Positions 1-53,967 of a stretch of DNA of 53,967 nt are shown here, one piece after another (the first letter of the stretch is position 1; each line of letters begins with the position of its first letter). Location: NCBI GenBank assembly GCA_965372535.1, contig CBDVCR010000002.1, positions 1 to 53,967 on the forward strand. The letters run 5' to 3'. This DNA is from an uncultured bacterium (GTDB lineage: Bacteria; Nitrospirota; Thermodesulfovibrionia; Thermodesulfovibrionales; JdFR-86). The notes beneath the pieces are model-generated. The model saw only the letters and a program-made list of their open reading frames with translations. It was not told the origin of the DNA and made no database searches. Both the position numbers and the translations under genes were made by a program.

Positions 1-275
1 TTTTCATATCTTTTGTTCTCTTTTTCCATAGTGCTCATGCAATGAACGGGTTAATCGACCCCGGCCCTCGTCTGCGAGTTGCTCCTCCATTGCGGGATTC
101 CAAAATAAATGTCCTGCGCACTTTTGCGAAGGCCCGCCATGCACCCTGAGCTTGAGGAAACTCATCTGCCCGCAAACCCATAGAAAGTTGCGGCAGCTTC
201 ATAGTAAAATAGAACTCCTGTGCCGGACATCGGGCCGAAGAGGGTTCCGGTTTATCTCTTTTAAGGAGAAGCGTC

Positions 276-890
276 GTGAAAAAAGACAGATGTACGGAAA
301 TGTACAATTCCGTCGTGCAATACGCCCGGCAAAACCACGCGGATGAAATAGATAAGGCTTACGAATATTTCTGGGAAGAGGAGTTCCCGGAGGACTTCCT
401 GAGCGGCAGGGCGCTGGAGCTGGGTTTTGTCAACTTCGAGGACTGGCTCGTATGCGATTACCGGCCCGACGATGGAAAAGGCTTTATAGACCGTTACGTC
501 GAGGAGCAGAAGCCCGGCCCCGAGGCGGTGCGGGTGCTTGAGGCCATGAGGGATTCCGCGATAAGCCTCTACGAGGTGAAGGCCGGAAACGGAACGGTCG
601 CGCTCCGGGACATCGCCCTGGGCGAGGATGTGCCAATAAAGGACAAGAGGCTTTCCGGGCTTTTGCCGGGCAACGTCTTTGCCGCGCGGATAATAGACCT
701 CGACGGCGAACACGTCCTCGGAAGATGCGTCTACCCCTTTGCGGACAGAAAAGATGCGGTGCTCAAGGCACTGGAGAGCCAGTTTCAGCGCTACGTAAAG
801 AACAAGGACCCGGAAGGCGACATGGCCCGGTTCATAGTCGAGGAGTCTTACATGTTCAACACCATATGGGTAAGCCTTCTGAACGTATAA
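276..890 (+). CDS. hypothetical acidic cytoplasmic protein (no family recognised)
   Basis: 204-aa ORF with a GTG start 8 nt after an AAGGAGAAG Shine-Dalgarno. The overlapping antisense 250-aa ORF looks like a GC-rich shadow frame. Confidence 0.55.
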   Translation: MKKDRCTEMYNSVVQYARQNHADEIDKAYEYFWEEEFPEDFLSGRALELGFVNFEDWLVCDYRPDDGKGFIDRYVEEQKPGPEAVRVLEAMRDSAISLYEVKAGNGTVALRDIALGEDVPIKDKRLSGLLPGNVFAARIIDLDGEHVLGRCVYPFADRKDAVLKALESQFQRYVKNKDPEGDMARFIVEESYMFNTIWVSLLNV

Positions 891-1049
891 CCGGGCGGAC
901 ATCCCTCCGCCCTTTTCCGATAACCGCTCCGCAGCGCGCCGTAGAGTATCCTGAAAAGGCAAGGAGCCGGCAACCCCGCGGCAAGACCACGGGGAATGCA
1001 CCAGTGCATTCAAGTAAACTGAAAACGCCCGGCTGCGTTATTATAGATA

Positions 1050-2087
1050 ATGCCTGAGTACCGGAACATACTCGTAAGGGGAGTCAACCGCCTGGGGGAT
1101 ACCGTCTTTTCCCTGCCCGCCATAAAAGCGCTCAAACAGTCATACCCCGGCGCGCGGGTCACGGTGCTTACAAAGCCCGCGCCCTCCGGCCTTTACGCCA
1201 ATCTCCCCTATGTTGACGAAGTGCTCCTTTTGGACGGCAAGGGCCGCCACGGCGGCATAAGGGGAAGGCTTGCGCTCGCGGGGCAATTGCGCAAAAGGAG
1301 GTTCGACCTGGCGGTCGTCTTCCACAACTGTTTTGACGCCGCGCTTGCGCCCTTCCTCGCCGGGGTCCCGGAGCGCATAGGGTATCCAAGGGAAATGAGG
1401 GGGTTCCTGCTTACGAAAAAGCTCCCCTTCCCCGCCACCCCGGTGCACCAGGTTGACCATTACCTCGGGCTGGCCGCGCTGGCCGGCGCCTCGACGGAGA
1501 AGAGGACGCCGGAACTTTTCGTTACCCCGGAGGAGGAGCAATGGGGGAGGCGCCTGCTCGATGAGCGAAACGCCCGGCGGCCTCTCCTCGGCATCGTCCC
1601 CGGCTCCGTAGCCCTCACGCGCCGGTGGCCCCCGGAGAGGTTCGCGGAACTCGGCGACAGGCTCGCACAGGCCACCGGAGGGAGCATCATAATCCTCGGC
1701 GGCCCGGGCGACGGGGACATTTCCGGTAAGATAAAGTCGCTCATGAAAGCCGGGCCAATCGACACGACGGGCGGGACCGGCCTGAGGCAGCTGATGGCCC
1801 TCATAAGCCTCTGCGACCTGGTCGTCTCAAACGACACCGGCCCCATGCACATAACCTGGGCGCTCGGAAGGCCGGTCGTAACCTTCATCGGCGCTGCCGA
1901 CATCCGCGAGATACGCCCCCTGAGTACCGTCGCGCATATCATTGGCAAGGACCTCGCCTGCAGCCCCTGCATAAAGGAGGAATGTCCCGAGGGCACGACG
2001 CGCTGTCTCGACCTGATTACAGTCAGGGAGGTCTTTGAAAAATCCATGGAAATACTGCGGACATGCGGCCCCGGAACGTCCTTATAA
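1050..2087 (+). CDS. glycosyltransferase family 9 (LPS heptosyltransferase-like)
   Basis: N-terminus 'ILVRGVNRLGDTVFSLPAIKALKQSYPGARVTVLTK' and C-terminal 'VSNDTGPMHI' are typical of GT9 heptosyltransferases. Confidence 0.85.
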   Translation: MPEYRNILVRGVNRLGDTVFSLPAIKALKQSYPGARVTVLTKPAPSGLYANLPYVDEVLLLDGKGRHGGIRGRLALAGQLRKRRFDLAVVFHNCFDAALAPFLAGVPERIGYPREMRGFLLTKKLPFPATPVHQVDHYLGLAALAGASTEKRTPELFVTPEEEQWGRRLLDERNARRPLLGIVPGSVALTRRWPPERFAELGDRLAQATGGSIIILGGPGDGDISGKIKSLMKAGPIDTTGGTGLRQLMALISLCDLVVSNDTGPMHITWALGRPVVTFIGAADIREIRPLSTVAHIIGKDLACSPCIKEECPEGTTRCLDLITVREVFEKSMEILRTCGPGTSL

Positions 2088-3091
2088 TCAAACTGAGCGC
2101 CCTGGGCGACGTGGCAATGGCCACCCCGGTAATCAAGGCCGTCAAAAACGCCTGTCCGGACGCCCGCCTCTCGTGGCTCGTCGAGGAGGCTTCCCGTGGC
2201 ATCGTCGAGGGGAACCCGCTTCTGGACGAAGTGCTCATATGGAGAAAGGACGAATGGGTCCGGCTCATGAGGAAAGCGCGGCCCTTTGCCCTTGCCTCTG
2301 AAATCACGTCGTTTATAGGGGAACTCAGAAGGAGACGCTTCGACGCGGTATACGACCTCCAGGGCTTTCTGAAAAGCGCGATATGGGCCCGGCTTTCAGG
2401 GGCAAGGGAAAGGGTCGGCCTCGACTCGAAGGAAGGCAGCCGGGTTCTGATGACAAGGGTCATCCCCTGGGACAGGAGCGAAAAGAGAATCAGCGCCCAG
2501 TACCTCCAGTTCGTACGGGGTCTGGGAATCGAACCGGGCAGGTTCGAGATGGACATTGCCATCGGGGAGAAGGAGGAGCGGTTTGCGGCGGACTTCAGAG
2601 AAACAACCGCAGAGGGCCGCTACGCGGCCCTCTGCCCCTTCTCGTCAAAGCCCCAGAAGGAATGGATATACGGCAGATGGGCAGGGCTTTCAAGCCGCCT
2701 CATCCCGGAGCACGGCCTTCGGCCCGTCATGCTCGGCGGGCCGGGAGATGTCGAGGCGGCGCAGCGCATGGCCTCCTCCGATATAATCAACATGGTGGGC
2801 AAGACCACGGTAAAGCAGACAGCGGCCCTCATAAAGCGCGCCTCGCTCCTCATCGGCGGCGACACCGGGCTTACTCACATGGGCATCGCCTTTAACGTCC
2901 CCACCGTCGCCATATTCGGCTCCACCTTCCCTTACCACGACACGGACAGGGACAACACCGCGTTGATTTACAAGGGTCTCGACTGCTCCCCGTGCAAGCG
3001 CCACCCCACCTGCGGCGGCAATTTCAGGTGCATGGAGGAGATAACCGGCGACGAAGTGCTCGAAAGCGCCGCCAGGGTGCTCCACGCATGA
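2063..3091 (+). CDS. glycosyltransferase family 9 (LPS heptosyltransferase-like), second paralogue
   Basis: 'VLIIKLSALGDVAMATPVIKAVKNACPDARLSWLVEE' and 'GGDTGLTHM' motifs. Overlaps the previous gene by 25 nt. Confidence 0.85.
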   Translation: MRPRNVLIIKLSALGDVAMATPVIKAVKNACPDARLSWLVEEASRGIVEGNPLLDEVLIWRKDEWVRLMRKARPFALASEITSFIGELRRRRFDAVYDLQGFLKSAIWARLSGARERVGLDSKEGSRVLMTRVIPWDRSEKRISAQYLQFVRGLGIEPGRFEMDIAIGEKEERFAADFRETTAEGRYAALCPFSSKPQKEWIYGRWAGLSSRLIPEHGLRPVMLGGPGDVEAAQRMASSDIINMVGKTTVKQTAALIKRASLLIGGDTGLTHMGIAFNVPTVAIFGSTFPYHDTDRDNTALIYKGLDCSPCKRHPTCGGNFRCMEEITGDEVLESAARVLHA

Positions 3092-4173
3092 TGAAGGTCC
3101 TCCACGTTGAAACGGGCATGAACCTCTACGGCGGCGCGCTCCAGGTGCTGTACCTAATCGGGGGCCTGAGCAAAAGAGAGGTCACAAACGTCCTGGCCTG
3201 CCCGGCGGGGAGCCGCATAGGCGCCGAGGCCGTTGGGATATGCGACAGGGTGCGCTTTATCCCCTTCTCCGGCGAGCTCGACCTGCTTTTTATCCGGAGG
3301 CTCATGAGGGTCATCAGGTCCGAGAGGCCGGACATCGTGCACCTTCACAGCCGCCGGGGGGCGGACACCCTGGGGGGCATCGCGGCTTCGCTTTCGGGAA
3401 CGAAGACGGTACTTTCAAGGCGCGTGGACAACCCGGAAAACCCCCTTCTGGCCCGCATCAAATACCGGCTTTACGACAGGGTGGTCACAATCTCAAACGC
3501 CATCCGGGACGTGCTCGCAAGCGAGGGCGTGCCGCCCGGCAAAATCACCTGCGTCCACAGCGCCGTGGACACCGGAGCCTACGGCACGGCATGCGACAGG
3601 GAATGGTTCGCAGAGGAGTTCGACCTCGCGCCCGGAACGAGGGCTGTCGGGATGGCCGCCCAGTTCATCGAAAGGAAGGGCCACAGGCATCTGATTCAGG
3701 CAGCGCCGGATATCCTCGAATCCTTCCCCAAAACTATATTCCTGCTGTTCGGCAAAGGCCCGCTTGAGGATGAGATGAAAGCGCTCTGCCGGAGCGTGGA
3801 CGTTTCCGGGAGCGTGCGCTTCGCCGGGTTCCGGGACGACCTCCAGCGTATTTATCCCTGCCTCGACCTCCTGGTGCACCCGGCGGACATGGAGGGCCTG
3901 GGCGTCTCGCTGCTTCAGGCCGCGGCCTCGGCGGCGCCGATTGTGGCGGCCAGGGCGGGCGGCCTTCCGGAGGTGGTCAGGCACGGCATGAACGGGCTGC
4001 TCGTTGCGCCGCGCGACCCCGGCGCCGTCGCGGAGGCGGTAAAAACCCTCCTTGCCGACCCCGCCAGGTGCAGGTCAATGGGCGAGGCGGGGCGCGCCAT
4101 AGTCGAGAGGGAGTTTTCCATCGACGCCATGGTAAGCGGCAACCTCCGCGTCTACACGGAACTGCTCGGATAG
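3088..4173 (+). CDS. glycosyltransferase family 4 (GT-B, RfaG-like)
   Basis: Start moved to ATG 3088, which forms an ATGA overlap with the upstream stop. N-terminus 'MMKVLHVETGMNLYGG' and C-terminal 'EGLGVSLLQAAASAAPIVAARAGGLPEVV' (E-x7-E type motif). Confidence 0.85.
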   Translation: MMKVLHVETGMNLYGGALQVLYLIGGLSKREVTNVLACPAGSRIGAEAVGICDRVRFIPFSGELDLLFIRRLMRVIRSERPDIVHLHSRRGADTLGGIAASLSGTKTVLSRRVDNPENPLLARIKYRLYDRVVTISNAIRDVLASEGVPPGKITCVHSAVDTGAYGTACDREWFAEEFDLAPGTRAVGMAAQFIERKGHRHLIQAAPDILESFPKTIFLLFGKGPLEDEMKALCRSVDVSGSVRFAGFRDDLQRIYPCLDLLVHPADMEGLGVSLLQAAASAAPIVAARAGGLPEVVRHGMNGLLVAPRDPGAVAEAVKTLLADPARCRSMGEAGRAIVEREFSIDAMVSGNLRVYTELLG

Positions 4174-4184
4174 GGCGACCGCCG

Positions 4185-4213
4185 TTTCATGACAACTTTC
4201 GTTCTGATATAAT
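4185..4213 (+). promoter_or_regulatory. putative sigma70-type promoter directly abutting the nrdJ start codon (possible leaderless mRNA)
   Basis: TATAAT at 4208-4213 with a weak -35 TTTCAT at 4185-4190 (17-nt spacer). The ATG lies at 4220, 7 nt after the -10, and there is no SD. Confidence 0.3.
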
Positions 4214-4219
4214 CTCATC

Positions 4220-5920
4220 ATGGAGTTTACCGAAAACGCCATGAAGGTCCTTAAGGCGAGGTACCTCCTCAAGGACGAGGAGGGCAAGGTCGTCGAGACC
4301 CCCGAGGGGATGTTCAGGCGCGTCGCCCGCACGGTGGCCGGGGCGGAGTCGGCCCACGGGGAGGACCCGGCGCACTGGGAGGAAAAGTTCCACGCCCTCA
4401 TGAGCGAATTGAGGTTCCTGCCGAACTCGCCCACGCTCATGAACGCGGGCAAACCGCTGGGCCAGCTCGCCGCCTGTTTCGTGCTCCCCGTGGAGGACTC
4501 GATGCAGAGCATATTCGGCACGCTCAAAAACGCCGCCCTGATACTGCAGAGCGGCGGCGGCACGGGGTTTTCCTTCTCGCACCTGAGACCCAGGCTCGAT
4601 ATAGTGCGCTCAACGGGGGGCATCGCCAGCGGGCCGGTATCGTTCATGAAGATATACAACACCGCCACCGACGTAATCAAGCAGGGGGGCGCCAGGCGCG
4701 GGGCCAACATGGCCATACTCCGCGTGGACCACCCCGACATAATGGACTTTATAAGGCTCAAGCGGGACATCACCGAGCTTGTGAACTTCAACATCTCCGT
4801 GGCCGCCTCCGACGCGTTCATCGAGGCGGTCAAAAAAGACGGGGAGTACGACCTGGTCAACCCGAGGAACGGAAAAACCACCGGTAGGCTCAGGGCGAGG
4901 GAAGTCTTCGACGAGCTTGCAAACAGCGCGTGGGCCACCGGGGACCCGGGCGTGGTCTTCCTCGACAGGATAAACGCCGTAAACCCCACCCCGCTGCTCG
5001 GGCCGATGGAGAGCACCAACCCCTGCGGCGAGCAGCCGCTTCTGCCCTACGAGGCCTGCGTGCTCGGCTCCATAGACCTTTCCAAATACGCAGTTGACGG
5101 CCGGGTGGATTGGGACGGCCTTAGGGAAACGGTGCGGACGAGCGTTAGGTTTCTCGACGACTCCATCGACGTAAACAAATACCCCCTGCCGGAAATCGAG
5201 GACATGCACAGGGGCAACCGTAAAATCGGCCTGGGCGTAATGGGCTGGGCCGATATGCTCATACTGCTTGGCATCCCCTATAACGACGAAAAAGCGTTCG
5301 CCCTGGCCGAGGAGGTAATGAAACTCATAAAGGACGCGGCCAGGGCCGCCTCTGCCGAGCTGGCCGGGGCGCGCGGGGCGTTTCCCAATTTCGCGGGCTC
5401 GGTCTACGACGCCCCCGGCATGCCGGTGCTCAGAAACGCCACCCTTACCACCATAGCGCCCACCGGCACACTCTCGATAATAGCGGACTGCTCAAGCGGC
5501 ATCGAGCCGCTCTTTGCGGTGGCCTACAAGCGCATGATACTCGACACGGTGCTTTACGAGTTCAACAGGCACTTCCTGCGCATCGCAAGTGAGAGGGGGT
5601 TTTACACCGAGACGCTCAGGGAGAGGGTCATGGAGGAAGGCTCGCTCGAAGGAGTCGGGGAAGTGCCGGAGGACGTAAAGGGGCTTTTCAGGACCGCCCA
5701 TGAAATCCCCCCCGAGAGCCATATCAGGATGCAGGCCGCTTTCCAGAAGCACACGGACAACGCGGTCTCAAAAACCATAAACATCCCTGCCGAGGCCACA
5801 ATAAAGGAAGTTGAAAATGCCTACCTCATGGCGTATGATATGGGGTGCAAGGGGATAACCGTATTCCGCTACGGCGCCGAAAAAAAGGGAACCCTTGTCA
5901 GGATACGCGACACCGACTGA
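4220..5920 (+). CDS. nrdJ: adenosylcobalamin-dependent (class II) ribonucleotide reductase
   Basis: N-terminus 'NAMKVLKARYLLKDEEGKVVETPEGMFRRVA', catalytic loop 'STNPCGEQPL', and 'TTIAPTGTLS'. Confidence 0.9.
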   Translation: MEFTENAMKVLKARYLLKDEEGKVVETPEGMFRRVARTVAGAESAHGEDPAHWEEKFHALMSELRFLPNSPTLMNAGKPLGQLAACFVLPVEDSMQSIFGTLKNAALILQSGGGTGFSFSHLRPRLDIVRSTGGIASGPVSFMKIYNTATDVIKQGGARRGANMAILRVDHPDIMDFIRLKRDITELVNFNISVAASDAFIEAVKKDGEYDLVNPRNGKTTGRLRAREVFDELANSAWATGDPGVVFLDRINAVNPTPLLGPMESTNPCGEQPLLPYEACVLGSIDLSKYAVDGRVDWDGLRETVRTSVRFLDDSIDVNKYPLPEIEDMHRGNRKIGLGVMGWADMLILLGIPYNDEKAFALAEEVMKLIKDAARAASAELAGARGAFPNFAGSVYDAPGMPVLRNATLTTIAPTGTLSIIADCSSGIEPLFAVAYKRMILDTVLYEFNRHFLRIASERGFYTETLRERVMEEGSLEGVGEVPEDVKGLFRTAHEIPPESHIRMQAAFQKHTDNAVSKTINIPAEATIKEVENAYLMAYDMGCKGITVFRYGAEKKGTLVRIRDTD

Positions 5921-5930
5921 CCGGTACATA

Positions 5931-6100
5931 TTAAGGGGAGCATGAAATAGATTACATGACGAACATCGGCCTGGAACGAATCGATCCGGCTTCCCCCTTT
6001 GGAAAAGGGGGAATGAGGGGGATTTTTCTGAATATTCAAATCCCCCCTCGCCCCCCTTTGCTAAAGGGGGGTGTAAACTATTTTATGCCCTGAGTAATAA
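5931..6100 (+). mobile_element. MITE-like non-coding repeat, family A, copy 1 (full length)
   Basis: ~170 bp, near-identical to 34911-35080. Imperfect terminal inverted repeats (GAGCATGAAATAG ... CTATTTTATGCCC) and three internal GC hairpins. Confidence 0.7.
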
Positions 6101-6122
6101 TACTTAAAGGGGAGGACATTTT

Positions 6123-6839
6123 ATGATATTGGGCGTCAACATCGACCACGTCGCCACGCTCAGGCAGGCGCGCAAAGGCATGGAGCCCGACCCCGTAATG
6201 GCCGCGCCGCTTGCCGTGCTGGGCGGCGCCGACGGCATCACGGTGCATTTAAGGGAAGACAGGAGGCACATACAGGACCGGGACCTCCGGCTTCTGAGGG
6301 AAATCGTGCCGGTGGAGCTTAACCTCGAGATGGCCGCCACAACGGAAATGCTCAACATCGCCACTAAGACAAAGCCCGACATGGCCACCCTCGTGCCGGA
6401 AAAACGGCAGGAACTCACCACCGAGGGCGGGCTCGACGTATTCGAGCACAAGAGCAAGCTCAGAAACGCGATAAAGAAACTCCAGGGGGCCGGTATACCG
6501 GTGAGCCTTTTCATCAACCCCTACCCCGAGGACGTGGAGGTCTCGAAGGAAATCGGCGCGGACATGGTGGAGCTTCACACCGGGATGTACGCCGACGCCA
6601 GGGGCAAAAGGGTCCGTACCGAGCTAAAGCGCATATACGCCGCCGCCGCGGGCGCGCTTAACGCCGGGCTCACCATAAACGCCGGGCACGGGCTTAACTA
6701 CCGGAACGTCAGGCCAATAGCCGAGATTGACGGCCTCAGGGGGCTTTACATTGGGCACGGCATCATCTCCCGCGCCGTGTCCGTGGGGCTTGAGGAGGCG
6801 GTGCGGGAGATGAAGTACCTCATAGAGCAGTGCCAGTGA
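6123..6839 (+). CDS. pdxJ: pyridoxine 5'-phosphate synthase
   Basis: '[23 protein letters not shown]' and 'ELHTG.YA' motifs. AGGGGAGG SD upstream. Confidence 0.95.
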
Positions 6840-7210
6840 TTTACGGCGTCGGGGTCGATATCGTGCGGATAGACCGGCTCAGGAAATCGGTCGAAAGCGC
6901 GGGCAAGAGGTTCCTCGAACGGGTCTTCACCGATGCCGAGGTTGAGTATTGCCACCGCAAGCGCGACCCCTTCCCCTCCCTTGCGGCCCGCTTCGCCGCC
7001 AAGGAGGCGCTCATCAAGGCCATCACCGCGGAAGAGCACATATCCGTGAAGGACGTCGAAATCGCCGTCTCAGAAAACGGCAAGCCCTTCGTCATTGTCG
7101 CGGGCAGGCTCGATGGGATTTTCAGGGAGCAGGGCATCGGCGCAGCCCACCTGAGCCTGAGCCACGAGAAGGAATACGCCGTGGCAAGCGTGGTGCTTGA
7201 GAAGGAATAA
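6830..7210 (+). CDS. acpS: holo-[acyl-carrier-protein] synthase
   Basis: '[14 protein letters not shown]' and '[10 protein letters not shown]' motifs. GTG start at 6830 or 6836, overlapping the pdxJ stop. Confidence 0.9.
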
Positions 7211-7344
7211 TGAATGCGCGGCAGCAAGCCGCGGGTTCCATGATAACCAATAGCTCGCCATTGCCCTGAAAATGCCCTTTTTCCGGGTACGGGCATGAAA
7301 CAGCGCTCATAAGAAAAAGACCCGAAGGGAAAACAGTGAACTCC

Positions 7345-7690
7345 TCAAGGTGAACTGGTTCACATGGACAAGTTCCGCGAGGGGGAATTACAATGGTCGG
7401 TGGAGCATTAGAAACAGCGTTCTTTGACATGGGCGGAAAAAACAGGGTTCGAGGATTCAAGGAAATAATCCCCCCCGCCCCCCTTTACTAAAGGGGGGAA
7501 GAAACGGCGGACGGGCATGGCAGCCTTGAACACTCTTTGAACAGCCGGGCGGGCCGGGATATTCCGCAAAATCAGGGGGTTGCAAAGGTTTTAAAGGAAA
7601 GGCTCTGAACATATAAAAAAAGAGAGCGTCCTTCGACCTTTCGGCAGGCCCTTCGACAAGCTCAGGACAGGCTCAAGGCTCAGGATGATT
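7345..7690 (+). repeat. mosaic intergenic repeat, family B, copy 1
   Basis: Shares several 30-90-bp modules with 53577-53914, for example CAAGGTGAAC.GGTTCACATGGACAAGTTCCGC and CCTTCGACCTTTCGGCAGGC...CTCAAGGCTCAGGATGATT. The module order differs between copies. Confidence 0.6.
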
Positions 7691-7826
7691 AAAGGGCGGC
7701 AGAGCGACGGTTCGGAGAAACGCCGGGATTGACCACGGAGACGCAGAGGCACGGAGAAAATCGAGGGGACTATTGAGCCCCACACAAGTAATGTCCTATA
7801 CCTCTTGTTCTGTCATATACTATCCT

Positions 7827-7938
7827 TGTCATCCCCGCGTAAGCGGGGATCCAGTATTTTCCGCATCTTCCGCTATGGTTACGTCCCTGGATTCCCGCTC
7901 TCCGCCTTCGCGGGGACAGGCTCCGCGGGAATGACAGC
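7827..7938. repeat. pair of inverted REP-like palindromic units
   Basis: TGTCATCCCCGC-GTAA-GCGGGGATCCAG (7827-7854) and the inverted relative CTGGATTCCCGC...GCGGGAATGACA (7888-7935). Confidence 0.5.
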
Positions 7939-8123
7939 AAAGCGGACATTTGTTATGCGTGAGTCAATAATTTCGAGTTTTCTTTGCGCCGGCTCCCCGG
8001 CATGGGAATCAGGCCTTTTCAAACACCCGATAGGCGGGGTTTTCCAACCCCGCCGGGCAGGGCTACTCCCGGAACAGGCCGATATTCACACGCCCCGGCT
8101 TTCTGTGCTAATATACGACTGCC

Positions 8124-9461
8124 ATGAGAAAAGGGGTTTTTCTCTGTTCATTGGTGGTTGGGCTGGCGGTGGCTGCGGTATCCGCTGCGGCGCCGGACGC
8201 ATTCGCCCTGACGAATAAAACCGCGCCGGAAGTGATAAATGTCCCGGCTTCACAATCTCCCATAACAATAATTGTCAACCCCGAGTCCACCGCCGTCACT
8301 GAAAAATCCCCTCAATATATTGACGATGCAATAGGTCTTCTCGAACTTGTCGTTGGGATTTTTGCGTTAGTAGTCGCAATTCTTGGACTCTTCGGTTTTC
8401 TTGAAATTAGAAAGTGGAAAGAACAGCGCAAGGAATTTCAGGAGCAGATAAACTCCGCTGAACAAAAAATCAAGGACTTCGACAATAAAATCAACGAAGC
8501 CAAACAGAAGGTTGAAGATGCAGAAAATATGGCGAAAGAAGCCGAAAGGCAAGCTGAAAAGTCTAAGAAACTGGCCACTGAGATTGAAAATATTTTTAAA
8601 AGAATAAGAATCAGCAAAGAGCAAATCGAACGGATAAGGATAGAGGCACAAGAAAAAATGAGTGGGGTAGTTTTACCCCCCATTACCGAGGAACCGTCCG
8701 AGGAAATCAAGAGCAAGCTCGACGAGTTCGCCGAGAGAATCGAAATCCTCGAAACTGTTGGCGTAAACTTAAATGCAGAAGACTTTTTTAAAATAGCAAA
8801 AAATTATTATTATAAGGAGAATTATAAAGAATCACTTCAAGCCATAGATAAATCCATTAAAATAAACCCAAAAAATGCTAGCGCATGGACTGGCAAAGGT
8901 GCTGCCCTCGAAAGGCTCAACAGACCTGAAGTAGCGCTTGAGGCTTATGACGAAGCCATTAAATTGGAGCCTGATTATGCCCTTGCACGGTACAACAAGG
9001 GCATCGCCCTCGGAAAGCTTAAAAAGCACAATGAAGCCCTTAAGGCTTTCGACAAGGCCATCGATCTCAAACCCGATTTTGCCAAGGCGTGGGACAACAA
9101 GGGCATCGCTCTCGGAAAACTCGAAAGATACGAAGAGGCCCTTAAGGCTTTCGACAAGGCCATCGAACTCAAGCCCGATTTTGCCGAGGCGTGGGACAAC
9201 AAGGGCTTCGCCCTCAATAATCTCGAAAGACACGAGGAAGCCCTTAAGGCTCACGACATGGCAATCAAACTCAAACCCGATCTTGCCAATGCCTATTTTA
9301 ACCGCGCCTGCGTCTATGCTTTAATTGGCGACAAGGAAAACGCCCTCAAAGACCTCGCAAAGGCCATCGAGCTTGACGGCAAGTGTAAAGAAAAGGCCAG
9401 AACCGACAAAGACTTCTCCTCTCTCCGGGACGACCCGGACTTCAAGGCCCTCATCGGGTAG
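8124..9461 (+). CDS. membrane-anchored coiled-coil / tetratricopeptide-repeat protein
   Basis: Signal peptide-like N-terminus, TM helix 'LLELVVGIFALVVAILGLFGFL', a KE-rich coiled coil, then about six 34-aa TPR units. Confidence 0.85.
   Translation: MRKGVFLCSLVVGLAVAAVSAAAPDAFALTNKTAPEVINVPASQSPITIIVNPESTAVTEKSPQYIDDAIGLLELVVGIFALVVAILGLFGFLEIRKWKEQRKEFQEQINSAEQKIKDFDNKINEAKQKVEDAENMAKEAERQAEKSKKLATEIENIFKRIRISKEQIERIRIEAQEKMSGVVLPPITEEPSEEIKSKLDEFAERIEILETVGVNLNAEDFFKIAKNYYYKENYKESLQAIDKSIKINPKNASAWTGKGAALERLNRPEVALEAYDEAIKLEPDYALARYNKGIALGKLKKHNEALKAFDKAIDLKPDFAKAWDNKGIALGKLERYEEALKAFDKAIELKPDFAEAWDNKGFALNNLERHEEALKAHDMAIKLKPDLANAYFNRACVYALIGDKENALKDLAKAIELDGKCKEKARTDKDFSSLRDDPDFKALIG
9036..9239 (+). 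repeat. two near-identical 102-bp tandem units (TPR-coding) inside the TPR gene
   Basis: GCCCTTAAGGCTTTCGACAAGGCCATCGA... recurs at 9036, 9138 and (diverged) 9240, exactly 102 bp apart. Confidence 0.8.
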
Positions 9462-9526
9462 CCCGCCGCGGAATCCTTCGCAATTTTTTAAACGAATGTG
9501 TTAACTTATTATGGAGTGCGACTGTT

Positions 9527-10105
9527 ATGAGAAAACCCGCGACATTGATTTATGCAGCGGCGGTCATTGCCCTGCTCGCCCAGTCCTGCCAGCCCCCTGC
9601 GGAGGATTTCTCCCGCCTGGGGTATGAGGCCGTCGGGGAGGGCAGGTACGAGGACGCCCTCCTTCTCTTCGAGAAGGCGATTAAGGTCAGGCCCGGTTAT
9701 CTTGAGGCATGGACCGGCAGGGGCGTTGCGCTTGCCGGGCTTTCGAGGTACGAGGAGGCAATCACGGCGTTTGAAAACGCCATCGAGATAGCCGAGGAGA
9801 AAGGCCCGCACCTTCGGCCCGCCACGGCCTCTGTCTGGAGCAGCATGGGCATGGTCTTTTTAAGGCTCAAAAAATACGACGACGCAACCAGGGCCTTCGA
9901 CACGGCGGTCGAACTGAACCCCGGCCATGCCGAGTCGTGGTACGCCGGCGCCGTAGTCCACGCGTTAAAAGGAGACATGGACAAGGCCCTCGACGGCCTA
10001 TCGAAGGCCGTCGGACTGGAGCCGAAACTCAAAAAGAAAACCCGGGCGGAAAAAGCCTTCAAGCCCCTGTGGTACAACAAGGACTTCAACCTTCTAATCG
10101 AATAG
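9527..10105 (+). CDS. TPR-repeat lipoprotein
   Basis: Lipobox-like 'LLAQSC' after the signal peptide, followed by TPR-like repeats. Confidence 0.8.
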   Translation: MRKPATLIYAAAVIALLAQSCQPPAEDFSRLGYEAVGEGRYEDALLLFEKAIKVRPGYLEAWTGRGVALAGLSRYEEAITAFENAIEIAEEKGPHLRPATASVWSSMGMVFLRLKKYDDATRAFDTAVELNPGHAESWYAGAVVHALKGDMDKALDGLSKAVGLEPKLKKKTRAEKAFKPLWYNKDFNLLIE

Positions 10106-10155
10106 CCGCTCCCCGATTATCCTCGCAACCGCCCGCTTCCTTCTCCTTAAACAGC

Positions 10156-10268
10156 TTATTACTCAGAGCATGAAATAGTTTACCCCCCCTTTAGCAAAGG
10201 GGGAAGCCGGATCGATTCGTTCCAGGCCGGTGTTCGTCATGTAATCTATTTTATGCTCCCCTTAATAA
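10156..10268 (-). mobile_element. MITE-like repeat, family A, copy 3 (inverted, internally deleted)
   Basis: Both termini match copies 1 and 2. The central ~57 bp are missing between the two CCCCCTTTG direct repeats. Confidence 0.65.
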
Positions 10269-10324
10269 ATGCCGGGCACGGGAACGTCAGGGCCGGGCCG
10301 GGCGGAACCCGGCTGGGCGCAGTG

Positions 10325-11107
10325 TCATATGCGTATTGGAAACGCCTCTTTCGGGGCCGCGATAAACCCCTGGTGTTTCAATATCTCCTTGTTGTAGGCA
10401 AGCTCCTGCTCTCCCCCGAGGTCCACGACCCTCCCCCCGGCCTCAAGCACTATGGCGTGCCCCGCGGCGGTGTCCCACTCCCACGTGGGGCCGAACCGGG
10501 GGTAGATGTCCGCGGAGCCTTCGGCCACGAGGCAGAACTTGAGGGAGCTTCCCGCGAATATCAGTTTATCCACCGGGATTTTCCTCTTGAACTCCTCAAG
10601 CTCCGGGGAGCCGTGCGAGCGGCTGGCGACAACCACAAGGCCGCCTGTTTCCGGCCACGGCCTGACGCGTATCCTCACCGGCCCGCCCTCCCCGTCCCGC
10701 CTGTACGCCCCAATGCCCTGTGCGGCGTAATACGTCCTGTCCCGCACGGGGACATGGACGACCCCGAGCACGGGACGCCCGGCTTCCAAGACGGCGATGT
10801 TGACGGTAAACTCCCCGTTACGGTTGATGAACTCCTTTGTGCCGTCCAGGGGGTCCACGAGGCAGAATTTCTCCCACCCCTTGCGGACGGCGTACTCCGT
10901 GCCCCCGTCCTCTTCCGAAAGCACGGGGATGCCGGGCGCAAGCCCCTTAAGGCGCGCCTTTATGATTTCATGGGAGCGGGTGTCGGCAAGGGTAAGCGGA
11001 GAGCGGTCTTCCTTGTAGGAGACCCCGAAATCCCCGCTGCCGTAGACATCGAGGACGGCTCGCCCGGCCTCTTTCGCCGCTTCAGCCAGTCTTTCGAGAA
11101 ATTCCAT
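10325..11107 (-). CDS. cysQ: 3'(2'),5'-bisphosphate nucleotidase (PAP phosphatase)
   Basis: 'SPLTLADTRSHEII', 'VLSEEDG' and 'WEWDTAAGHAI' motifs of the inositol monophosphatase/CysQ family. Confidence 0.9.
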   Translation of the reverse strand: MEFLERLAEAAKEAGRAVLDVYGSGDFGVSYKEDRSPLTLADTRSHEIIKARLKGLAPGIPVLSEEDGGTEYAVRKGWEKFCLVDPLDGTKEFINRNGEFTVNIAVLEAGRPVLGVVHVPVRDRTYYAAQGIGAYRRDGEGGPVRIRVRPWPETGGLVVVASRSHGSPELEEFKRKIPVDKLIFAGSSLKFCLVAEGSADIYPRFGPTWEWDTAAGHAIVLEAGGRVVDLGGEQELAYNKEILKHQGFIAAPKEAFPIRI

Positions 11108-11123
11108 GGGCCGGACCCGGGGG

Positions 11124-11733
11124 CTACATCAACAGGATGAATTTATTATGGTCAAGAAATTCGAGGATTTTCCGGACGGACTCCTCGACGCTCAACTCGT
11201 CGGTGTCGAGCACCACGTCCGGGTTTTCCGGCTCCTCGTAAGGGGCGTCCACGCCGGTATAGTTTTTTATAACCCCCGCCCTGGCCTTTTTATACAGCCC
11301 CTTGGGGTCGCGTTTCTCGCACACCTCGATGGGGCACCTGACGTAGACCTCAAAGAAATTTTCCTTCCCCGCGATGTCCCGCACGAACTCCCTGTCCTCC
11401 CTGTACGGGGAGATAAAGGCGCTGAGCACTACGATTCCGGCGTCGGAAAAGAGCTTCGCCACCTCGGCGATTCTCCGGAGGTTCTCCCGCCTGTCCTCGC
11501 GGCTGAAGCCCAGGTTGGAGTATGATGCCGTGCCGCACGTTGTCGCCGTCGAGCACGTACCCCCTGACGCCCCTGTCAAACAGGTCCTTCTCCAGGTGGT
11601 GGGCTATGGTGGACTTGCCGGAGGCCGAAAGCCCGGTAAACCAGACTATGCCGCTCCGGTGCTTGTTCATCACGTTGCGTTCTCGCCCGTTTACCAGGTT
11701 TTCGTGCCATACAACGTGTTCCATAATCTCCAT
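11124..11733 (-). pseudogene. cysC: adenylylsulfate (APS) kinase, reading frame broken by a 1-nt insertion
   Basis: The N-terminal part sits in ORF 11350..11733 ('[15 protein letters not shown]...[11 protein letters not shown]'). The C-terminal part sits in ORF 11124..11579 ('[23 protein letters not shown]...[11 protein letters not shown]'). There are 13 nt where 12 are expected between RHG and LGFS (11514-11526). Confidence 0.8.
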
Positions 11734-11870
11734 CCCCTCGGGCCGGCCAGGCGTCCTGCCCGTCCGGAACCTTATTCGATGTATTGTTTAATTATATTTT
11801 ACAAGGACTTATGGATGCAACAGGCAGGGTCTTTCATTCCTGCCGGGGCCTGGCCCGGAAAGGGAAAAGC

Positions 11871-13739
11871 CTACCCCTGGGCGGCCCTGTAGCCCGGCAC
11901 CAGTCTGCCGACCACGGGGTAGATTTCCTCCTCCGAGCCGCGCTCGACCGCTTCCCTCAAGGAAGCCATGCAGTCATTTATCTCGTCCGGGGACGGCGGG
12001 TCGGTGACGGCGATTCTGAGCTTTTCGTGTGAGGTGCCGACCATCCTCTCGGAGTCGTCGAAGAGTTCCTCGTACAGTTTCTCCCCCGGCCTGAGACCCG
12101 TGAACTCGATTCTTATGTCCTCCTCCGGGACAAAGCCCGAAAGCCTTATCGCGTTTTCCGCAAAATCGACTATCCTGATGGGCTCGCCCATGTCGAGGAC
12201 GAATATCTCCCCTCCCTTGCCCGTGGAGGCCGCTATAAGTACCAGTTGCACGGCCTCCGGTATCAGCATGAAGAACCTTTTTATCTCCGGATGGGTGACG
12301 GTCACCGGGCCGCCGCGGGCAATCTGCTCCTTGAAGACATGTATGACGCTCCCGTTGCTTCCGAGGACGTTGCCGAACCTGACAGTGGTAAATTTCGTGC
12401 CGTAGCGCGAGGCGGCGTCCAGGACGAGCAGCTCGGCCATGCGCTTTGTGGCGCCCATGATGTTGGTGGGGTTCACGGCCTTGTCGGTCGAGACCATCAC
12501 GAAACTCTCCACGCCGTGCCGCCCCGAGACGTCTATTAAATTCCTTGAACCGAAAACATTGTTCTTCACGGCCTCGACGGGGTTGCTTTCCATGAGCGGG
12601 ACGTGCTTGTGCGCGGCGGCGTGGAAGACCATCTGCGGCCTGTGCCGTTCAAACAGGCACTCGAGCCTCCGCTCGTCCAGGATGTCGCCGATAACGCCGA
12701 CGACCCTTTCGCCGGGGCCTTCCCTGCGAAGCTCCATGTCTATCTCGAAAAGGCCGTTTTCGTACCTGTCAAGCAGTACGAGCTCCGATGGCCCGTACTT
12801 TATTATCTGCCTCGAAAGCTCCGAGCCGATGGAGCCGCCGGCGCCGGTCACCATGACCCTCCTGCCCCCGATATACTCCCTTACCGACTGGATGTCCGTC
12901 CTTACCGGCTCCCTCTGCAGGAGGTCTTCCATGGAGAGGGGTTTTATCTGCGAGACCGAGACGTCGCCGCTCAGGATGTCGCGCAGGCCCGGAAGAGTCT
13001 TGATGGTCACGTTAAAGGGCTTGCACGTCTCGTATATTTTCCGGACGGCCCTGTTGCTTGCCGAGGGTATGCAGACGATGATTTCCTCGGGCTTGCGTTC
13101 CCTGACGATTCTCTCTATCAGGCTCATCGGCCCCAGGATGGGGACCCCGTGTATGGAAAGCCCCTTCTTGTACGGGTCGTCGTCTATGAACCCGACGGGC
13201 TTGTAGGAATACCTGGGGTTGTTGCGCATGTCCCTCACTATCATCTCGCCGGCGTCCCCGGCCCCCACGATGAGCACCCTCCTGCCGGACGCCTCGGACT
13301 GCAGGTATTCCCTCAAGACCCGGACGCTCAACCTCGCGCCCCCGGCAAAGAATATCAGCATCATCCAGTCCAGTATATATATGGAGCGGGGATACGCCAT
13401 CTCCCCGAAGACGTACCTGACCAGCACGACGAACACCGCGCTCCCGGCGCTCACGGAAGCCGCAATCTTTACGAGGCTGCTTATGCCCGAATACCGCCAC
13501 AGGTCCCTGTTAAGCCTCATTCCGAAATAAAACACCAGCCGGACGGCGACCAGATAGGGCAGGTACCTGAGCATCAGCAGGACCTGGTCCGGGGGTATTG
13601 CCCACTCGAACCTGAGAAAGAACGCAAGGTAGTTGGCCAGCACGGCCTGCACGATATAAAAAGCCGTAACAACCAGGGGCCTGTACCTGATTATAAGGTT
13701 CCTGGTTGCCGGCAACGTCCTGGAAGCGGACTCTACCAT
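11871..13739 (-). CDS. membrane-bound NDP-sugar 4,6-dehydratase (CapD/PglF/WbpM family)
   Basis: Four N-terminal TM helices, two Rossmann motifs ('VLIVGAGDAGE', 'VMVTGAGGSIGSEL') and 'MVSTDKAVNPTNIMGATKRMAE'. Confidence 0.9.
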   Translation of the reverse strand: MVESASRTLPATRNLIIRYRPLVVTAFYIVQAVLANYLAFFLRFEWAIPPDQVLLMLRYLPYLVAVRLVFYFGMRLNRDLWRYSGISSLVKIAASVSAGSAVFVVLVRYVFGEMAYPRSIYILDWMMLIFFAGGARLSVRVLREYLQSEASGRRVLIVGAGDAGEMIVRDMRNNPRYSYKPVGFIDDDPYKKGLSIHGVPILGPMSLIERIVRERKPEEIIVCIPSASNRAVRKIYETCKPFNVTIKTLPGLRDILSGDVSVSQIKPLSMEDLLQREPVRTDIQSVREYIGGRRVMVTGAGGSIGSELSRQIIKYGPSELVLLDRYENGLFEIDMELRREGPGERVVGVIGDILDERRLECLFERHRPQMVFHAAAHKHVPLMESNPVEAVKNNVFGSRNLIDVSGRHGVESFVMVSTDKAVNPTNIMGATKRMAELLVLDAASRYGTKFTTVRFGNVLGSNGSVIHVFKEQIARGGPVTVTHPEIKRFFMLIPEAVQLVLIAASTGKGGEIFVLDMGEPIRIVDFAENAIRLSGFVPEEDIRIEFTGLRPGEKLYEELFDDSERMVGTSHEKLRIAVTDPPSPDEINDCMASLREAVERGSEEEIYPVVGRLVPGYRAAQG

Positions 13740-13782
13740 GGCGGATTTTCTTTCCTTGCCTGATTATATGGATGAGCTTCGA

Positions 13783-14370
13783 TTATTTCACCATCTTCGC
13801 AAGCGTTTTAAATATTAACCTTATATCGTTTATAAAGCTCTGTTCCCTTATGTATTTCCTGTACAAGTCTATCTTCGCGGGCAGGACTTCATTTATATAT
13901 CCTTCCTCGGGGTACTGAAACCTCTTGAGGACGGATTCCTCGTCGCTGAACTCTATGGCGGCGTAATCGGTTATGCCTGGTTTTACGGCGAGTATCTCCT
14001 CGTAATCTTTTCTGAACGCCTCGACGTATTCAGGCATTTCGGGCCTCGGCCCGACAAAACTCATGTCCCCCTTAAGGACGTTGAAAAGCTGAGGCAGTTC
14101 GTCAAGCTTCGTTTTCCTCAGAAACCCGCCGACCCTCGTAATCCGGGGGTCGGCTCGGGCGGTAACCTTCGGCCCGAGTCCCGGGGCGCCGGCGACCATC
14201 GTCCTGAACTTGTAAAGGTCAAAGGGCTTGAAGCCCTTCCCGACCCTCTCCTGAACGAAAAAAACCGGGCCGCCGCTCTCCGCTTTTATGATAACCGAAA
14301 GGACCAGGAAAAGGGGCAGGGACGCAATAAGCCCGATTGTTGAGAAAACAATATCAAAGGCCCTTTTCAC
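13783..14370 (-). CDS. initiating undecaprenyl-phosphate sugar phosphotransferase (PglC/WbaP-C-terminal type)
   Basis: 'MKRAFDIVFS..', 'GGPVFFVQERVGKGFKPFDLYKFRTM', 'DELPQLFNVLKGDMSFVGPRP'. Confidence 0.9.
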   Translation of the reverse strand: MKRAFDIVFSTIGLIASLPLFLVLSVIIKAESGGPVFFVQERVGKGFKPFDLYKFRTMVAGAPGLGPKVTARADPRITRVGGFLRKTKLDELPQLFNVLKGDMSFVGPRPEMPEYVEAFRKDYEEILAVKPGITDYAAIEFSDEESVLKRFQYPEEGYINEVLPAKIDLYRKYIREQSFINDIRLIFKTLAKMVK

Positions 14371-15539
14371 CTCTTGAACCTGCCCGCGACGTCAAGGACG
14401 GATTGCGCCACCCTGTCCACCTCCTCGTCAGTCATTGACGGGTAGATGGGAAGGGAGACAATCCTCTTGTACGCCTCATGCGTAACCGGAAAGTCCTCCG
14501 GCTTATACCCGTACGTCAAACGGTAATACGGGTGGATATGGAGAGGTATAAAATGCACCGACGTCCCAATCCCCCGCTCCCGCAGCTCTTCTATGAACCG
14601 GTCTCTGTCTATGGCAAGTGCGTCGAGGTTGAGCTTCAGCACATAGAGGTGCCGGCTGTGCAGGGTGCCGGCGCGCACGGAAGGCGTTTCCGCCTGCGGC
14701 AGGCCCCTGAAGGCGGCGTTGTAGGCGGACGCGATGCGCTCCCGCTTTTCGAGGAGGAAACCGGCCTTCCCGAGCTGGGCGAGTCCCATCGCCGCCGCCA
14801 CGTCAGTCATGTTGTACTTGTAGCCCGGGGCCACAATCTCGTAGTGCCAGTTGCCCTCGGCGGTGTAGCGCTTCCATGCGTCCCTGCTTATGCCGTGCAG
14901 GCTCATTACGCGCATCCGTTCGGCCCATTCCGCGTTGTCCGTTACCGCCATCCCGCCCTCCCCGGTGGTGATGGTCTTTGTGGCGTAGAAGCTGAAGCAG
15001 GTGATGTCGCCTATGGCGCCGATGTTTCTCCCCCGGTATTTTGCGGGCAGCGCATGGGCGGCATCCTCTATGACGCAGAGGCCGTTGTCCTTCGCGACCC
15101 TCAAGATGGAGTCCATGTCGCACGGCTGCCCCCCGTAGTGTACGGGGATTACGGCCTTCACCCTTTCCCCGCTCCCCCTGAGCCTTGCGACGGTCTCCTC
15201 AAGCCCTGAGGCGTCCATGTTAAGGGTATCGGGCTCTATGTCGACAAAGACCGGCCTGGCGCCCTGGTACCGGATTACCTCGGCAGTGGCGGCAAACGTC
15301 ATGGGCGTCGTGACCGCCACGTCCCCTTCCTCCAGCCCTACGGCGTCCAGGGCGAGGTGGAGCGCGGCGGTGCAGGAGTTAAGCGCCACGGCGTGTTTTG
15401 CGCCGACGTAGCCGGCGAACTCCTCCTCGAACCGCTTAACCTTCGGGCCGGTGGTTATCCAGCCCGTGCGGAGGGAGTCCACCACCCCGTCAATCTCGTC
15501 GTCCGTTATGTACGGCTTATGAAAGGGGACGTGTCCCAT
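14367..15539 (-). CDS. DegT/DnrJ/EryC1-family sugar aminotransferase (PglE-like)
   Basis: 'FEEEFAGYVGAKHAVALNSCTAALHLAL' and the PLP-lysine region 'SFYATKTITTGEGG'. 4-nt overlap with the downstream gene. Confidence 0.9.
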   Translation of the reverse strand: MGHVPFHKPYITDDEIDGVVDSLRTGWITTGPKVKRFEEEFAGYVGAKHAVALNSCTAALHLALDAVGLEEGDVAVTTPMTFAATAEVIRYQGARPVFVDIEPDTLNMDASGLEETVARLRGSGERVKAVIPVHYGGQPCDMDSILRVAKDNGLCVIEDAAHALPAKYRGRNIGAIGDITCFSFYATKTITTGEGGMAVTDNAEWAERMRVMSLHGISRDAWKRYTAEGNWHYEIVAPGYKYNMTDVAAAMGLAQLGKAGFLLEKRERIASAYNAAFRGLPQAETPSVRAGTLHSRHLYVLKLNLDALAIDRDRFIEELRERGIGTSVHFIPLHIHPYYRLTYGYKPEDFPVTHEAYKRIVSLPIYPSMTDEEVDRVAQSVLDVAGRFKR

Positions 15540-15572
15540 GCCGTTGCGCCTCCAGGCGTATGCACAATAAAT

Positions 15573-16445
15573 TCATACGGTATAACCGAGTTTTTGCATG
15601 GTTTGGCCGATGTATTTCATGGCTCCGTCAACTCTGCCCTTCGGCAGGGACAGGTAGTTGTTAATACTGGGCTTTATTCCCTTGCGAATCGTGACAATCC
15701 CATCCTCAATGCCCTTGTCATGGTCAAACTTATGATAATCGATTACCGCGGGCTCGCAGGGAATGCCAAGGTAATCAAAAAGGGCGCCGAGTATGCCTTC
15801 CGGTTTTGTAACGAGGTCTTCATAGCGCATCTCAAACGCCGCCCCGGACCTGCATACGCCGGTGCTTTTCATCTTCCCGACCTGCTCCGCCCAGAAATTG
15901 GCGTATCCCGCAAACCTGTCGTCAAAATTATTCCTCGATACGTATTGGTCAGGCACGTGGAAGTGGCGCCTGTAAAGGGAACAGGCAACGTCCAGCCCGT
16001 TTCGGTAGATGAAAACGAATTTCGCTTTTTGCTCGAACAATTCGCTTAGAACATCCACGTAATCGACATGGTCCGGGGTCTTGTCGGCCCAATAGACCTT
16101 ACCTTTTGATTGCGCGTAATTCATAAAGTAATAATCTATGTAATTACGCGTCATCTTAAACACATGGTCCTTCTCAAACCCCATTGATTCCAGCCCTTCC
16201 AGGGCTTCCCTGTTTGAGAGCATCTTCAATAAGTCCACTATGAACTTCGACTCCGGGGGGCAGGCTATCTTGCTGTGGGAGTCAAGCATTCTCCTTAAAA
16301 GCGAAGTGCCCGACCTGTAGCATCCGATTATGAAAATAGGCGGGTTAGGGCTATAATCGGCCCTGCCCTCGAAAACGACTTTTTTCGAGGGCATGAGAAG
16401 CTTGATATTATAATAAAGCTTTTGATATATGTCCCTTATATTCAT
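15573..16445 (-). CDS. sulfotransferase (intact)
   Basis: 5'-PSB loop 'IFIIGCYRSGTSLLRRML' and a 3'-PB-like 'FVFIYRNGLDVACS'. AT-rich. Confidence 0.8.
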   Translation of the reverse strand: MNIRDIYQKLYYNIKLLMPSKKVVFEGRADYSPNPPIFIIGCYRSGTSLLRRMLDSHSKIACPPESKFIVDLLKMLSNREALEGLESMGFEKDHVFKMTRNYIDYYFMNYAQSKGKVYWADKTPDHVDYVDVLSELFEQKAKFVFIYRNGLDVACSLYRRHFHVPDQYVSRNNFDDRFAGYANFWAEQVGKMKSTGVCRSGAAFEMRYEDLVTKPEGILGALFDYLGIPCEPAVIDYHKFDHDKGIEDGIVTIRKGIKPSINNYLSLPKGRVDGAMKYIGQTMQKLGYTV

Positions 16446-16516
16446 TCTGTATTTACCTCAAATTATCATTAGCCGTGAAACCTCGCAATTTTATCACGAT
16501 ATGCATGCTTTTGTTA

Positions 16517-17161
16517 TCAGCAGTCAAGGTTTTTTCTGAACCTATAGCATTCTCTGGTTTCCTTTTCGATGCGCATGCCTGCTTTCTTATAAAATGATAT
16601 TGCTCTCTCGTTACCTTTCATGACCGACAGGCGATAAGTATTGATTCTATTCATGCATAAAATTCCATTGAATTTATTGAGCATATGCAGTGCAATCCTC
16701 TTTCCTTTGAGTTGAGAGTCAACTGCGATGGACAAAAGACTGAAATCATGTTTTGGTAAGCTGCAATTATTTCCAGTGCGCTTCATGCGGGAGCGAAGTG
16801 CGGCTACAACATGAGAAATTCTGTTGAGCATTCCCCTACGTACAATCGCAGACCGTATAAATGCAAGCACAACCCTATAACAGCAAAACAGAAAATTTTT
16901 CCTGAAAAAACGGGACCGGGCAAATTCAATATGTTGCCCCCCAACTATGAACCCTATCATTCGGCCATGCCTGAAAGCCCCAATGCTCAATTTATTGTAT
17001 TCAATCAATTCCTTATAATAACGCTTTATAAGCTCAGTCCCAAGCGCTGTGAGGAAATATTCAGGGAATGCCGCCTGGTGCAACTGTGCGACCTGAAAAG
17101 CATCATGAGTGTCGAGGAAGCTAAACGCAATGGTATCTTTTTGCATTGGCGTGCTCTCCAT
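16517..17161 (-). CDS. GNAT-family N-acetyltransferase
   Basis: Motif A-like 'LLSIAVDSQLKGKRIALHML' and 'NERAISFYKKAGM'. Confidence 0.7.
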   Translation of the reverse strand: MESTPMQKDTIAFSFLDTHDAFQVAQLHQAAFPEYFLTALGTELIKRYYKELIEYNKLSIGAFRHGRMIGFIVGGQHIEFARSRFFRKNFLFCCYRVVLAFIRSAIVRRGMLNRISHVVAALRSRMKRTGNNCSLPKHDFSLLSIAVDSQLKGKRIALHMLNKFNGILCMNRINTYRLSVMKGNERAISFYKKAGMRIEKETRECYRFRKNLDC

Positions 17162-17188
17162 TATTTTCCATTCACTACCATTAGCATT

Positions 17189-18274
17189 TCACCTGGTAAG
17201 AGGGATGTCCGTAATTATATTCTTTCTGTATTTTTTTCGTATGATAAAATCCCATATACCCTTGATATACCCCATGCCGTAGCCGAAATGAATAGTAAAA
17301 AAAACAGAAGGCAACACAAAAAAATATTTTAAGCCTCTCCTGATTGCGATAGAAGATGAAAAAAATATATTAGCGGCAACGTACAGAAACAGTAACAAAA
17401 GAAACGGCCACAGAAATACCTTCCATGCAAACGACAGTATTCCAAGGGTTATCGAGCTCGCCACAAGGGTCGGCGGCATTATCTGCCTGAAAGTAAAAAC
17501 TCCTCTGGTTTTCAAGGCAACTAGCGGCTTGAAGTAGCCGTACTGGAAATACATCTTTCCAAGCTTGGAAATCGTATCCCTCGCATGATAATATGATACG
17601 ATGTCGGGTACAAGGAGGATTTTCCCGCCATTTTTCAGCAACCTCATGTTCAACTCATCGTCCTGGTTTCTTATCATGTCTTCGTCAAATACCCCTATTT
17701 CATTAAAAACCTCCTTCCTGTAACACCCAAAAGGCACGGTATCCACCAGCCTGGGCTTTTCAGAGCCTATCCTATAATAAGCATTGCCCGCGCCGAAAAA
17801 ATGAGAAACAGCCAACGCTATGGACTCGGCTGTATACGTATTGTCTCCAGGCAATATAACCCATAGACCTCCAACATTGTCCACATCATGTTCCTGCAAA
17901 TATTTGACGCATTTTGGAATATAATCTTTATTGTAAATACTGTGGGCGTCAAGCCTGATTATTATTTCGCCTTTGGCATTCTCGATGCCTATATTCAGGG
18001 CCGCTGGCACTGTTTTTTTCGGGTTGTCCATGAGCCTGATGAACGGCCATCTGCCGGAGAACCCCTTGATTTTTTCTCTTGTACCATCGCCGCTCATGCC
18101 ATCCATTACTAAGACTTCAAGTTTGCTCTTGGGATATTCAGTGTTCACAGTTGAGTCCAGACATTTGTCAATGTGCTTCTCTTCATTACGGCATGGAATA
18201 ATAACCGTTATAAAGGGCAGTGCCCCGTCATGCTTGTTTGCAGGTTCACCTGTCTTCATGCAAGTCTTTTGCAT
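17189..18274 (-). CDS. glycosyltransferase family 2 with C-terminal TM helices
   Basis: 'ITVIIPCRNEEKHIDKCLDS', 'VLVMDGMSGDGT', 'IIIRLDAHS'. Confidence 0.85.
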   Translation of the reverse strand: MQKTCMKTGEPANKHDGALPFITVIIPCRNEEKHIDKCLDSTVNTEYPKSKLEVLVMDGMSGDGTREKIKGFSGRWPFIRLMDNPKKTVPAALNIGIENAKGEIIIRLDAHSIYNKDYIPKCVKYLQEHDVDNVGGLWVILPGDNTYTAESIALAVSHFFGAGNAYYRIGSEKPRLVDTVPFGCYRKEVFNEIGVFDEDMIRNQDDELNMRLLKNGGKILLVPDIVSYYHARDTISKLGKMYFQYGYFKPLVALKTRGVFTFRQIMPPTLVASSITLGILSFAWKVFLWPFLLLLFLYVAANIFFSSSIAIRRGLKYFFVLPSVFFTIHFGYGMGYIKGIWDFIIRKKYRKNIITDIPLTR

Positions 18275-18277
18275 ATA

Positions 18278-19201
18278 TCAAATATACACCCTTCCATAAT
18301 TGCGCCTGAGATATTGAATTGTCCTATCGGATATCACAGTTCTCTTTAACCTCTTGAAGCCGCCGAACCCTGCCAGGACGCCTTTTATCGCTGCAATGAA
18401 CTCGCCTTTCCTTATTGAAGCAGCAAGGAGGACAAGACTCCAGAAGCACGTATTTATGACAAAAGGAAGAGCGGGCAAGTATTTATAGTTTATCCAGATT
18501 TTATTTCTTATCGAATAATACATGTATCCGCTTCTTACGCGGTTCAAGGAATTCAAGTGCGGATAGTGTTCAATAAATATATCCGGACAGTAAAGTATGC
18601 TGTAGCCCTTTTCGATTATGCGGTAAGACAGGTCCAGCTCTTCCGCTCCAAAGAACAAATCTTCCTGATACAAGCCACAGTCCTCATAGACTTTTTTTCT
18701 CGCAGCATGCCCTCCGCCCAGATAATAGCTGACATATTGGGACATGTCCACGATATCGGGATTCTTTTTCACTACGGCCCTACGAAAAGGAACTCTCACT
18801 TTCTTTTCATGATGCCCGTCAATATCAACAATTTTAAACGCAATCAACCCTACATCAGGAAATGTATTAAAGACATGAGTTATTTGTTCAATAGAATTAT
18901 CAAACCTGAAAGCGGCATCATCGTCCAATGTTATCAGAATATCACCCTTCGCCTTCTTGATAAGAACGTTCCTGCCGCCCGCAACGCCGAGCGGCTTGCC
19001 GGAGGTTATGCACCTGATTCTGGGGTCGTCGTATTTTCCGGCGACTTCCCCGCAGATGCCATGCCCGGAATTGTCATCGAGCACGATTATTTCAATATTA
19101 CTATACGATTGAACCAGTATGCTGCCCAGGCACCTGAGAATATCCTCGGGGCCTTCATTGGTTGCGACCAGGAAGCTTATCAACGGCTGGTTCGTCTTCA
19201 T
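18278..19201 (-). CDS. glycosyltransferase family 2
   Basis: 'ISFLVATNEGPEDILRCLGSILVQSY', 'IIVLDDNS', 'ILITLDDDA'. Confidence 0.85.
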   Translation of the reverse strand: MKTNQPLISFLVATNEGPEDILRCLGSILVQSYSNIEIIVLDDNSGHGICGEVAGKYDDPRIRCITSGKPLGVAGGRNVLIKKAKGDILITLDDDAAFRFDNSIEQITHVFNTFPDVGLIAFKIVDIDGHHEKKVRVPFRRAVVKKNPDIVDMSQYVSYYLGGGHAARKKVYEDCGLYQEDLFFGAEELDLSYRIIEKGYSILYCPDIFIEHYPHLNSLNRVRSGYMYYSIRNKIWINYKYLPALPFVINTCFWSLVLLAASIRKGEFIAAIKGVLAGFGGFKRLKRTVISDRTIQYLRRNYGRVYI

Positions 19202-20408
19202 TTCCTTCTCCTTTTAATTTATACGACGATATTAACATGCCGATTACGACCCAGAGAAAAGAGTTCGTCCCGAAAGAAAAAAACAAGAGGAATATAACCA
19301 GTAGAATAAACATCTGGTTCCACGGGTTCATGACCTTCAAGACGGCCGGAGTTTTCCTTTCATTAATCAATACCCAGAATGTCGCAAAAATAATAACCAT
19401 GAATAACAGCGCACCTATGACGCCGGAGTCTACGAGGGTTTCGAAGTATGTATTATGAGAATAATGTCCAAGCGCGCTCTGGGAAGTCCTGAGCCCGTAT
19501 CCGATGATAATCTTGTTGTCGAGTGTTTTTTCATAAAGCTCACTCCAAAAAATGGTCCTCGAACCGGAAGGAATGTCAAAAACCCTGATTCTCATGACAT
19601 TGAAGGGATTGACATCAAGCAGAAAAGTTATGGTCACTAACGATATGGAAATGCCGAGGACGGTCTTCGGGATGAAACGCAAGCTCTTTAAATCGAGCCT
19701 GACCAACCTCAGCAAAACCATGAGTATGGAGCTGATGAGGATAACGAAGTATATGGTCCTTGAAAACGCCAGAATCAAAGAGGCCGTCACCAATAAAAGA
19801 CCGCCGTATTTGACTGATTTTCTCATCTCGACCTGCATGCCGCACAGGAGGGAAAGGGTCATGAACAGCGAGAAAAAATTGGCGTCTCCCGGCAGTCCGC
19901 TCAACCTCAGATAGCCGCTCTTGTCAAGCCCGTACCCCAGCCCTCTCCAGAGGTCCGAATCATGAAGGATACTATGTATTTTCAATTGGCCCATGTAATA
20001 AAATATCAGGGATATAATTGCGAACAGGACGCCGATGAGAAAAACGGTCGAGTTTATTTTCCTGAAATCACGCACGGAAAGAGGAATCTTGGCCAACAGC
20101 AGCAATAAAATGAAATTTCTCGCAAATTGCAGATACAAAGTCGTCGCGCTTTTCGGAGTAATGGAAATATACGCACTTGTCCCGCACCAGAGGAAAAATA
20201 TAAAGTACGCAAGTATCGGAGAAATATAGAGGAAGGAAGGGAACCTCCTGATGGAATTGCCCCTGGAAAAATACAATGCAAAGTATATAACACCCATGAC
20301 TATTACGATGTCAGCGGGATCTATCTTTATGCCAATATCAAAATAAAAGCCCTGCAGGTTATACGCTGTAAAAAGAAGAACAACAAAAATAATGGAATTA
20401 TTATTCAT
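19155..20408 (-). CDS. O-antigen polymerase/ligase-family membrane protein (Wzy_C type)
   Basis: About 10 TM helices and 'GHYSHNTYFETLVDSGVIGALLF'. ATGA-type overlap with the upstream gene. Confidence 0.8.
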   Translation of the reverse strand: MNNNSIIFVVLLFTAYNLQGFYFDIGIKIDPADIVIVMGVIYFALYFSRGNSIRRFPSFLYISPILAYFIFFLWCGTSAYISITPKSATTLYLQFARNFILLLLLAKIPLSVRDFRKINSTVFLIGVLFAIISLIFYYMGQLKIHSILHDSDLWRGLGYGLDKSGYLRLSGLPGDANFFSLFMTLSLLCGMQVEMRKSVKYGGLLLVTASLILAFSRTIYFVILISSILMVLLRLVRLDLKSLRFIPKTVLGISISLVTITFLLDVNPFNVMRIRVFDIPSGSRTIFWSELYEKTLDNKIIIGYGLRTSQSALGHYSHNTYFETLVDSGVIGALLFMVIIFATFWVLINERKTPAVLKVMNPWNQMFILLVIFLLFFSFGTNSFLWVVIGMLISSYKLKGEGNEDEPAVDKLPGRNQ

Positions 20409-21461
20409 TTCTTATGTCCCGGCTTACTTTGGCCATAAACCACACGCATTCTCTTCCTGATAAGAAACAGCTTGATCTGAATCCAGAAAAGTTTTCTGTT
20501 ATTCACGTAATGAAACAACCGTTTATAATAACTCCATAATGTACACTTATAATGCATAAGATAAGCATAAGAAACACAAAAAAGCTTATTCCATTTTTTC
20601 GCTTTACTTAAGAACCATTTTTCGTATCCATAGGCCTGAAGACTATGTCCCAGAACTGCCTCAACAGCCACGCCCTGCCATATTGGAAGTTCTCTCTTCC
20701 AGCCCTCCGTTCGCTTAATGTCAGGGGGTTTGTCGAATAACGCGTGTATGCCTTTTTCTTTCCCGCTCACATTAAAAAATGTATTTTCATCGCTTGCTCT
20801 TTGCGCTACAAAGGGAACGTCCAGGAATCTGAGAACATCCTTTATCCTGTCGACAACGGAAAAGCACAAGTCCTCATACCGTACTTCTGTCATCCGGATG
20901 CCGCTAACCTTCTTCATGTCATCAGCCATCATCATGTAATTCATCCAGGTCCTTGCCATGAATACCACGTTGCCTCTGCCCATCTGTTCCTGCACCAAAT
21001 AAGGTGTCTTGAAGCGGAGCATGGAGTTTACAACAGCCCTCGGATCGCGGAAGATATGGATAAATTCAGCCATGGGAAAGAGGTGGAGCAATATCCGATA
21101 GTAATATATCAATGCGCCGTTTTTAATTAGCACAACGCTAAAAGTCCGGTCTTTTAACTTCGAAAAATTCCGGGCGATGCTCTCCATCAAGCTTTTGATA
21201 CCTTTGCCCTTGTTGCCCTCCGCGATAGCATACAACCATTCATCGTCAAATCCAAGGTTGTCTATTTGATAGTCAAGTTTCATTAAGTTAAACAAATCTT
21301 CAGTGCCCATTTTTCTTAAGTTATCGTCGCCCTTGGCTATTAAAAGTTCAGGCAGCCTGAACTCCGGCATCACAAGTGTGTCCGGGGAATACATGGATAG
21401 TTGTCTTGCAAAAAAAAGTAGAACCCGAACGCGAATTATATAGAAGAAACACAAACCTCAA
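20405..21461 (-). pseudogene. sulfotransferase interrupted at a T8 homopolymer (possible phase-variable gene or homopolymer sequencing error)
   Basis: TTG start at 21461, 6 nt after AAGGAGG, gives 'MRFVFLLYNSRSGSTFF' (5'-PSB loop). The frame is lost at T8 (A8 on +, 21410-21417). The rest, including 'IHIFRDPRAVVNS' (3'-PB), continues in ORF 20405..21454. One T fewer would give a continuous 351-aa protein. Confidence 0.75.
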
Positions 21462-21552
21462 CCCTTGCCTCCTTTTACGTTTTAAGAGCAACCCTTGCCT
21501 CCTTTTACGTTTTAAGAGCAACCCTTGCCTCCTTTTACGTTTTAAGAGCAAC
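21459..21552 (-). repeat. perfect tandem repeat, 3.1 x 30 bp
   Basis: The unit on the coding (minus) strand is TGCTCTTAAAACGTAAAAGGAGGCAAGGGT. It spans the wzx stop, an SD and a TTG. Confidence 0.95.
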
Positions 21553-22812
21553 TTTGGTCTTTCCCTTATTTTGCAGGAGAAAGAGATGCCATACGTTCAG
21601 CAAAATTAGGCTTACCGCCGTGACACAAGCCGCGCCCACCGCGCCGAAAGCCCTGATGGCAAAAAAGTTTCCGACGGCGTTCCCCCCGGCGACCAATCCC
21701 GTGGAAAAGGCAAACTGGCGCTCCTTTCCCGACATCAAAAGCGCAGATCCAACTATCCCAGCAGCCGCGTTAACAAACTGCCCCACCGCGAGAATTCTCA
21801 AGAGAACGGCACCTTCCGCGAATTTCGGACCGAAAATAGCCAGCAGATGCTGCGCTCCTAAAACCATTATTATAAACAGCGGCAAAGTGCCGACAGTGGA
21901 CCATTTAACCACTTTACGCATAATCGCCTTGAACTCGCCGGGCCGGTTCCCGTGATACGCGGAGGCCAACATCGGCGCAGCCAGGGTGTTTATCGCCAAT
22001 AACAGAAAAACGTTCAGAGTAGCAATCCGGTTTGCGGCGCTGTAAAGCCCGACCGTGTCCATGTTCACCATGGCCCCGAGCATCAGCACGTCGGTTCGGA
22101 CAATGATTATCTTACTCGCTTCTCCTAACAGCATGGGCAGGGCTATCGCCATCCATTTGCGGATATTGAACTCCGGGGGGGCGCTTCTCCCCTGCTTGGG
22201 AAGTCTCCTGCACAGCAGGACGACGCCTGCCAGGAAAACGAACAAAGCGGCGCCCGCGTATATCAGCAACGCATCGGTAGCGTTATCTGCGGCGAAAACA
22301 TATACACCTAAGATCACAAGCACCGGAAGGACAATGTCATCGGGGATAATGCTCTCCTTTGCGCATTGTAAACTTCTCAGGGCTCCGCGGCGCAGATTGG
22401 CGAAGGTCAATAGAGGTAGTAACAATGAAGCATACTGCAGGCTCCGAGCCATGTCTTGGGACATGGGTATTGCATGGGCAACTCCCCAGAGCGCCAGGGC
22501 CGTCAGGGTTACGCTAACAAACGCAACACCGTGCGCCGTTATAATAGACCCCTTCATCAGGCCCCACCTTTTCTGCTCGCGATACTCCGTAACGAAACGC
22601 AATAGGGCTGTAGTCCACCCGAGCGGCATAACAAACGCCAGCAATCCCGCAAGGGCGACCGCGTAGCTGAACATCCCGAACCCCTCTTTTCCAAGCACGC
22701 GCGCTATGACCGCGTGCATCGAAAAAAGCAGCCCGGCCCCCAGTACCCGGAGCAGGAAGGCCTCGACCGCACCGCGGCGCAAGCGCATGAGGGCGCTCTG
22801 TTCAGCGTCCAT
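21535..22812 (-). CDS. wzx: oligosaccharide flippase (Wzx / MOP superfamily)
   Basis: 425 aa, about 12 predicted TM helices, with a polysaccharide-biosynthesis-protein-like N-terminus. Confidence 0.85.
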   Translation of the reverse strand: MDAEQSALMRLRRGAVEAFLLRVLGAGLLFSMHAVIARVLGKEGFGMFSYAVALAGLLAFVMPLGWTTALLRFVTEYREQKRWGLMKGSIITAHGVAFVSVTLTALALWGVAHAIPMSQDMARSLQYASLLLPLLTFANLRRGALRSLQCAKESIIPDDIVLPVLVILGVYVFAADNATDALLIYAGAALFVFLAGVVLLCRRLPKQGRSAPPEFNIRKWMAIALPMLLGEASKIIIVRTDVLMLGAMVNMDTVGLYSAANRIATLNVFLLLAINTLAAPMLASAYHGNRPGEFKAIMRKVVKWSTVGTLPLFIIMVLGAQHLLAIFGPKFAEGAVLLRILAVGQFVNAAAGIVGSALLMSGKERQFAFSTGLVAGGNAVGNFFAIRAFGAVGAACVTAVSLILLNVWHLFLLQNKGKTKVALKT

Positions 22813-22889
22813 CCGGAGGCCCCTTTCGAGCGGTGTTCATAAGTTTCACCCTTATTGCAAACAGCTTATTCATCGGATACGACTTTTAC

Positions 22890-25253
22890 TCAATACGAGG
22901 AACCCTTTTCCGCTCCCCCGCTGCCGGCCTTCAGGCTCTCGATCCTTTTTCTCGCATACTTGTTGCCCGGGTCGATAAGCAGCGCCTTCCCGTACTCCTC
23001 GGCGGCCCGGTAGGGGATGCCGGTCCTCTCGTAAAGGCTCCCCAAAGTTATCCGTATGCCGGCGTTGTCGGGCAGGGCACTGGCGGCCTTCCGCATAACC
23101 CCAAGCGCCTCGTCCAGACGCCCGTCTTTTGCGAAATGCCGGCGGACCCTTAAGAAATACGAAGGGTCCGGTTCCTTTTCGCCTACGGCGTACTCGACCG
23201 CCTTAAGGTATGCCCTTTCTGCCATGCCCTTTCTGCCCGTCTCGAGGAGGAAATCCCCGTAGTCCAGATACGGCCTTGCCTTCTCCGGAAGCGCCCTTTC
23301 CATCTCCCCGAGGTCCAGCCCCCGGAGCAGCATGGCCGCGATATAGCCCCTCGTATTTTCCGGCTCTATTGATATCGCCCTGCCCATCTCCACAAGCCCC
23401 CGCTCCCTCTCCCCTCGCCAGAAGAGCCACAGGGCGTACCGCCTGTGCACGGCCGGGTTCATCGGCTCGCACGCGGCCCCGGAAGCCAGCAACTTGTCCG
23501 CCATTTCGTAATCTTCACGCTGCGAGAACGCCAGGGCCGCCCTCTGCAGGTATCCGCCGTTTAAGGGGTCAAGGCCGACGGCCTTTCCGTAATGCCTTAA
23601 GGCCTGGTCTTTCTCTGAAAGCAGCAGCGCGGCGTCGGCCCCGGCGTAGGGGTACTTCGCCTCAAGGGGGTCGAAAATCGACGCCCTGTAAGCGCGCTCC
23701 TTCATCCGCTTAAGGGCCTCAGCCGGGGTATGCCTGTCAAGCTCCATGTCCTCCACGGATGAAAAACCGGACTTCGCTGTAATTACCCCCGCGTTGGCGC
23801 CCGTAACCAGGAGGGCCGCAAGGGCCGCAAGGGCCAGGTGTTTGGCGGGAAACGGCCGTCCCATGCCCTTAAGGTACGTGCCGTCTCTTCTAATCCTCGT
23901 ATGGGCCGCCGAAACGGCAAGCCCGGCGAGGAAGAAGAAGTAAAGTCCGTTGGCGCCTATGTGGAGGTTGAAGTCCGTAAACCCGTGAAACAGGAAATAC
24001 GCCATTCCGGCCAGAGCGCCCAGGGCCAGATAAATCGAATACGGCTCCATCCTCACGGCCAAGGCCCTCGCCGTCCTGATAAATACCGCGGCCAGGAACC
24101 AGCCCGCCAGGGCCGAGCCGACAAGACCCCCTTCCACGAGAAGCTCCAGATAATCGTTGTGGGCATGGTCCACGATGCGGCCGTTGGAAATGGAGCCGAA
24201 CACCTTATAAACGTGAACATAGCTGCCAAAACCCGTCCCGAAAACCGGGAAACGACCGATGATGCCCAGGCTGTCCTTCCAGAGGTCCACCCTAAGGTCG
24301 CTGATATCGCCGGAGGCGCCCCTGAGCCGCCCGAACCGCTCAAAGACCGGCTCCCACCCGAACCAGCCCACCGAAAACAAAAGGAGGACGAAAACCAGCA
24401 TGATGACCAGGCCCCTTTTCAGGTCCTTTCCAAGGAGCAGGGCACCCAGCAGGAGCATGGAAAAACAGAGGCTTATAATCCCTCCCCTTGAGAGCGAGAC
24501 AAAGACCGACGCCCCGATAAGCACGGCGGAAAACACAAGCAGCACGTATACGTTGGTCCTTCTCTGGTTGAATATCCCCACCACCGTCTCACGCAGAGAC
24601 TTATAGGCAACCTTCGGCTTATAGGCGAGCAAGAGGCCCACGACGACCGGCAGCACCATGCCCATGAACCCGGCGTAGTGGTCCCTGTTTACGTAAGGCC
24701 CGAAGGGGATGCCTCCCCTCGTAAGCTCCCTGAACCATAAAACCTTCTCGGGCGCGGCAAAATGCTGCAGTATGCTCGAAAGCGCAAGCGCCGTGGCGAA
24801 GACGGAAACCAGGGCGGCGGTTTTCCTGAGGCGTCCGGCCCCGCTTAAAAGCTGCACCGTGAGGACGTAGAACATGGCATAGGACGTAAAACGCACGCCC
24901 TCAAGCACGGTCGCCTTTTTGTTGAGGGAAAGCGACATCCACCCCGAAGGCTCAAGTATCCCCGCCGTCCCCTGGTAAAGCCCGTATGTGGCGGGCGAGA
25001 GGAGCTTGACCGCCGCCGCAGGAAGCGGCAGAACCTGAAAGAACATGTAAACCCACAGGCAGAGGAGGGGCAGGAACCCGGGCACTTCGTAAAGCCGCGC
25101 CTCCCCGCGCCGTGCGCCTGTTCCAACGAGCATCAACAGGGCGGCCGCGGTAAGGCACTGCATGAGAGCCAGCGACCACGTCTCCACGGACCCGAACGCC
25201 AGGGGAGAGAAAAGCAGGACAAAAAGGAATATCCTGTAAACGGCCTTATGCAT
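22890..25253 (-). CDS. O-antigen ligase-like (Wzy_C) membrane domain fused to a C-terminal TPR domain
   Basis: 'VDHAHNDYLELLVEGGLVG' within a polytopic N-terminal half. The C-terminal ~300 aa are TPR-like. Confidence 0.8.
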   Translation of the reverse strand: MHKAVYRIFLFVLLFSPLAFGSVETWSLALMQCLTAAALLMLVGTGARRGEARLYEVPGFLPLLCLWVYMFFQVLPLPAAAVKLLSPATYGLYQGTAGILEPSGWMSLSLNKKATVLEGVRFTSYAMFYVLTVQLLSGAGRLRKTAALVSVFATALALSSILQHFAAPEKVLWFRELTRGGIPFGPYVNRDHYAGFMGMVLPVVVGLLLAYKPKVAYKSLRETVVGIFNQRRTNVYVLLVFSAVLIGASVFVSLSRGGIISLCFSMLLLGALLLGKDLKRGLVIMLVFVLLLFSVGWFGWEPVFERFGRLRGASGDISDLRVDLWKDSLGIIGRFPVFGTGFGSYVHVYKVFGSISNGRIVDHAHNDYLELLVEGGLVGSALAGWFLAAVFIRTARALAVRMEPYSIYLALGALAGMAYFLFHGFTDFNLHIGANGLYFFFLAGLAVSAAHTRIRRDGTYLKGMGRPFPAKHLALAALAALLVTGANAGVITAKSGFSSVEDMELDRHTPAEALKRMKERAYRASIFDPLEAKYPYAGADAALLLSEKDQALRHYGKAVGLDPLNGGYLQRAALAFSQREDYEMADKLLASGAACEPMNPAVHRRYALWLFWRGERERGLVEMGRAISIEPENTRGYIAAMLLRGLDLGEMERALPEKARPYLDYGDFLLETGRKGMAERAYLKAVEYAVGEKEPDPSYFLRVRRHFAKDGRLDEALGVMRKAASALPDNAGIRITLGSLYERTGIPYRAAEEYGKALLIDPGNKYARKRIESLKAGSGGAEKGSSY

Positions 25254-25959
25254 TTACCGTCTCCCCGGCTAAGACCGCCTCGGGGTTTGAAAAAACCAGC
25301 CTCAGCGCCCGCTCCTTGCCGAGGACTTTACCGGCGGCCTTAAGCGCCCCGGAGAGCACCGGCCTTCTCCCCCGGCTCGAATGGGCGTCGGTGGCGATAA
25401 AACTCACCACCCCCCTTTCCAGCAGAAAGAAGGCGCACTCCCGCGCTTCGGAGCCGAACCCGCCGGTAAGGCTTCCGGCCGTTATCTGAACGAGCGCGCC
25501 CGTCTCCACCAGCCTGAGCAGCGCCGAGGGGTCCCTCATTATGGTGCAGTTCCGCTCGGGGTGGGTGATTATGGGCCTAATGCCCTCCACCATGAGCCTG
25601 AAGAGGACTTCCCCTGCGCTTCGGGGGAGAAAAACGTGGGGGAATTCGACGAGCAGGTAGCCCGTCCCGTTAATCGTGTGCCCCCTCAGCAACGAGGGGT
25701 CCAGCGACGCGTCCGTATCCGCCCCCGGCAATATCCTGAGCGGGATGTCCTCTTCGGCAATCCTTGCGTTTAACTCCCCGACCCTCTCCCGCACAAGCGC
25801 GGGAGGGCATGCGTCGTCCTTTACATGAGGAGTGGCCACGACCCTGGTAATGCCGTCCAGCGCCGCGACCCTCGACATCTCCAGGGACTCCGCCATGTCT
25901 GAAGGCCCGTCGTCGATGCCCGGAAGGATATGGCAGTGGATGTCTATCATGGCGGTCAA
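25246..25959 (-). CDS. PHP-family protein-tyrosine phosphatase (CpsB/YwqE type)
   Basis: 'MIDIHCHILPGIDDGPSDMAESLEM', 'VVATPH', 'ATDAHS'. Confidence 0.85.
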   Translation of the reverse strand: MTAMIDIHCHILPGIDDGPSDMAESLEMSRVAALDGITRVVATPHVKDDACPPALVRERVGELNARIAEEDIPLRILPGADTDASLDPSLLRGHTINGTGYLLVEFPHVFLPRSAGEVLFRLMVEGIRPIITHPERNCTIMRDPSALLRLVETGALVQITAGSLTGGFGSEARECAFFLLERGVVSFIATDAHSSRGRRPVLSGALKAAGKVLGKERALRLVFSNPEAVLAGETVNA

Positions 25960-25989
25960 CGGGAAGAGGGGAAAAACCGCGTTGTTTTC

Positions 25990-28209
25990 CTAAACGGGCT
26001 TTTTATCTTTTTCCTCTTCCTCTGAATAATAATAGTTGTAGTACCTGTAATAATAGTAATAATCGCTTTTGCTCAGGTCCAGGGCATTGATGAGAAGGCC
26101 GAAGACATGGGGCCTGATATCCTCGGTACGCCGCCCCTCGAGGGTTTTCAGCCCGTTCCTCACAAAATCATACGACGTCTTGCCCGCCCTTACCACCAGT
26201 ATCGTCCCGTCAAACCGCCTGCTCATCACGAGGCTGTCCGTTACCGTGAGCACGGGCGGAGAGTCGCAAACGACCACATCGTACTTCTCCTTCAGCCTGG
26301 AAAGCAGGACGTTGAACCTTTCGGCGCTCAGGAGTTCCGACGGGTTCGGGGGGATGGGCCCCGAAGTTATGATGTCGATTGCGGGCAAAGGCCCCTTTTG
26401 TATGATTGGAGAGGCATCGCCGGCCAGATACGTACTAAGCCCCCTGTTGTTGGGCTTTTCGAATATCTTATGCACCGCCGGCTTCCTCAGGTCGGCGTCC
26501 ATCAGGAGCACTCTGCGGCCCGCCTGCGCCACGGCCAGGGCGAGGTTTACCGAAGTGGTCGTCTTGCCCTCGCCCGGCCCGGAGCTTGTCACCAGTATGC
26601 ACTTTGGCGGGGCGCCGGCGGAAGAAAGCATGATGGCCGTCCTGAGCGCCTTATAGCTCTCCGCATATGTGGATTTCGGCTCGTTAACCACGACCATCTC
26701 TATGCCGCCTTCGTCGGAACCCTTCTCCTCCTTTTTAAGCGATACCGTGCCCAGTACCGGCACGCCGAGCCTGGCCTCCGCCTCTTCGGGCGACTTGACC
26801 GTATTGTCGAGATACTCGATGAAAAACGCAAGCCCCACGCCCCCGAAAAGCCCCATGACGATGCCCAGGAGCATGTTCAGGAGTTTTTTCGGTTTCACGG
26901 GATCCTCGGAAGGCTCGGCCTCTTCCACAATCCATACGTTCACGCTGTGTATTTCCTCGGTGATGCGCTGCTCCTTCATTTTAGTTATGAGCGAATCGTA
27001 AAGCTGGCTGTTCGTCTCGACTTCCCTTTTCAGCACGCTGTACTGGATGAACTTCTCGTTCAGGTTCAGGGCCTCCTGCTTGGTCTCCGAAAGGAGGCTC
27101 CCGAGGTTTTTCTCGTTGGAGAGGGCGAGTTCATACTCATTTTTTATTGACTCCATGACCCTTTTGGTCTCCTGCTTCCTCTTCCTGTTCAGCATATCGA
27201 GGTCCCCCCGGGCCTTTATCATCAGGGGGTGCTTCTTGCCGTATTTTTTCGAAAGCTCCATGACGTTCTTCTCGGCGCCTATAACCTGCTCGCGTATCGA
27301 GCGCAGGATGCTGTCGGAGGATATGACGGGCAGGGACTCGGCCCCCCGAAGGTCCCTGGGCAGGGCCTTTATTTTATCGTACAGCGTTCCGATTTCCTTC
27401 CTTTTGGCCTCGGCCCGGGTCAGGTTGGTGCTCAATTCCGAAAGCTTCTCGGGTATGATGGTGAGCCTGTCCTGGAGCGTGACGATGTCCCTGTCCTGCA
27501 TGTACTTCTGGAGGGCCCTCTCGGACTCCTCGAGCTTCGCCCCCTCCTCCTGGGTCTTTTTCGTCATCCACTGGAGGGTGTTCTTGGAGGCGTTCATCTT
27601 CATCTCGAAAGTGGCCTCGATGTAGGCTTTCGCCGCGGTATTGGCGACCAGGCTCGATAGCTCGGGGTTTTCGGACATGTAGCTTATGTTGATTATCTTT
27701 GTGTCCTTTATGGGTTTGACCTTGATGCCGTCGAGTATCGACTTGACTATATCGCCCTTGAGCGAACCGTCCTCCTCCCCGGCTTCCGGGGGCGTCTCGC
27801 CTTTTTTCAGGCCCAGCAGCTTGAGCGAGACGGCATAAAACTCCGAGAACCAGCCCAGGGGAGACATCCCGGCGACGCCGAAACCGTGGCCGCCCTTGAA
27901 ATAGGCGCGGAACGTCCTGTCCGGCGAGAGCATGTCCACGATTTTACCGGCTACGCGCTTGCTCCTTATAATCTGGTACTGCGTCCCGAAAAACTCGGGG
28001 TCATAAGTGCTGTAGCGGATTTCCTTGATAAGGGAATACGGTTCGACTTTTTCCACATAGAGCTTGGTCGTGGACATGTACAGAGGGGTAGTGGTAAAAG
28101 TCGCTATCACGACGACCGCGAACACGACCACGAAAAAGGTGCCGGCGGTAAACCGCCTTTTCCGGAGGACCTTGAGGTAGTCCCATAAATGCGCTTCGTT
28201 TTCGACCAC
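25990..28209 (-). CDS. polysaccharide co-polymerase / BY-kinase (Wzc-like)
   Basis: Wzz-like N-terminus with 2 TM helices and a coiled coil. Walker A 'SSGPGEGKTTTSVNLA', 'DADLRKP', 'VVCDSPPV', and a C-terminal Tyr cluster 'DYYYYYRYYNYYY'. Confidence 0.9.
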   Translation of the reverse strand: MVENEAHLWDYLKVLRKRRFTAGTFFVVVFAVVVIATFTTTPLYMSTTKLYVEKVEPYSLIKEIRYSTYDPEFFGTQYQIIRSKRVAGKIVDMLSPDRTFRAYFKGGHGFGVAGMSPLGWFSEFYAVSLKLLGLKKGETPPEAGEEDGSLKGDIVKSILDGIKVKPIKDTKIINISYMSENPELSSLVANTAAKAYIEATFEMKMNASKNTLQWMTKKTQEEGAKLEESERALQKYMQDRDIVTLQDRLTIIPEKLSELSTNLTRAEAKRKEIGTLYDKIKALPRDLRGAESLPVISSDSILRSIREQVIGAEKNVMELSKKYGKKHPLMIKARGDLDMLNRKRKQETKRVMESIKNEYELALSNEKNLGSLLSETKQEALNLNEKFIQYSVLKREVETNSQLYDSLITKMKEQRITEEIHSVNVWIVEEAEPSEDPVKPKKLLNMLLGIVMGLFGGVGLAFFIEYLDNTVKSPEEAEARLGVPVLGTVSLKKEEKGSDEGGIEMVVVNEPKSTYAESYKALRTAIMLSSAGAPPKCILVTSSGPGEGKTTTSVNLALAVAQAGRRVLLMDADLRKPAVHKIFEKPNNRGLSTYLAGDASPIIQKGPLPAIDIITSGPIPPNPSELLSAERFNVLLSRLKEKYDVVVCDSPPVLTVTDSLVMSRRFDGTILVVRAGKTSYDFVRNGLKTLEGRRTEDIRPHVFGLLINALDLSKSDYYYYYRYYNYYYSEEEEKDKKPV

Positions 28210-28210
28210 G

Positions 28211-29002
28211 CTAAAAATAACTCTCCGGGACCACGATTACGTCGTCGGGCAGGACCTTTTCGTCCATCTTCACCTTCTTGATGACTTTTTCCACGCCGTC
28301 GATTTTTCTGATAATCCTTATCCTGCCCTCGGCCGCCTTGTCCGAGAGGCCACCGGCCATGGTAACCGCCTGGATTACCGTCGTGCCTTCCTTGACCGTA
28401 TAGGAATCGGGCTTTTTCACCTCGCCCGTGACATACACGACCCCGGCCCTTGATATGTACACCGTATCGCCGTCAAAGACGGGGATGTTCAGGGAGGAGT
28501 CGCCCTCCTCAAGCAGCCTCTTGAGGTCTATGGTATTGACCACCGCGCTTCCTTCGTCCGACATGCGCTTGATAATCGCCGTGTCGCCCGCTTCCTTCGT
28601 CAGGCCCCCGGTCATGGAAAGGAGCTCATGAAAAGTCGTGTTCCCCTTTAACTCATAAAGCCCGGGGTTCTTCACCTCCCCCATGACGGCGGTCTTCTGG
28701 CTCCTGAACTCCTCGATAAACACCGACACCTGGGGCATGACAATGTAGCCGTCGGCAAGGAGGGAGGCGATTTTTTCCGATAGCCCGGAGACCGAAAGAC
28801 CTTCGACCCCGACAACGCCGATTAAGGGGAATTTAATCGTGCCGGCCCCGCTGACCCTCTCGACGGTCGTCAGGTCGTCGTGCCCGTAAACCTTTATCTT
28901 GACTACGTCACCCTCGCCCACGCTGTAGTCAAGGGCGAAGAGTGGAAAAGCGACGGCCAGGCAGAAAAACAGGAGAGCCGATGTCATGGACTGCTTCTTC
29001 AT
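28211..29002 (-). CDS. polysaccharide export protein (Wza-like, Poly_export + SLBB)
   Basis: Start set at 'MKKQSMTSALLFFCLAVAF' (signal peptide). 'YSVGEGDVVKIKVYGHDDL' follows. Confidence 0.85.
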   Translation of the reverse strand: MKKQSMTSALLFFCLAVAFPLFALDYSVGEGDVVKIKVYGHDDLTTVERVSGAGTIKFPLIGVVGVEGLSVSGLSEKIASLLADGYIVMPQVSVFIEEFRSQKTAVMGEVKNPGLYELKGNTTFHELLSMTGGLTKEAGDTAIIKRMSDEGSAVVNTIDLKRLLEEGDSSLNIPVFDGDTVYISRAGVVYVTGEVKKPDSYTVKEGTTVIQAVTMAGGLSDKAAEGRIRIIRKIDGVEKVIKKVKMDEKVLPDDVIVVPESYF

Positions 29003-29113
29003 TTGGAAGGACGCACCTTTATCGCCGTTTCTTAATGCCGATTGCATTATTATAAAATACCCGCAACCGATAAATAAAGGTGTTTAAATGGATTCGGGCA
29101 ATGCCGAACGCAA

Positions 29114-30787
29114 CTAAAGCGACGCGGTTATCCTGAAAAACACCCTGTTGTTCCTGAAGTCAAAAATATCCGCATTGGACGCCCTCTCCGTATAAGCGTA
29201 ACCGATGTCCGCGAAAAACCACTTTACGGCCTCATACCTGAAGGCGACCACCCCCCTGTATATCTCGTCTTTTCTTTGCTTTGCCGCCCCTCCGAACGTG
29301 TCGAACGTCCTCTCGTCGTACGACGCGCTCAGGCTGACGGATACCCTGCGGGTAAACCTCTGCGCGTAATCCGCCCTGACGCTGTTTGAAAGCACGAACT
29401 CCGAAGTCTGGACGTCGACCTCCTCTCTTTCTCTCGAAACCGAGAGGTTTAAGAAAGTCTTGGGCGTGAAGTTATGCCGCAACCTGCCCGCGAGCACGAA
29501 CGTCTCGTTGCCTTCGCCCAAGGGGTCCCGGCGTTTCTCTCTGACCCCGTAGCCCGCCTTCACCCTCCCGGTGGACTTCGCCGTCACGTCCCACTCGAGC
29601 CCGCCGAAATAATTCCGTTCAACGCTGTCGGGGAGGACGTCCGTGTCATAATCTATGTCGATGTATTCGTACTGGAGGAACGCCGAGGTCATGGCCGTGG
29701 TCTTATAGAAAACATAGCCCGAATAGACATCGTCCCTTCGGTTTCTGAATTCACTCTGCGCCCGCCCGTAATCCGCCAGAAAGCCGGCATATTCGGCTTT
29801 CAACCTGAGCCTCGCAAACTGATACGACAACGCCGCGCCGCCGCGGTAGTTGAAGAAGTCCTCCGGGTCGCCGGGCAGACCGGCGCCGGTGCTGTCGCGG
29901 GACTTAAGAAAACGCCCCGAAAGGCCCAGCCCGATGCCTCCCCTCGAATTAAACAGGAGCTTCCCCTCCGCCTTATGGTGTGTGAAGTCCTGCGAAGAAC
30001 TTTCCTTGAATTTCTCCACGTCCGCCTGGTATATGAGATATGCCTGAAAGACCCTGTCCGAACCCGGAAAATCGTCGTCCCCGCCGCCCGGCACATGCGC
30101 GGAAATATTTTTCCACCTCCTGGCCTTCCTGCTGCCCGGCGCCGCCAGCCACACCCCGGGCGAGACCACGGTCACATAATCCGAGACCTCGCCGCTTGCG
30201 GTACCGAAAAGGTTATCGGTGTGGACCTCCGATATGGAGAGAAAAGGGTGGAAATACCCTCCCTTTTTTTTTAGCATGTCCCATGAGATGCGGCCCTGTT
30301 CATACGACGGGGCAGGTGCTTTCCCGGCTGCTTCGCCCTCCAGTACCTCCTCAGCCACAACCAGCACGGGAGCCGGCCCCTGTTCGGCTTCCGGCTCGAT
30401 GTCTTCGGACAATGGGACGGGAATTTTTTCTTCAGTGGCCGCCGTCGTTTCGGCCAGGGAGGTTTCGGCCAGGGGGCAGGAAACCACTGACACGGACTTG
30501 ACGGCGTTGACTGCAAACGCATCGCGGAACCCGGTGCTCCTTAACTTGTCCCTCATGTAAAGGGCCTCGTCCATGGAGCCGAACTCCCCGCAATGGACCT
30601 TGTGAAAGCCGTCTTCATTAACAATCCTGCATTCGATGTCCTTGTTCCGCAGGTCGCAGACCACTCCCTTTGCGTTTCTGAGTATTATAAAACTCCCCAC
30701 CTGAACGGAAAAAAAATCCGACGCACACGCAATGGAAGAAAACAGCAGGAAAAGAGCAATCGATATCGCATGGATATTCAAACGCAA
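29114..30787 (-). CDS. SPOR-domain protein fused to a predicted outer-membrane beta-barrel (EpsL-like)
   Basis: Signal peptide and SPOR-like 'FFSVQVGSFIILRNAKGVV...HKVHCGEFGSMDEALYMRDKLRSTGFRDAFAV'. The C-terminal ~370 aa have alternating Y/F/R beta-strand patterns. Confidence 0.7.
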   Translation of the reverse strand: MRLNIHAISIALFLLFSSIACASDFFSVQVGSFIILRNAKGVVCDLRNKDIECRIVNEDGFHKVHCGEFGSMDEALYMRDKLRSTGFRDAFAVNAVKSVSVVSCPLAETSLAETTAATEEKIPVPLSEDIEPEAEQGPAPVLVVAEEVLEGEAAGKAPAPSYEQGRISWDMLKKKGGYFHPFLSISEVHTDNLFGTASGEVSDYVTVVSPGVWLAAPGSRKARRWKNISAHVPGGGDDDFPGSDRVFQAYLIYQADVEKFKESSSQDFTHHKAEGKLLFNSRGGIGLGLSGRFLKSRDSTGAGLPGDPEDFFNYRGGAALSYQFARLRLKAEYAGFLADYGRAQSEFRNRRDDVYSGYVFYKTTAMTSAFLQYEYIDIDYDTDVLPDSVERNYFGGLEWDVTAKSTGRVKAGYGVREKRRDPLGEGNETFVLAGRLRHNFTPKTFLNLSVSREREEVDVQTSEFVLSNSVRADYAQRFTRRVSVSLSASYDERTFDTFGGAAKQRKDEIYRGVVAFRYEAVKWFFADIGYAYTERASNADIFDFRNNRVFFRITASL

Positions 30788-30843
30788 TTAAACCCGTCCG
30801 GCCAAGTGTTGTTAAAGTGTATGAACATCCGTTACAGACCGGA

Positions 30844-31356
30844 TTAAAAGCCCGAAGGACTGAGAGCGAGGCCGGGCTCATTCTCTCCCCAGCAGGGCAA
30901 CTCGATTGTCGCGGGCTCGTAAATCATCGTTTCGCCCACGCCGGCCCGGGCCACCTCGGCCTTGGCGGCGTCCGCCTCGACGGCGCTGGTTTCGGTTTCC
31001 GCGGCCCGGGTAATTCCCTTGGGCGCCGTGCTGATTGCGATTTCAACCGCGGAGGGTTCGACGCCCGCATCGACCGCCCCCTGCACGATTACGTCCACGG
31101 CCGCACCGGCCTCCAGCGCCCCGCACACCACGTCATTGAGGTCCGCCCCGGCCTCAAGGGAATATCTGACGACTTCATATGCATTCGAGCCCATTTCTAT
31201 GGCCGTCTTGACGACGTAATTCGCGTCTTTTCCCTCGCGGATTAAACGCTGGACAGCTGAATAGATGTCTTCTTCGACGTCCTGGGCAAAGGCTCCCGCC
31301 CCGCCTATGAAAAGAAAAAACAAAACGCTTAAAAAAACCGCCGCCTTGAATTTCAT
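30844..31356 (-). CDS. secreted repeat protein, unknown function
   Basis: Signal peptide 'MKFKAAVFLSVLFFLFIGGAGAFA' and about four ~14-aa 'A.EAGA...DVV'-type repeats. It is the first gene of the minus-strand locus. Confidence 0.55.
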   Translation of the reverse strand: MKFKAAVFLSVLFFLFIGGAGAFAQDVEEDIYSAVQRLIREGKDANYVVKTAIEMGSNAYEVVRYSLEAGADLNDVVCGALEAGAAVDVIVQGAVDAGVEPSAVEIAISTAPKGITRAAETETSAVEADAAKAEVARAGVGETMIYEPATIELPCWGENEPGLALSPSGF

Positions 31357-31569
31357 TTTAACGCCCTCCTTTATTACGTTAATAAATCATATTATTTTAA
31401 CATAGCTAATATGCTTACAAGAATAAAAAAATGGCAATATGGACAGATTCCGAACACCACAAAAGGTAGAAGGGGAAAAGAGGCAAGGGCCTTCCGGCCT
31501 TTCACCGCCCGGCGCCTTGACATTTCCACTCCCTCTGCATTTTAATATCCATACCGGGCGCCCCCCCAG

Positions 31570-31800
31570 GGGGCTTAATAGGGAATCCCGAAGCCACGGG
31601 CTTTTTTCGTCCGGGTTTGCAGCCGTTTTGTCTGGAGGAAAGGCCGCAAACGCGGTTGAAAAGGGCCAATGGCCCAGACGGGAGCGGTCCCGCCGCTGTA
31701 GCCGGGGACGAAAGCCCATTGACGCCACTGGTCCGTAAGGCCGGGAAGGCGGGGCGAGTAGGACGAACCGGAAGCCAGAAGACCTGCCCGGGGGTCAAAA
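31570..31800 (+). promoter_or_regulatory. cobalamin (B12) riboswitch
   Basis: AATAGGGAA (31577-85), CCCGCCGCTGTA (31689-700), GCCACTG (31724-30), GGGAAGG, and the B12 box AGCCAGAAGACCTGCC (31773-88). Confidence 0.8.
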
Positions 31801-31914
31801 GCCCCTTATTTACAGGGAAGCCTTTGACCGGCTCAGGGCCGATGCCCCGTTTTAGAGGGGGCCGTGCCCCCTCTCGCAAGAAGAGGGAAAGGGGATGAAG
31901 GAAAACAGGGTGCA

Positions 31915-31950
31915 ATCCCCGGCGCTTTTTAAGCGCCGGGGATTTTTATT
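31915..31950 (+). terminator. intrinsic terminator (probable riboswitch expression platform)
   Basis: 11-bp stem ATCCCCGGCGC / GCGCCGGGGAT with a 7-nt loop, followed by TTTTATT. It lies just before AGGAGG and ATG 31964. Confidence 0.75.
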
Positions 31951-31963
31951 TCAGGAGGCATCG

Positions 31964-33262
31964 ATGACACAGCTTGAGAGCGCGAAGGACCGGATGACTG
32001 ATGAGGTCAAGGCGGTAGCCCAAAACGAGGGCGTTGAGCCGGAGGTGGTGCGAAGGAGGGTCGCCTCCGGGAAGATAGTAATACCGGCCAACAGAAACAG
32101 GAAAGCAAACGTCCTCGGCATCGGCAAGGGCCTGAGGACGAAGATAAACGCCAGCATCGGCACGTCCACTTCCATCGCGGACATTGAGATGGAAATCGAA
32201 AAAGCGAGGGTCGCCGAAAGCTCGGGAGCCGACACCCTGATGGACCTGAGCGTTGGGGGCGATATTGCGGGCGTTAGGGCCGCGGTTATGGACGCCGTGG
32301 GCCTCCCCGTGGGAACGGTGCCCCTTTACGAGGCGTTTGCCCTCTCCATAGAAAAATACGGCTCCGCCGTGAAGATGCCGGAGGAACTCCTCTGGGAAGT
32401 CGTGGAGAGGCAGTGCGAGGAGGGGGTCGCCTTCATGGCCATACACTGCGGCATCAACCTCATGACCGTGGAGATGCTCAGGCGGCAGAACTACCGCTAC
32501 GGCGGCCTGGTCTCAAAGGGCGGGTCGTACCTCACGGCCTGGATGCTCCATAACAAAAAGGAAAACCCCCTTTACGAAAAATTCGAGAGGGTGGCGGGGA
32601 TACTCAAAAAGCACGACGTGGTCCTGAGCCTCGGTAACGGCTTCAGGGCCGGCGCGATACACGACTCCACCGACAGGGTGCAGATACAGGAGCTTCTGAT
32701 AAACTGCGAGCTTGCCGAGGCCGGAAGAAACATGGGATGCCAGAGCATGGTTGAAGGCCCGGGCCATATCCCCATAGACGAGATAGAGGCCACCGTGATA
32801 CTGGAAAAAAAGATGAGCAACGAGGCGCCGTTTTACATGCTCGGCCCCATCACGACGGACGTGGCCCCCGGCTACGACCACATCACGTCGGCCATCGGGG
32901 CCGCCCTGTCCTCTGCCCACGGGGCGGACTTCATCTGCTATGTAACGCCGTCGGAGCACCTCGGCCTTCCGTATCCGGAGGACGTCAAAGAGGGGGTCAT
33001 GGCCGCGAGGGTGGCGGCCCACGTGGGCGACATGATAAAACTTAAAAACAGGGGCAGCGACAGGGAGATGGCAAAGGCCAGAAGGGACCTCGACTGGAAC
33101 AGGCAGTTTGAACTCGCAATCGATTCGGAAAGGGCCAGGGAGATAAAGGGAAGAAGAGACAACGGCGACGGGGACTCCTGCACCATGTGCGGCAAGTTCT
33201 GCGCCTCAAACATATTAAAGGGAATGTTCGCCCCGGACATGGCGGGCTCCGGGAAAAAGTAA
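31964..33262 (+). CDS. bzaF: ThiC-family radical-SAM enzyme, probable 5-hydroxybenzimidazole synthase (BzaF-like)
   Basis: ThiC-like throughout, with a C-terminal 'CTMCGKFC' cluster. Start reset to the ATG after the terminator and SD. It is controlled by a B12 riboswitch, not a TPP one, and heads the cobUTSC genes. Confidence 0.8.
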   Translation: MTQLESAKDRMTDEVKAVAQNEGVEPEVVRRRVASGKIVIPANRNRKANVLGIGKGLRTKINASIGTSTSIADIEMEIEKARVAESSGADTLMDLSVGGDIAGVRAAVMDAVGLPVGTVPLYEAFALSIEKYGSAVKMPEELLWEVVERQCEEGVAFMAIHCGINLMTVEMLRRQNYRYGGLVSKGGSYLTAWMLHNKKENPLYEKFERVAGILKKHDVVLSLGNGFRAGAIHDSTDRVQIQELLINCELAEAGRNMGCQSMVEGPGHIPIDEIEATVILEKKMSNEAPFYMLGPITTDVAPGYDHITSAIGAALSSAHGADFICYVTPSEHLGLPYPEDVKEGVMAARVAAHVGDMIKLKNRGSDREMAKARRDLDWNRQFELAIDSERAREIKGRRDNGDGDSCTMCGKFCASNILKGMFAPDMAGSGKK

Positions 33263-33783
33263 TGTCAAGGCTTGTCCTCATAACAGGCGGGGCGCGGAGC
33301 GGCAAGAGCGCGCTGGCCCTGAGGCTCGCCTCGGAGCACAAGGGAAAGAGGGCCTTTGTCGCCACTATGGAACCCCTGGACGGGGAACTCAGGGCAAGGG
33401 TCGAAAAACACCGCATGGAGCGGGGCCAGGGGTGGGACACCTTTGAGGAGCCCCGCGGCGTTGCGGGAGCCCTCGGGCGCATCGACGGGGACTACGGCGC
33501 CGTGGTGCTTGACTGCCTCACCCTCTGGCTTTCGAACGTCATGATTGAGGGGGTGGACGCCGGACGGGAGATAGAGGCGCTGGTCTCCGCCCTCAAGGCG
33601 ATGAAGACCCCCGTCTACGTGGTCTCCAACGAGGTGGGCATGGGCGTGGTGCCCGACACCCCCCTGGGCAGGGAGTTCAGGGACCAGGCCGGCGCCCTTA
33701 ACCAGAAGGTGGCCGCCGCGGCGGAGGTGGCGTATCTTACGGTCTCCGGCATACCCGTAAGGATCAAGGGCTTTTTGAAATAA
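33262..33783 (+). CDS. cobU: adenosylcobinamide kinase / adenosylcobinamide-phosphate guanylyltransferase
   Basis: 'LVLITGGARSGKSALA' P-loop. TAATG overlap with the upstream stop. Confidence 0.9.
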   Translation: MSRLVLITGGARSGKSALALRLASEHKGKRAFVATMEPLDGELRARVEKHRMERGQGWDTFEEPRGVAGALGRIDGDYGAVVLDCLTLWLSNVMIEGVDAGREIEALVSALKAMKTPVYVVSNEVGMGVVPDTPLGREFRDQAGALNQKVAAAAEVAYLTVSGIPVRIKGFLK

Positions 33784-33813
33784 ATATCCATATCAAACTA
33801 AAACGGAGGAATT

Positions 33814-34863
33814 ATGCTTGAGGAGACGATTAAGAAAATTACGCCTGTAAAGGAGGAATTCGAGCGCAAGGCGCAGGAGAGGCTCGACATGCTCACCAAG
33901 CCGAGGGGGAGCCTGGGCCGCCTTGAGGAGTTCGCGCGAAGGCTCGTGGCCATTACCGAGGACACCATGCCCACGCTTGAGAAGAAGGCTATCTTTACCT
34001 TCGCGGGCGACCACGGGGTGGCCGACGCCGGGGTGTCGGCCTTCCCCAGGGAGGTCACCCGGCAGATGGTCTTTAATTTCCTCCGGGGCGGGGCGGGCAT
34101 AAACGTGCTCGCGCGCCACGCGGGGGCCGAGGTCGCGGTGGTCGATATCGGGGTGGACCACGACTTCGGCTCGCCCGAGGGCCTTATCGAAAGAAAAGTG
34201 CTGAGGGGCGCCAGAAACATGCTCAAAGGCCCGGCCATGTCGCGGGAGGAGGCGATAAAGTGCATCGAGGTGGGCATCGCCCTCGCCGTGGAGTACCGCG
34301 ACAGGGGCTATAAGATACTCGGCGCCGGCGAGATGGGCATCGCAAACACCACGCCCTCAAGCGCCATCGCCTCGGTCATGACCGGCCGCCCCGTAAGCGA
34401 GGTGACCGGCAGGGGCACGGGCATCGACGACGAGGGGTTTAAAAATAAGGTGAAAGTCATCGAGCGGGCCATAGAGCTGAACAGGCCCGACCCCTCCGAC
34501 GCCCTCGACGTGCTGGCCAAGGTCGGCGGAGCGGAGATAGGCGGAATCGCGGGGCTCTGCCTCGGCGCGGCGGCCTCCCGCCTTCCGGTGGTGGTGGACG
34601 GCTTCATCTCAACGGCCGGCGCGCTCATCGCCCATGCGCTTGAGCCCCGGGCCGCGGAGTACATGTTCGCCGCCCATAGGTCCGTGGAGACGGGCCATGC
34701 GGCCATGCTTGAGAAGATGGGCCTCCGGCCCATGCTTGACCTCGACATGCGGCTTGGCGAGGGCACCGGGGCGGCCCTCGGCATGTCGCTCATCGAGGCC
34801 GGGCTGAAGATATACAAGGAGATGGCGACCTTTGCCGACGCGGGGGTCTCAGACGGCGCGTGA
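33814..34863 (+). CDS. cobT: nicotinate-nucleotide--dimethylbenzimidazole phosphoribosyltransferase
   Basis: '[13 protein letters not shown]', 'FAGDHGV', 'GEMGIANTT', '[11 protein letters not shown]'. Confidence 0.95.
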
Positions 34864-34910
34864 GGCGAAAACGACTAAACCAAAGAGGCACGGAGACACT
34901 GAGAAAGGAA

Positions 34911-35080
34911 TTATTAAGGGAGCATAAAATAGATTACATGACGAACATCACCCTGGAACGAATCGATCCGTCTTCCCCCTTTGGAAAAGGGGGAATGAGG
35001 GGGATTTTTCTGAATATTCAAATCCCCCCTTGCCCCCCTTTACTAAAGGGGGGTAAACTATTTTATGCTTTGAGTAATAA
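34911..35080 (+). mobile_element. MITE-like repeat, family A, copy 2 (full length), inside the cob operon
   Basis: Near-identical to 5931-6100. TIRs are TTATTAAGGGAGCATAAAATAG / CTATTTTATGCTTTGAGTAATAA. Confidence 0.7.
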
Positions 35081-35157
35081 CAGAAGGTTTTTGTGAATAA
35101 CCAATAATGGTTTTTCGTCCTCCGTGCCCCTGTGCGTCAGTGGTTATATTCCGGCAT

Positions 35158-35940
35158 ATGAAAATGTTATTAATAGCGCTGCAGTTTCTTACCATCCTCC
35201 CCGTGCGGGTGAGGGGCGATGTATCCGAAAAGGACATGGCCCGGAGCGCGGCGGCCTTCCCCGTGGTGGGGGCCTTGCAGGGCGCGGTGCTCGCGGGGGC
35301 GGCCATTGTGTTCGGGAAGGTCTTCCCTGCCTCGCTTTCTCTTGCGCTCGTGCTCCTTGTGCTCGTCATAACCAACGGGGGGTTCCACCTCGACGGGCTG
35401 GCCGACACCTTCGACGCCCTGGCCGCAAGGGGCGGGAGGGAGAGGAAGCTCTCGGCCATGAAGGACAGCTCCACCGGGGCCATCGGGGTCACGGCCATAG
35501 TGTTTTCGCTTGCAATAAAATATCTCGCGCTTCTCGGGATTGCCGAGGCCGGGCGTTTCCCCTTCTATTTTTCCCTCCTCCTCATGCCAATGCTCTCAAA
35601 GTGGGTGATGCTCGCCGGCATGTTCCACGGCGAACCGGCAAGGGAAGACGGCCTTGGCAGAGTATTCATCGAAGGCGTGGGGGCGAGGGAATTCGCCGCG
35701 GGCGCCGCGGCGGCGGGTCTTTTTGCGGCCCTTCCGGTGGTTCTGCTCTCCGGGGACGCGCCCTGGTATTTTTTCGCCGCCGCTTCGCTTATCATACTAT
35801 ACGCGGGCGCAAGGGCGTGGTTTTGGTTTCTCAAGCGCGGCCTCGGCGGGCTTACAGGCGACACCCTCGGCGCGGCCGGGGAACTTTCGGAAAACTTTTT
35901 TCTCTTGATGGTGCTGGCATGGTCGGGAATCTATATTTAG
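35158..35940 (+). CDS. cobS: adenosylcobinamide-GDP ribazoletransferase (cobalamin synthase)
   Basis: 'LLIALQFLTILPV', 'HLDGLADTFDAL', polytopic. Start chosen at 'MKMLLIAL'. Confidence 0.9.
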   Translation: MKMLLIALQFLTILPVRVRGDVSEKDMARSAAAFPVVGALQGAVLAGAAIVFGKVFPASLSLALVLLVLVITNGGFHLDGLADTFDALAARGGRERKLSAMKDSSTGAIGVTAIVFSLAIKYLALLGIAEAGRFPFYFSLLLMPMLSKWVMLAGMFHGEPAREDGLGRVFIEGVGAREFAAGAAAAGLFAALPVVLLSGDAPWYFFAAASLIILYAGARAWFWFLKRGLGGLTGDTLGAAGELSENFFLLMVLAWSGIYI

Positions 35941-36536
35941 TCAGGCACGGCGAGACCGAGGGGAGCGAGGCAAGGCGCTACAAGGGGAGCCTGGACGTCC
36001 CGCTTTCGGAAAACGGCGTCGAGCAGATGAAGCGGACGGCGGGTTTTATACGCTCCGTCCTGGACGGAAGACCCCTCTCCGCTGTCTTTTGCTCGGACCT
36101 CATACGGGCGAAAAAGAGCGCCGAGCTTATCGCGCTGCCCCACGGCCTTGCGCCCACGGTGCTTGACGCGCTCAGGGAGAGGAACTTCGGCGAGTGGGAG
36201 GGGCTGAGTTTCGATGAGATTCGCCGGAAATTCCCCGGCGCCTTCGAGGCGTGGGCCGGCGACCCCCTCACATACAGCCCCGTAGGCGGGGAGAGCACCC
36301 TTGAGGTTCGCGACAGGGTGGTGGGCGCGCTTGAGGAAATACTTGCCCGGCACGACGGCGGCGACATCGCGGTGGTGGCCCACGGCGGCGTCAACCGGGT
36401 GGCGCTCTGCCATCTCATGGGCGTTCCCCTCGAGAACATCTTCAGGGTGGAGCAGGACTTCGCCTGCGTAAACATCATAGAGTTCCACAACGGCTTCCCG
36501 GTGGTCAGGCTCTTAAACGGGGGAGCGTTTGATTAG
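35919..36536 (+). CDS. cobC: alpha-ribazole phosphatase (histidine phosphatase family)
   Basis: 'LYLVRHGETE' and 'VAHGGV' motifs. The start overlaps the cobS end by 22 nt. Confidence 0.85.
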   Translation: MVGNLYLVRHGETEGSEARRYKGSLDVPLSENGVEQMKRTAGFIRSVLDGRPLSAVFCSDLIRAKKSAELIALPHGLAPTVLDALRERNFGEWEGLSFDEIRRKFPGAFEAWAGDPLTYSPVGGESTLEVRDRVVGALEEILARHDGGDIAVVAHGGVNRVALCHLMGVPLENIFRVEQDFACVNIIEFHNGFPVVRLLNGGAFD

Positions 36537-36600
36537 CGCAAAATAGACCACAAGACACGGAACCGCTTATCCGAATGAGGTAATCGGCAATTCGCGAACC

Positions 36601-36629
36601 TTTACTTTTTACGAAGCTTATATTATAAT
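36601..36629 (+). promoter_or_regulatory. putative sigma70-type promoter of the rpsP operon
   Basis: TTTACT-N17-TATAAT, about 27 nt upstream of the TTG start, which is preceded by GGAGGTG. Confidence 0.5.
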
Positions 36630-36655
36630 TTTCTACTTAACGCGGAGGTGATGAG

Positions 36656-36901
36656 TTGGTAAAGATACGTTTAACACGCCTGGGAGCCAAAAAAAAGCCC
36701 TTCTACAGGGTCATAGTGGCTGACTCCAAGGCAAGGAGAGACGGCCCCTTTATCGAGATACTGGGTACGTACGACCCGATGAAGGAGCCTTCGGAGATAA
36801 AGATTGACCTCGAAAAAGCCGGCTACTGGCTGGAAAAAGGTGCTCAACCCACGGATACTGCCCGCAAGCTTTTGAAAAAGGCAGGTCTCGAAGCCGCATA
36901 A
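36656..36901 (+). CDS. rpsP: 30S ribosomal protein S16
   Basis: '[37 protein letters not shown]'. Confidence 0.95.
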
Positions 36902-36913
36902 TTCCCTTCGGAG

Positions 36914-37153
36914 GTGGTGACGATGAAAACTTTAATCGAGACGATGGCCAAGGCTCTGGTTGACAAACCCGATGATGTGGTGGTTGGCGAAGTGGAAGGC
37001 GAAAAAACCACTGTGTTCGAGCTCAGGGTCTCCGAGAGCGACCTCGGAAAAGTCATAGGAAAGCAGGGCAAGACCGCCCGGGCGATGAGGACAATCCTGA
37101 GCGCGGCCGGGACCAAGCTTGGCAAGCGCTGCGTCCTCGAGATTCTGGAATAA
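36914..37153 (+). CDS. KH-domain RNA-binding protein (YlqC-like)
   Basis: '[19 protein letters not shown]' GxxG KH motif. Its position after rpsP is canonical. Confidence 0.85.
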
Positions 37154-37174
37154 ACGGCATAACGATAAAGGGTG

Positions 37175-37209
37175 GCAATAAGGGGCTGAAAAGCCCCTTA
37201 TTGCTTTTG
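37175..37209 (+). terminator. intrinsic terminator
   Basis: Perfect 12-bp stem GCAATAAGGGGC / GCCCCTTATTGC with a 6-nt loop, followed by TTTT. Confidence 0.7.
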
Positions 37210-37498
37210 GCAAGCCCTGCAATAAAAGAAAAAGGAAGGCACAAAGGCACGGAGGGAAAAAGCGAAAAAATTATCCCCGTAATCCAGATTTTCCCGGTCT
37301 TCAATGTCTTTTTCCGCTCTGTGGTTTAACTGAAGTTCTCTTTTATCCGGTCGAGTTAATCGAGTTAATAGGGAGAACAAAAGCCGCCCGGCGTTAAGAC
37401 GCAAAATGTGCCTTAACCGGCATTTCAATGTCGAATGGAAAATTTCCACCGGGACCGCCGGGAAACCGGCTGGGTTGGTAATTTATTAAGCGCCTGTT

Positions 37499-38254
37499 AT
37501 GCACGTTTCGATAGTGACCATATTCCCCGAGGTCTTCGACGCATACCTCGACGTAAGCCTGATTGGCAAGGCCCGCGAAAGGGGCATCCTCAGGGTGGAC
37601 ATACACGACCTCCGGGACTTCGCCGCCGACCGCCACCGCACCGTGGACGACACTCCCTACGGCGGCGGACCGGGCATGGTGATGAAGCCGGAGCCCATTG
37701 CCGGAGCGCTGGAGCACATCAAGTCCGACGGGGAGGAGACCCGCACCATCGTGGTCACGCCCCAGGGAAGGCCGTTCAGGCAGGAGACGGCGGAGGAGCT
37801 TTCGAGGGAGACGAGGCGGCTGCTGTTCCTGTGCGGAAGGTACGAGGGGATAGACGAGCGGGTGATTGAGGAACTTGTGGACGACGAGTACTCCATCGGC
37901 GACTACGTGATGGCTGGCGGAGAACTGGCCGCATTGGTTATAATAGACGCTGCCGTCCGCCTCCTGCCCGGAGTGGTGGGAGACGAAGGCTCGCTTGCGG
38001 AGGAGTCTTTTTCGTGGGGGATACTGGACTACCCCCACTATACCAGGCCCCCGGAGTGGAAGGGCCTGAAAGTGCCGGAGGCGCTGCTTTCGGGCAACCA
38101 CCGCGAGATAGAGCTGTGGCGGAGAAAAGAGGCCCTGAGAAGGACGCTTGGAAGGAGGCCCGACCTTCTGGAAAAGGCGGCCCTTTCCGAAGAGGACCTG
38201 AGACTTATTTCCGCGATAAAGGAGGAGGAAGATGGACTTCATAAAAATGGTTGA
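37499..38254 (+). CDS. trmD: tRNA (guanine37-N1)-methyltransferase
   Basis: 'IVTIFPEVF', '[17 protein letters not shown]', '[12 protein letters not shown]', '[11 protein letters not shown]'. Confidence 0.95.
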
Positions 38255-38579
38255 GGAGGGGTTCAGGAAGGAAACCGCCCCCTTCGATATCGGCGACAGC
38301 GTCAAGGTCTTCTTGAAGGTCGTCGAAGGGGACAAGGAAAGGCTCCAGCCCTTCGAGGGCGTGGTCATCTCCAGAAAAGGCGGCGGCACAAGGGAGACCT
38401 TCATGGTGCGCAAGGTGTCCTTCGGCATTGGGGTGGAGAGGATTTTCCCCCTGCATTCCCCCTCGATAGACAGGATAGAGGTGCTGAGGAAGGGTGCCGT
38501 CCGCAGGGCGAAGCTCTACTACCTGCGGCACAAGAAGGGCAAGGCGGCGAAGGTAAAGGAGAAGGAAAGGCCCAGGTAA
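38232..38579 (+). CDS. rplS: 50S ribosomal protein L19
   Basis: 'FDIGDSVKV...[15 protein letters not shown]', '[18 protein letters not shown]', '[10 protein letters not shown]'. Confidence 0.95.
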
Positions 38580-38642
38580 TGGGGCCCGCCCCGGAGGAAA
38601 CCTTAACCGCTGCCTCGCGAGTCCCGGAAGCGCCCCTGTCCA

Positions 38643-39275
38643 ATGGACATCTACCGCTACGATGAGTCCTTCAGGGGCGGGGAAGGCCGGGTTCTGGCCG
38701 GCATTGACGAAGCGGGCAGAGGGCCCTTGGCCGGCCCGGTCGTTGCCTCCGCCGTAGTGTTGCCCCCGGGGGTCAGGATAGAGGGGCTCAGGGACTCAAA
38801 AGAGTTGTCCCAACGGCGGCGGGAGTCCATATTCCTGGAGATTCTCTGCTCCGCCTCCCATATAGGCGTGGGCATGTCAGATGCCGAAGTAATCGACAGG
38901 GTGAACGTACTTGAGGCCACGAGGCTCGCCATGGCCGCCGCGGTGGGCGACCTCTCAACCGTACCGGATTTACTCCTCATCGACGCGGTCAAACTCCCCT
39001 CCCTGAAAATCGAGCAGTCCTCACCCGTAAAGGGCGATACGAAAAGCGCCTCCATAGCCGCCGCCTCCGTCGTCGCCAAGGTCGTAAGGGACGGCCTCAT
39101 GCTCCATTACAACGGCCTTTATCCGGGATACGGTTTTGACAGGAACAAGGGCTACGGAACGAAGGAGCACATGGAGAGGGTCAGGGCCCTGGGGCCGTGC
39201 CCCGTACACAGGAGGACGTTCGGGGGGGTCAAGACGCCGACGCTTCCGGGCTGGGCATTTCCGGGGGGTTGTTGA
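38643..39275 (+). CDS. rnhB: ribonuclease HII
   Basis: 'AGIDEAGRGPLAGPVV', 'DSKELS', 'KGDTKSASIAAASVVAKV'. Confidence 0.9.
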   Translation: MDIYRYDESFRGGEGRVLAGIDEAGRGPLAGPVVASAVVLPPGVRIEGLRDSKELSQRRRESIFLEILCSASHIGVGMSDAEVIDRVNVLEATRLAMAAAVGDLSTVPDLLLIDAVKLPSLKIEQSSPVKGDTKSASIAAASVVAKVVRDGLMLHYNGLYPGYGFDRNKGYGTKEHMERVRALGPCPVHRRTFGGVKTPTLPGWAFPGGC

Positions 39276-41217
39276 CGGGGAGGACCACGGTGAACGCGGT
39301 GCCCTTGCCCTCCTCGCTCTGCACTTCTATGCGGCCGTTATGGCTCTGTATCACCCTGTAGCTTACGGACAGGCCTATGCCCGTGCCCTTTTCCTCCTTG
39401 GTGCTGAAGAAGGGCTCGAATATCCTTGACAGCAGCTCCCTGGGGATTCCCTCGCCGGTATCGGATATCTTTACGAGCACGTTGCCCCCGTTGCTTGAGG
39501 TGCATATGGTCAGTTTGCCCTCGTTTTGCATGGCGTAGATGGCGTTGTTGACGATGTTTATGAACACCTGCTTGAGCTGGTTTTCGTCGCCCCTGATGGT
39601 GGGGACGTCGCCGAAGTCCCTGATGATTTTTACATTGCCGTCCTTCGTGTGGATATTGGTAAGGTCGGTGATGTCCCCGAGCAGTTCGTTGACGTCAAGT
39701 TCCGCGATGTTAAGGGAGCGCTTTCTGGAGAACTCAAGGAGCTGGCGCACTATTTCCCTGGCCCGCAGGGTCTCCTTTTCGATTACGTCTATGTCTCTGG
39801 ATATGCCCTCGATGTCGGGCTCCTCCCTGATAAGCTGTGCATAGCCGAGCACCGTGGTAAGGGGGTTGTTTATCTCGTGGGCGACGTTGGAGGCGACCTC
39901 CCCGATGGCCACGAGTTTAGCGGCCTGCACAAGCTGCTCCTGCGCGTCCCGGATCTCCTGCATCTGGCCCCGGAGGTCGGAGTAAAGCCTGGCGTTTTCC
40001 AGCGCCACGGTGACGTTGTTGGCAAGGATGGCCAGCAGCCGTGCGTCTTCCTCGGTGAAGTCCCCGCTCCGCTTGTTGGCCACCCGTATGGCCCCGGTCA
40101 CCTTCCCTTTCTGCCGTATCCATACGAGCATGAGGTTGCGCACGCCGAGTTTCGCGTCTATCTCGTAGGTCCACGAGGACCGGATGTCGCTGTTCAGTAT
40201 CATGGCCCTCCTGTTTGAGGGGGCGTAGAATTCCATGAAGGTCTCGTGGGGGACATTGAAGAGTTTAAGGGCCTCCCTGTCCAGCCCGACGGCCGGAGAC
40301 ATGTGGACAAAGTGGTCGCCGTGGCGGAGCATGAGGCCGCACTGCTCGACGTCCACAAGCTCCGCCACGCCGTAGGCGAGTTCGCGGTATATCTCGCCCT
40401 CGTTGGCTATCGAGTGGAACGTGAGCGTGACGCTGTAGAGGTTTGAGAGGCTGTTGAGGTGTCGCATGACCTTCCTGTTGCTCTGGTCGAGCGACAGGCT
40501 CATGTCGTTGAAGGCGTCTATCAGCTCGCCGAACTCCGCCTTCCCCTTGTACCGGGTGGTGTAGCCCAGTTCCCCGGCCTTGATGCGCCTCGTCGCGTCA
40601 ACCAGCTCGTCTATCGGCTCGGTTATCTGCCTCGTCATTACGACGGCGATGGCGATGGCGATAAAGAAAGAGAGGATAAGAGTTATTATCAGTATTACCT
40701 TGGAGTTGTTTATCTCCTGGAGCGATTTAAAGGTCTTGTCGTTCAGCTTCTGGCCCGCTATAAGGGTCATTTCCTGAACCCTGTCGAGCAGGGTGGTGCC
40801 GATGCCGATGGCCACCATCCTGAGCCGCTCTATCCTCTTGGTGTTGGCCGAGGTCGTGATAAGGTAGCTAAGGGCGTCCTGGTACTGCTCTATCAGGCTG
40901 ACCACGCCCGTCAGCTTTTCCCGGATTTCCTCGTTGTGGTGGCACTGCAGGCACTTCCGGGAGGACTTGTCCAGGTCTATGACGTTTTCCACTATGACGT
41001 CCAGCTCCTGGCCGAAGGCGGTGGCGAAGGAGTACAGGTGGCTCTGGACGGTCTGGGCGCGTATGACGAGGTCCTGGCGGATTATCTCCACCCGGTGCAG
41101 GTTGATGACGGACTGCATGTTCGTGGTCGTCTTGTACAGGTAGAGCATGGTAATGCCCGAACCCGCAAGGAACAGGGTGAAGAGTATGAGCAGAGATGAT
41201 ATAATCCTGTTTCTCAT
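39229..41217 (-). CDS. sensor histidine kinase (TM sensor - HAMP - GAF - HisKA - HATPase)
   Basis: Start reset to 'MRNRIISSLLILF' (ATGA overlap with the upstream stop). H-box 'VAHEINNPLTTVLGYAQL', N-box 'INIVNNAIYAM', 'ISDTGEGI', 'GTGIGLSV'. Confidence 0.85.
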   Translation of the reverse strand: MRNRIISSLLILFTLFLAGSGITMLYLYKTTTNMQSVINLHRVEIIRQDLVIRAQTVQSHLYSFATAFGQELDVIVENVIDLDKSSRKCLQCHHNEEIREKLTGVVSLIEQYQDALSYLITTSANTKRIERLRMVAIGIGTTLLDRVQEMTLIAGQKLNDKTFKSLQEINNSKVILIITLILSFFIAIAIAVVMTRQITEPIDELVDATRRIKAGELGYTTRYKGKAEFGELIDAFNDMSLSLDQSNRKVMRHLNSLSNLYSVTLTFHSIANEGEIYRELAYGVAELVDVEQCGLMLRHGDHFVHMSPAVGLDREALKLFNVPHETFMEFYAPSNRRAMILNSDIRSSWTYEIDAKLGVRNLMLVWIRQKGKVTGAIRVANKRSGDFTEEDARLLAILANNVTVALENARLYSDLRGQMQEIRDAQEQLVQAAKLVAIGEVASNVAHEINNPLTTVLGYAQLIREEPDIEGISRDIDVIEKETLRAREIVRQLLEFSRKRSLNIAELDVNELLGDITDLTNIHTKDGNVKIIRDFGDVPTIRGDENQLKQVFINIVNNAIYAMQNEGKLTICTSSNGGNVLVKISDTGEGIPRELLSRIFEPFFSTKEEKGTGIGLSVSYRVIQSHNGRIEVQSEEGKGTAFTVVLPVNNPPEMPSPEASAS

Positions 41218-42101
41218 TTGCGATAGAACTTCCTGAGGTCTATCCCCGCCTTCGCCGCCAGTCCCCTGACCGGGACGAAGTCCTTCTTTTCGGCGGGAAC
41301 GAACCTCTGCGCCTCCATTTCCTTCAGCACCTTTTTGCCCTCCGGGTCCTCGTGCATCGAAAGCAGCGTCTTCCGCAGCTTTTCCTTGAACTCCGGGGGA
41401 AGGTCGCCCCTTACGCACAACGTGTTGTCGGGCAGTTCCATGGACCTGGACAATACCGTTATCTCGTCTTTCAGCACCGGGTCTTTCAGGCTGAGTTTGT
41501 CCAGCACCCGGCCCTTTACCGTGCCCACCTCGGCCCTCCCGGCAAGCACGGCATATACCGTGGTGTCGTGGCTGCCCGTGAAGTAATGCTCGCCGAAATA
41601 ATTGCCGGGGTCCTTCACGCCATGCTCTCTCAGGTATACCAGCGCGTAAACGAAGCCGGTCGCGGTGTACTCGTCCACGAAGGCGGCTTTCCTGCCTTTC
41701 ATGTCGCTTACGCTCCTGATTCCCGTGTCCTTCCTGGTGAAAATGTAGCTCTTCGCGGTCGTGCCGCCGTCGAGGTTCATCGGCCTGGCCAGGGGCTCCA
41801 CGCCGAGGAATTCCTGCGCGAGGACGGCGGTGAAGATGCCGAAGAACGCCCCGTCCAGCTCCCTCGATGCAAACCTCCTGATGATGTGCGGGTACCTGCT
41901 CAGTATGGTAAACCTCACCCTGACGCCGAGCTTGTCGCTCAGGTACTCGGCCAGCGGCCTGTGCTTTCTGACCTGCCTGAAGATGTTCTCCTCGGGTATG
42001 AGGCCCAGGAGGAACTCCTCGTCCTCTTCCGCGAAGGCCCCGGAAGGCGCCAGGACGAGCGAAAAAAGAAGGAGCAGGCTTATGAGCTTTTTCTTCTCCA
42101 T
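41214..42101 (-). CDS. periplasmic substrate-binding protein, PhnD-like
   Basis: Signal peptide, 'LLGLIPEENIFRQVRKHRPLAEYLSDKLG', 'TATGFVYA'. Confidence 0.75.
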   Translation of the reverse strand: MEKKKLISLLLLFSLVLAPSGAFAEEDEEFLLGLIPEENIFRQVRKHRPLAEYLSDKLGVRVRFTILSRYPHIIRRFASRELDGAFFGIFTAVLAQEFLGVEPLARPMNLDGGTTAKSYIFTRKDTGIRSVSDMKGRKAAFVDEYTATGFVYALVYLREHGVKDPGNYFGEHYFTGSHDTTVYAVLAGRAEVGTVKGRVLDKLSLKDPVLKDEITVLSRSMELPDNTLCVRGDLPPEFKEKLRKTLLSMHEDPEGKKVLKEMEAQRFVPAEKKDFVPVRGLAAKAGIDLRKFYRK

Positions 42102-43072
42102 CAGTAAATCAGCCTTGTGGCCTCCGTCACGAGGTCCATCGGTATCCTGATGCCGAGTTCCTGCGCTTCTCTTAAATTAAACACGATTTCCACGTCCTTT
42201 GAGCAGCCTTTGGGTATGTCGGCGGCGGATGTGCCTCCCAGCAGTCTGAGGAGCCTTTTCGCGGCCTCTCTCCCGTGCTCGGTCGGGCTTGCGTGAAAAG
42301 TTATAGTGGAGTAAGAGTCGCTCCGGTAAATGAGGGAGGCCGTGAGCATCTTCCTTATTCTGGCTATGCGAGTGACGGTGGGGTATACGCTGTTTATAAG
42401 GGAGGAGGACGTTATAAACAGCGCCTTGGCGTCCATGCTGGAGAGCAGCACGGAAATGTCGGCCGGTTTCTTCAGGTCCAGGGGCACGACCGAGAACCCG
42501 TACTTTTGCGATAGGCGTTTGATTACCTTGAACTGTGCTATCGAGTCCTCCTCGAGGCTGCAGTAGAGGATGCCGAGTTTCTTGTCGGAGGCGGAGTAAT
42601 TGAGATACCTTACAAGCGACGAGACAGGGAACTTCGAACATATGCCGGTTATGTTTTTCGCCTTGATGCGCAAGGCGATGGGCTCGTATACCGCGGCGTA
42701 TATGACGGGGATTCCCGGCCTCTGCCTCAGGGCCGAAAGGGTCGCGGGCGCGCCGTAGGTCACGATTACGTCAACGTCCTCGGCTATGAGCTTCCGCGAG
42801 GCGTTGGCAAGGGCGATGGGGTCGGCGTGGGGCCTCTGGATTATGAAATTAAGCCCTGCGGGGCCTCTGTCCTTAATAAAAGACATGAGTTCCTCGTTGG
42901 CCTCTTCATGGAACGCCCTGCCGTGGGTTACGATGACGCCGATGGTCTGGGCATACCCTGACCGCGGCGGGATGACGGCCAATATCGCCGCAAAGAGCAG
43001 GACAAATGCGGGTTTTCCAGATACAAATGACTTAAGGACGCCCTTCCGGTACATTATACATTTATTATACAA
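42101..43072 (-). CDS. periplasmic substrate-binding protein (ABC_sub_bind-like)
   Basis: Signal/TM N-terminus and 'TIGVIVTHG...DVDVIVTYGAPATL' periplasmic-binding fold pattern. The assignment is tentative. Confidence 0.65.
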   Translation of the reverse strand: MYNKCIMYRKGVLKSFVSGKPAFVLLFAAILAVIPPRSGYAQTIGVIVTHGRAFHEEANEELMSFIKDRGPAGLNFIIQRPHADPIALANASRKLIAEDVDVIVTYGAPATLSALRQRPGIPVIYAAVYEPIALRIKAKNITGICSKFPVSSLVRYLNYSASDKKLGILYCSLEEDSIAQFKVIKRLSQKYGFSVVPLDLKKPADISVLLSSMDAKALFITSSSLINSVYPTVTRIARIRKMLTASLIYRSDSYSTITFHASPTEHGREAAKRLLRLLGGTSAADIPKGCSKDVEIVFNLREAQELGIRIPMDLVTEATRLIY

Positions 43073-43093
43073 TAAAATTAGCGGCGCTTCCCC

Positions 43094-44575
43094 TCATGAA
43101 CTCACCAGTTGCAGCGTCTTCATAAGGGCCTCGGCTTTTTTAAGCGATTCAAGGTATTCCCGTTCCGGGTCGGAGTCCGCCACTATCCCGGCGCCCGCCT
43201 GGACGTAAGCCTTTTGCCCCTTTATGGTGAACGTCCTTATGACGATGTTAAGGTCCATCGAGCCGCCGAAGCCGAGGTAGCCGACGGAGCCGGTATAAGG
43301 CCCCCTTCTCAAGGGCTCAAGTTCGTCGATTATCTCCATGCAGCGCACCTTGGGCACCCCGGTGATGGTACCGCCGGGGAACACGGCCCGGATGACGTCC
43401 GTCAGGGTTTTGCCCGGAGCGAGGGCGCCCTTGACGTTGGAGACGATATGCATCACATGGGAGTAGTCCTCGGTAATCATAAGCTCGTCCGCCTCCACGC
43501 TGCCGTAATCGCACACCCTGCCGAGGTCGTTCCTTTCGAGGTCGATGAGCATTATGTGCTCCGCCCGTTCCTTCTCGTTAAGCAGGAGCTCGTCGCGCAT
43601 GCGCATGTCCTCTCCGGCGTCCTTCCCCCTCGGCCGGGTGCCTGCAATGGGCCTTGTCTCGACCGAACCGCCGCAAACCCGGACCAGCCGCTCCGGCGAG
43701 GAACTCACAATCTGGTAATCCCCGAAGTCCATGAACGCCGCGAAGGGAGCGGGGTTTACGTCCCTCAGCACCGAATAAAGCCGCCAGGGGCTGATGTCCC
43801 CGATGGAGGCCGAAACCCTGAGGGACAGGTTCGCCTGGAAAATATCCCCTGCCGCTATGTACTCCCTGGCCCTTTTTACCATATCGGTATAGTATTTCCT
43901 CGTCGTATCATGGGTTATCTCCACCCTGCCGCCCCTGCGGGGTAATGTCCTGTCCACGCGGCGGCGGTCCATCGCCCGGATGATTTTCGCCACCTCCTCC
44001 TCCGCCTCGTCATAGTCGGAAGGCCAGTCCGGGGCGGTTTTTCGCCTTGCGCCGGGGCAGAAGACGGCCCATGCCTTTTTTTCGAGGTGGTCGAAGGCCA
44101 AAACCCTGTCAGCCATCAGAAAATGGGCGTCGGGCACGCCGAGGTCGTCCTTCGTGGTGGCGGGCGCCCGTTCGAGGTAATGGACGAAGTCGTAGCTCAA
44201 AAGGCCCACGCCGCCTCCCTGAAACGGCGGCAGCGCGGGGTCGGGTCTCTGCCTGTAGCCCCGGGTGAGGGTCCTCAGCGCCCCCAGTGGACCGCCGGCA
44301 AGCGTTTTGGTTCCCTCGCCGTCCTTAAGTTCCGCCGCACCGTCCTTGATTTTATATTCCGCGTACGGGGAAAAACCGATGAAAGAGTACCGGGCTATCT
44401 TGAACGGCCCCTTGACGCTTTCGAGCAGAAAACTCCCCGGACCGGAAAAAGAAGGGTATAGCGAGGCGGGCGAGGCATAGGGCACGGGGGCGTAAAGGGG
44501 AGGCGTTGCGCCGCTTTTTACGGCCTCAAGGAAAGCCTTCTTGGTGGCCGATAACCGGAAAAGGGCGTCTGTCAT
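43094..44575 (-). CDS. chorismate-utilising enzyme, anthranilate/aminodeoxychorismate synthase component I (TrpE/PabB family)
   Basis: Start reset to 'MTDALFRL'. 'FLLESV', 'SSSPERLV', 'IAGTRPRG', 'PGGTITGVPKVRCMEIIDELE', 'RGPYTGSVGY'. Confidence 0.85.
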   Translation of the reverse strand: MTDALFRLSATKKAFLEAVKSGATPPLYAPVPYASPASLYPSFSGPGSFLLESVKGPFKIARYSFIGFSPYAEYKIKDGAAELKDGEGTKTLAGGPLGALRTLTRGYRQRPDPALPPFQGGGVGLLSYDFVHYLERAPATTKDDLGVPDAHFLMADRVLAFDHLEKKAWAVFCPGARRKTAPDWPSDYDEAEEEVAKIIRAMDRRRVDRTLPRRGGRVEITHDTTRKYYTDMVKRAREYIAAGDIFQANLSLRVSASIGDISPWRLYSVLRDVNPAPFAAFMDFGDYQIVSSSPERLVRVCGGSVETRPIAGTRPRGKDAGEDMRMRDELLLNEKERAEHIMLIDLERNDLGRVCDYGSVEADELMITEDYSHVMHIVSNVKGALAPGKTLTDVIRAVFPGGTITGVPKVRCMEIIDELEPLRRGPYTGSVGYLGFGGSMDLNIVIRTFTIKGQKAYVQAGAGIVADSDPEREYLESLKKAEALMKTLQLVSS

Positions 44576-44586
44576 GAGAGCGGCCC

Positions 44587-45306
44587 CTATCTGGCGGTCA
44601 GCATCTCCACCGTTATGAGGTCCAGGGCCTTGAGGGAGTCGGGCTGGTCGAGGATTGAGCGCCCCACGACCAGGTAGTCGGCCCCCTCCCTGACGGCCTG
44701 CCTCGGGGTCATGGTCCTTTTCTGGTCGTCGGGCGGGCTCCATGAGGGCCTGATGCCGGGCGTCACTATGAGGAAATTCTCCCTGCAGTGTTTCCTTATC
44801 AGGGAGACTTCATGGCCGGAGGCGATAACGCCGTCGAAGCCGGCCTCGTCCGCCAGTTTCGAGAGTTTCTTGACATGGGTCCTGAGGCTGTGCTGGATGC
44901 CGAACTCCTCCTTGAACGGTTCGGGCCCCAGGCTGGTGAGCACCGTGACCCCGAGTATCCTGGGCCTCGGAAGGTTTTCCCTGGCGCAGAGGTCGGCCAC
45001 GGCGTCCGCGCACCTTTTCATGGTCTCAAGGCCGGAGGAGGCGTGGACGTTGAACATATGCACCCCGAGCCGGGTCGCGGCCAGCGCGGCCCTGGCCACG
45101 GTGTTGGGTATGTCGTGGAACTTCAGGTCAAGGAAGACTTTCTTGCCCCTCTGCTGGATGGCGCGGACCACCGAAGGGCCGGCCGAGGAGAAAAGCTCAA
45201 GCCCCACCTTGAATATTTCTATCTGCCCGCCGAAGCGGTCCACCGCATCGAGCGCGTAGCCTTCGCCGCTTACGTCAAGGGCGAGAATGATTTTTTCCCT
45301 GGCCAC
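44587..45306 (-). CDS. pyrF: orotidine 5'-phosphate decarboxylase
   Basis: 'KIILALDV', 'FKVGLELF', 'VFLDLKFHDIPNT'. GTG start inferred at 45306; the longer ORF would run into dcd. Confidence 0.8.
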   Translation of the reverse strand: MAREKIILALDVSGEGYALDAVDRFGGQIEIFKVGLELFSSAGPSVVRAIQQRGKKVFLDLKFHDIPNTVARAALAATRLGVHMFNVHASSGLETMKRCADAVADLCARENLPRPRILGVTVLTSLGPEPFKEEFGIQHSLRTHVKKLSKLADEAGFDGVIASGHEVSLIRKHCRENFLIVTPGIRPSWSPPDDQKRTMTPRQAVREGADYLVVGRSILDQPDSLKALDLITVEMLTAR

Positions 45307-45851
45307 TATAACCTCTGGTGGGTGATGTCCTTCTGCGCCTGGTATTTCCCCGCCCTGTCGGCGTAGGACGTTTCGCAGACCTCCACGGCGCCGAGGAATA
45401 TTACCTGTGCGATTCCCTCGTTTGCATAGACCCTGGCGGGAAGCGGCGCCGTGTTGGAAATGGATATGGTCACGAACCCCTCCCACTCGGGCTCAAGGGG
45501 GGTTACGTTTACCACCACCCCGCACCTGGCGTATGTGGACTTGCCGAAACATACGGCCAGCACGTCTCTTGGCAGCCTGAAGTACTCGAGGGAGCGGCCG
45601 AGGGCGTAGGAGTTGGGGGGGATTACGCAGACATCGCCCTTGAAGTCCACGAAATGCCCGCGGTCGGCCTCCTTCGGGTCGACGACTCCCTCCGCGGCCT
45701 GGAAAATCCGGAACTCCCCGGAAAGCCTCATGTCGTATCCGTAGGAGCCGACGCCGGAGGAGATGACGCCTTCTTTTTTCAGCGTCTCGTTAAACGGCTC
45801 TATCATGCCCTTTGCGGCCATCTCCCTTATCCAGAGGTCGTTTTTAGGCAT
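45306..45851 (-). CDS. dcd: dCTP deaminase
   Basis: Start reset to '[11 protein letters not shown]'. '[10 protein letters not shown]', 'KSTYARCG', 'EPEWEG.VT..ISN'. Confidence 0.9.
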
Positions 45852-46334
45852 CCAGAAGATTACCACAAGGCCGCGGCGCAATACAAGAAAAAGAGAAAAT
45901 ATTTTCGGAAAAACGGGTTGATTTGTATTATAATAGTGCAAGGGTAGGACAGAGTTACCTGCCCTGTGCGTGAAGGGCGGAGAATGTTGATCCAACAAAT
46001 TAGATCTATCGGGAGCCCGCGTAAGAAGTGCGGTGAGCAAGTCTTCCCTCACGAGGGAAGAAAGCCTGAAGGCTTCTTCAGGGCACCCACCTATGTAACA
46101 GGGGGTCTAAATTCTCATGCCTGGCACGGCAGGGCGGGTTTAGGTTTTCATGGGGAGTTCATGGCAGGTTTTCAAATCGAAAATAAATGTGAAATATCCG
46201 AACCGGGGCGCGCGCCCCGTAACGTAAATTTCAGGAAATCACGCCATAAACCCCTCGCCCCCGGAAGCACCTGCTTCCTGACCTGACCTTTCTGTCCTTT
46301 CCCTAAAGACCGTACAGTTGAGGAGGAGCGCCAT

Positions 46335-47894
46335 ATGGAGGCGAAGTATGTAATTGCAGCCATCGGTATCGGTATTGCATTCGGCACCCTGCTTGCCGTG
46401 GTTTACGGCTATTATGTTAAGGCGAAATGGGGAGCGCTGGAGACGCAGAAGGAATCCGTCGTAAAGGATGCGGAGAGGACGGCCTCGGCCATAAAGAAAG
46501 AGGCCGCAATCGAGGCCAAGGACATCGTATACCAGGCCAAGTCGGAGGCCGAAAAGGAGCTTAAGGAAAGGCACAACGAGCTAAGCCAGAACGAGAAGAG
46601 GCTCAGGCACAAGGACGACCTCCTGGAGAAGAAGCTCGAACAGGCCGAAAGAAAGGACAGCGAACTCGGCAGGAAGGAGAAGGAGTTAGGCCAGAAGGAA
46701 AAGGACGTCCAGGAGAAGGAGAGCCATTACGCCCGGCTTATCGGCGAGCAGACCGCCCTGCTTGAGAAGTACTCGGGCATAAGCGCCGATGAGGCCAGGC
46801 AGGAGCTTTTCAGGAGGGTGGAGGAGGACTCCACCTTCGAGGCGGCCAAGCTGGCAAAGAGAATCGAGGACGAGGCGCGGGAGACCGCGGACAAGAAGGC
46901 CAAGGCGATAATCAGCCATTCCATCCAGCGCTACGCCAGCGACTACATAGCCGACGCCACGGTGTCCTCGGTGAGCCTCAAGAGCGATGAGTTGAAGGGG
47001 CGTATTATAGGCAGGGAAGGCCGCAATATCCGGGCGCTCGAGGCGGCCACCGGGGTGGACCTCATCGTGGACGACACGCCGGAGGTGGTCACCATCTCGG
47101 CCTTCGACCCCGTAAGGAGAGAGGTGGCGAGGCTCGCCCTCGAAAAACTGATTGCCGACGGCAGAATTCATCCGGCGAGGATTGAGGAGATAGTTGAGAA
47201 GGTAAAGAGAGAGGTGGACGCCATAATCATCGAGGAAGGGGAAAAGGCGGTCTTCGACCTCGGCCTCGCGGGCGTGCACCCGGAACTCGTTAAAACCCTC
47301 GGGCGGCTCAAGTACAGGACCTCGTACGGGCAGAACGTGCTCCAGCACTCAAGAGAGGTGGCCTACCTCGCCGGCCTGATGGCCGGGGAACTCGGCGTGG
47401 ACATAAGGCTTGCCAAGAGGGCGGGGCTGCTGCACGACCTCGGCAAGGCCGTGGACCACGAGGTTGAAGGCCCGCACCACGAGATAGGCGGGAAGCTGGC
47501 CAAAAAACACGGGGAGAAGGAAGAAGTCGTAAACGCCATAATGGCCCACCACGGCGACGTGGAGGTGGCCACCGTGGAGGCCGCCCTGGTGGCCGCGGCG
47601 GACGCCCTCTCGGCGGCGCGCCCCGGCGTGAGGCGCGAGAGCATAGAGAACTACATAAAGCGGCTTGAAAAACTCGAAGAACTCGCCATGTCCTACGACG
47701 GGGTGGACAAGTGCTACGCCGTCCAGGCCGGAAGGGAACTCAGGCTTATCGTCAAGCCCGACAGCGTAAACGACAACATGTCGTGGAACATCGCAAGGGA
47801 GTTGTCCAAAAAAATAGAGCAGGAAATGACCTATCCCGGGCAGATAAAGGTTACCGTCATCCGGGAGTCCAGGTACGTGGAGTACGCCAAATAG
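46335..47894 (+). CDS. rny: ribonuclease Y
   Basis: N-terminal TM helix, KE-rich coiled coil, KH '[15 protein letters not shown]', HD '[12 protein letters not shown]'. Confidence 0.95.
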
Positions 47895-47900
47895 CGGCGC

Positions 47901-48683
47901 ATGAAGGTCCTTTTCGTCGGCGATATCGTTGCCAGGGCGGGCAGGACCGCCCTTAAGGCCCTCCTGCCGAAAATCAGGGACCGCTACAGGCTCGACGTCG
48001 TCCTGGCAAACGGCGAAAACGCCGCGGGCGGCTTCGGCATCACGGAGAAGGTGGCCTCCGAGCTTTTCGCCATGGGCGTGGAGGTCATCACCACCGGCAA
48101 CCACGTCTGGGACAAGAAAGAGGCCGTTAAATACCTGGACCGGGAAAAGCGCATACTGCGGCCCCTTAACTACCCCCCCGGCGTCCCCGGCATGGGCAGC
48201 ATCGTCCATGAAACCAAAAAGGGGGAGAAATTGGCCGTCCTTAACGTCTCCGGCAGGGTGTTCATGCAGAACTACGACTGCCCCTTCCGGGGCGTCGAGG
48301 CGGAGCTTGAGAAGCTCAAGGGGGTCACGAAAAACATCGTCGTCGATTTCCACGCCGAGGCCACGTCGGAGAAAATCACCTTCGGCTATTTCCTGGACGG
48401 CAAGGTCAGCGCCGTTCTCGGCACGCACACCCATGTGCAGACCGCGGACGAGAAAGTGCTCCCCGGCGGCACGGCCTACATTACCGACGTCGGGATGACA
48501 GGCCCCGCGGACTCCATCATCGGGGTGGAAAAAGAACAGATAATCGAGCGGTTTCTGACCCTGATGCCCCGGAGGTTCGACGCGGCCAAAGGCCCGGCGA
48601 TGCTCAACGCCGTGGTGCTCGACATTGACGGAAAGACCGGCCGCTCCACCGCCATCCACAGGCTCCAGCTTACGCACCCGTAG
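47901..48683 (+). CDS. ymdB: YmdB-family metallophosphoesterase (2',3'-cyclic-nucleotide phosphodiesterase)
   Basis: 'MKVLFVGDIV', 'ANGENAAGGFGIT', 'TTGNHVWD', 'DFHAEATSEK', 'GTHTHVQTADE'. Confidence 0.9.
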   Translation: MKVLFVGDIVARAGRTALKALLPKIRDRYRLDVVLANGENAAGGFGITEKVASELFAMGVEVITTGNHVWDKKEAVKYLDREKRILRPLNYPPGVPGMGSIVHETKKGEKLAVLNVSGRVFMQNYDCPFRGVEAELEKLKGVTKNIVVDFHAEATSEKITFGYFLDGKVSAVLGTHTHVQTADEKVLPGGTAYITDVGMTGPADSIIGVEKEQIIERFLTLMPRRFDAAKGPAMLNAVVLDIDGKTGRSTAIHRLQLTHP

Positions 48684-48973
48684 GGGGGGGGAGGTAGGGG
48701 GTTGCTTCCTGAAACAAGAAAATTAACGGATTAATAAATTATGATAATTTCAAACATAAATTCGCAGCGAGGACTTCTTCCTGAACTTTGCAGGGTCAGA
48801 GGGGTGAAAAAACTGCGGAGTAGCAGTGTAAATCAACAGGGGAACATGGAAGTGGCCCTGTATGCCTGCAGGAAGAGCTATTTATCTTGATAATATTGGA
48901 ATTCATGTGCTAATCTTTTCCATGATAAATAAACAATTTTCCATAAAATTCAGTGCTTATAGGGCTTTTTTGA

Positions 48974-49894
48974 ATGCTTGACCCAGTTGAATTATTTCCA
49001 GAAATTCCCAATTTATATCAATTCCCGAGCGTGCATGCAGGGATGCTATATGATGAAGAACGGGTGGCAAAATATTCAGCAGCTATCAAACAAGTTATAA
49101 AAAAGGGCGATGTTGTGGCAGATATTGGCACAGGAACAGGACTTCTTGCATTTTTATGCTTAAAGGCAGGTGCAAAGAGGGTGCATGCTATCGAACGATC
49201 ATCAGCAATAGATTGGGCCAAACGAATTGCCGACAAGAATGGGTTAAGCGATAGAATTATTTTTCATAAGCAAGATTCGCGAGATTGCGATCTTCCGGAG
49301 AAGGTTAATGTGGTAGTGAGCGAACTTATTGGTCACATTGCTTTTGAGGAGGGAATGGCCGAATCGCTTTTCGACGCGAGGGAAAGGTTCCTTGTGCCAG
49401 GTGGCGTCTTGGTGCCGGAAAAAGTAGATTTAAGAGTGGCACTTGTTGAAGAAAAGGAGGTTTATCCAGAGTGTATAGATTGTTGGCAAGATATAGGAGG
49501 AATTGATTATTCACCTATGCGTGAAGAAGCGGTTAAGGCATGTTATTTGTCCAATTTAAAAGACCGTGATCTTTTGTCAAAACCAAAGACTTTTTTTAGG
49601 GCGGATTTCCAAGCAAGAAGGCCGTTAAATCTAAAAGGAAAACATTCATTTGATGTCTGTCGTGACGGGAAAATAAATGGGATTGCTTTATGGTTTGAAT
49701 CATGTCTTTCTCCTACTGTCACACTTTCTTCAGGTCCTGGGACACGAACGCACTGGAAACAATGCTTTGCGCCGCTAACAGAAGCGATTCATGTAAGTAT
49801 GGGTGATAACGTTTGCGTTAATATCGATATGCAATTACGCACTAAAGAAAATGATTCGTTTCGAATTATTTTTAGCGTTGAAAAGAAAGATTAA
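48974..49894 (+). CDS. protein arginine N-methyltransferase (PRMT)-like SAM-dependent methyltransferase
   Basis: 'HAGMLYDEERVAKY', motif I 'VVADIGTGTGLL', 'AKRVHAIERS', double-E loop 'VVVSELIGHIAFEEGM', THW loop 'THWKQ', plus a full-length beta-barrel region. Confidence 0.85.
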   Translation: MLDPVELFPEIPNLYQFPSVHAGMLYDEERVAKYSAAIKQVIKKGDVVADIGTGTGLLAFLCLKAGAKRVHAIERSSAIDWAKRIADKNGLSDRIIFHKQDSRDCDLPEKVNVVVSELIGHIAFEEGMAESLFDARERFLVPGGVLVPEKVDLRVALVEEKEVYPECIDCWQDIGGIDYSPMREEAVKACYLSNLKDRDLLSKPKTFFRADFQARRPLNLKGKHSFDVCRDGKINGIALWFESCLSPTVTLSSGPGTRTHWKQCFAPLTEAIHVSMGDNVCVNIDMQLRTKENDSFRIIFSVEKKD

Positions 49895-49908
49895 TTCAAA
49901 GGTAAAAA

Positions 49909-51642
49909 ATGCCAAATCCAGAAACATTTGAGGTGTTTGATTTACTCGATAAATACAAAGGTCGCTTAAAAACGATAGGGTTTTTGAAGGGGAGTTCACT
50001 TAAAGATATTGAAGATAAATTAAAAAAGTTAATGGGATTATTTCCAAAAGGCGTAAAGGATAAAGAAGAATCATTGGACTGGCATGAAGCACATGAAATA
50101 GGGCGAGACTTATGGCGCCAATTGATAAGCGCTGCGATAAATAGTATTGATGAAAATTCCAAGGGAAATTCGAAGCTTTTTGAATATCTCGATGACGCAA
50201 CAAAATTTGAAGATTTATTATATGGACTGGACCCATACTATAGAGACCACACATTGCATTCGTTATGGGTTTATTTTTTAGGAGACCAACTGTTAAATAA
50301 TGATTTAAAACATGTTTATGAGCAGCTAAATTGGTACTTATTCAATGATATCAAAAGAGATGAGGAGAAGTATCAATATAAAACAGAATTGGTGAATTTT
50401 TCAAAAATAAAAAAAGAGCTACTTTGTAATGAAGTGAATAAACATAAAGATGCAATTTGGTGTATTATCGCGCTGTGTCATGATCTGGGATATTCTCTTG
50501 CCAAATTAAATAGGCTCAATGCAAGTGTCCAAAAGGTATTAGAATATTACGATGTACCTGACTTCAGGCATGTTGGATATTCGTTAGATATTGAGCACCA
50601 ATACCTTATGTCACAGTTTCTCGAATTGATGTGCATGGATGTACGTATTGAGCCTAGCGAGAAATATGATGACCCAAAAAAAATAACCCGAGGAGCAAAG
50701 AAATGGCTATCTGCTTGGAATGATGCAAACAATGGTAAATATAGCGACGATGAACGTAAGGAAAAAGTAAACAGCCTTTCACAAAGAATCCCAAGAGAGT
50801 TAGAAAATAAAATATCAGTTAAATGCTATAAGGATGACTCAACATACTGGCGATTATGTCGAGCACTAGAGAAGAAGGAACATGGAATATTAAGTGCGTA
50901 TTTAATTTATAAAATTCTTGGCATTTTTGCAGAAAGTTCAGTGCGAGGGCCTGCGGAAGAGTGGGGTCTTGACGATGCGGAAACGCAACGCAATATAATT
51001 AGAGGCGATATTCTTTTTGCAATTGCTCAGCATGGATTCGATTTTGCTCATCTAAATCAGTTAGGTAGTCTCGCTGACCTTCTAATAATTGCTGATGAAT
51101 TAGAGGAATTTACTAGATACGGTAGACAATTGGCATCACGAAAATATACCGCTACGACCGCAAAAACATCAATAGAATTTAGAAATCCCCAAAATAATGA
51201 GGGAATTAAGCCAGGACAGGATATCGAGATAGATATTGCTTATTATTGTAAGCATAAGCAGGAAGAACATTTTCTTGATTTTTTTCGTAGAAAAGCAGAA
51301 AAACGATTATGTAGTATCTATTCCCTTAAGCCAACACGAGAAGAAAAGGCAGAGGAGGAAAAGGATAATTATTGCACCATAACAAGCATTAAAATGAATA
51401 TGAAGTGGGAAGACCCAAAAGATGAGACAAACAAAAAGGAATATTGGTTTAAATTTTCCAGTGATGGCAAACTTTGGGGCGGTTTGCCAGAGTATAAATT
51501 AGACGACAGGGATAGTGAAATGCCGGAAGAAGGATATGAGCTAAAATCTTATGATGATGAACTCCGAGTTTATTATGATGGAAAAGAGATAAAATTAAAA
51601 AAATGGTTAGGATTAGATAAGTCGGATGTTGAAAAAGATTAA
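49909..51642 (+). CDS. HD-domain-like protein of unknown function (577 aa)
   Basis: 'RDHTLHSLWVYFLG' ... 'IIALCHDLGYSL' ... 'LLIIADELEEF' give H-HD-D spacing. I recognised no other domain. Confidence 0.7.
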   Translation: MPNPETFEVFDLLDKYKGRLKTIGFLKGSSLKDIEDKLKKLMGLFPKGVKDKEESLDWHEAHEIGRDLWRQLISAAINSIDENSKGNSKLFEYLDDATKFEDLLYGLDPYYRDHTLHSLWVYFLGDQLLNNDLKHVYEQLNWYLFNDIKRDEEKYQYKTELVNFSKIKKELLCNEVNKHKDAIWCIIALCHDLGYSLAKLNRLNASVQKVLEYYDVPDFRHVGYSLDIEHQYLMSQFLELMCMDVRIEPSEKYDDPKKITRGAKKWLSAWNDANNGKYSDDERKEKVNSLSQRIPRELENKISVKCYKDDSTYWRLCRALEKKEHGILSAYLIYKILGIFAESSVRGPAEEWGLDDAETQRNIIRGDILFAIAQHGFDFAHLNQLGSLADLLIIADELEEFTRYGRQLASRKYTATTAKTSIEFRNPQNNEGIKPGQDIEIDIAYYCKHKQEEHFLDFFRRKAEKRLCSIYSLKPTREEKAEEEKDNYCTITSIKMNMKWEDPKDETNKKEYWFKFSSDGKLWGGLPEYKLDDRDSEMPEEGYELKSYDDELRVYYDGKEIKLKKWLGLDKSDVEKD

Positions 51643-51660
51643 ACTTAAGAATTTTTTACT

Positions 51661-52047
51661 ATGAAGAAAATAGAAAAGAAACCATATGGATTTGAGCTGA
51701 TAATAGATTTACATAAATGTGACGTGTCTACATTTAACAGAGAAAGCCTTGACGCTTATTTTGCAAAACTGTGCAAGGCAATTAAGATGCAAAAATGCGA
51801 ACGATATTTCTGGGATGATGTTGGATTGCCAGAAGAGCAGAAGCAGACATCTCCTCATACAAAAGGGTCTTCGGCAGTACAGTTTATCCTTACCAGTTCT
51901 ATTGTTATTCATACGTTGGATTTATTAGAAGCTGTTTATATAAATATTTTTTCATGTAAAAAATACAATAAGGAGCTGGCAGTTAAGATTACAAAAGAGT
52001 GGTTTGTTGCAAAGGAAGTTAGAACGCATTTCATTGAGAGGATTTAG
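51661..52047 (+). CDS. SpeH-type (class 1) S-adenosylmethionine decarboxylase-like pyruvoyl enzyme, divergent
   Basis: Aligns by eye with prokaryotic AdoMetDC. 'YGFELIIDLHKC', 'GSSAVQFILTSSIVIHT' (canonical ...ISESHLTIHT) and 'INIFSCKKY' (canonical DLFTCG). Confidence 0.8.
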   Translation: MKKIEKKPYGFELIIDLHKCDVSTFNRESLDAYFAKLCKAIKMQKCERYFWDDVGLPEEQKQTSPHTKGSSAVQFILTSSIVIHTLDLLEAVYINIFSCKKYNKELAVKITKEWFVAKEVRTHFIERI

Positions 52048-52048
52048 C

Positions 52049-53413
52049 ATGTTGCTGACCAGACGAGAGCTTGATATCCCTGCAGTAAAAACTAATAAAT
52101 ACTTATTGAATTATTTTCGAGAAGAAGTTGAAAAAAATATTGAAGCTGATGAAATACCAGTACGATTTGCGGTAACACAAAGTGATTCGAATGTAAACAA
52201 ATGCGAATTAGGCATTCTTAAAAGAGCAAACCGTTCATATGCACATCGGCTGTCATCTATCTTTGATTTTACTCCGAGAGAAATCGAAAACACCAAAAAC
52301 TTTAATGCGGTGATGATAGTCCCCACTGGTATCGGAGCGGAGATTGGAGGTCATGCCGGAGACGCTACTCCAGCAGCAAGATTGTTGGCTTCAGTTTGTG
52401 ATACGCTGGTAACCCATCCGAATGTGGTAAATGCTTCTGACTTAAACGAATTGCCAGCTAATGGGTTATATGTTGAAGGTAATACGCTGACACAATTGTT
52501 GATGGGCACGGTAGGTTTACAGAAGGTTAGAGCAAATCGAATACTTATGGTTATCGATAAACACCCGGATAGTAGAATTTCTGATTTTTCTATCAATGCT
52601 GTTTCTGCTGCTCGTAGTACATTGGGAATTGATTGTCAAGTAATTGAGATGGATTCGCCGATACTAATGCGTCCAGATTATTCTACTTCGGGTACTGCAG
52701 TGGGCAGAATCGAAGGCATTGAGCGGCTTTGCGAAGTGCTTAGCGCTCATAGAGCAGAATATGATGCTATAGCTCTGACTTCAATTATTGATGTGTCAAA
52801 GGAACTCATGATGGATTATTTTCAAAGTTCTGGAGATATGGTTAATCCGTGGGGTGGCGTGGAGGCAATGTTGACGCATGCGATAACAATGTTATTTGGG
52901 GTGCCAGCAGCACATTCCCCTATGTTAGAATCGACAGACGTATTAGAGATGCAACTTGGCATAGTAGATCCACGCATGTCTGCTGAAGCAATATCTACCA
53001 GTTTTCTTCACTGCATATTAAAGGGGCTTCACCAAAGTCCTCGAATTATCACTGACGGCCTATTATTTACGCATCCGAGTGTAATAACTGCAGCTGATAT
53101 ATCATGTATGGTGATACCAGATGGATGTGTGGGTTTACCGACACTTGCAGCGCTGGAGCAAGGAATTCCCGTAATAGCAGTAAAAGAGAATAAAAGCCGA
53201 ATGAAGAATGATCTTAAGGCACTTCCATTTAGGCCTGGCAAACTCTTCTTTGCAGAGAATTATCTCGAAGCAGTAGGTATAATGGTCGCCCTCAAAGCTG
53301 GAGTATCTTTAACTTCTGTACGTAGACCGTTAAGTCCAACAAAAGTTTCTACAGAAAAACGAGATAAAGACATGGCCAACCCAGAGATAGCTCAGATAAA
53401 ACTAAAAGCGTAA
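52049..53413 (+). CDS. DUF3326-like protein of unknown function (family name recalled from memory) with an ~85-aa N-terminal extension
   Basis: Start reset to ATG 52049 (GAGAGGA SD, 1 nt after the upstream stop). Conserved-looking core 'IVPTGIGAEIGGHAGDATPAARLLA...THPNVVNAS'. Confidence 0.65.
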   Translation: MLLTRRELDIPAVKTNKYLLNYFREEVEKNIEADEIPVRFAVTQSDSNVNKCELGILKRANRSYAHRLSSIFDFTPREIENTKNFNAVMIVPTGIGAEIGGHAGDATPAARLLASVCDTLVTHPNVVNASDLNELPANGLYVEGNTLTQLLMGTVGLQKVRANRILMVIDKHPDSRISDFSINAVSAARSTLGIDCQVIEMDSPILMRPDYSTSGTAVGRIEGIERLCEVLSAHRAEYDAIALTSIIDVSKELMMDYFQSSGDMVNPWGGVEAMLTHAITMLFGVPAAHSPMLESTDVLEMQLGIVDPRMSAEAISTSFLHCILKGLHQSPRIITDGLLFTHPSVITAADISCMVIPDGCVGLPTLAALEQGIPVIAVKENKSRMKNDLKALPFRPGKLFFAENYLEAVGIMVALKAGVSLTSVRRPLSPTKVSTEKRDKDMANPEIAQIKLKA

Positions 53414-53576
53414 TAAATAGTGACAGCGGAAAAATAAATAGCCTACATTAATCCGCAAGTCAAAATTCATTATGAAGGCAACAGTAGTAGGCGTTAGCCG
53501 CAAAAACCTGCCTGAGCGTCACAGGGCACGACTTTGTAACCCGCCCTCCGCGGGTTTCGTGAGAAAAAGGAACCTG

Positions 53577-53914
53577 TCAAGGTGAACGGGTTCACATGGA
53601 CAAGTTCCGCCCGGGGGAATTACAATGGGCGTGGAGCATTAAGGGAGCAGGTTACAAACCTGCTCCCGCAAAGTGCGGAGCGTTCTTTGACATAGGAGTG
53701 AGACCGGATTCAAGGATTCAAGGAATAATCCCCCCACGCCCCCCTTTACAAAAGGGTGGGACAAAGGAGTACATCCTTCGACCTTTCGGCAGGCTCAAGG
53801 CTCAGGATGATTCGTAATGAAGGCCGGGCGGCTTTGAACACCTCTTGAACGCCAAAACAGGCCGGAATGTTCCGAAAAATCAGGGGGTTATAAAGGTTTT
53901 AAAGGAAATGCTCT
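53577..53914 (+). repeat. mosaic intergenic repeat, family B, copy 2
   Basis: Modules shared with 7345-7690 in a different order. Includes the CCCCCCTTTAC.AAAGGG hairpin module also seen in family A. Confidence 0.6.
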
Positions 53915-53967
53915 TCCACCGCCCTACAGATAGATTGGACACTGAATAAGCAAGCATAATAGCTTAG

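What the first reader, a model, noticed from the sequence alone, without database searches (positions are those of the whole stretch)
51661..52047. SpeH-like pyruvoyl decarboxylase with Thr-Ser instead of Glu-Ser at the self-cleavage site
The 128-aa protein aligns by eye along its length with prokaryotic class 1 AdoMetDC. At the autoprocessing site the canonical '...ISESHLTIHTWPE' is '...ILTSSIVIHTLDL'. The Ser that becomes the pyruvoyl group, the downstream 'IHT' His and the 'FSC' Cys are all retained. The preceding Glu is Thr, and the following His is Ser. There is also a ~14-aa insertion ('GLPEEQKQTSPHTK') before the cleavage strand. Conserved catalytic residues with an altered site suggest an active enzyme whose substrate may not be SAM. 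An AdoMetDC paralogue acting as arginine decarboxylase is known in Crenarchaeota. No spermidine synthase is adjacent.
Basis: partly seen in the sequence, partly recalled or inferred. Interest (0 to 1): 0.6.

Follow-up and report, generated by a model that had tools for sequence, protein, structure and literature searches.

The report
Pyruvoyl decarboxylase wedded to DUF3326
This small gene encodes a self-cleaving decarboxylase related to S-adenosylmethionine decarboxylase that almost certainly no longer uses SAM; it always travels with an unstudied enzyme (DUF3326) as a mobile pair in bacteria and phages, and the pair probably makes a polyamine-like amine by an uncharacterised route.

Summary
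ORF 51661-52047 is an intact class-1b AdoMetDC-fold protein (Pfam 54 bits; TM 0.76-0.82 to T. maritima AdoMetDC). It has T78-S79 instead of E-S, keeps His84 and Cys99, and has an extended acidic loop.

Thr-Ser is not a new oddity. It is a published hallmark of SpeDC, the AdoMetDC-derived L-ornithine decarboxylases. The window protein is 40% identical to a validated SpeDC. However, it lies outside the SpeDC clade and lacks SpeDC's E77, G83 and F85.

It belongs to a large family (253 clusters at E<=1e-10). Ser/His/Cys are invariant and selection is strongly purifying (dN/dS 0.05-0.12).

The family's fixed partner is DUF3326. The two genes are adjacent in 56 of 60 species genomes from more than 15 phyla, are sometimes fused, and also occur inside phage head modules. 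In other phages DUF3326 instead pairs with a PSD-fold pyruvoyl decarboxylase.

Upstream partners vary: Septu PtuAB, a membrane protein, and methyltransferases. Here they are a PRMT-like enzyme and an HD-like protein, in a 4.8-kb low-GC island not found in 40 relatives.

Most likely it is an active non-SAM decarboxylase in a two-enzyme amine-building module. The substrate is unknown. This scan has met the same module before on other DNA.

The parts
51661..52047 (+). AdoMetDC-fold pyruvoyl proenzyme gene (128 aa). Cleavage is predicted between T78 and S79, giving a 78-aa beta chain and a 50-aa alpha chain.
   Evidence: Pfam 54 bits; fold; family invariants.
51892..51897 (+). Codons ACC AGT for T78-S79, the predicted serinolysis site. 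S79 would become the pyruvoyl group.
   Evidence: sequence. One search aligns S79 to T. maritima S63. S is 100% and T 90% conserved in the family. T-S sites are shown to self-process in SpeDC fusion proteins.
51910..51912 (+). His84 codon, equivalent to T. maritima H68 (processing and catalysis).
   Evidence: 100% conserved.
51955..51957 (+). Cys99 codon in the FSC motif, equivalent to T. maritima C83.
   Evidence: 100% conserved.
51811..51864 (+). Family-specific extended acidic loop, W51-D52-D53 to H66-T67-K68, just before the cleavage strand.
   Evidence: W51 is 94% conserved. The WDD segment is absent from SpeDC and canonical SpeD. The loop has low model confidence.
52049..53413 (+). DUF3326 gene (454 aa). 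Its ATG lies 1 nt after the decarboxylase stop and is preceded by GAGAGGA. It is the fixed partner of the decarboxylase.
   Evidence: PF11805, E 3.7e-90; adjacent in 56/60 loci; natural fusions; confident model, no known fold match.
49909..51642 (+). 577-aa HD-motif protein. This is the variable slot of the cassette, filled by cyclase-TPR or TPR proteins in sister cassettes.
   Evidence: One search finds a homologue in L022. One search gives HD / HD-CE-like features, which is a lead only.
48974..49894 (+). PRMT-like SAM-dependent methyltransferase, the first gene of the cassette in this subclade.
   Evidence: PRMT_C, E 3e-19. Conserved in L003, L004, L007, L009, L011 and L012.
48684..53470 (.). 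Low-GC island (32-44% GC, against about 59% for the genome). It is inserted directly after rny-ymdB.
   Evidence: The decarboxylase was not found in 40 related genomes.

Best explanation
The gene encodes a catalytically active, self-processing pyruvoyl decarboxylase of the class-1b AdoMetDC fold. It cleaves itself between Thr78 and Ser79, and Ser79 becomes the pyruvoyl cofactor. It belongs to a large uncharacterised clade next to the SpeDC L-ornithine decarboxylases and does not act on SAM.

It works as half of a fixed two-enzyme module with the translationally coupled DUF3326 protein. The module builds a polyamine-type amine.

Two orders of reaction are possible:
- (a) DUF3326 first makes an N-alkylated amino-acid conjugate (a 'carboxy-polyamine'), and the decarboxylase removes its alpha-carboxyl. 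This would parallel CASDH/CASDC and SAM to dcSAM. I slightly favour this order.
- (b) The decarboxylase turns a basic amino acid (Orn, Lys or Arg) into a diamine, and DUF3326 condenses it.

In this window the neighbouring PRMT-like methyltransferase probably N-methylates the substrate or the product.

Shown: the fold, the conserved catalytic residues, purifying selection, the kinship to SpeDC, the obligatory pairing with DUF3326, mobility, and presence in phages. Inferred: activity, substrate, order of steps and product.
For: Fold and catalytic residues:
- The fold and the Ser/His/Cys triad are confirmed, and the triad is 100% conserved over about 100 representatives clustered at 50% identity.
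- dN/dS is 0.05-0.12, with synonymous sites saturated.

Kinship:
- The protein is 40% identical (E 7e-27) to MBN1518199, a validated SpeDC ODC.
- It shares the published SpeDC diagnostics Gln74, Thr78 and Tyr93.
- It lacks the Glu-Ser and HTWPE-Pro marks of bona fide AdoMetDC, and the NCBIfam equivalog scores 24.7 against a cut-off of 75.65.
- T-S sites self-process in the SpeD-SpeDC fusions, as shown by the S229A mutant and SDS-PAGE.

Pairing with DUF3326:
- DUF3326 lies immediately downstream in 56 of 60 species genomes from more than 15 phyla.
- Fused ADC-DUF3326 proteins exist (P0170, P0144, P0235).
- 68 of 93 IMG/VR loci carry both genes. In L083 the pair sits between the portal and scaffold/major-head genes.
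- In 9 phage loci DUF3326 is instead adjacent to a PS_Dcarbxylase-family gene, a different pyruvoyl decarboxylase fold with a WGSQ site, and no AdoMetDC-like gene is present.
- In the pavABC cluster a DUF3326 protein (PavB) and a PLP decarboxylase-domain protein (PavA) are both required for a C5-N-C5 triamine, even though cadaverine is present without them.

Other partners that modify amines:
- GSP_synth ATP-grasp ligase, fusions to SET and GNAT domains, PRMT-like and other methyltransferases.

Host background:
- The host already has canonical SpeD, SpeE and a PLP Orn/Arg-type decarboxylase elsewhere.
Against: - No biochemical datum exists for any member of this clade or for this DUF3326 subfamily.
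- The DUF3326 fold matches nothing informative (best Z about 9, generic alpha/beta), so its chemistry is a guess by analogy with one preprint.
- The SpeDC-invariant residues E77, G83 and F85 are not shared, so substrate cannot be transferred from SpeDC.
- The variable upstream partners include Septu PtuA/PtuB in 14-16 loci, a polytopic membrane protein in 18 loci, and here an HD-like protein. These are odd companions for plain biosynthesis and hint at a role in conflict or signalling.
- Cyanobacterial and plant DUF3326 genes are reported in a ferredoxin context without a decarboxylase.
Confidence: 0.6

Rival explanations
1. It is simply a SpeDC-type L-ornithine decarboxylase that makes putrescine, and the DUF3326 neighbour is incidental or only a downstream consumer.
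For: - It is 40% identical to validated SpeDC MBN1518199.
- The Gln, Thr and Tyr diagnostics are shared.
- The SpeDC clade is nested among, or next to, this family in the tree.
Against: - It lies outside the 99%-supported SpeDC clade.
- It lacks the diagnostic Phe (Thr85) and the SpeDC-invariant E77, G83, S86 and E87, and it has a family-specific WDD loop.
- Validated SpeDC genes sit with speD/speE, hss or casdh/casdc. This family sits with DUF3326 in 56 of 60 loci and is sometimes fused to it.
- The host already has a PLP Orn/Arg-type decarboxylase next to speE.
Confidence: 0.15
2. The decarboxylase-DUF3326 pair is the conserved small-molecule arm (signal maker, signal destroyer or metabolite sensor) of a family of anti-phage or conflict systems. 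Its swappable effectors would be Septu PtuAB, a membrane protein, and HD-like or cyclase-TPR proteins. Phages would carry the pair as counter-defence or mimicry.
For: - PtuA-PtuB-ADC-DUF3326 forms a tight same-strand operon in 13-16 genomes of many phyla.
- One conserved pair combined with variable upstream genes is the typical layout of defence systems.
- R-M, PLD-nuclease and helicase genes flank some cassettes.
- The window copy is a small low-GC island not found in relatives.
- The window's 577-aa protein has HD / HD-CE-like features, which is a lead only.
Against: - PADLOC has no model hit for the decarboxylase, DUF3326 or the 577-aa protein.
- The wider neighbours are mostly housekeeping genes, with no clear defence-island enrichment.
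- In phage L083 the pair sits in the head-morphogenesis module. That fits polycation supply for DNA packaging better than immunity.
- No phage-challenge data exist.
Confidence: 0.2
3. It is a bona fide SAM decarboxylase paralogue (SpeH/SpeD) with a tolerated variant processing site.
For: The Pfam AdoMet_dc domain and the class-1b fold are present. Sources annotate homologues as 'S-adenosylmethionine decarboxylase'.
Against: - The NCBIfam equivalog scores 24.7 against a cut-off of 75.65.
- Identity to T. maritima AdoMetDC is only 22%.
- A very long branch separates it from validated and host SpeD.
- The E-S and Pro marks are missing.
- Tested T-S relatives failed to restore spermidine synthesis in E. 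coli speD mutants.
- There is no aminopropyltransferase partner in the locus, and a canonical SpeD already exists in the genome.
Confidence: 0.03
4. It is a non-catalytic, prozyme-like or structural AdoMetDC-fold subunit that regulates DUF3326 or the neighbouring proteins.
For: AdoMetDC-like domains without catalysis are known, for example the N-terminal domain of spermine synthase (matches) and the N-terminal domain of the HEC-07 defence protein.
Against: The exact catalytic and processing triad Ser/His/Cys, with canonical spacing, is invariant across the whole family. Degenerate domains lose these residues (V. vadensis example).
Confidence: 0.02

Closest known systems
SpeDC, the pyruvoyl-dependent L-ornithine decarboxylases derived from class-1b AdoMetDC (Li, Liang, Phillips, Michael, J Biol Chem 2023, PMC10407285), for example Ca. 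Sumerlaeota MBN1518199
   Same: - 40% identity.
- Thr-Ser processing site, with Gln four residues upstream.
- Tyr in the YINIFSC motif.
- Shared HTKG end of the pre-cleavage loop.
- Same size and fold.
- Spread by horizontal transfer across phyla and into phages.
   Different: - It lies outside the SpeDC clade.
- It has Thr/Ala instead of the diagnostic Phe after the His, Ile/Val instead of Gly before it, and no invariant Glu at -2.
- It carries an extra WDD-containing loop.
- It is never with speE, hss or casdc, but always with DUF3326.
- Its substrate is untested.
Bona fide class-1b AdoMetDC (SpeD/SpeH; T. maritima TM0655, PDB 1TLU/1VR7; TIGR03330)
   Same: Same fold (TM 0.76-0.82). Same Ser, His (+5) and Cys triad. 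Self-processing proenzyme of about 130 aa.
   Different: - 22% identity.
- E-S is replaced by T-S, and HTWPE by HTLD.
- The loop is about 12 aa longer.
- The equivalog HMM is not reached.
- There is no aminopropyltransferase partner.
PavA/PavB of the pavettamine cluster (bioRxiv 10.64898/2026.06.12.731819)
   Same: A DUF3326 protein and a decarboxylase encoded side by side. Both are genetically required for a secondary-amine-linked polyamine, N-(5-aminopentyl)pentane-1,5-diamine.
   Different: The decarboxylase there is a PLP, alanine-racemase-fold (carboxynorspermidine decarboxylase-like) domain inside a 1119-aa Rieske fusion, not a pyruvoyl AdoMetDC-fold protein. I did not measure the similarity of PavB to this DUF3326.
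CASDH/CASDC (carboxyspermidine dehydrogenase and decarboxylase) pathway
   Same: The logic proposed here is the same: a synthase makes an amino-acid-tailed polyamine, and a dedicated decarboxylase then removes the alpha-carboxyl.
   Different: Both enzymes are unrelated in fold to the pair here. The analogy is an inference, not a test.
Septu (PtuA ATPase + PtuB HNH nuclease) anti-phage system
   Same: In 13-16 other genomes the decarboxylase-DUF3326 pair is in one operon with PtuA/PtuB.
   Different: This window has no PtuA/PtuB. No published Septu type that I found includes a decarboxylase or DUF3326.

Membership tests
Pyruvoyl self-processing AdoMetDC fold (Pfam PF02675, class 1b) | Domain match above the gathering score, and the alpha/beta sandwich fold | tested here: met
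   54.2 bits against a cut-off of 25. TM 0.76-0.82 to 1VR7/1TLU.
Pyruvoyl self-processing AdoMetDC fold (Pfam PF02675, class 1b) | Processing Ser, His five residues downstream, and catalytic Cys in F-x-C | tested here: met
   S79, H84 and C99 align to T. maritima S63, H68 and C83. All three are 100% conserved in the family.
Pyruvoyl self-processing AdoMetDC fold (Pfam PF02675, class 1b) | Actual autocatalytic cleavage and pyruvoyl formation | not testable with these tools
   This needs SDS-PAGE or MS of recombinant protein and an S79A control.
Bona fide SAM decarboxylase (SpeD/SpeH, TIGR03330 equivalog) | Equivalog HMM score at or above the curated cut-off | tested here: not met
   24.7 bits against 75.65.
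Bona fide SAM decarboxylase (SpeD/SpeH, TIGR03330 equivalog) | Glu-Ser processing dipeptide, and the Pro of HTWPE that is fully conserved in bona fide AdoMetDC (PMC10407285) | tested here: not met
   The window has T78-S79 and H84-T-L-D. The host SpeD has ES and HTWPE.
Bona fide SAM decarboxylase (SpeD/SpeH, TIGR03330 equivalog) | Partner aminopropyltransferase in the locus | tested here: not met
   The neighbours are a PRMT-like protein, an HD-like protein and DUF3326. The genome's speE lies on another contig.
SpeDC (pyruvoyl L-ornithine decarboxylase) | Four diagnostic residues: Gln, Thr, Phe and Tyr (Fig. 8 of PMC10407285) | tested here: not met
   Gln74, Thr78 and Tyr93 are present. The Phe position is Thr85 (family: T 63%, A 22%; SpeDC: F 100%).
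SpeDC (pyruvoyl L-ornithine decarboxylase) | Placement inside the clade that holds validated SpeDC proteins | tested here: not met
   The SpeDC clade, which includes MBN1518199, has 99% SH-aLRT support and excludes the window protein. The backbone of the tree is poorly resolved.
SpeDC (pyruvoyl L-ornithine decarboxylase) | L-ornithine decarboxylase activity with no activity on Arg, Lys or SAM | not testable with these tools
   This needs an enzyme assay.
Known anti-phage defence systems (PADLOC-DB v2) | HMM match of the decarboxylase or its cassette partners to a defence-system model | tested here: not met
   There is no hit for the decarboxylase, DUF3326 or the 577-aa protein. The PRMT-like protein hits mad2 only through its generic methyltransferase domain.

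The most novel reading that the evidence does not exclude
The AdoMetDC-fold decarboxylase plus DUF3326 is a previously undescribed two-enzyme route to a polyamine-type molecule that moves between phages and bacteria. Phages would use it in head and DNA-packaging modules. Bacteria would have wired it, as a metabolite-making or metabolite-sensing arm, into immune operons such as Septu PtuAB, and in this window into a PRMT-like / HD-like cassette. That would link polyamine chemistry directly to anti-phage conflict.
Probability: 0.3. Interest if true: 0.85.

Novelty: new variant of a known kind. Interest (0 to 1): 0.62.

Why it matters
AdoMetDC-fold enzymes are currently known to act on three substrates: SAM, ornithine and arginine. 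This clade holds hundreds of sequence clusters from more than 15 phyla and from phages. It has the catalytic machinery of these enzymes but a different pocket, and it is locked to DUF3326, a domain of unknown function.

- Working out the pair's chemistry would assign a function to DUF3326, which is also present throughout cyanobacteria and plants.
- It would probably add a new polyamine-type pathway.
- It would explain why such a pathway is built into Septu-type and other mobile cassettes and into phage head-gene modules.
- On the practical side, current annotations of these genes as 'S-adenosylmethionine decarboxylase' are very likely wrong.

Tried and rejected
- **Sequence search against solved structures.** A single-sequence search found nothing meaningful. 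The family profile gave only weak, sub-threshold alignments to T. maritima AdoMetDC, which I used only for residue mapping.
- **DUF3326 structure.** A PDB sequence-profile search found nothing. Foldseek, VIA-wide and ESM Atlas gave only generic alpha/beta matches (Z up to about 9, TM up to 0.29) apart from DUF3326 itself. No function could be read from the fold.
- **Complex prediction of DUF3326 with the decarboxylase.** This returned 'no answer' (score 0.00 in two runs, controls not run). It counts neither for nor against binding.
- **INPHARED phage genomes.** There was no close homologue of either protein, only a 27% match in a 735-kb uncultured phage. The IMG/VR scan, by contrast, did find the pair.
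- **Defence-island enrichment.** I tallied 116 flanking proteins against Pfam and PADLOC. They are mostly housekeeping, with a few methyltransferases and type I R-M specificity subunits, so I make no enrichment claim.
- **Literature.** Searches for DUF3326, PF11805 or PF02675 with defence, Septu with decarboxylase, and pyruvoyl with anti-phage found no description of this pairing. HEC-07 has an AdoMetDC-like domain, but it is a different, fused, probably non-catalytic case.
- **Search for longer fused forms.** Only 8 hits came back, one with a GNAT domain.
- **ESM Atlas look-up of the recurrent membrane partner.** Only hypothetical proteins came back.

Full report
**The gene and the observation**

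ORF 51661-52047 (+) encodes 128 aa. It matches Pfam AdoMet_dc over nearly its full length (E 2.1e-14, 54 bits, cut-off 25). It scores only 24.7 bits against the NCBIfam SAM-decarboxylase equivalog, whose cut-off is 75.65.

An AlphaFold model built on 20 homologues (pLDDT 81) superposes on T. maritima AdoMetDC (1VR7, 1TLU) with TM 0.76-0.82 at 22% identity. A profile alignment puts S79, H84 and C99 on T. maritima S63, H68 and C83, and T78 on E62.

The strand reads VQFILT|SSIVIHTLD...VYINIFSC. The same genome's canonical SpeD (contig C89, 141 bits) reads IIAE|SHLSIHTWPE. The loop W51-K68 is about 12 residues longer than in canonical SpeD.

**Thr-Ser is already a published hallmark**

Li et al. 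[quoted passage not shown] SpeDC is recognised by four residues: Gln, Thr (before the Ser), Phe (after the His) and Tyr. Bona fide AdoMetDCs keep a Pro (HTWPE).

Their S229A mutant in a ...IETS... site, together with SDS-PAGE, shows that T-S sites self-process (alignment).

One hit of my searches, P0364, is exactly MBN1518199.1. This is the Ca. Sumerlaeota SpeD2 that they measured as an ornithine decarboxylase and that did not restore spermidine synthesis. It sits in a speD1-speE-speDC cluster. The window protein is 40% identical to it (E 7e-27).

**A separate clade next to SpeDC**

A search of 1.84 billion cluster representatives found 679 clusters at E<=1e-3 and 253 at E<=1e-10. Nearly all carry QF[IL]xTS[NST][IV]x[IV]H[TA]LD. 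A few at the bottom carry the SpeDC signature QFIETSSIxGHFSE.

In a maximum-likelihood tree of 126 sequences, SpeDC proper forms a 99%-supported clade that excludes the window protein. That clade sits among or next to the poorly resolved broad family. Validated and host SpeD lie across a very long, 100%-supported branch.

Column statistics over 97 representatives:
- S79, H84, C99, F75, F97 and G10 are invariant.
- Q74, T78, W51, N95, D16, C38 and R127 are at least 90% conserved.
- The SpeDC-invariant E77, G83, F85, S86 and E87 are not shared.
- The WDD part of the loop is family-specific, and the HTKG end is shared with SpeDC.

Among 120 close homologues (74-94% identity) the site and the loop are essentially invariant.

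Against homologues from Nitrospirota and Omnitrophota, dN/dS is 0.12 and 0.05. In further comparisons synonymous sites are saturated while pN stays at 0.07-0.17. This is a functional protein under strong constraint with its catalytic residues intact.

**The fixed partner is DUF3326**

The next gene (52049-53413) starts 1 nt after the decarboxylase stop, behind GAGAGGA. It is a DUF3326 protein (E 3.7e-90).

A scan of one genome per GTDB species found 60 loci. They come from Nitrospirota, Omnitrophota, Planctomycetota, Thermodesulfobacteriota, Acidobacteriota, Verrucomicrobiota, Bacteroidota, Pseudomonadota, Zixibacteria, Marinimicrobia, Nitrospinota, Poribacteria, Binatia and others, plus two DPANN archaea.

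DUF3326 lies immediately downstream, often overlapping, in 56 of the 60 loci. The exceptions are cut by contig ends (L011, L040, with a partial copy in L067) or have a truncated decarboxylase (L066).

Natural fusions of AdoMet_dc to DUF3326 exist (P0170, 562 aa; P0144; P0235).

DUF3326 itself models confidently (pLDDT 88, pTM 0.88). It matches no solved or annotated fold beyond generic alpha/beta layers.

**DUF3326 pairs with unrelated decarboxylases**

IMG/VR viral contigs hold 27 loci with the decarboxylase and 68 with DUF3326. Of the 93 distinct loci, 68 carry both.

In L083 the pair lies between the portal gene and the scaffold and major-head genes, downstream of the terminase. These are therefore real phage genes.

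In nine other viral loci DUF3326 has no AdoMetDC-like neighbour. It is instead adjacent to a PS_Dcarbxylase-family gene, a different pyruvoyl decarboxylase fold, with a conserved [WY]GSQ putative cleavage site.

The only functional data on a DUF3326 protein come from a 2026 preprint. PavB and PavA (which contains a PLP carboxynorspermidine-decarboxylase-like domain) are both required for N-(5-aminopentyl)pentane-1,5-diamine, although cadaverine is present in all strains.

So three unrelated decarboxylase types partner DUF3326. This is strong comparative evidence that DUF3326 chemistry is coupled to an alpha-decarboxylation and yields an amine.

Cadaverine alone did not suffice without PavA. 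In addition, AdoMetDC, PSD and CANSDC all classically act on amino-acid moieties whose side chain is conjugated to something larger. For these two reasons I slightly favour the order 'DUF3326 first, decarboxylase second'. This is inference only.

**Other partners and context**

Upstream genes vary among the 60 loci:
- Septu PtuA+PtuB (PADLOC E 1e-47 and 5e-56) in tight operons, 14-16 loci.
- A polytopic membrane protein of about 400 aa, 18 loci.
- A glutathionylspermidine-synthase-like ATP-grasp ligase with PspA and DUF2170, 3 loci.
- ParA / HD / CxxCxxCC genes, 2 loci.
- In the window's own subclade, a PRMT-like methyltransferase plus a variable 440-577-aa protein: cyclase-TPR, TPR, or here an HD-motif protein.

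Fusions of the decarboxylase to SET, GNAT, CxxCxxCC and a spermine-synthase-like domain also occur. Many of these partners modify amino or guanidino groups.

Partner type is clustered on the decarboxylase tree but has switched many times (15 changes).

Flanking genes beyond the operon are mostly housekeeping. PADLOC has no model for the pair.

I found no publication describing the pairing. A PSP comparative-genomics paper mentions AdoMet decarboxylase genes in PspA / ATP-grasp operons.

**The window copy**

The four genes 48974-53413 lie on one strand with gaps of 14, 18 and 1 nt. They sit in a 4.8-kb stretch of 32-44% GC, within a genome of about 59% GC, directly after rny-ymdB.

The decarboxylase was not found in 40 genomes of the same family and order. 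Its nearest relatives (85-92% identity) are in other phyla. This indicates recent horizontal acquisition.

The host has its own SpeD, and a SpeE with an adjacent PLP Orn/Arg-type decarboxylase. It has no arginase-fold enzyme. The island gene is therefore not needed for core spermidine synthesis.

**Verdict**

The altered site is a known SpeDC-type feature, not a novelty in itself.

What is not described in the literature I could search is this large sister clade and its obligatory coupling to DUF3326. I rate it a new variant of a known kind.

Earlier agents of this scan reached similar readings on other genomes. I re-derived the pairing, the Septu linkage and the phage carriage independently here. 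The PSD-type partner is my own addition.

The substrate, the product and any role in phage-host conflict remain open.

Noticed in passing
L102, L105, L106, L107, L109, L110, L111, L112, L113 (IMG/VR contigs), next to DUF3326 at about 5900-7200: DUF3326 is paired with a 240-272-aa PS_Dcarbxylase-family (pyruvoyl) gene that has a conserved [WY]GSQ motif, instead of the AdoMetDC-fold gene. In these loci the decarboxylase partner has been replaced by one from an unrelated fold.
   Followed up: partly
L083:5995-7353: In a phage contig the decarboxylase-DUF3326 pair lies between the portal gene and the scaffold and major-head genes, after the terminase. Phage DUF3326 copies (about 330 aa) lack the roughly 85-aa N-terminal domain of the bacterial ones.
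   Followed up: partly
L104:3939-4862: In one viral contig an ornithine cyclodeaminase / mu-crystallin family gene sits directly upstream of DUF3326, with ribonucleotide reductase downstream.
   Followed up: no
L021, L030, L033, L035, L043, L051, L068 and others (about 2.1 kb upstream of the decarboxylase): PtuA-PtuB (Septu) followed without a break by the decarboxylase and DUF3326. This four-gene operon recurs across many phyla. In L053, L054 and L061 the order is reversed.
   Followed up: partly
L056:8674-9897 and 17 other loci: A recurrent membrane protein of about 400 aa lies immediately upstream of the pair. It has 2 N-terminal and 3-4 C-terminal predicted TM helices around a soluble middle of about 170 aa. 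It has no Pfam or PADLOC match.
   Followed up: partly
P0220, P0395, P0203, P0222 (metagenomic proteins): The decarboxylase domain occurs fused to a SET domain, a GNAT acetyltransferase, a CxxCxxCC domain and a spermine-synthase-like domain.
   Followed up: no
L038 and L045 (upstream of the pair): A DUF2170 - PspA/IM30 - glutathionylspermidine-synthase-like ATP-grasp operon (yjf-like) runs into the decarboxylase-DUF3326 pair.
   Followed up: no
window 16000-22000: A second low-GC stretch (42-45% GC against about 59%) covers several minus-strand genes. It may be another acquired island.
   Followed up: no
G000 contig C91:9304-11058: The host's spermidine synthase gene lies next to a 385-aa PLP Orn/Arg/DAP-type decarboxylase gene. 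The canonical speD is on a different contig (C89).
   Followed up: no
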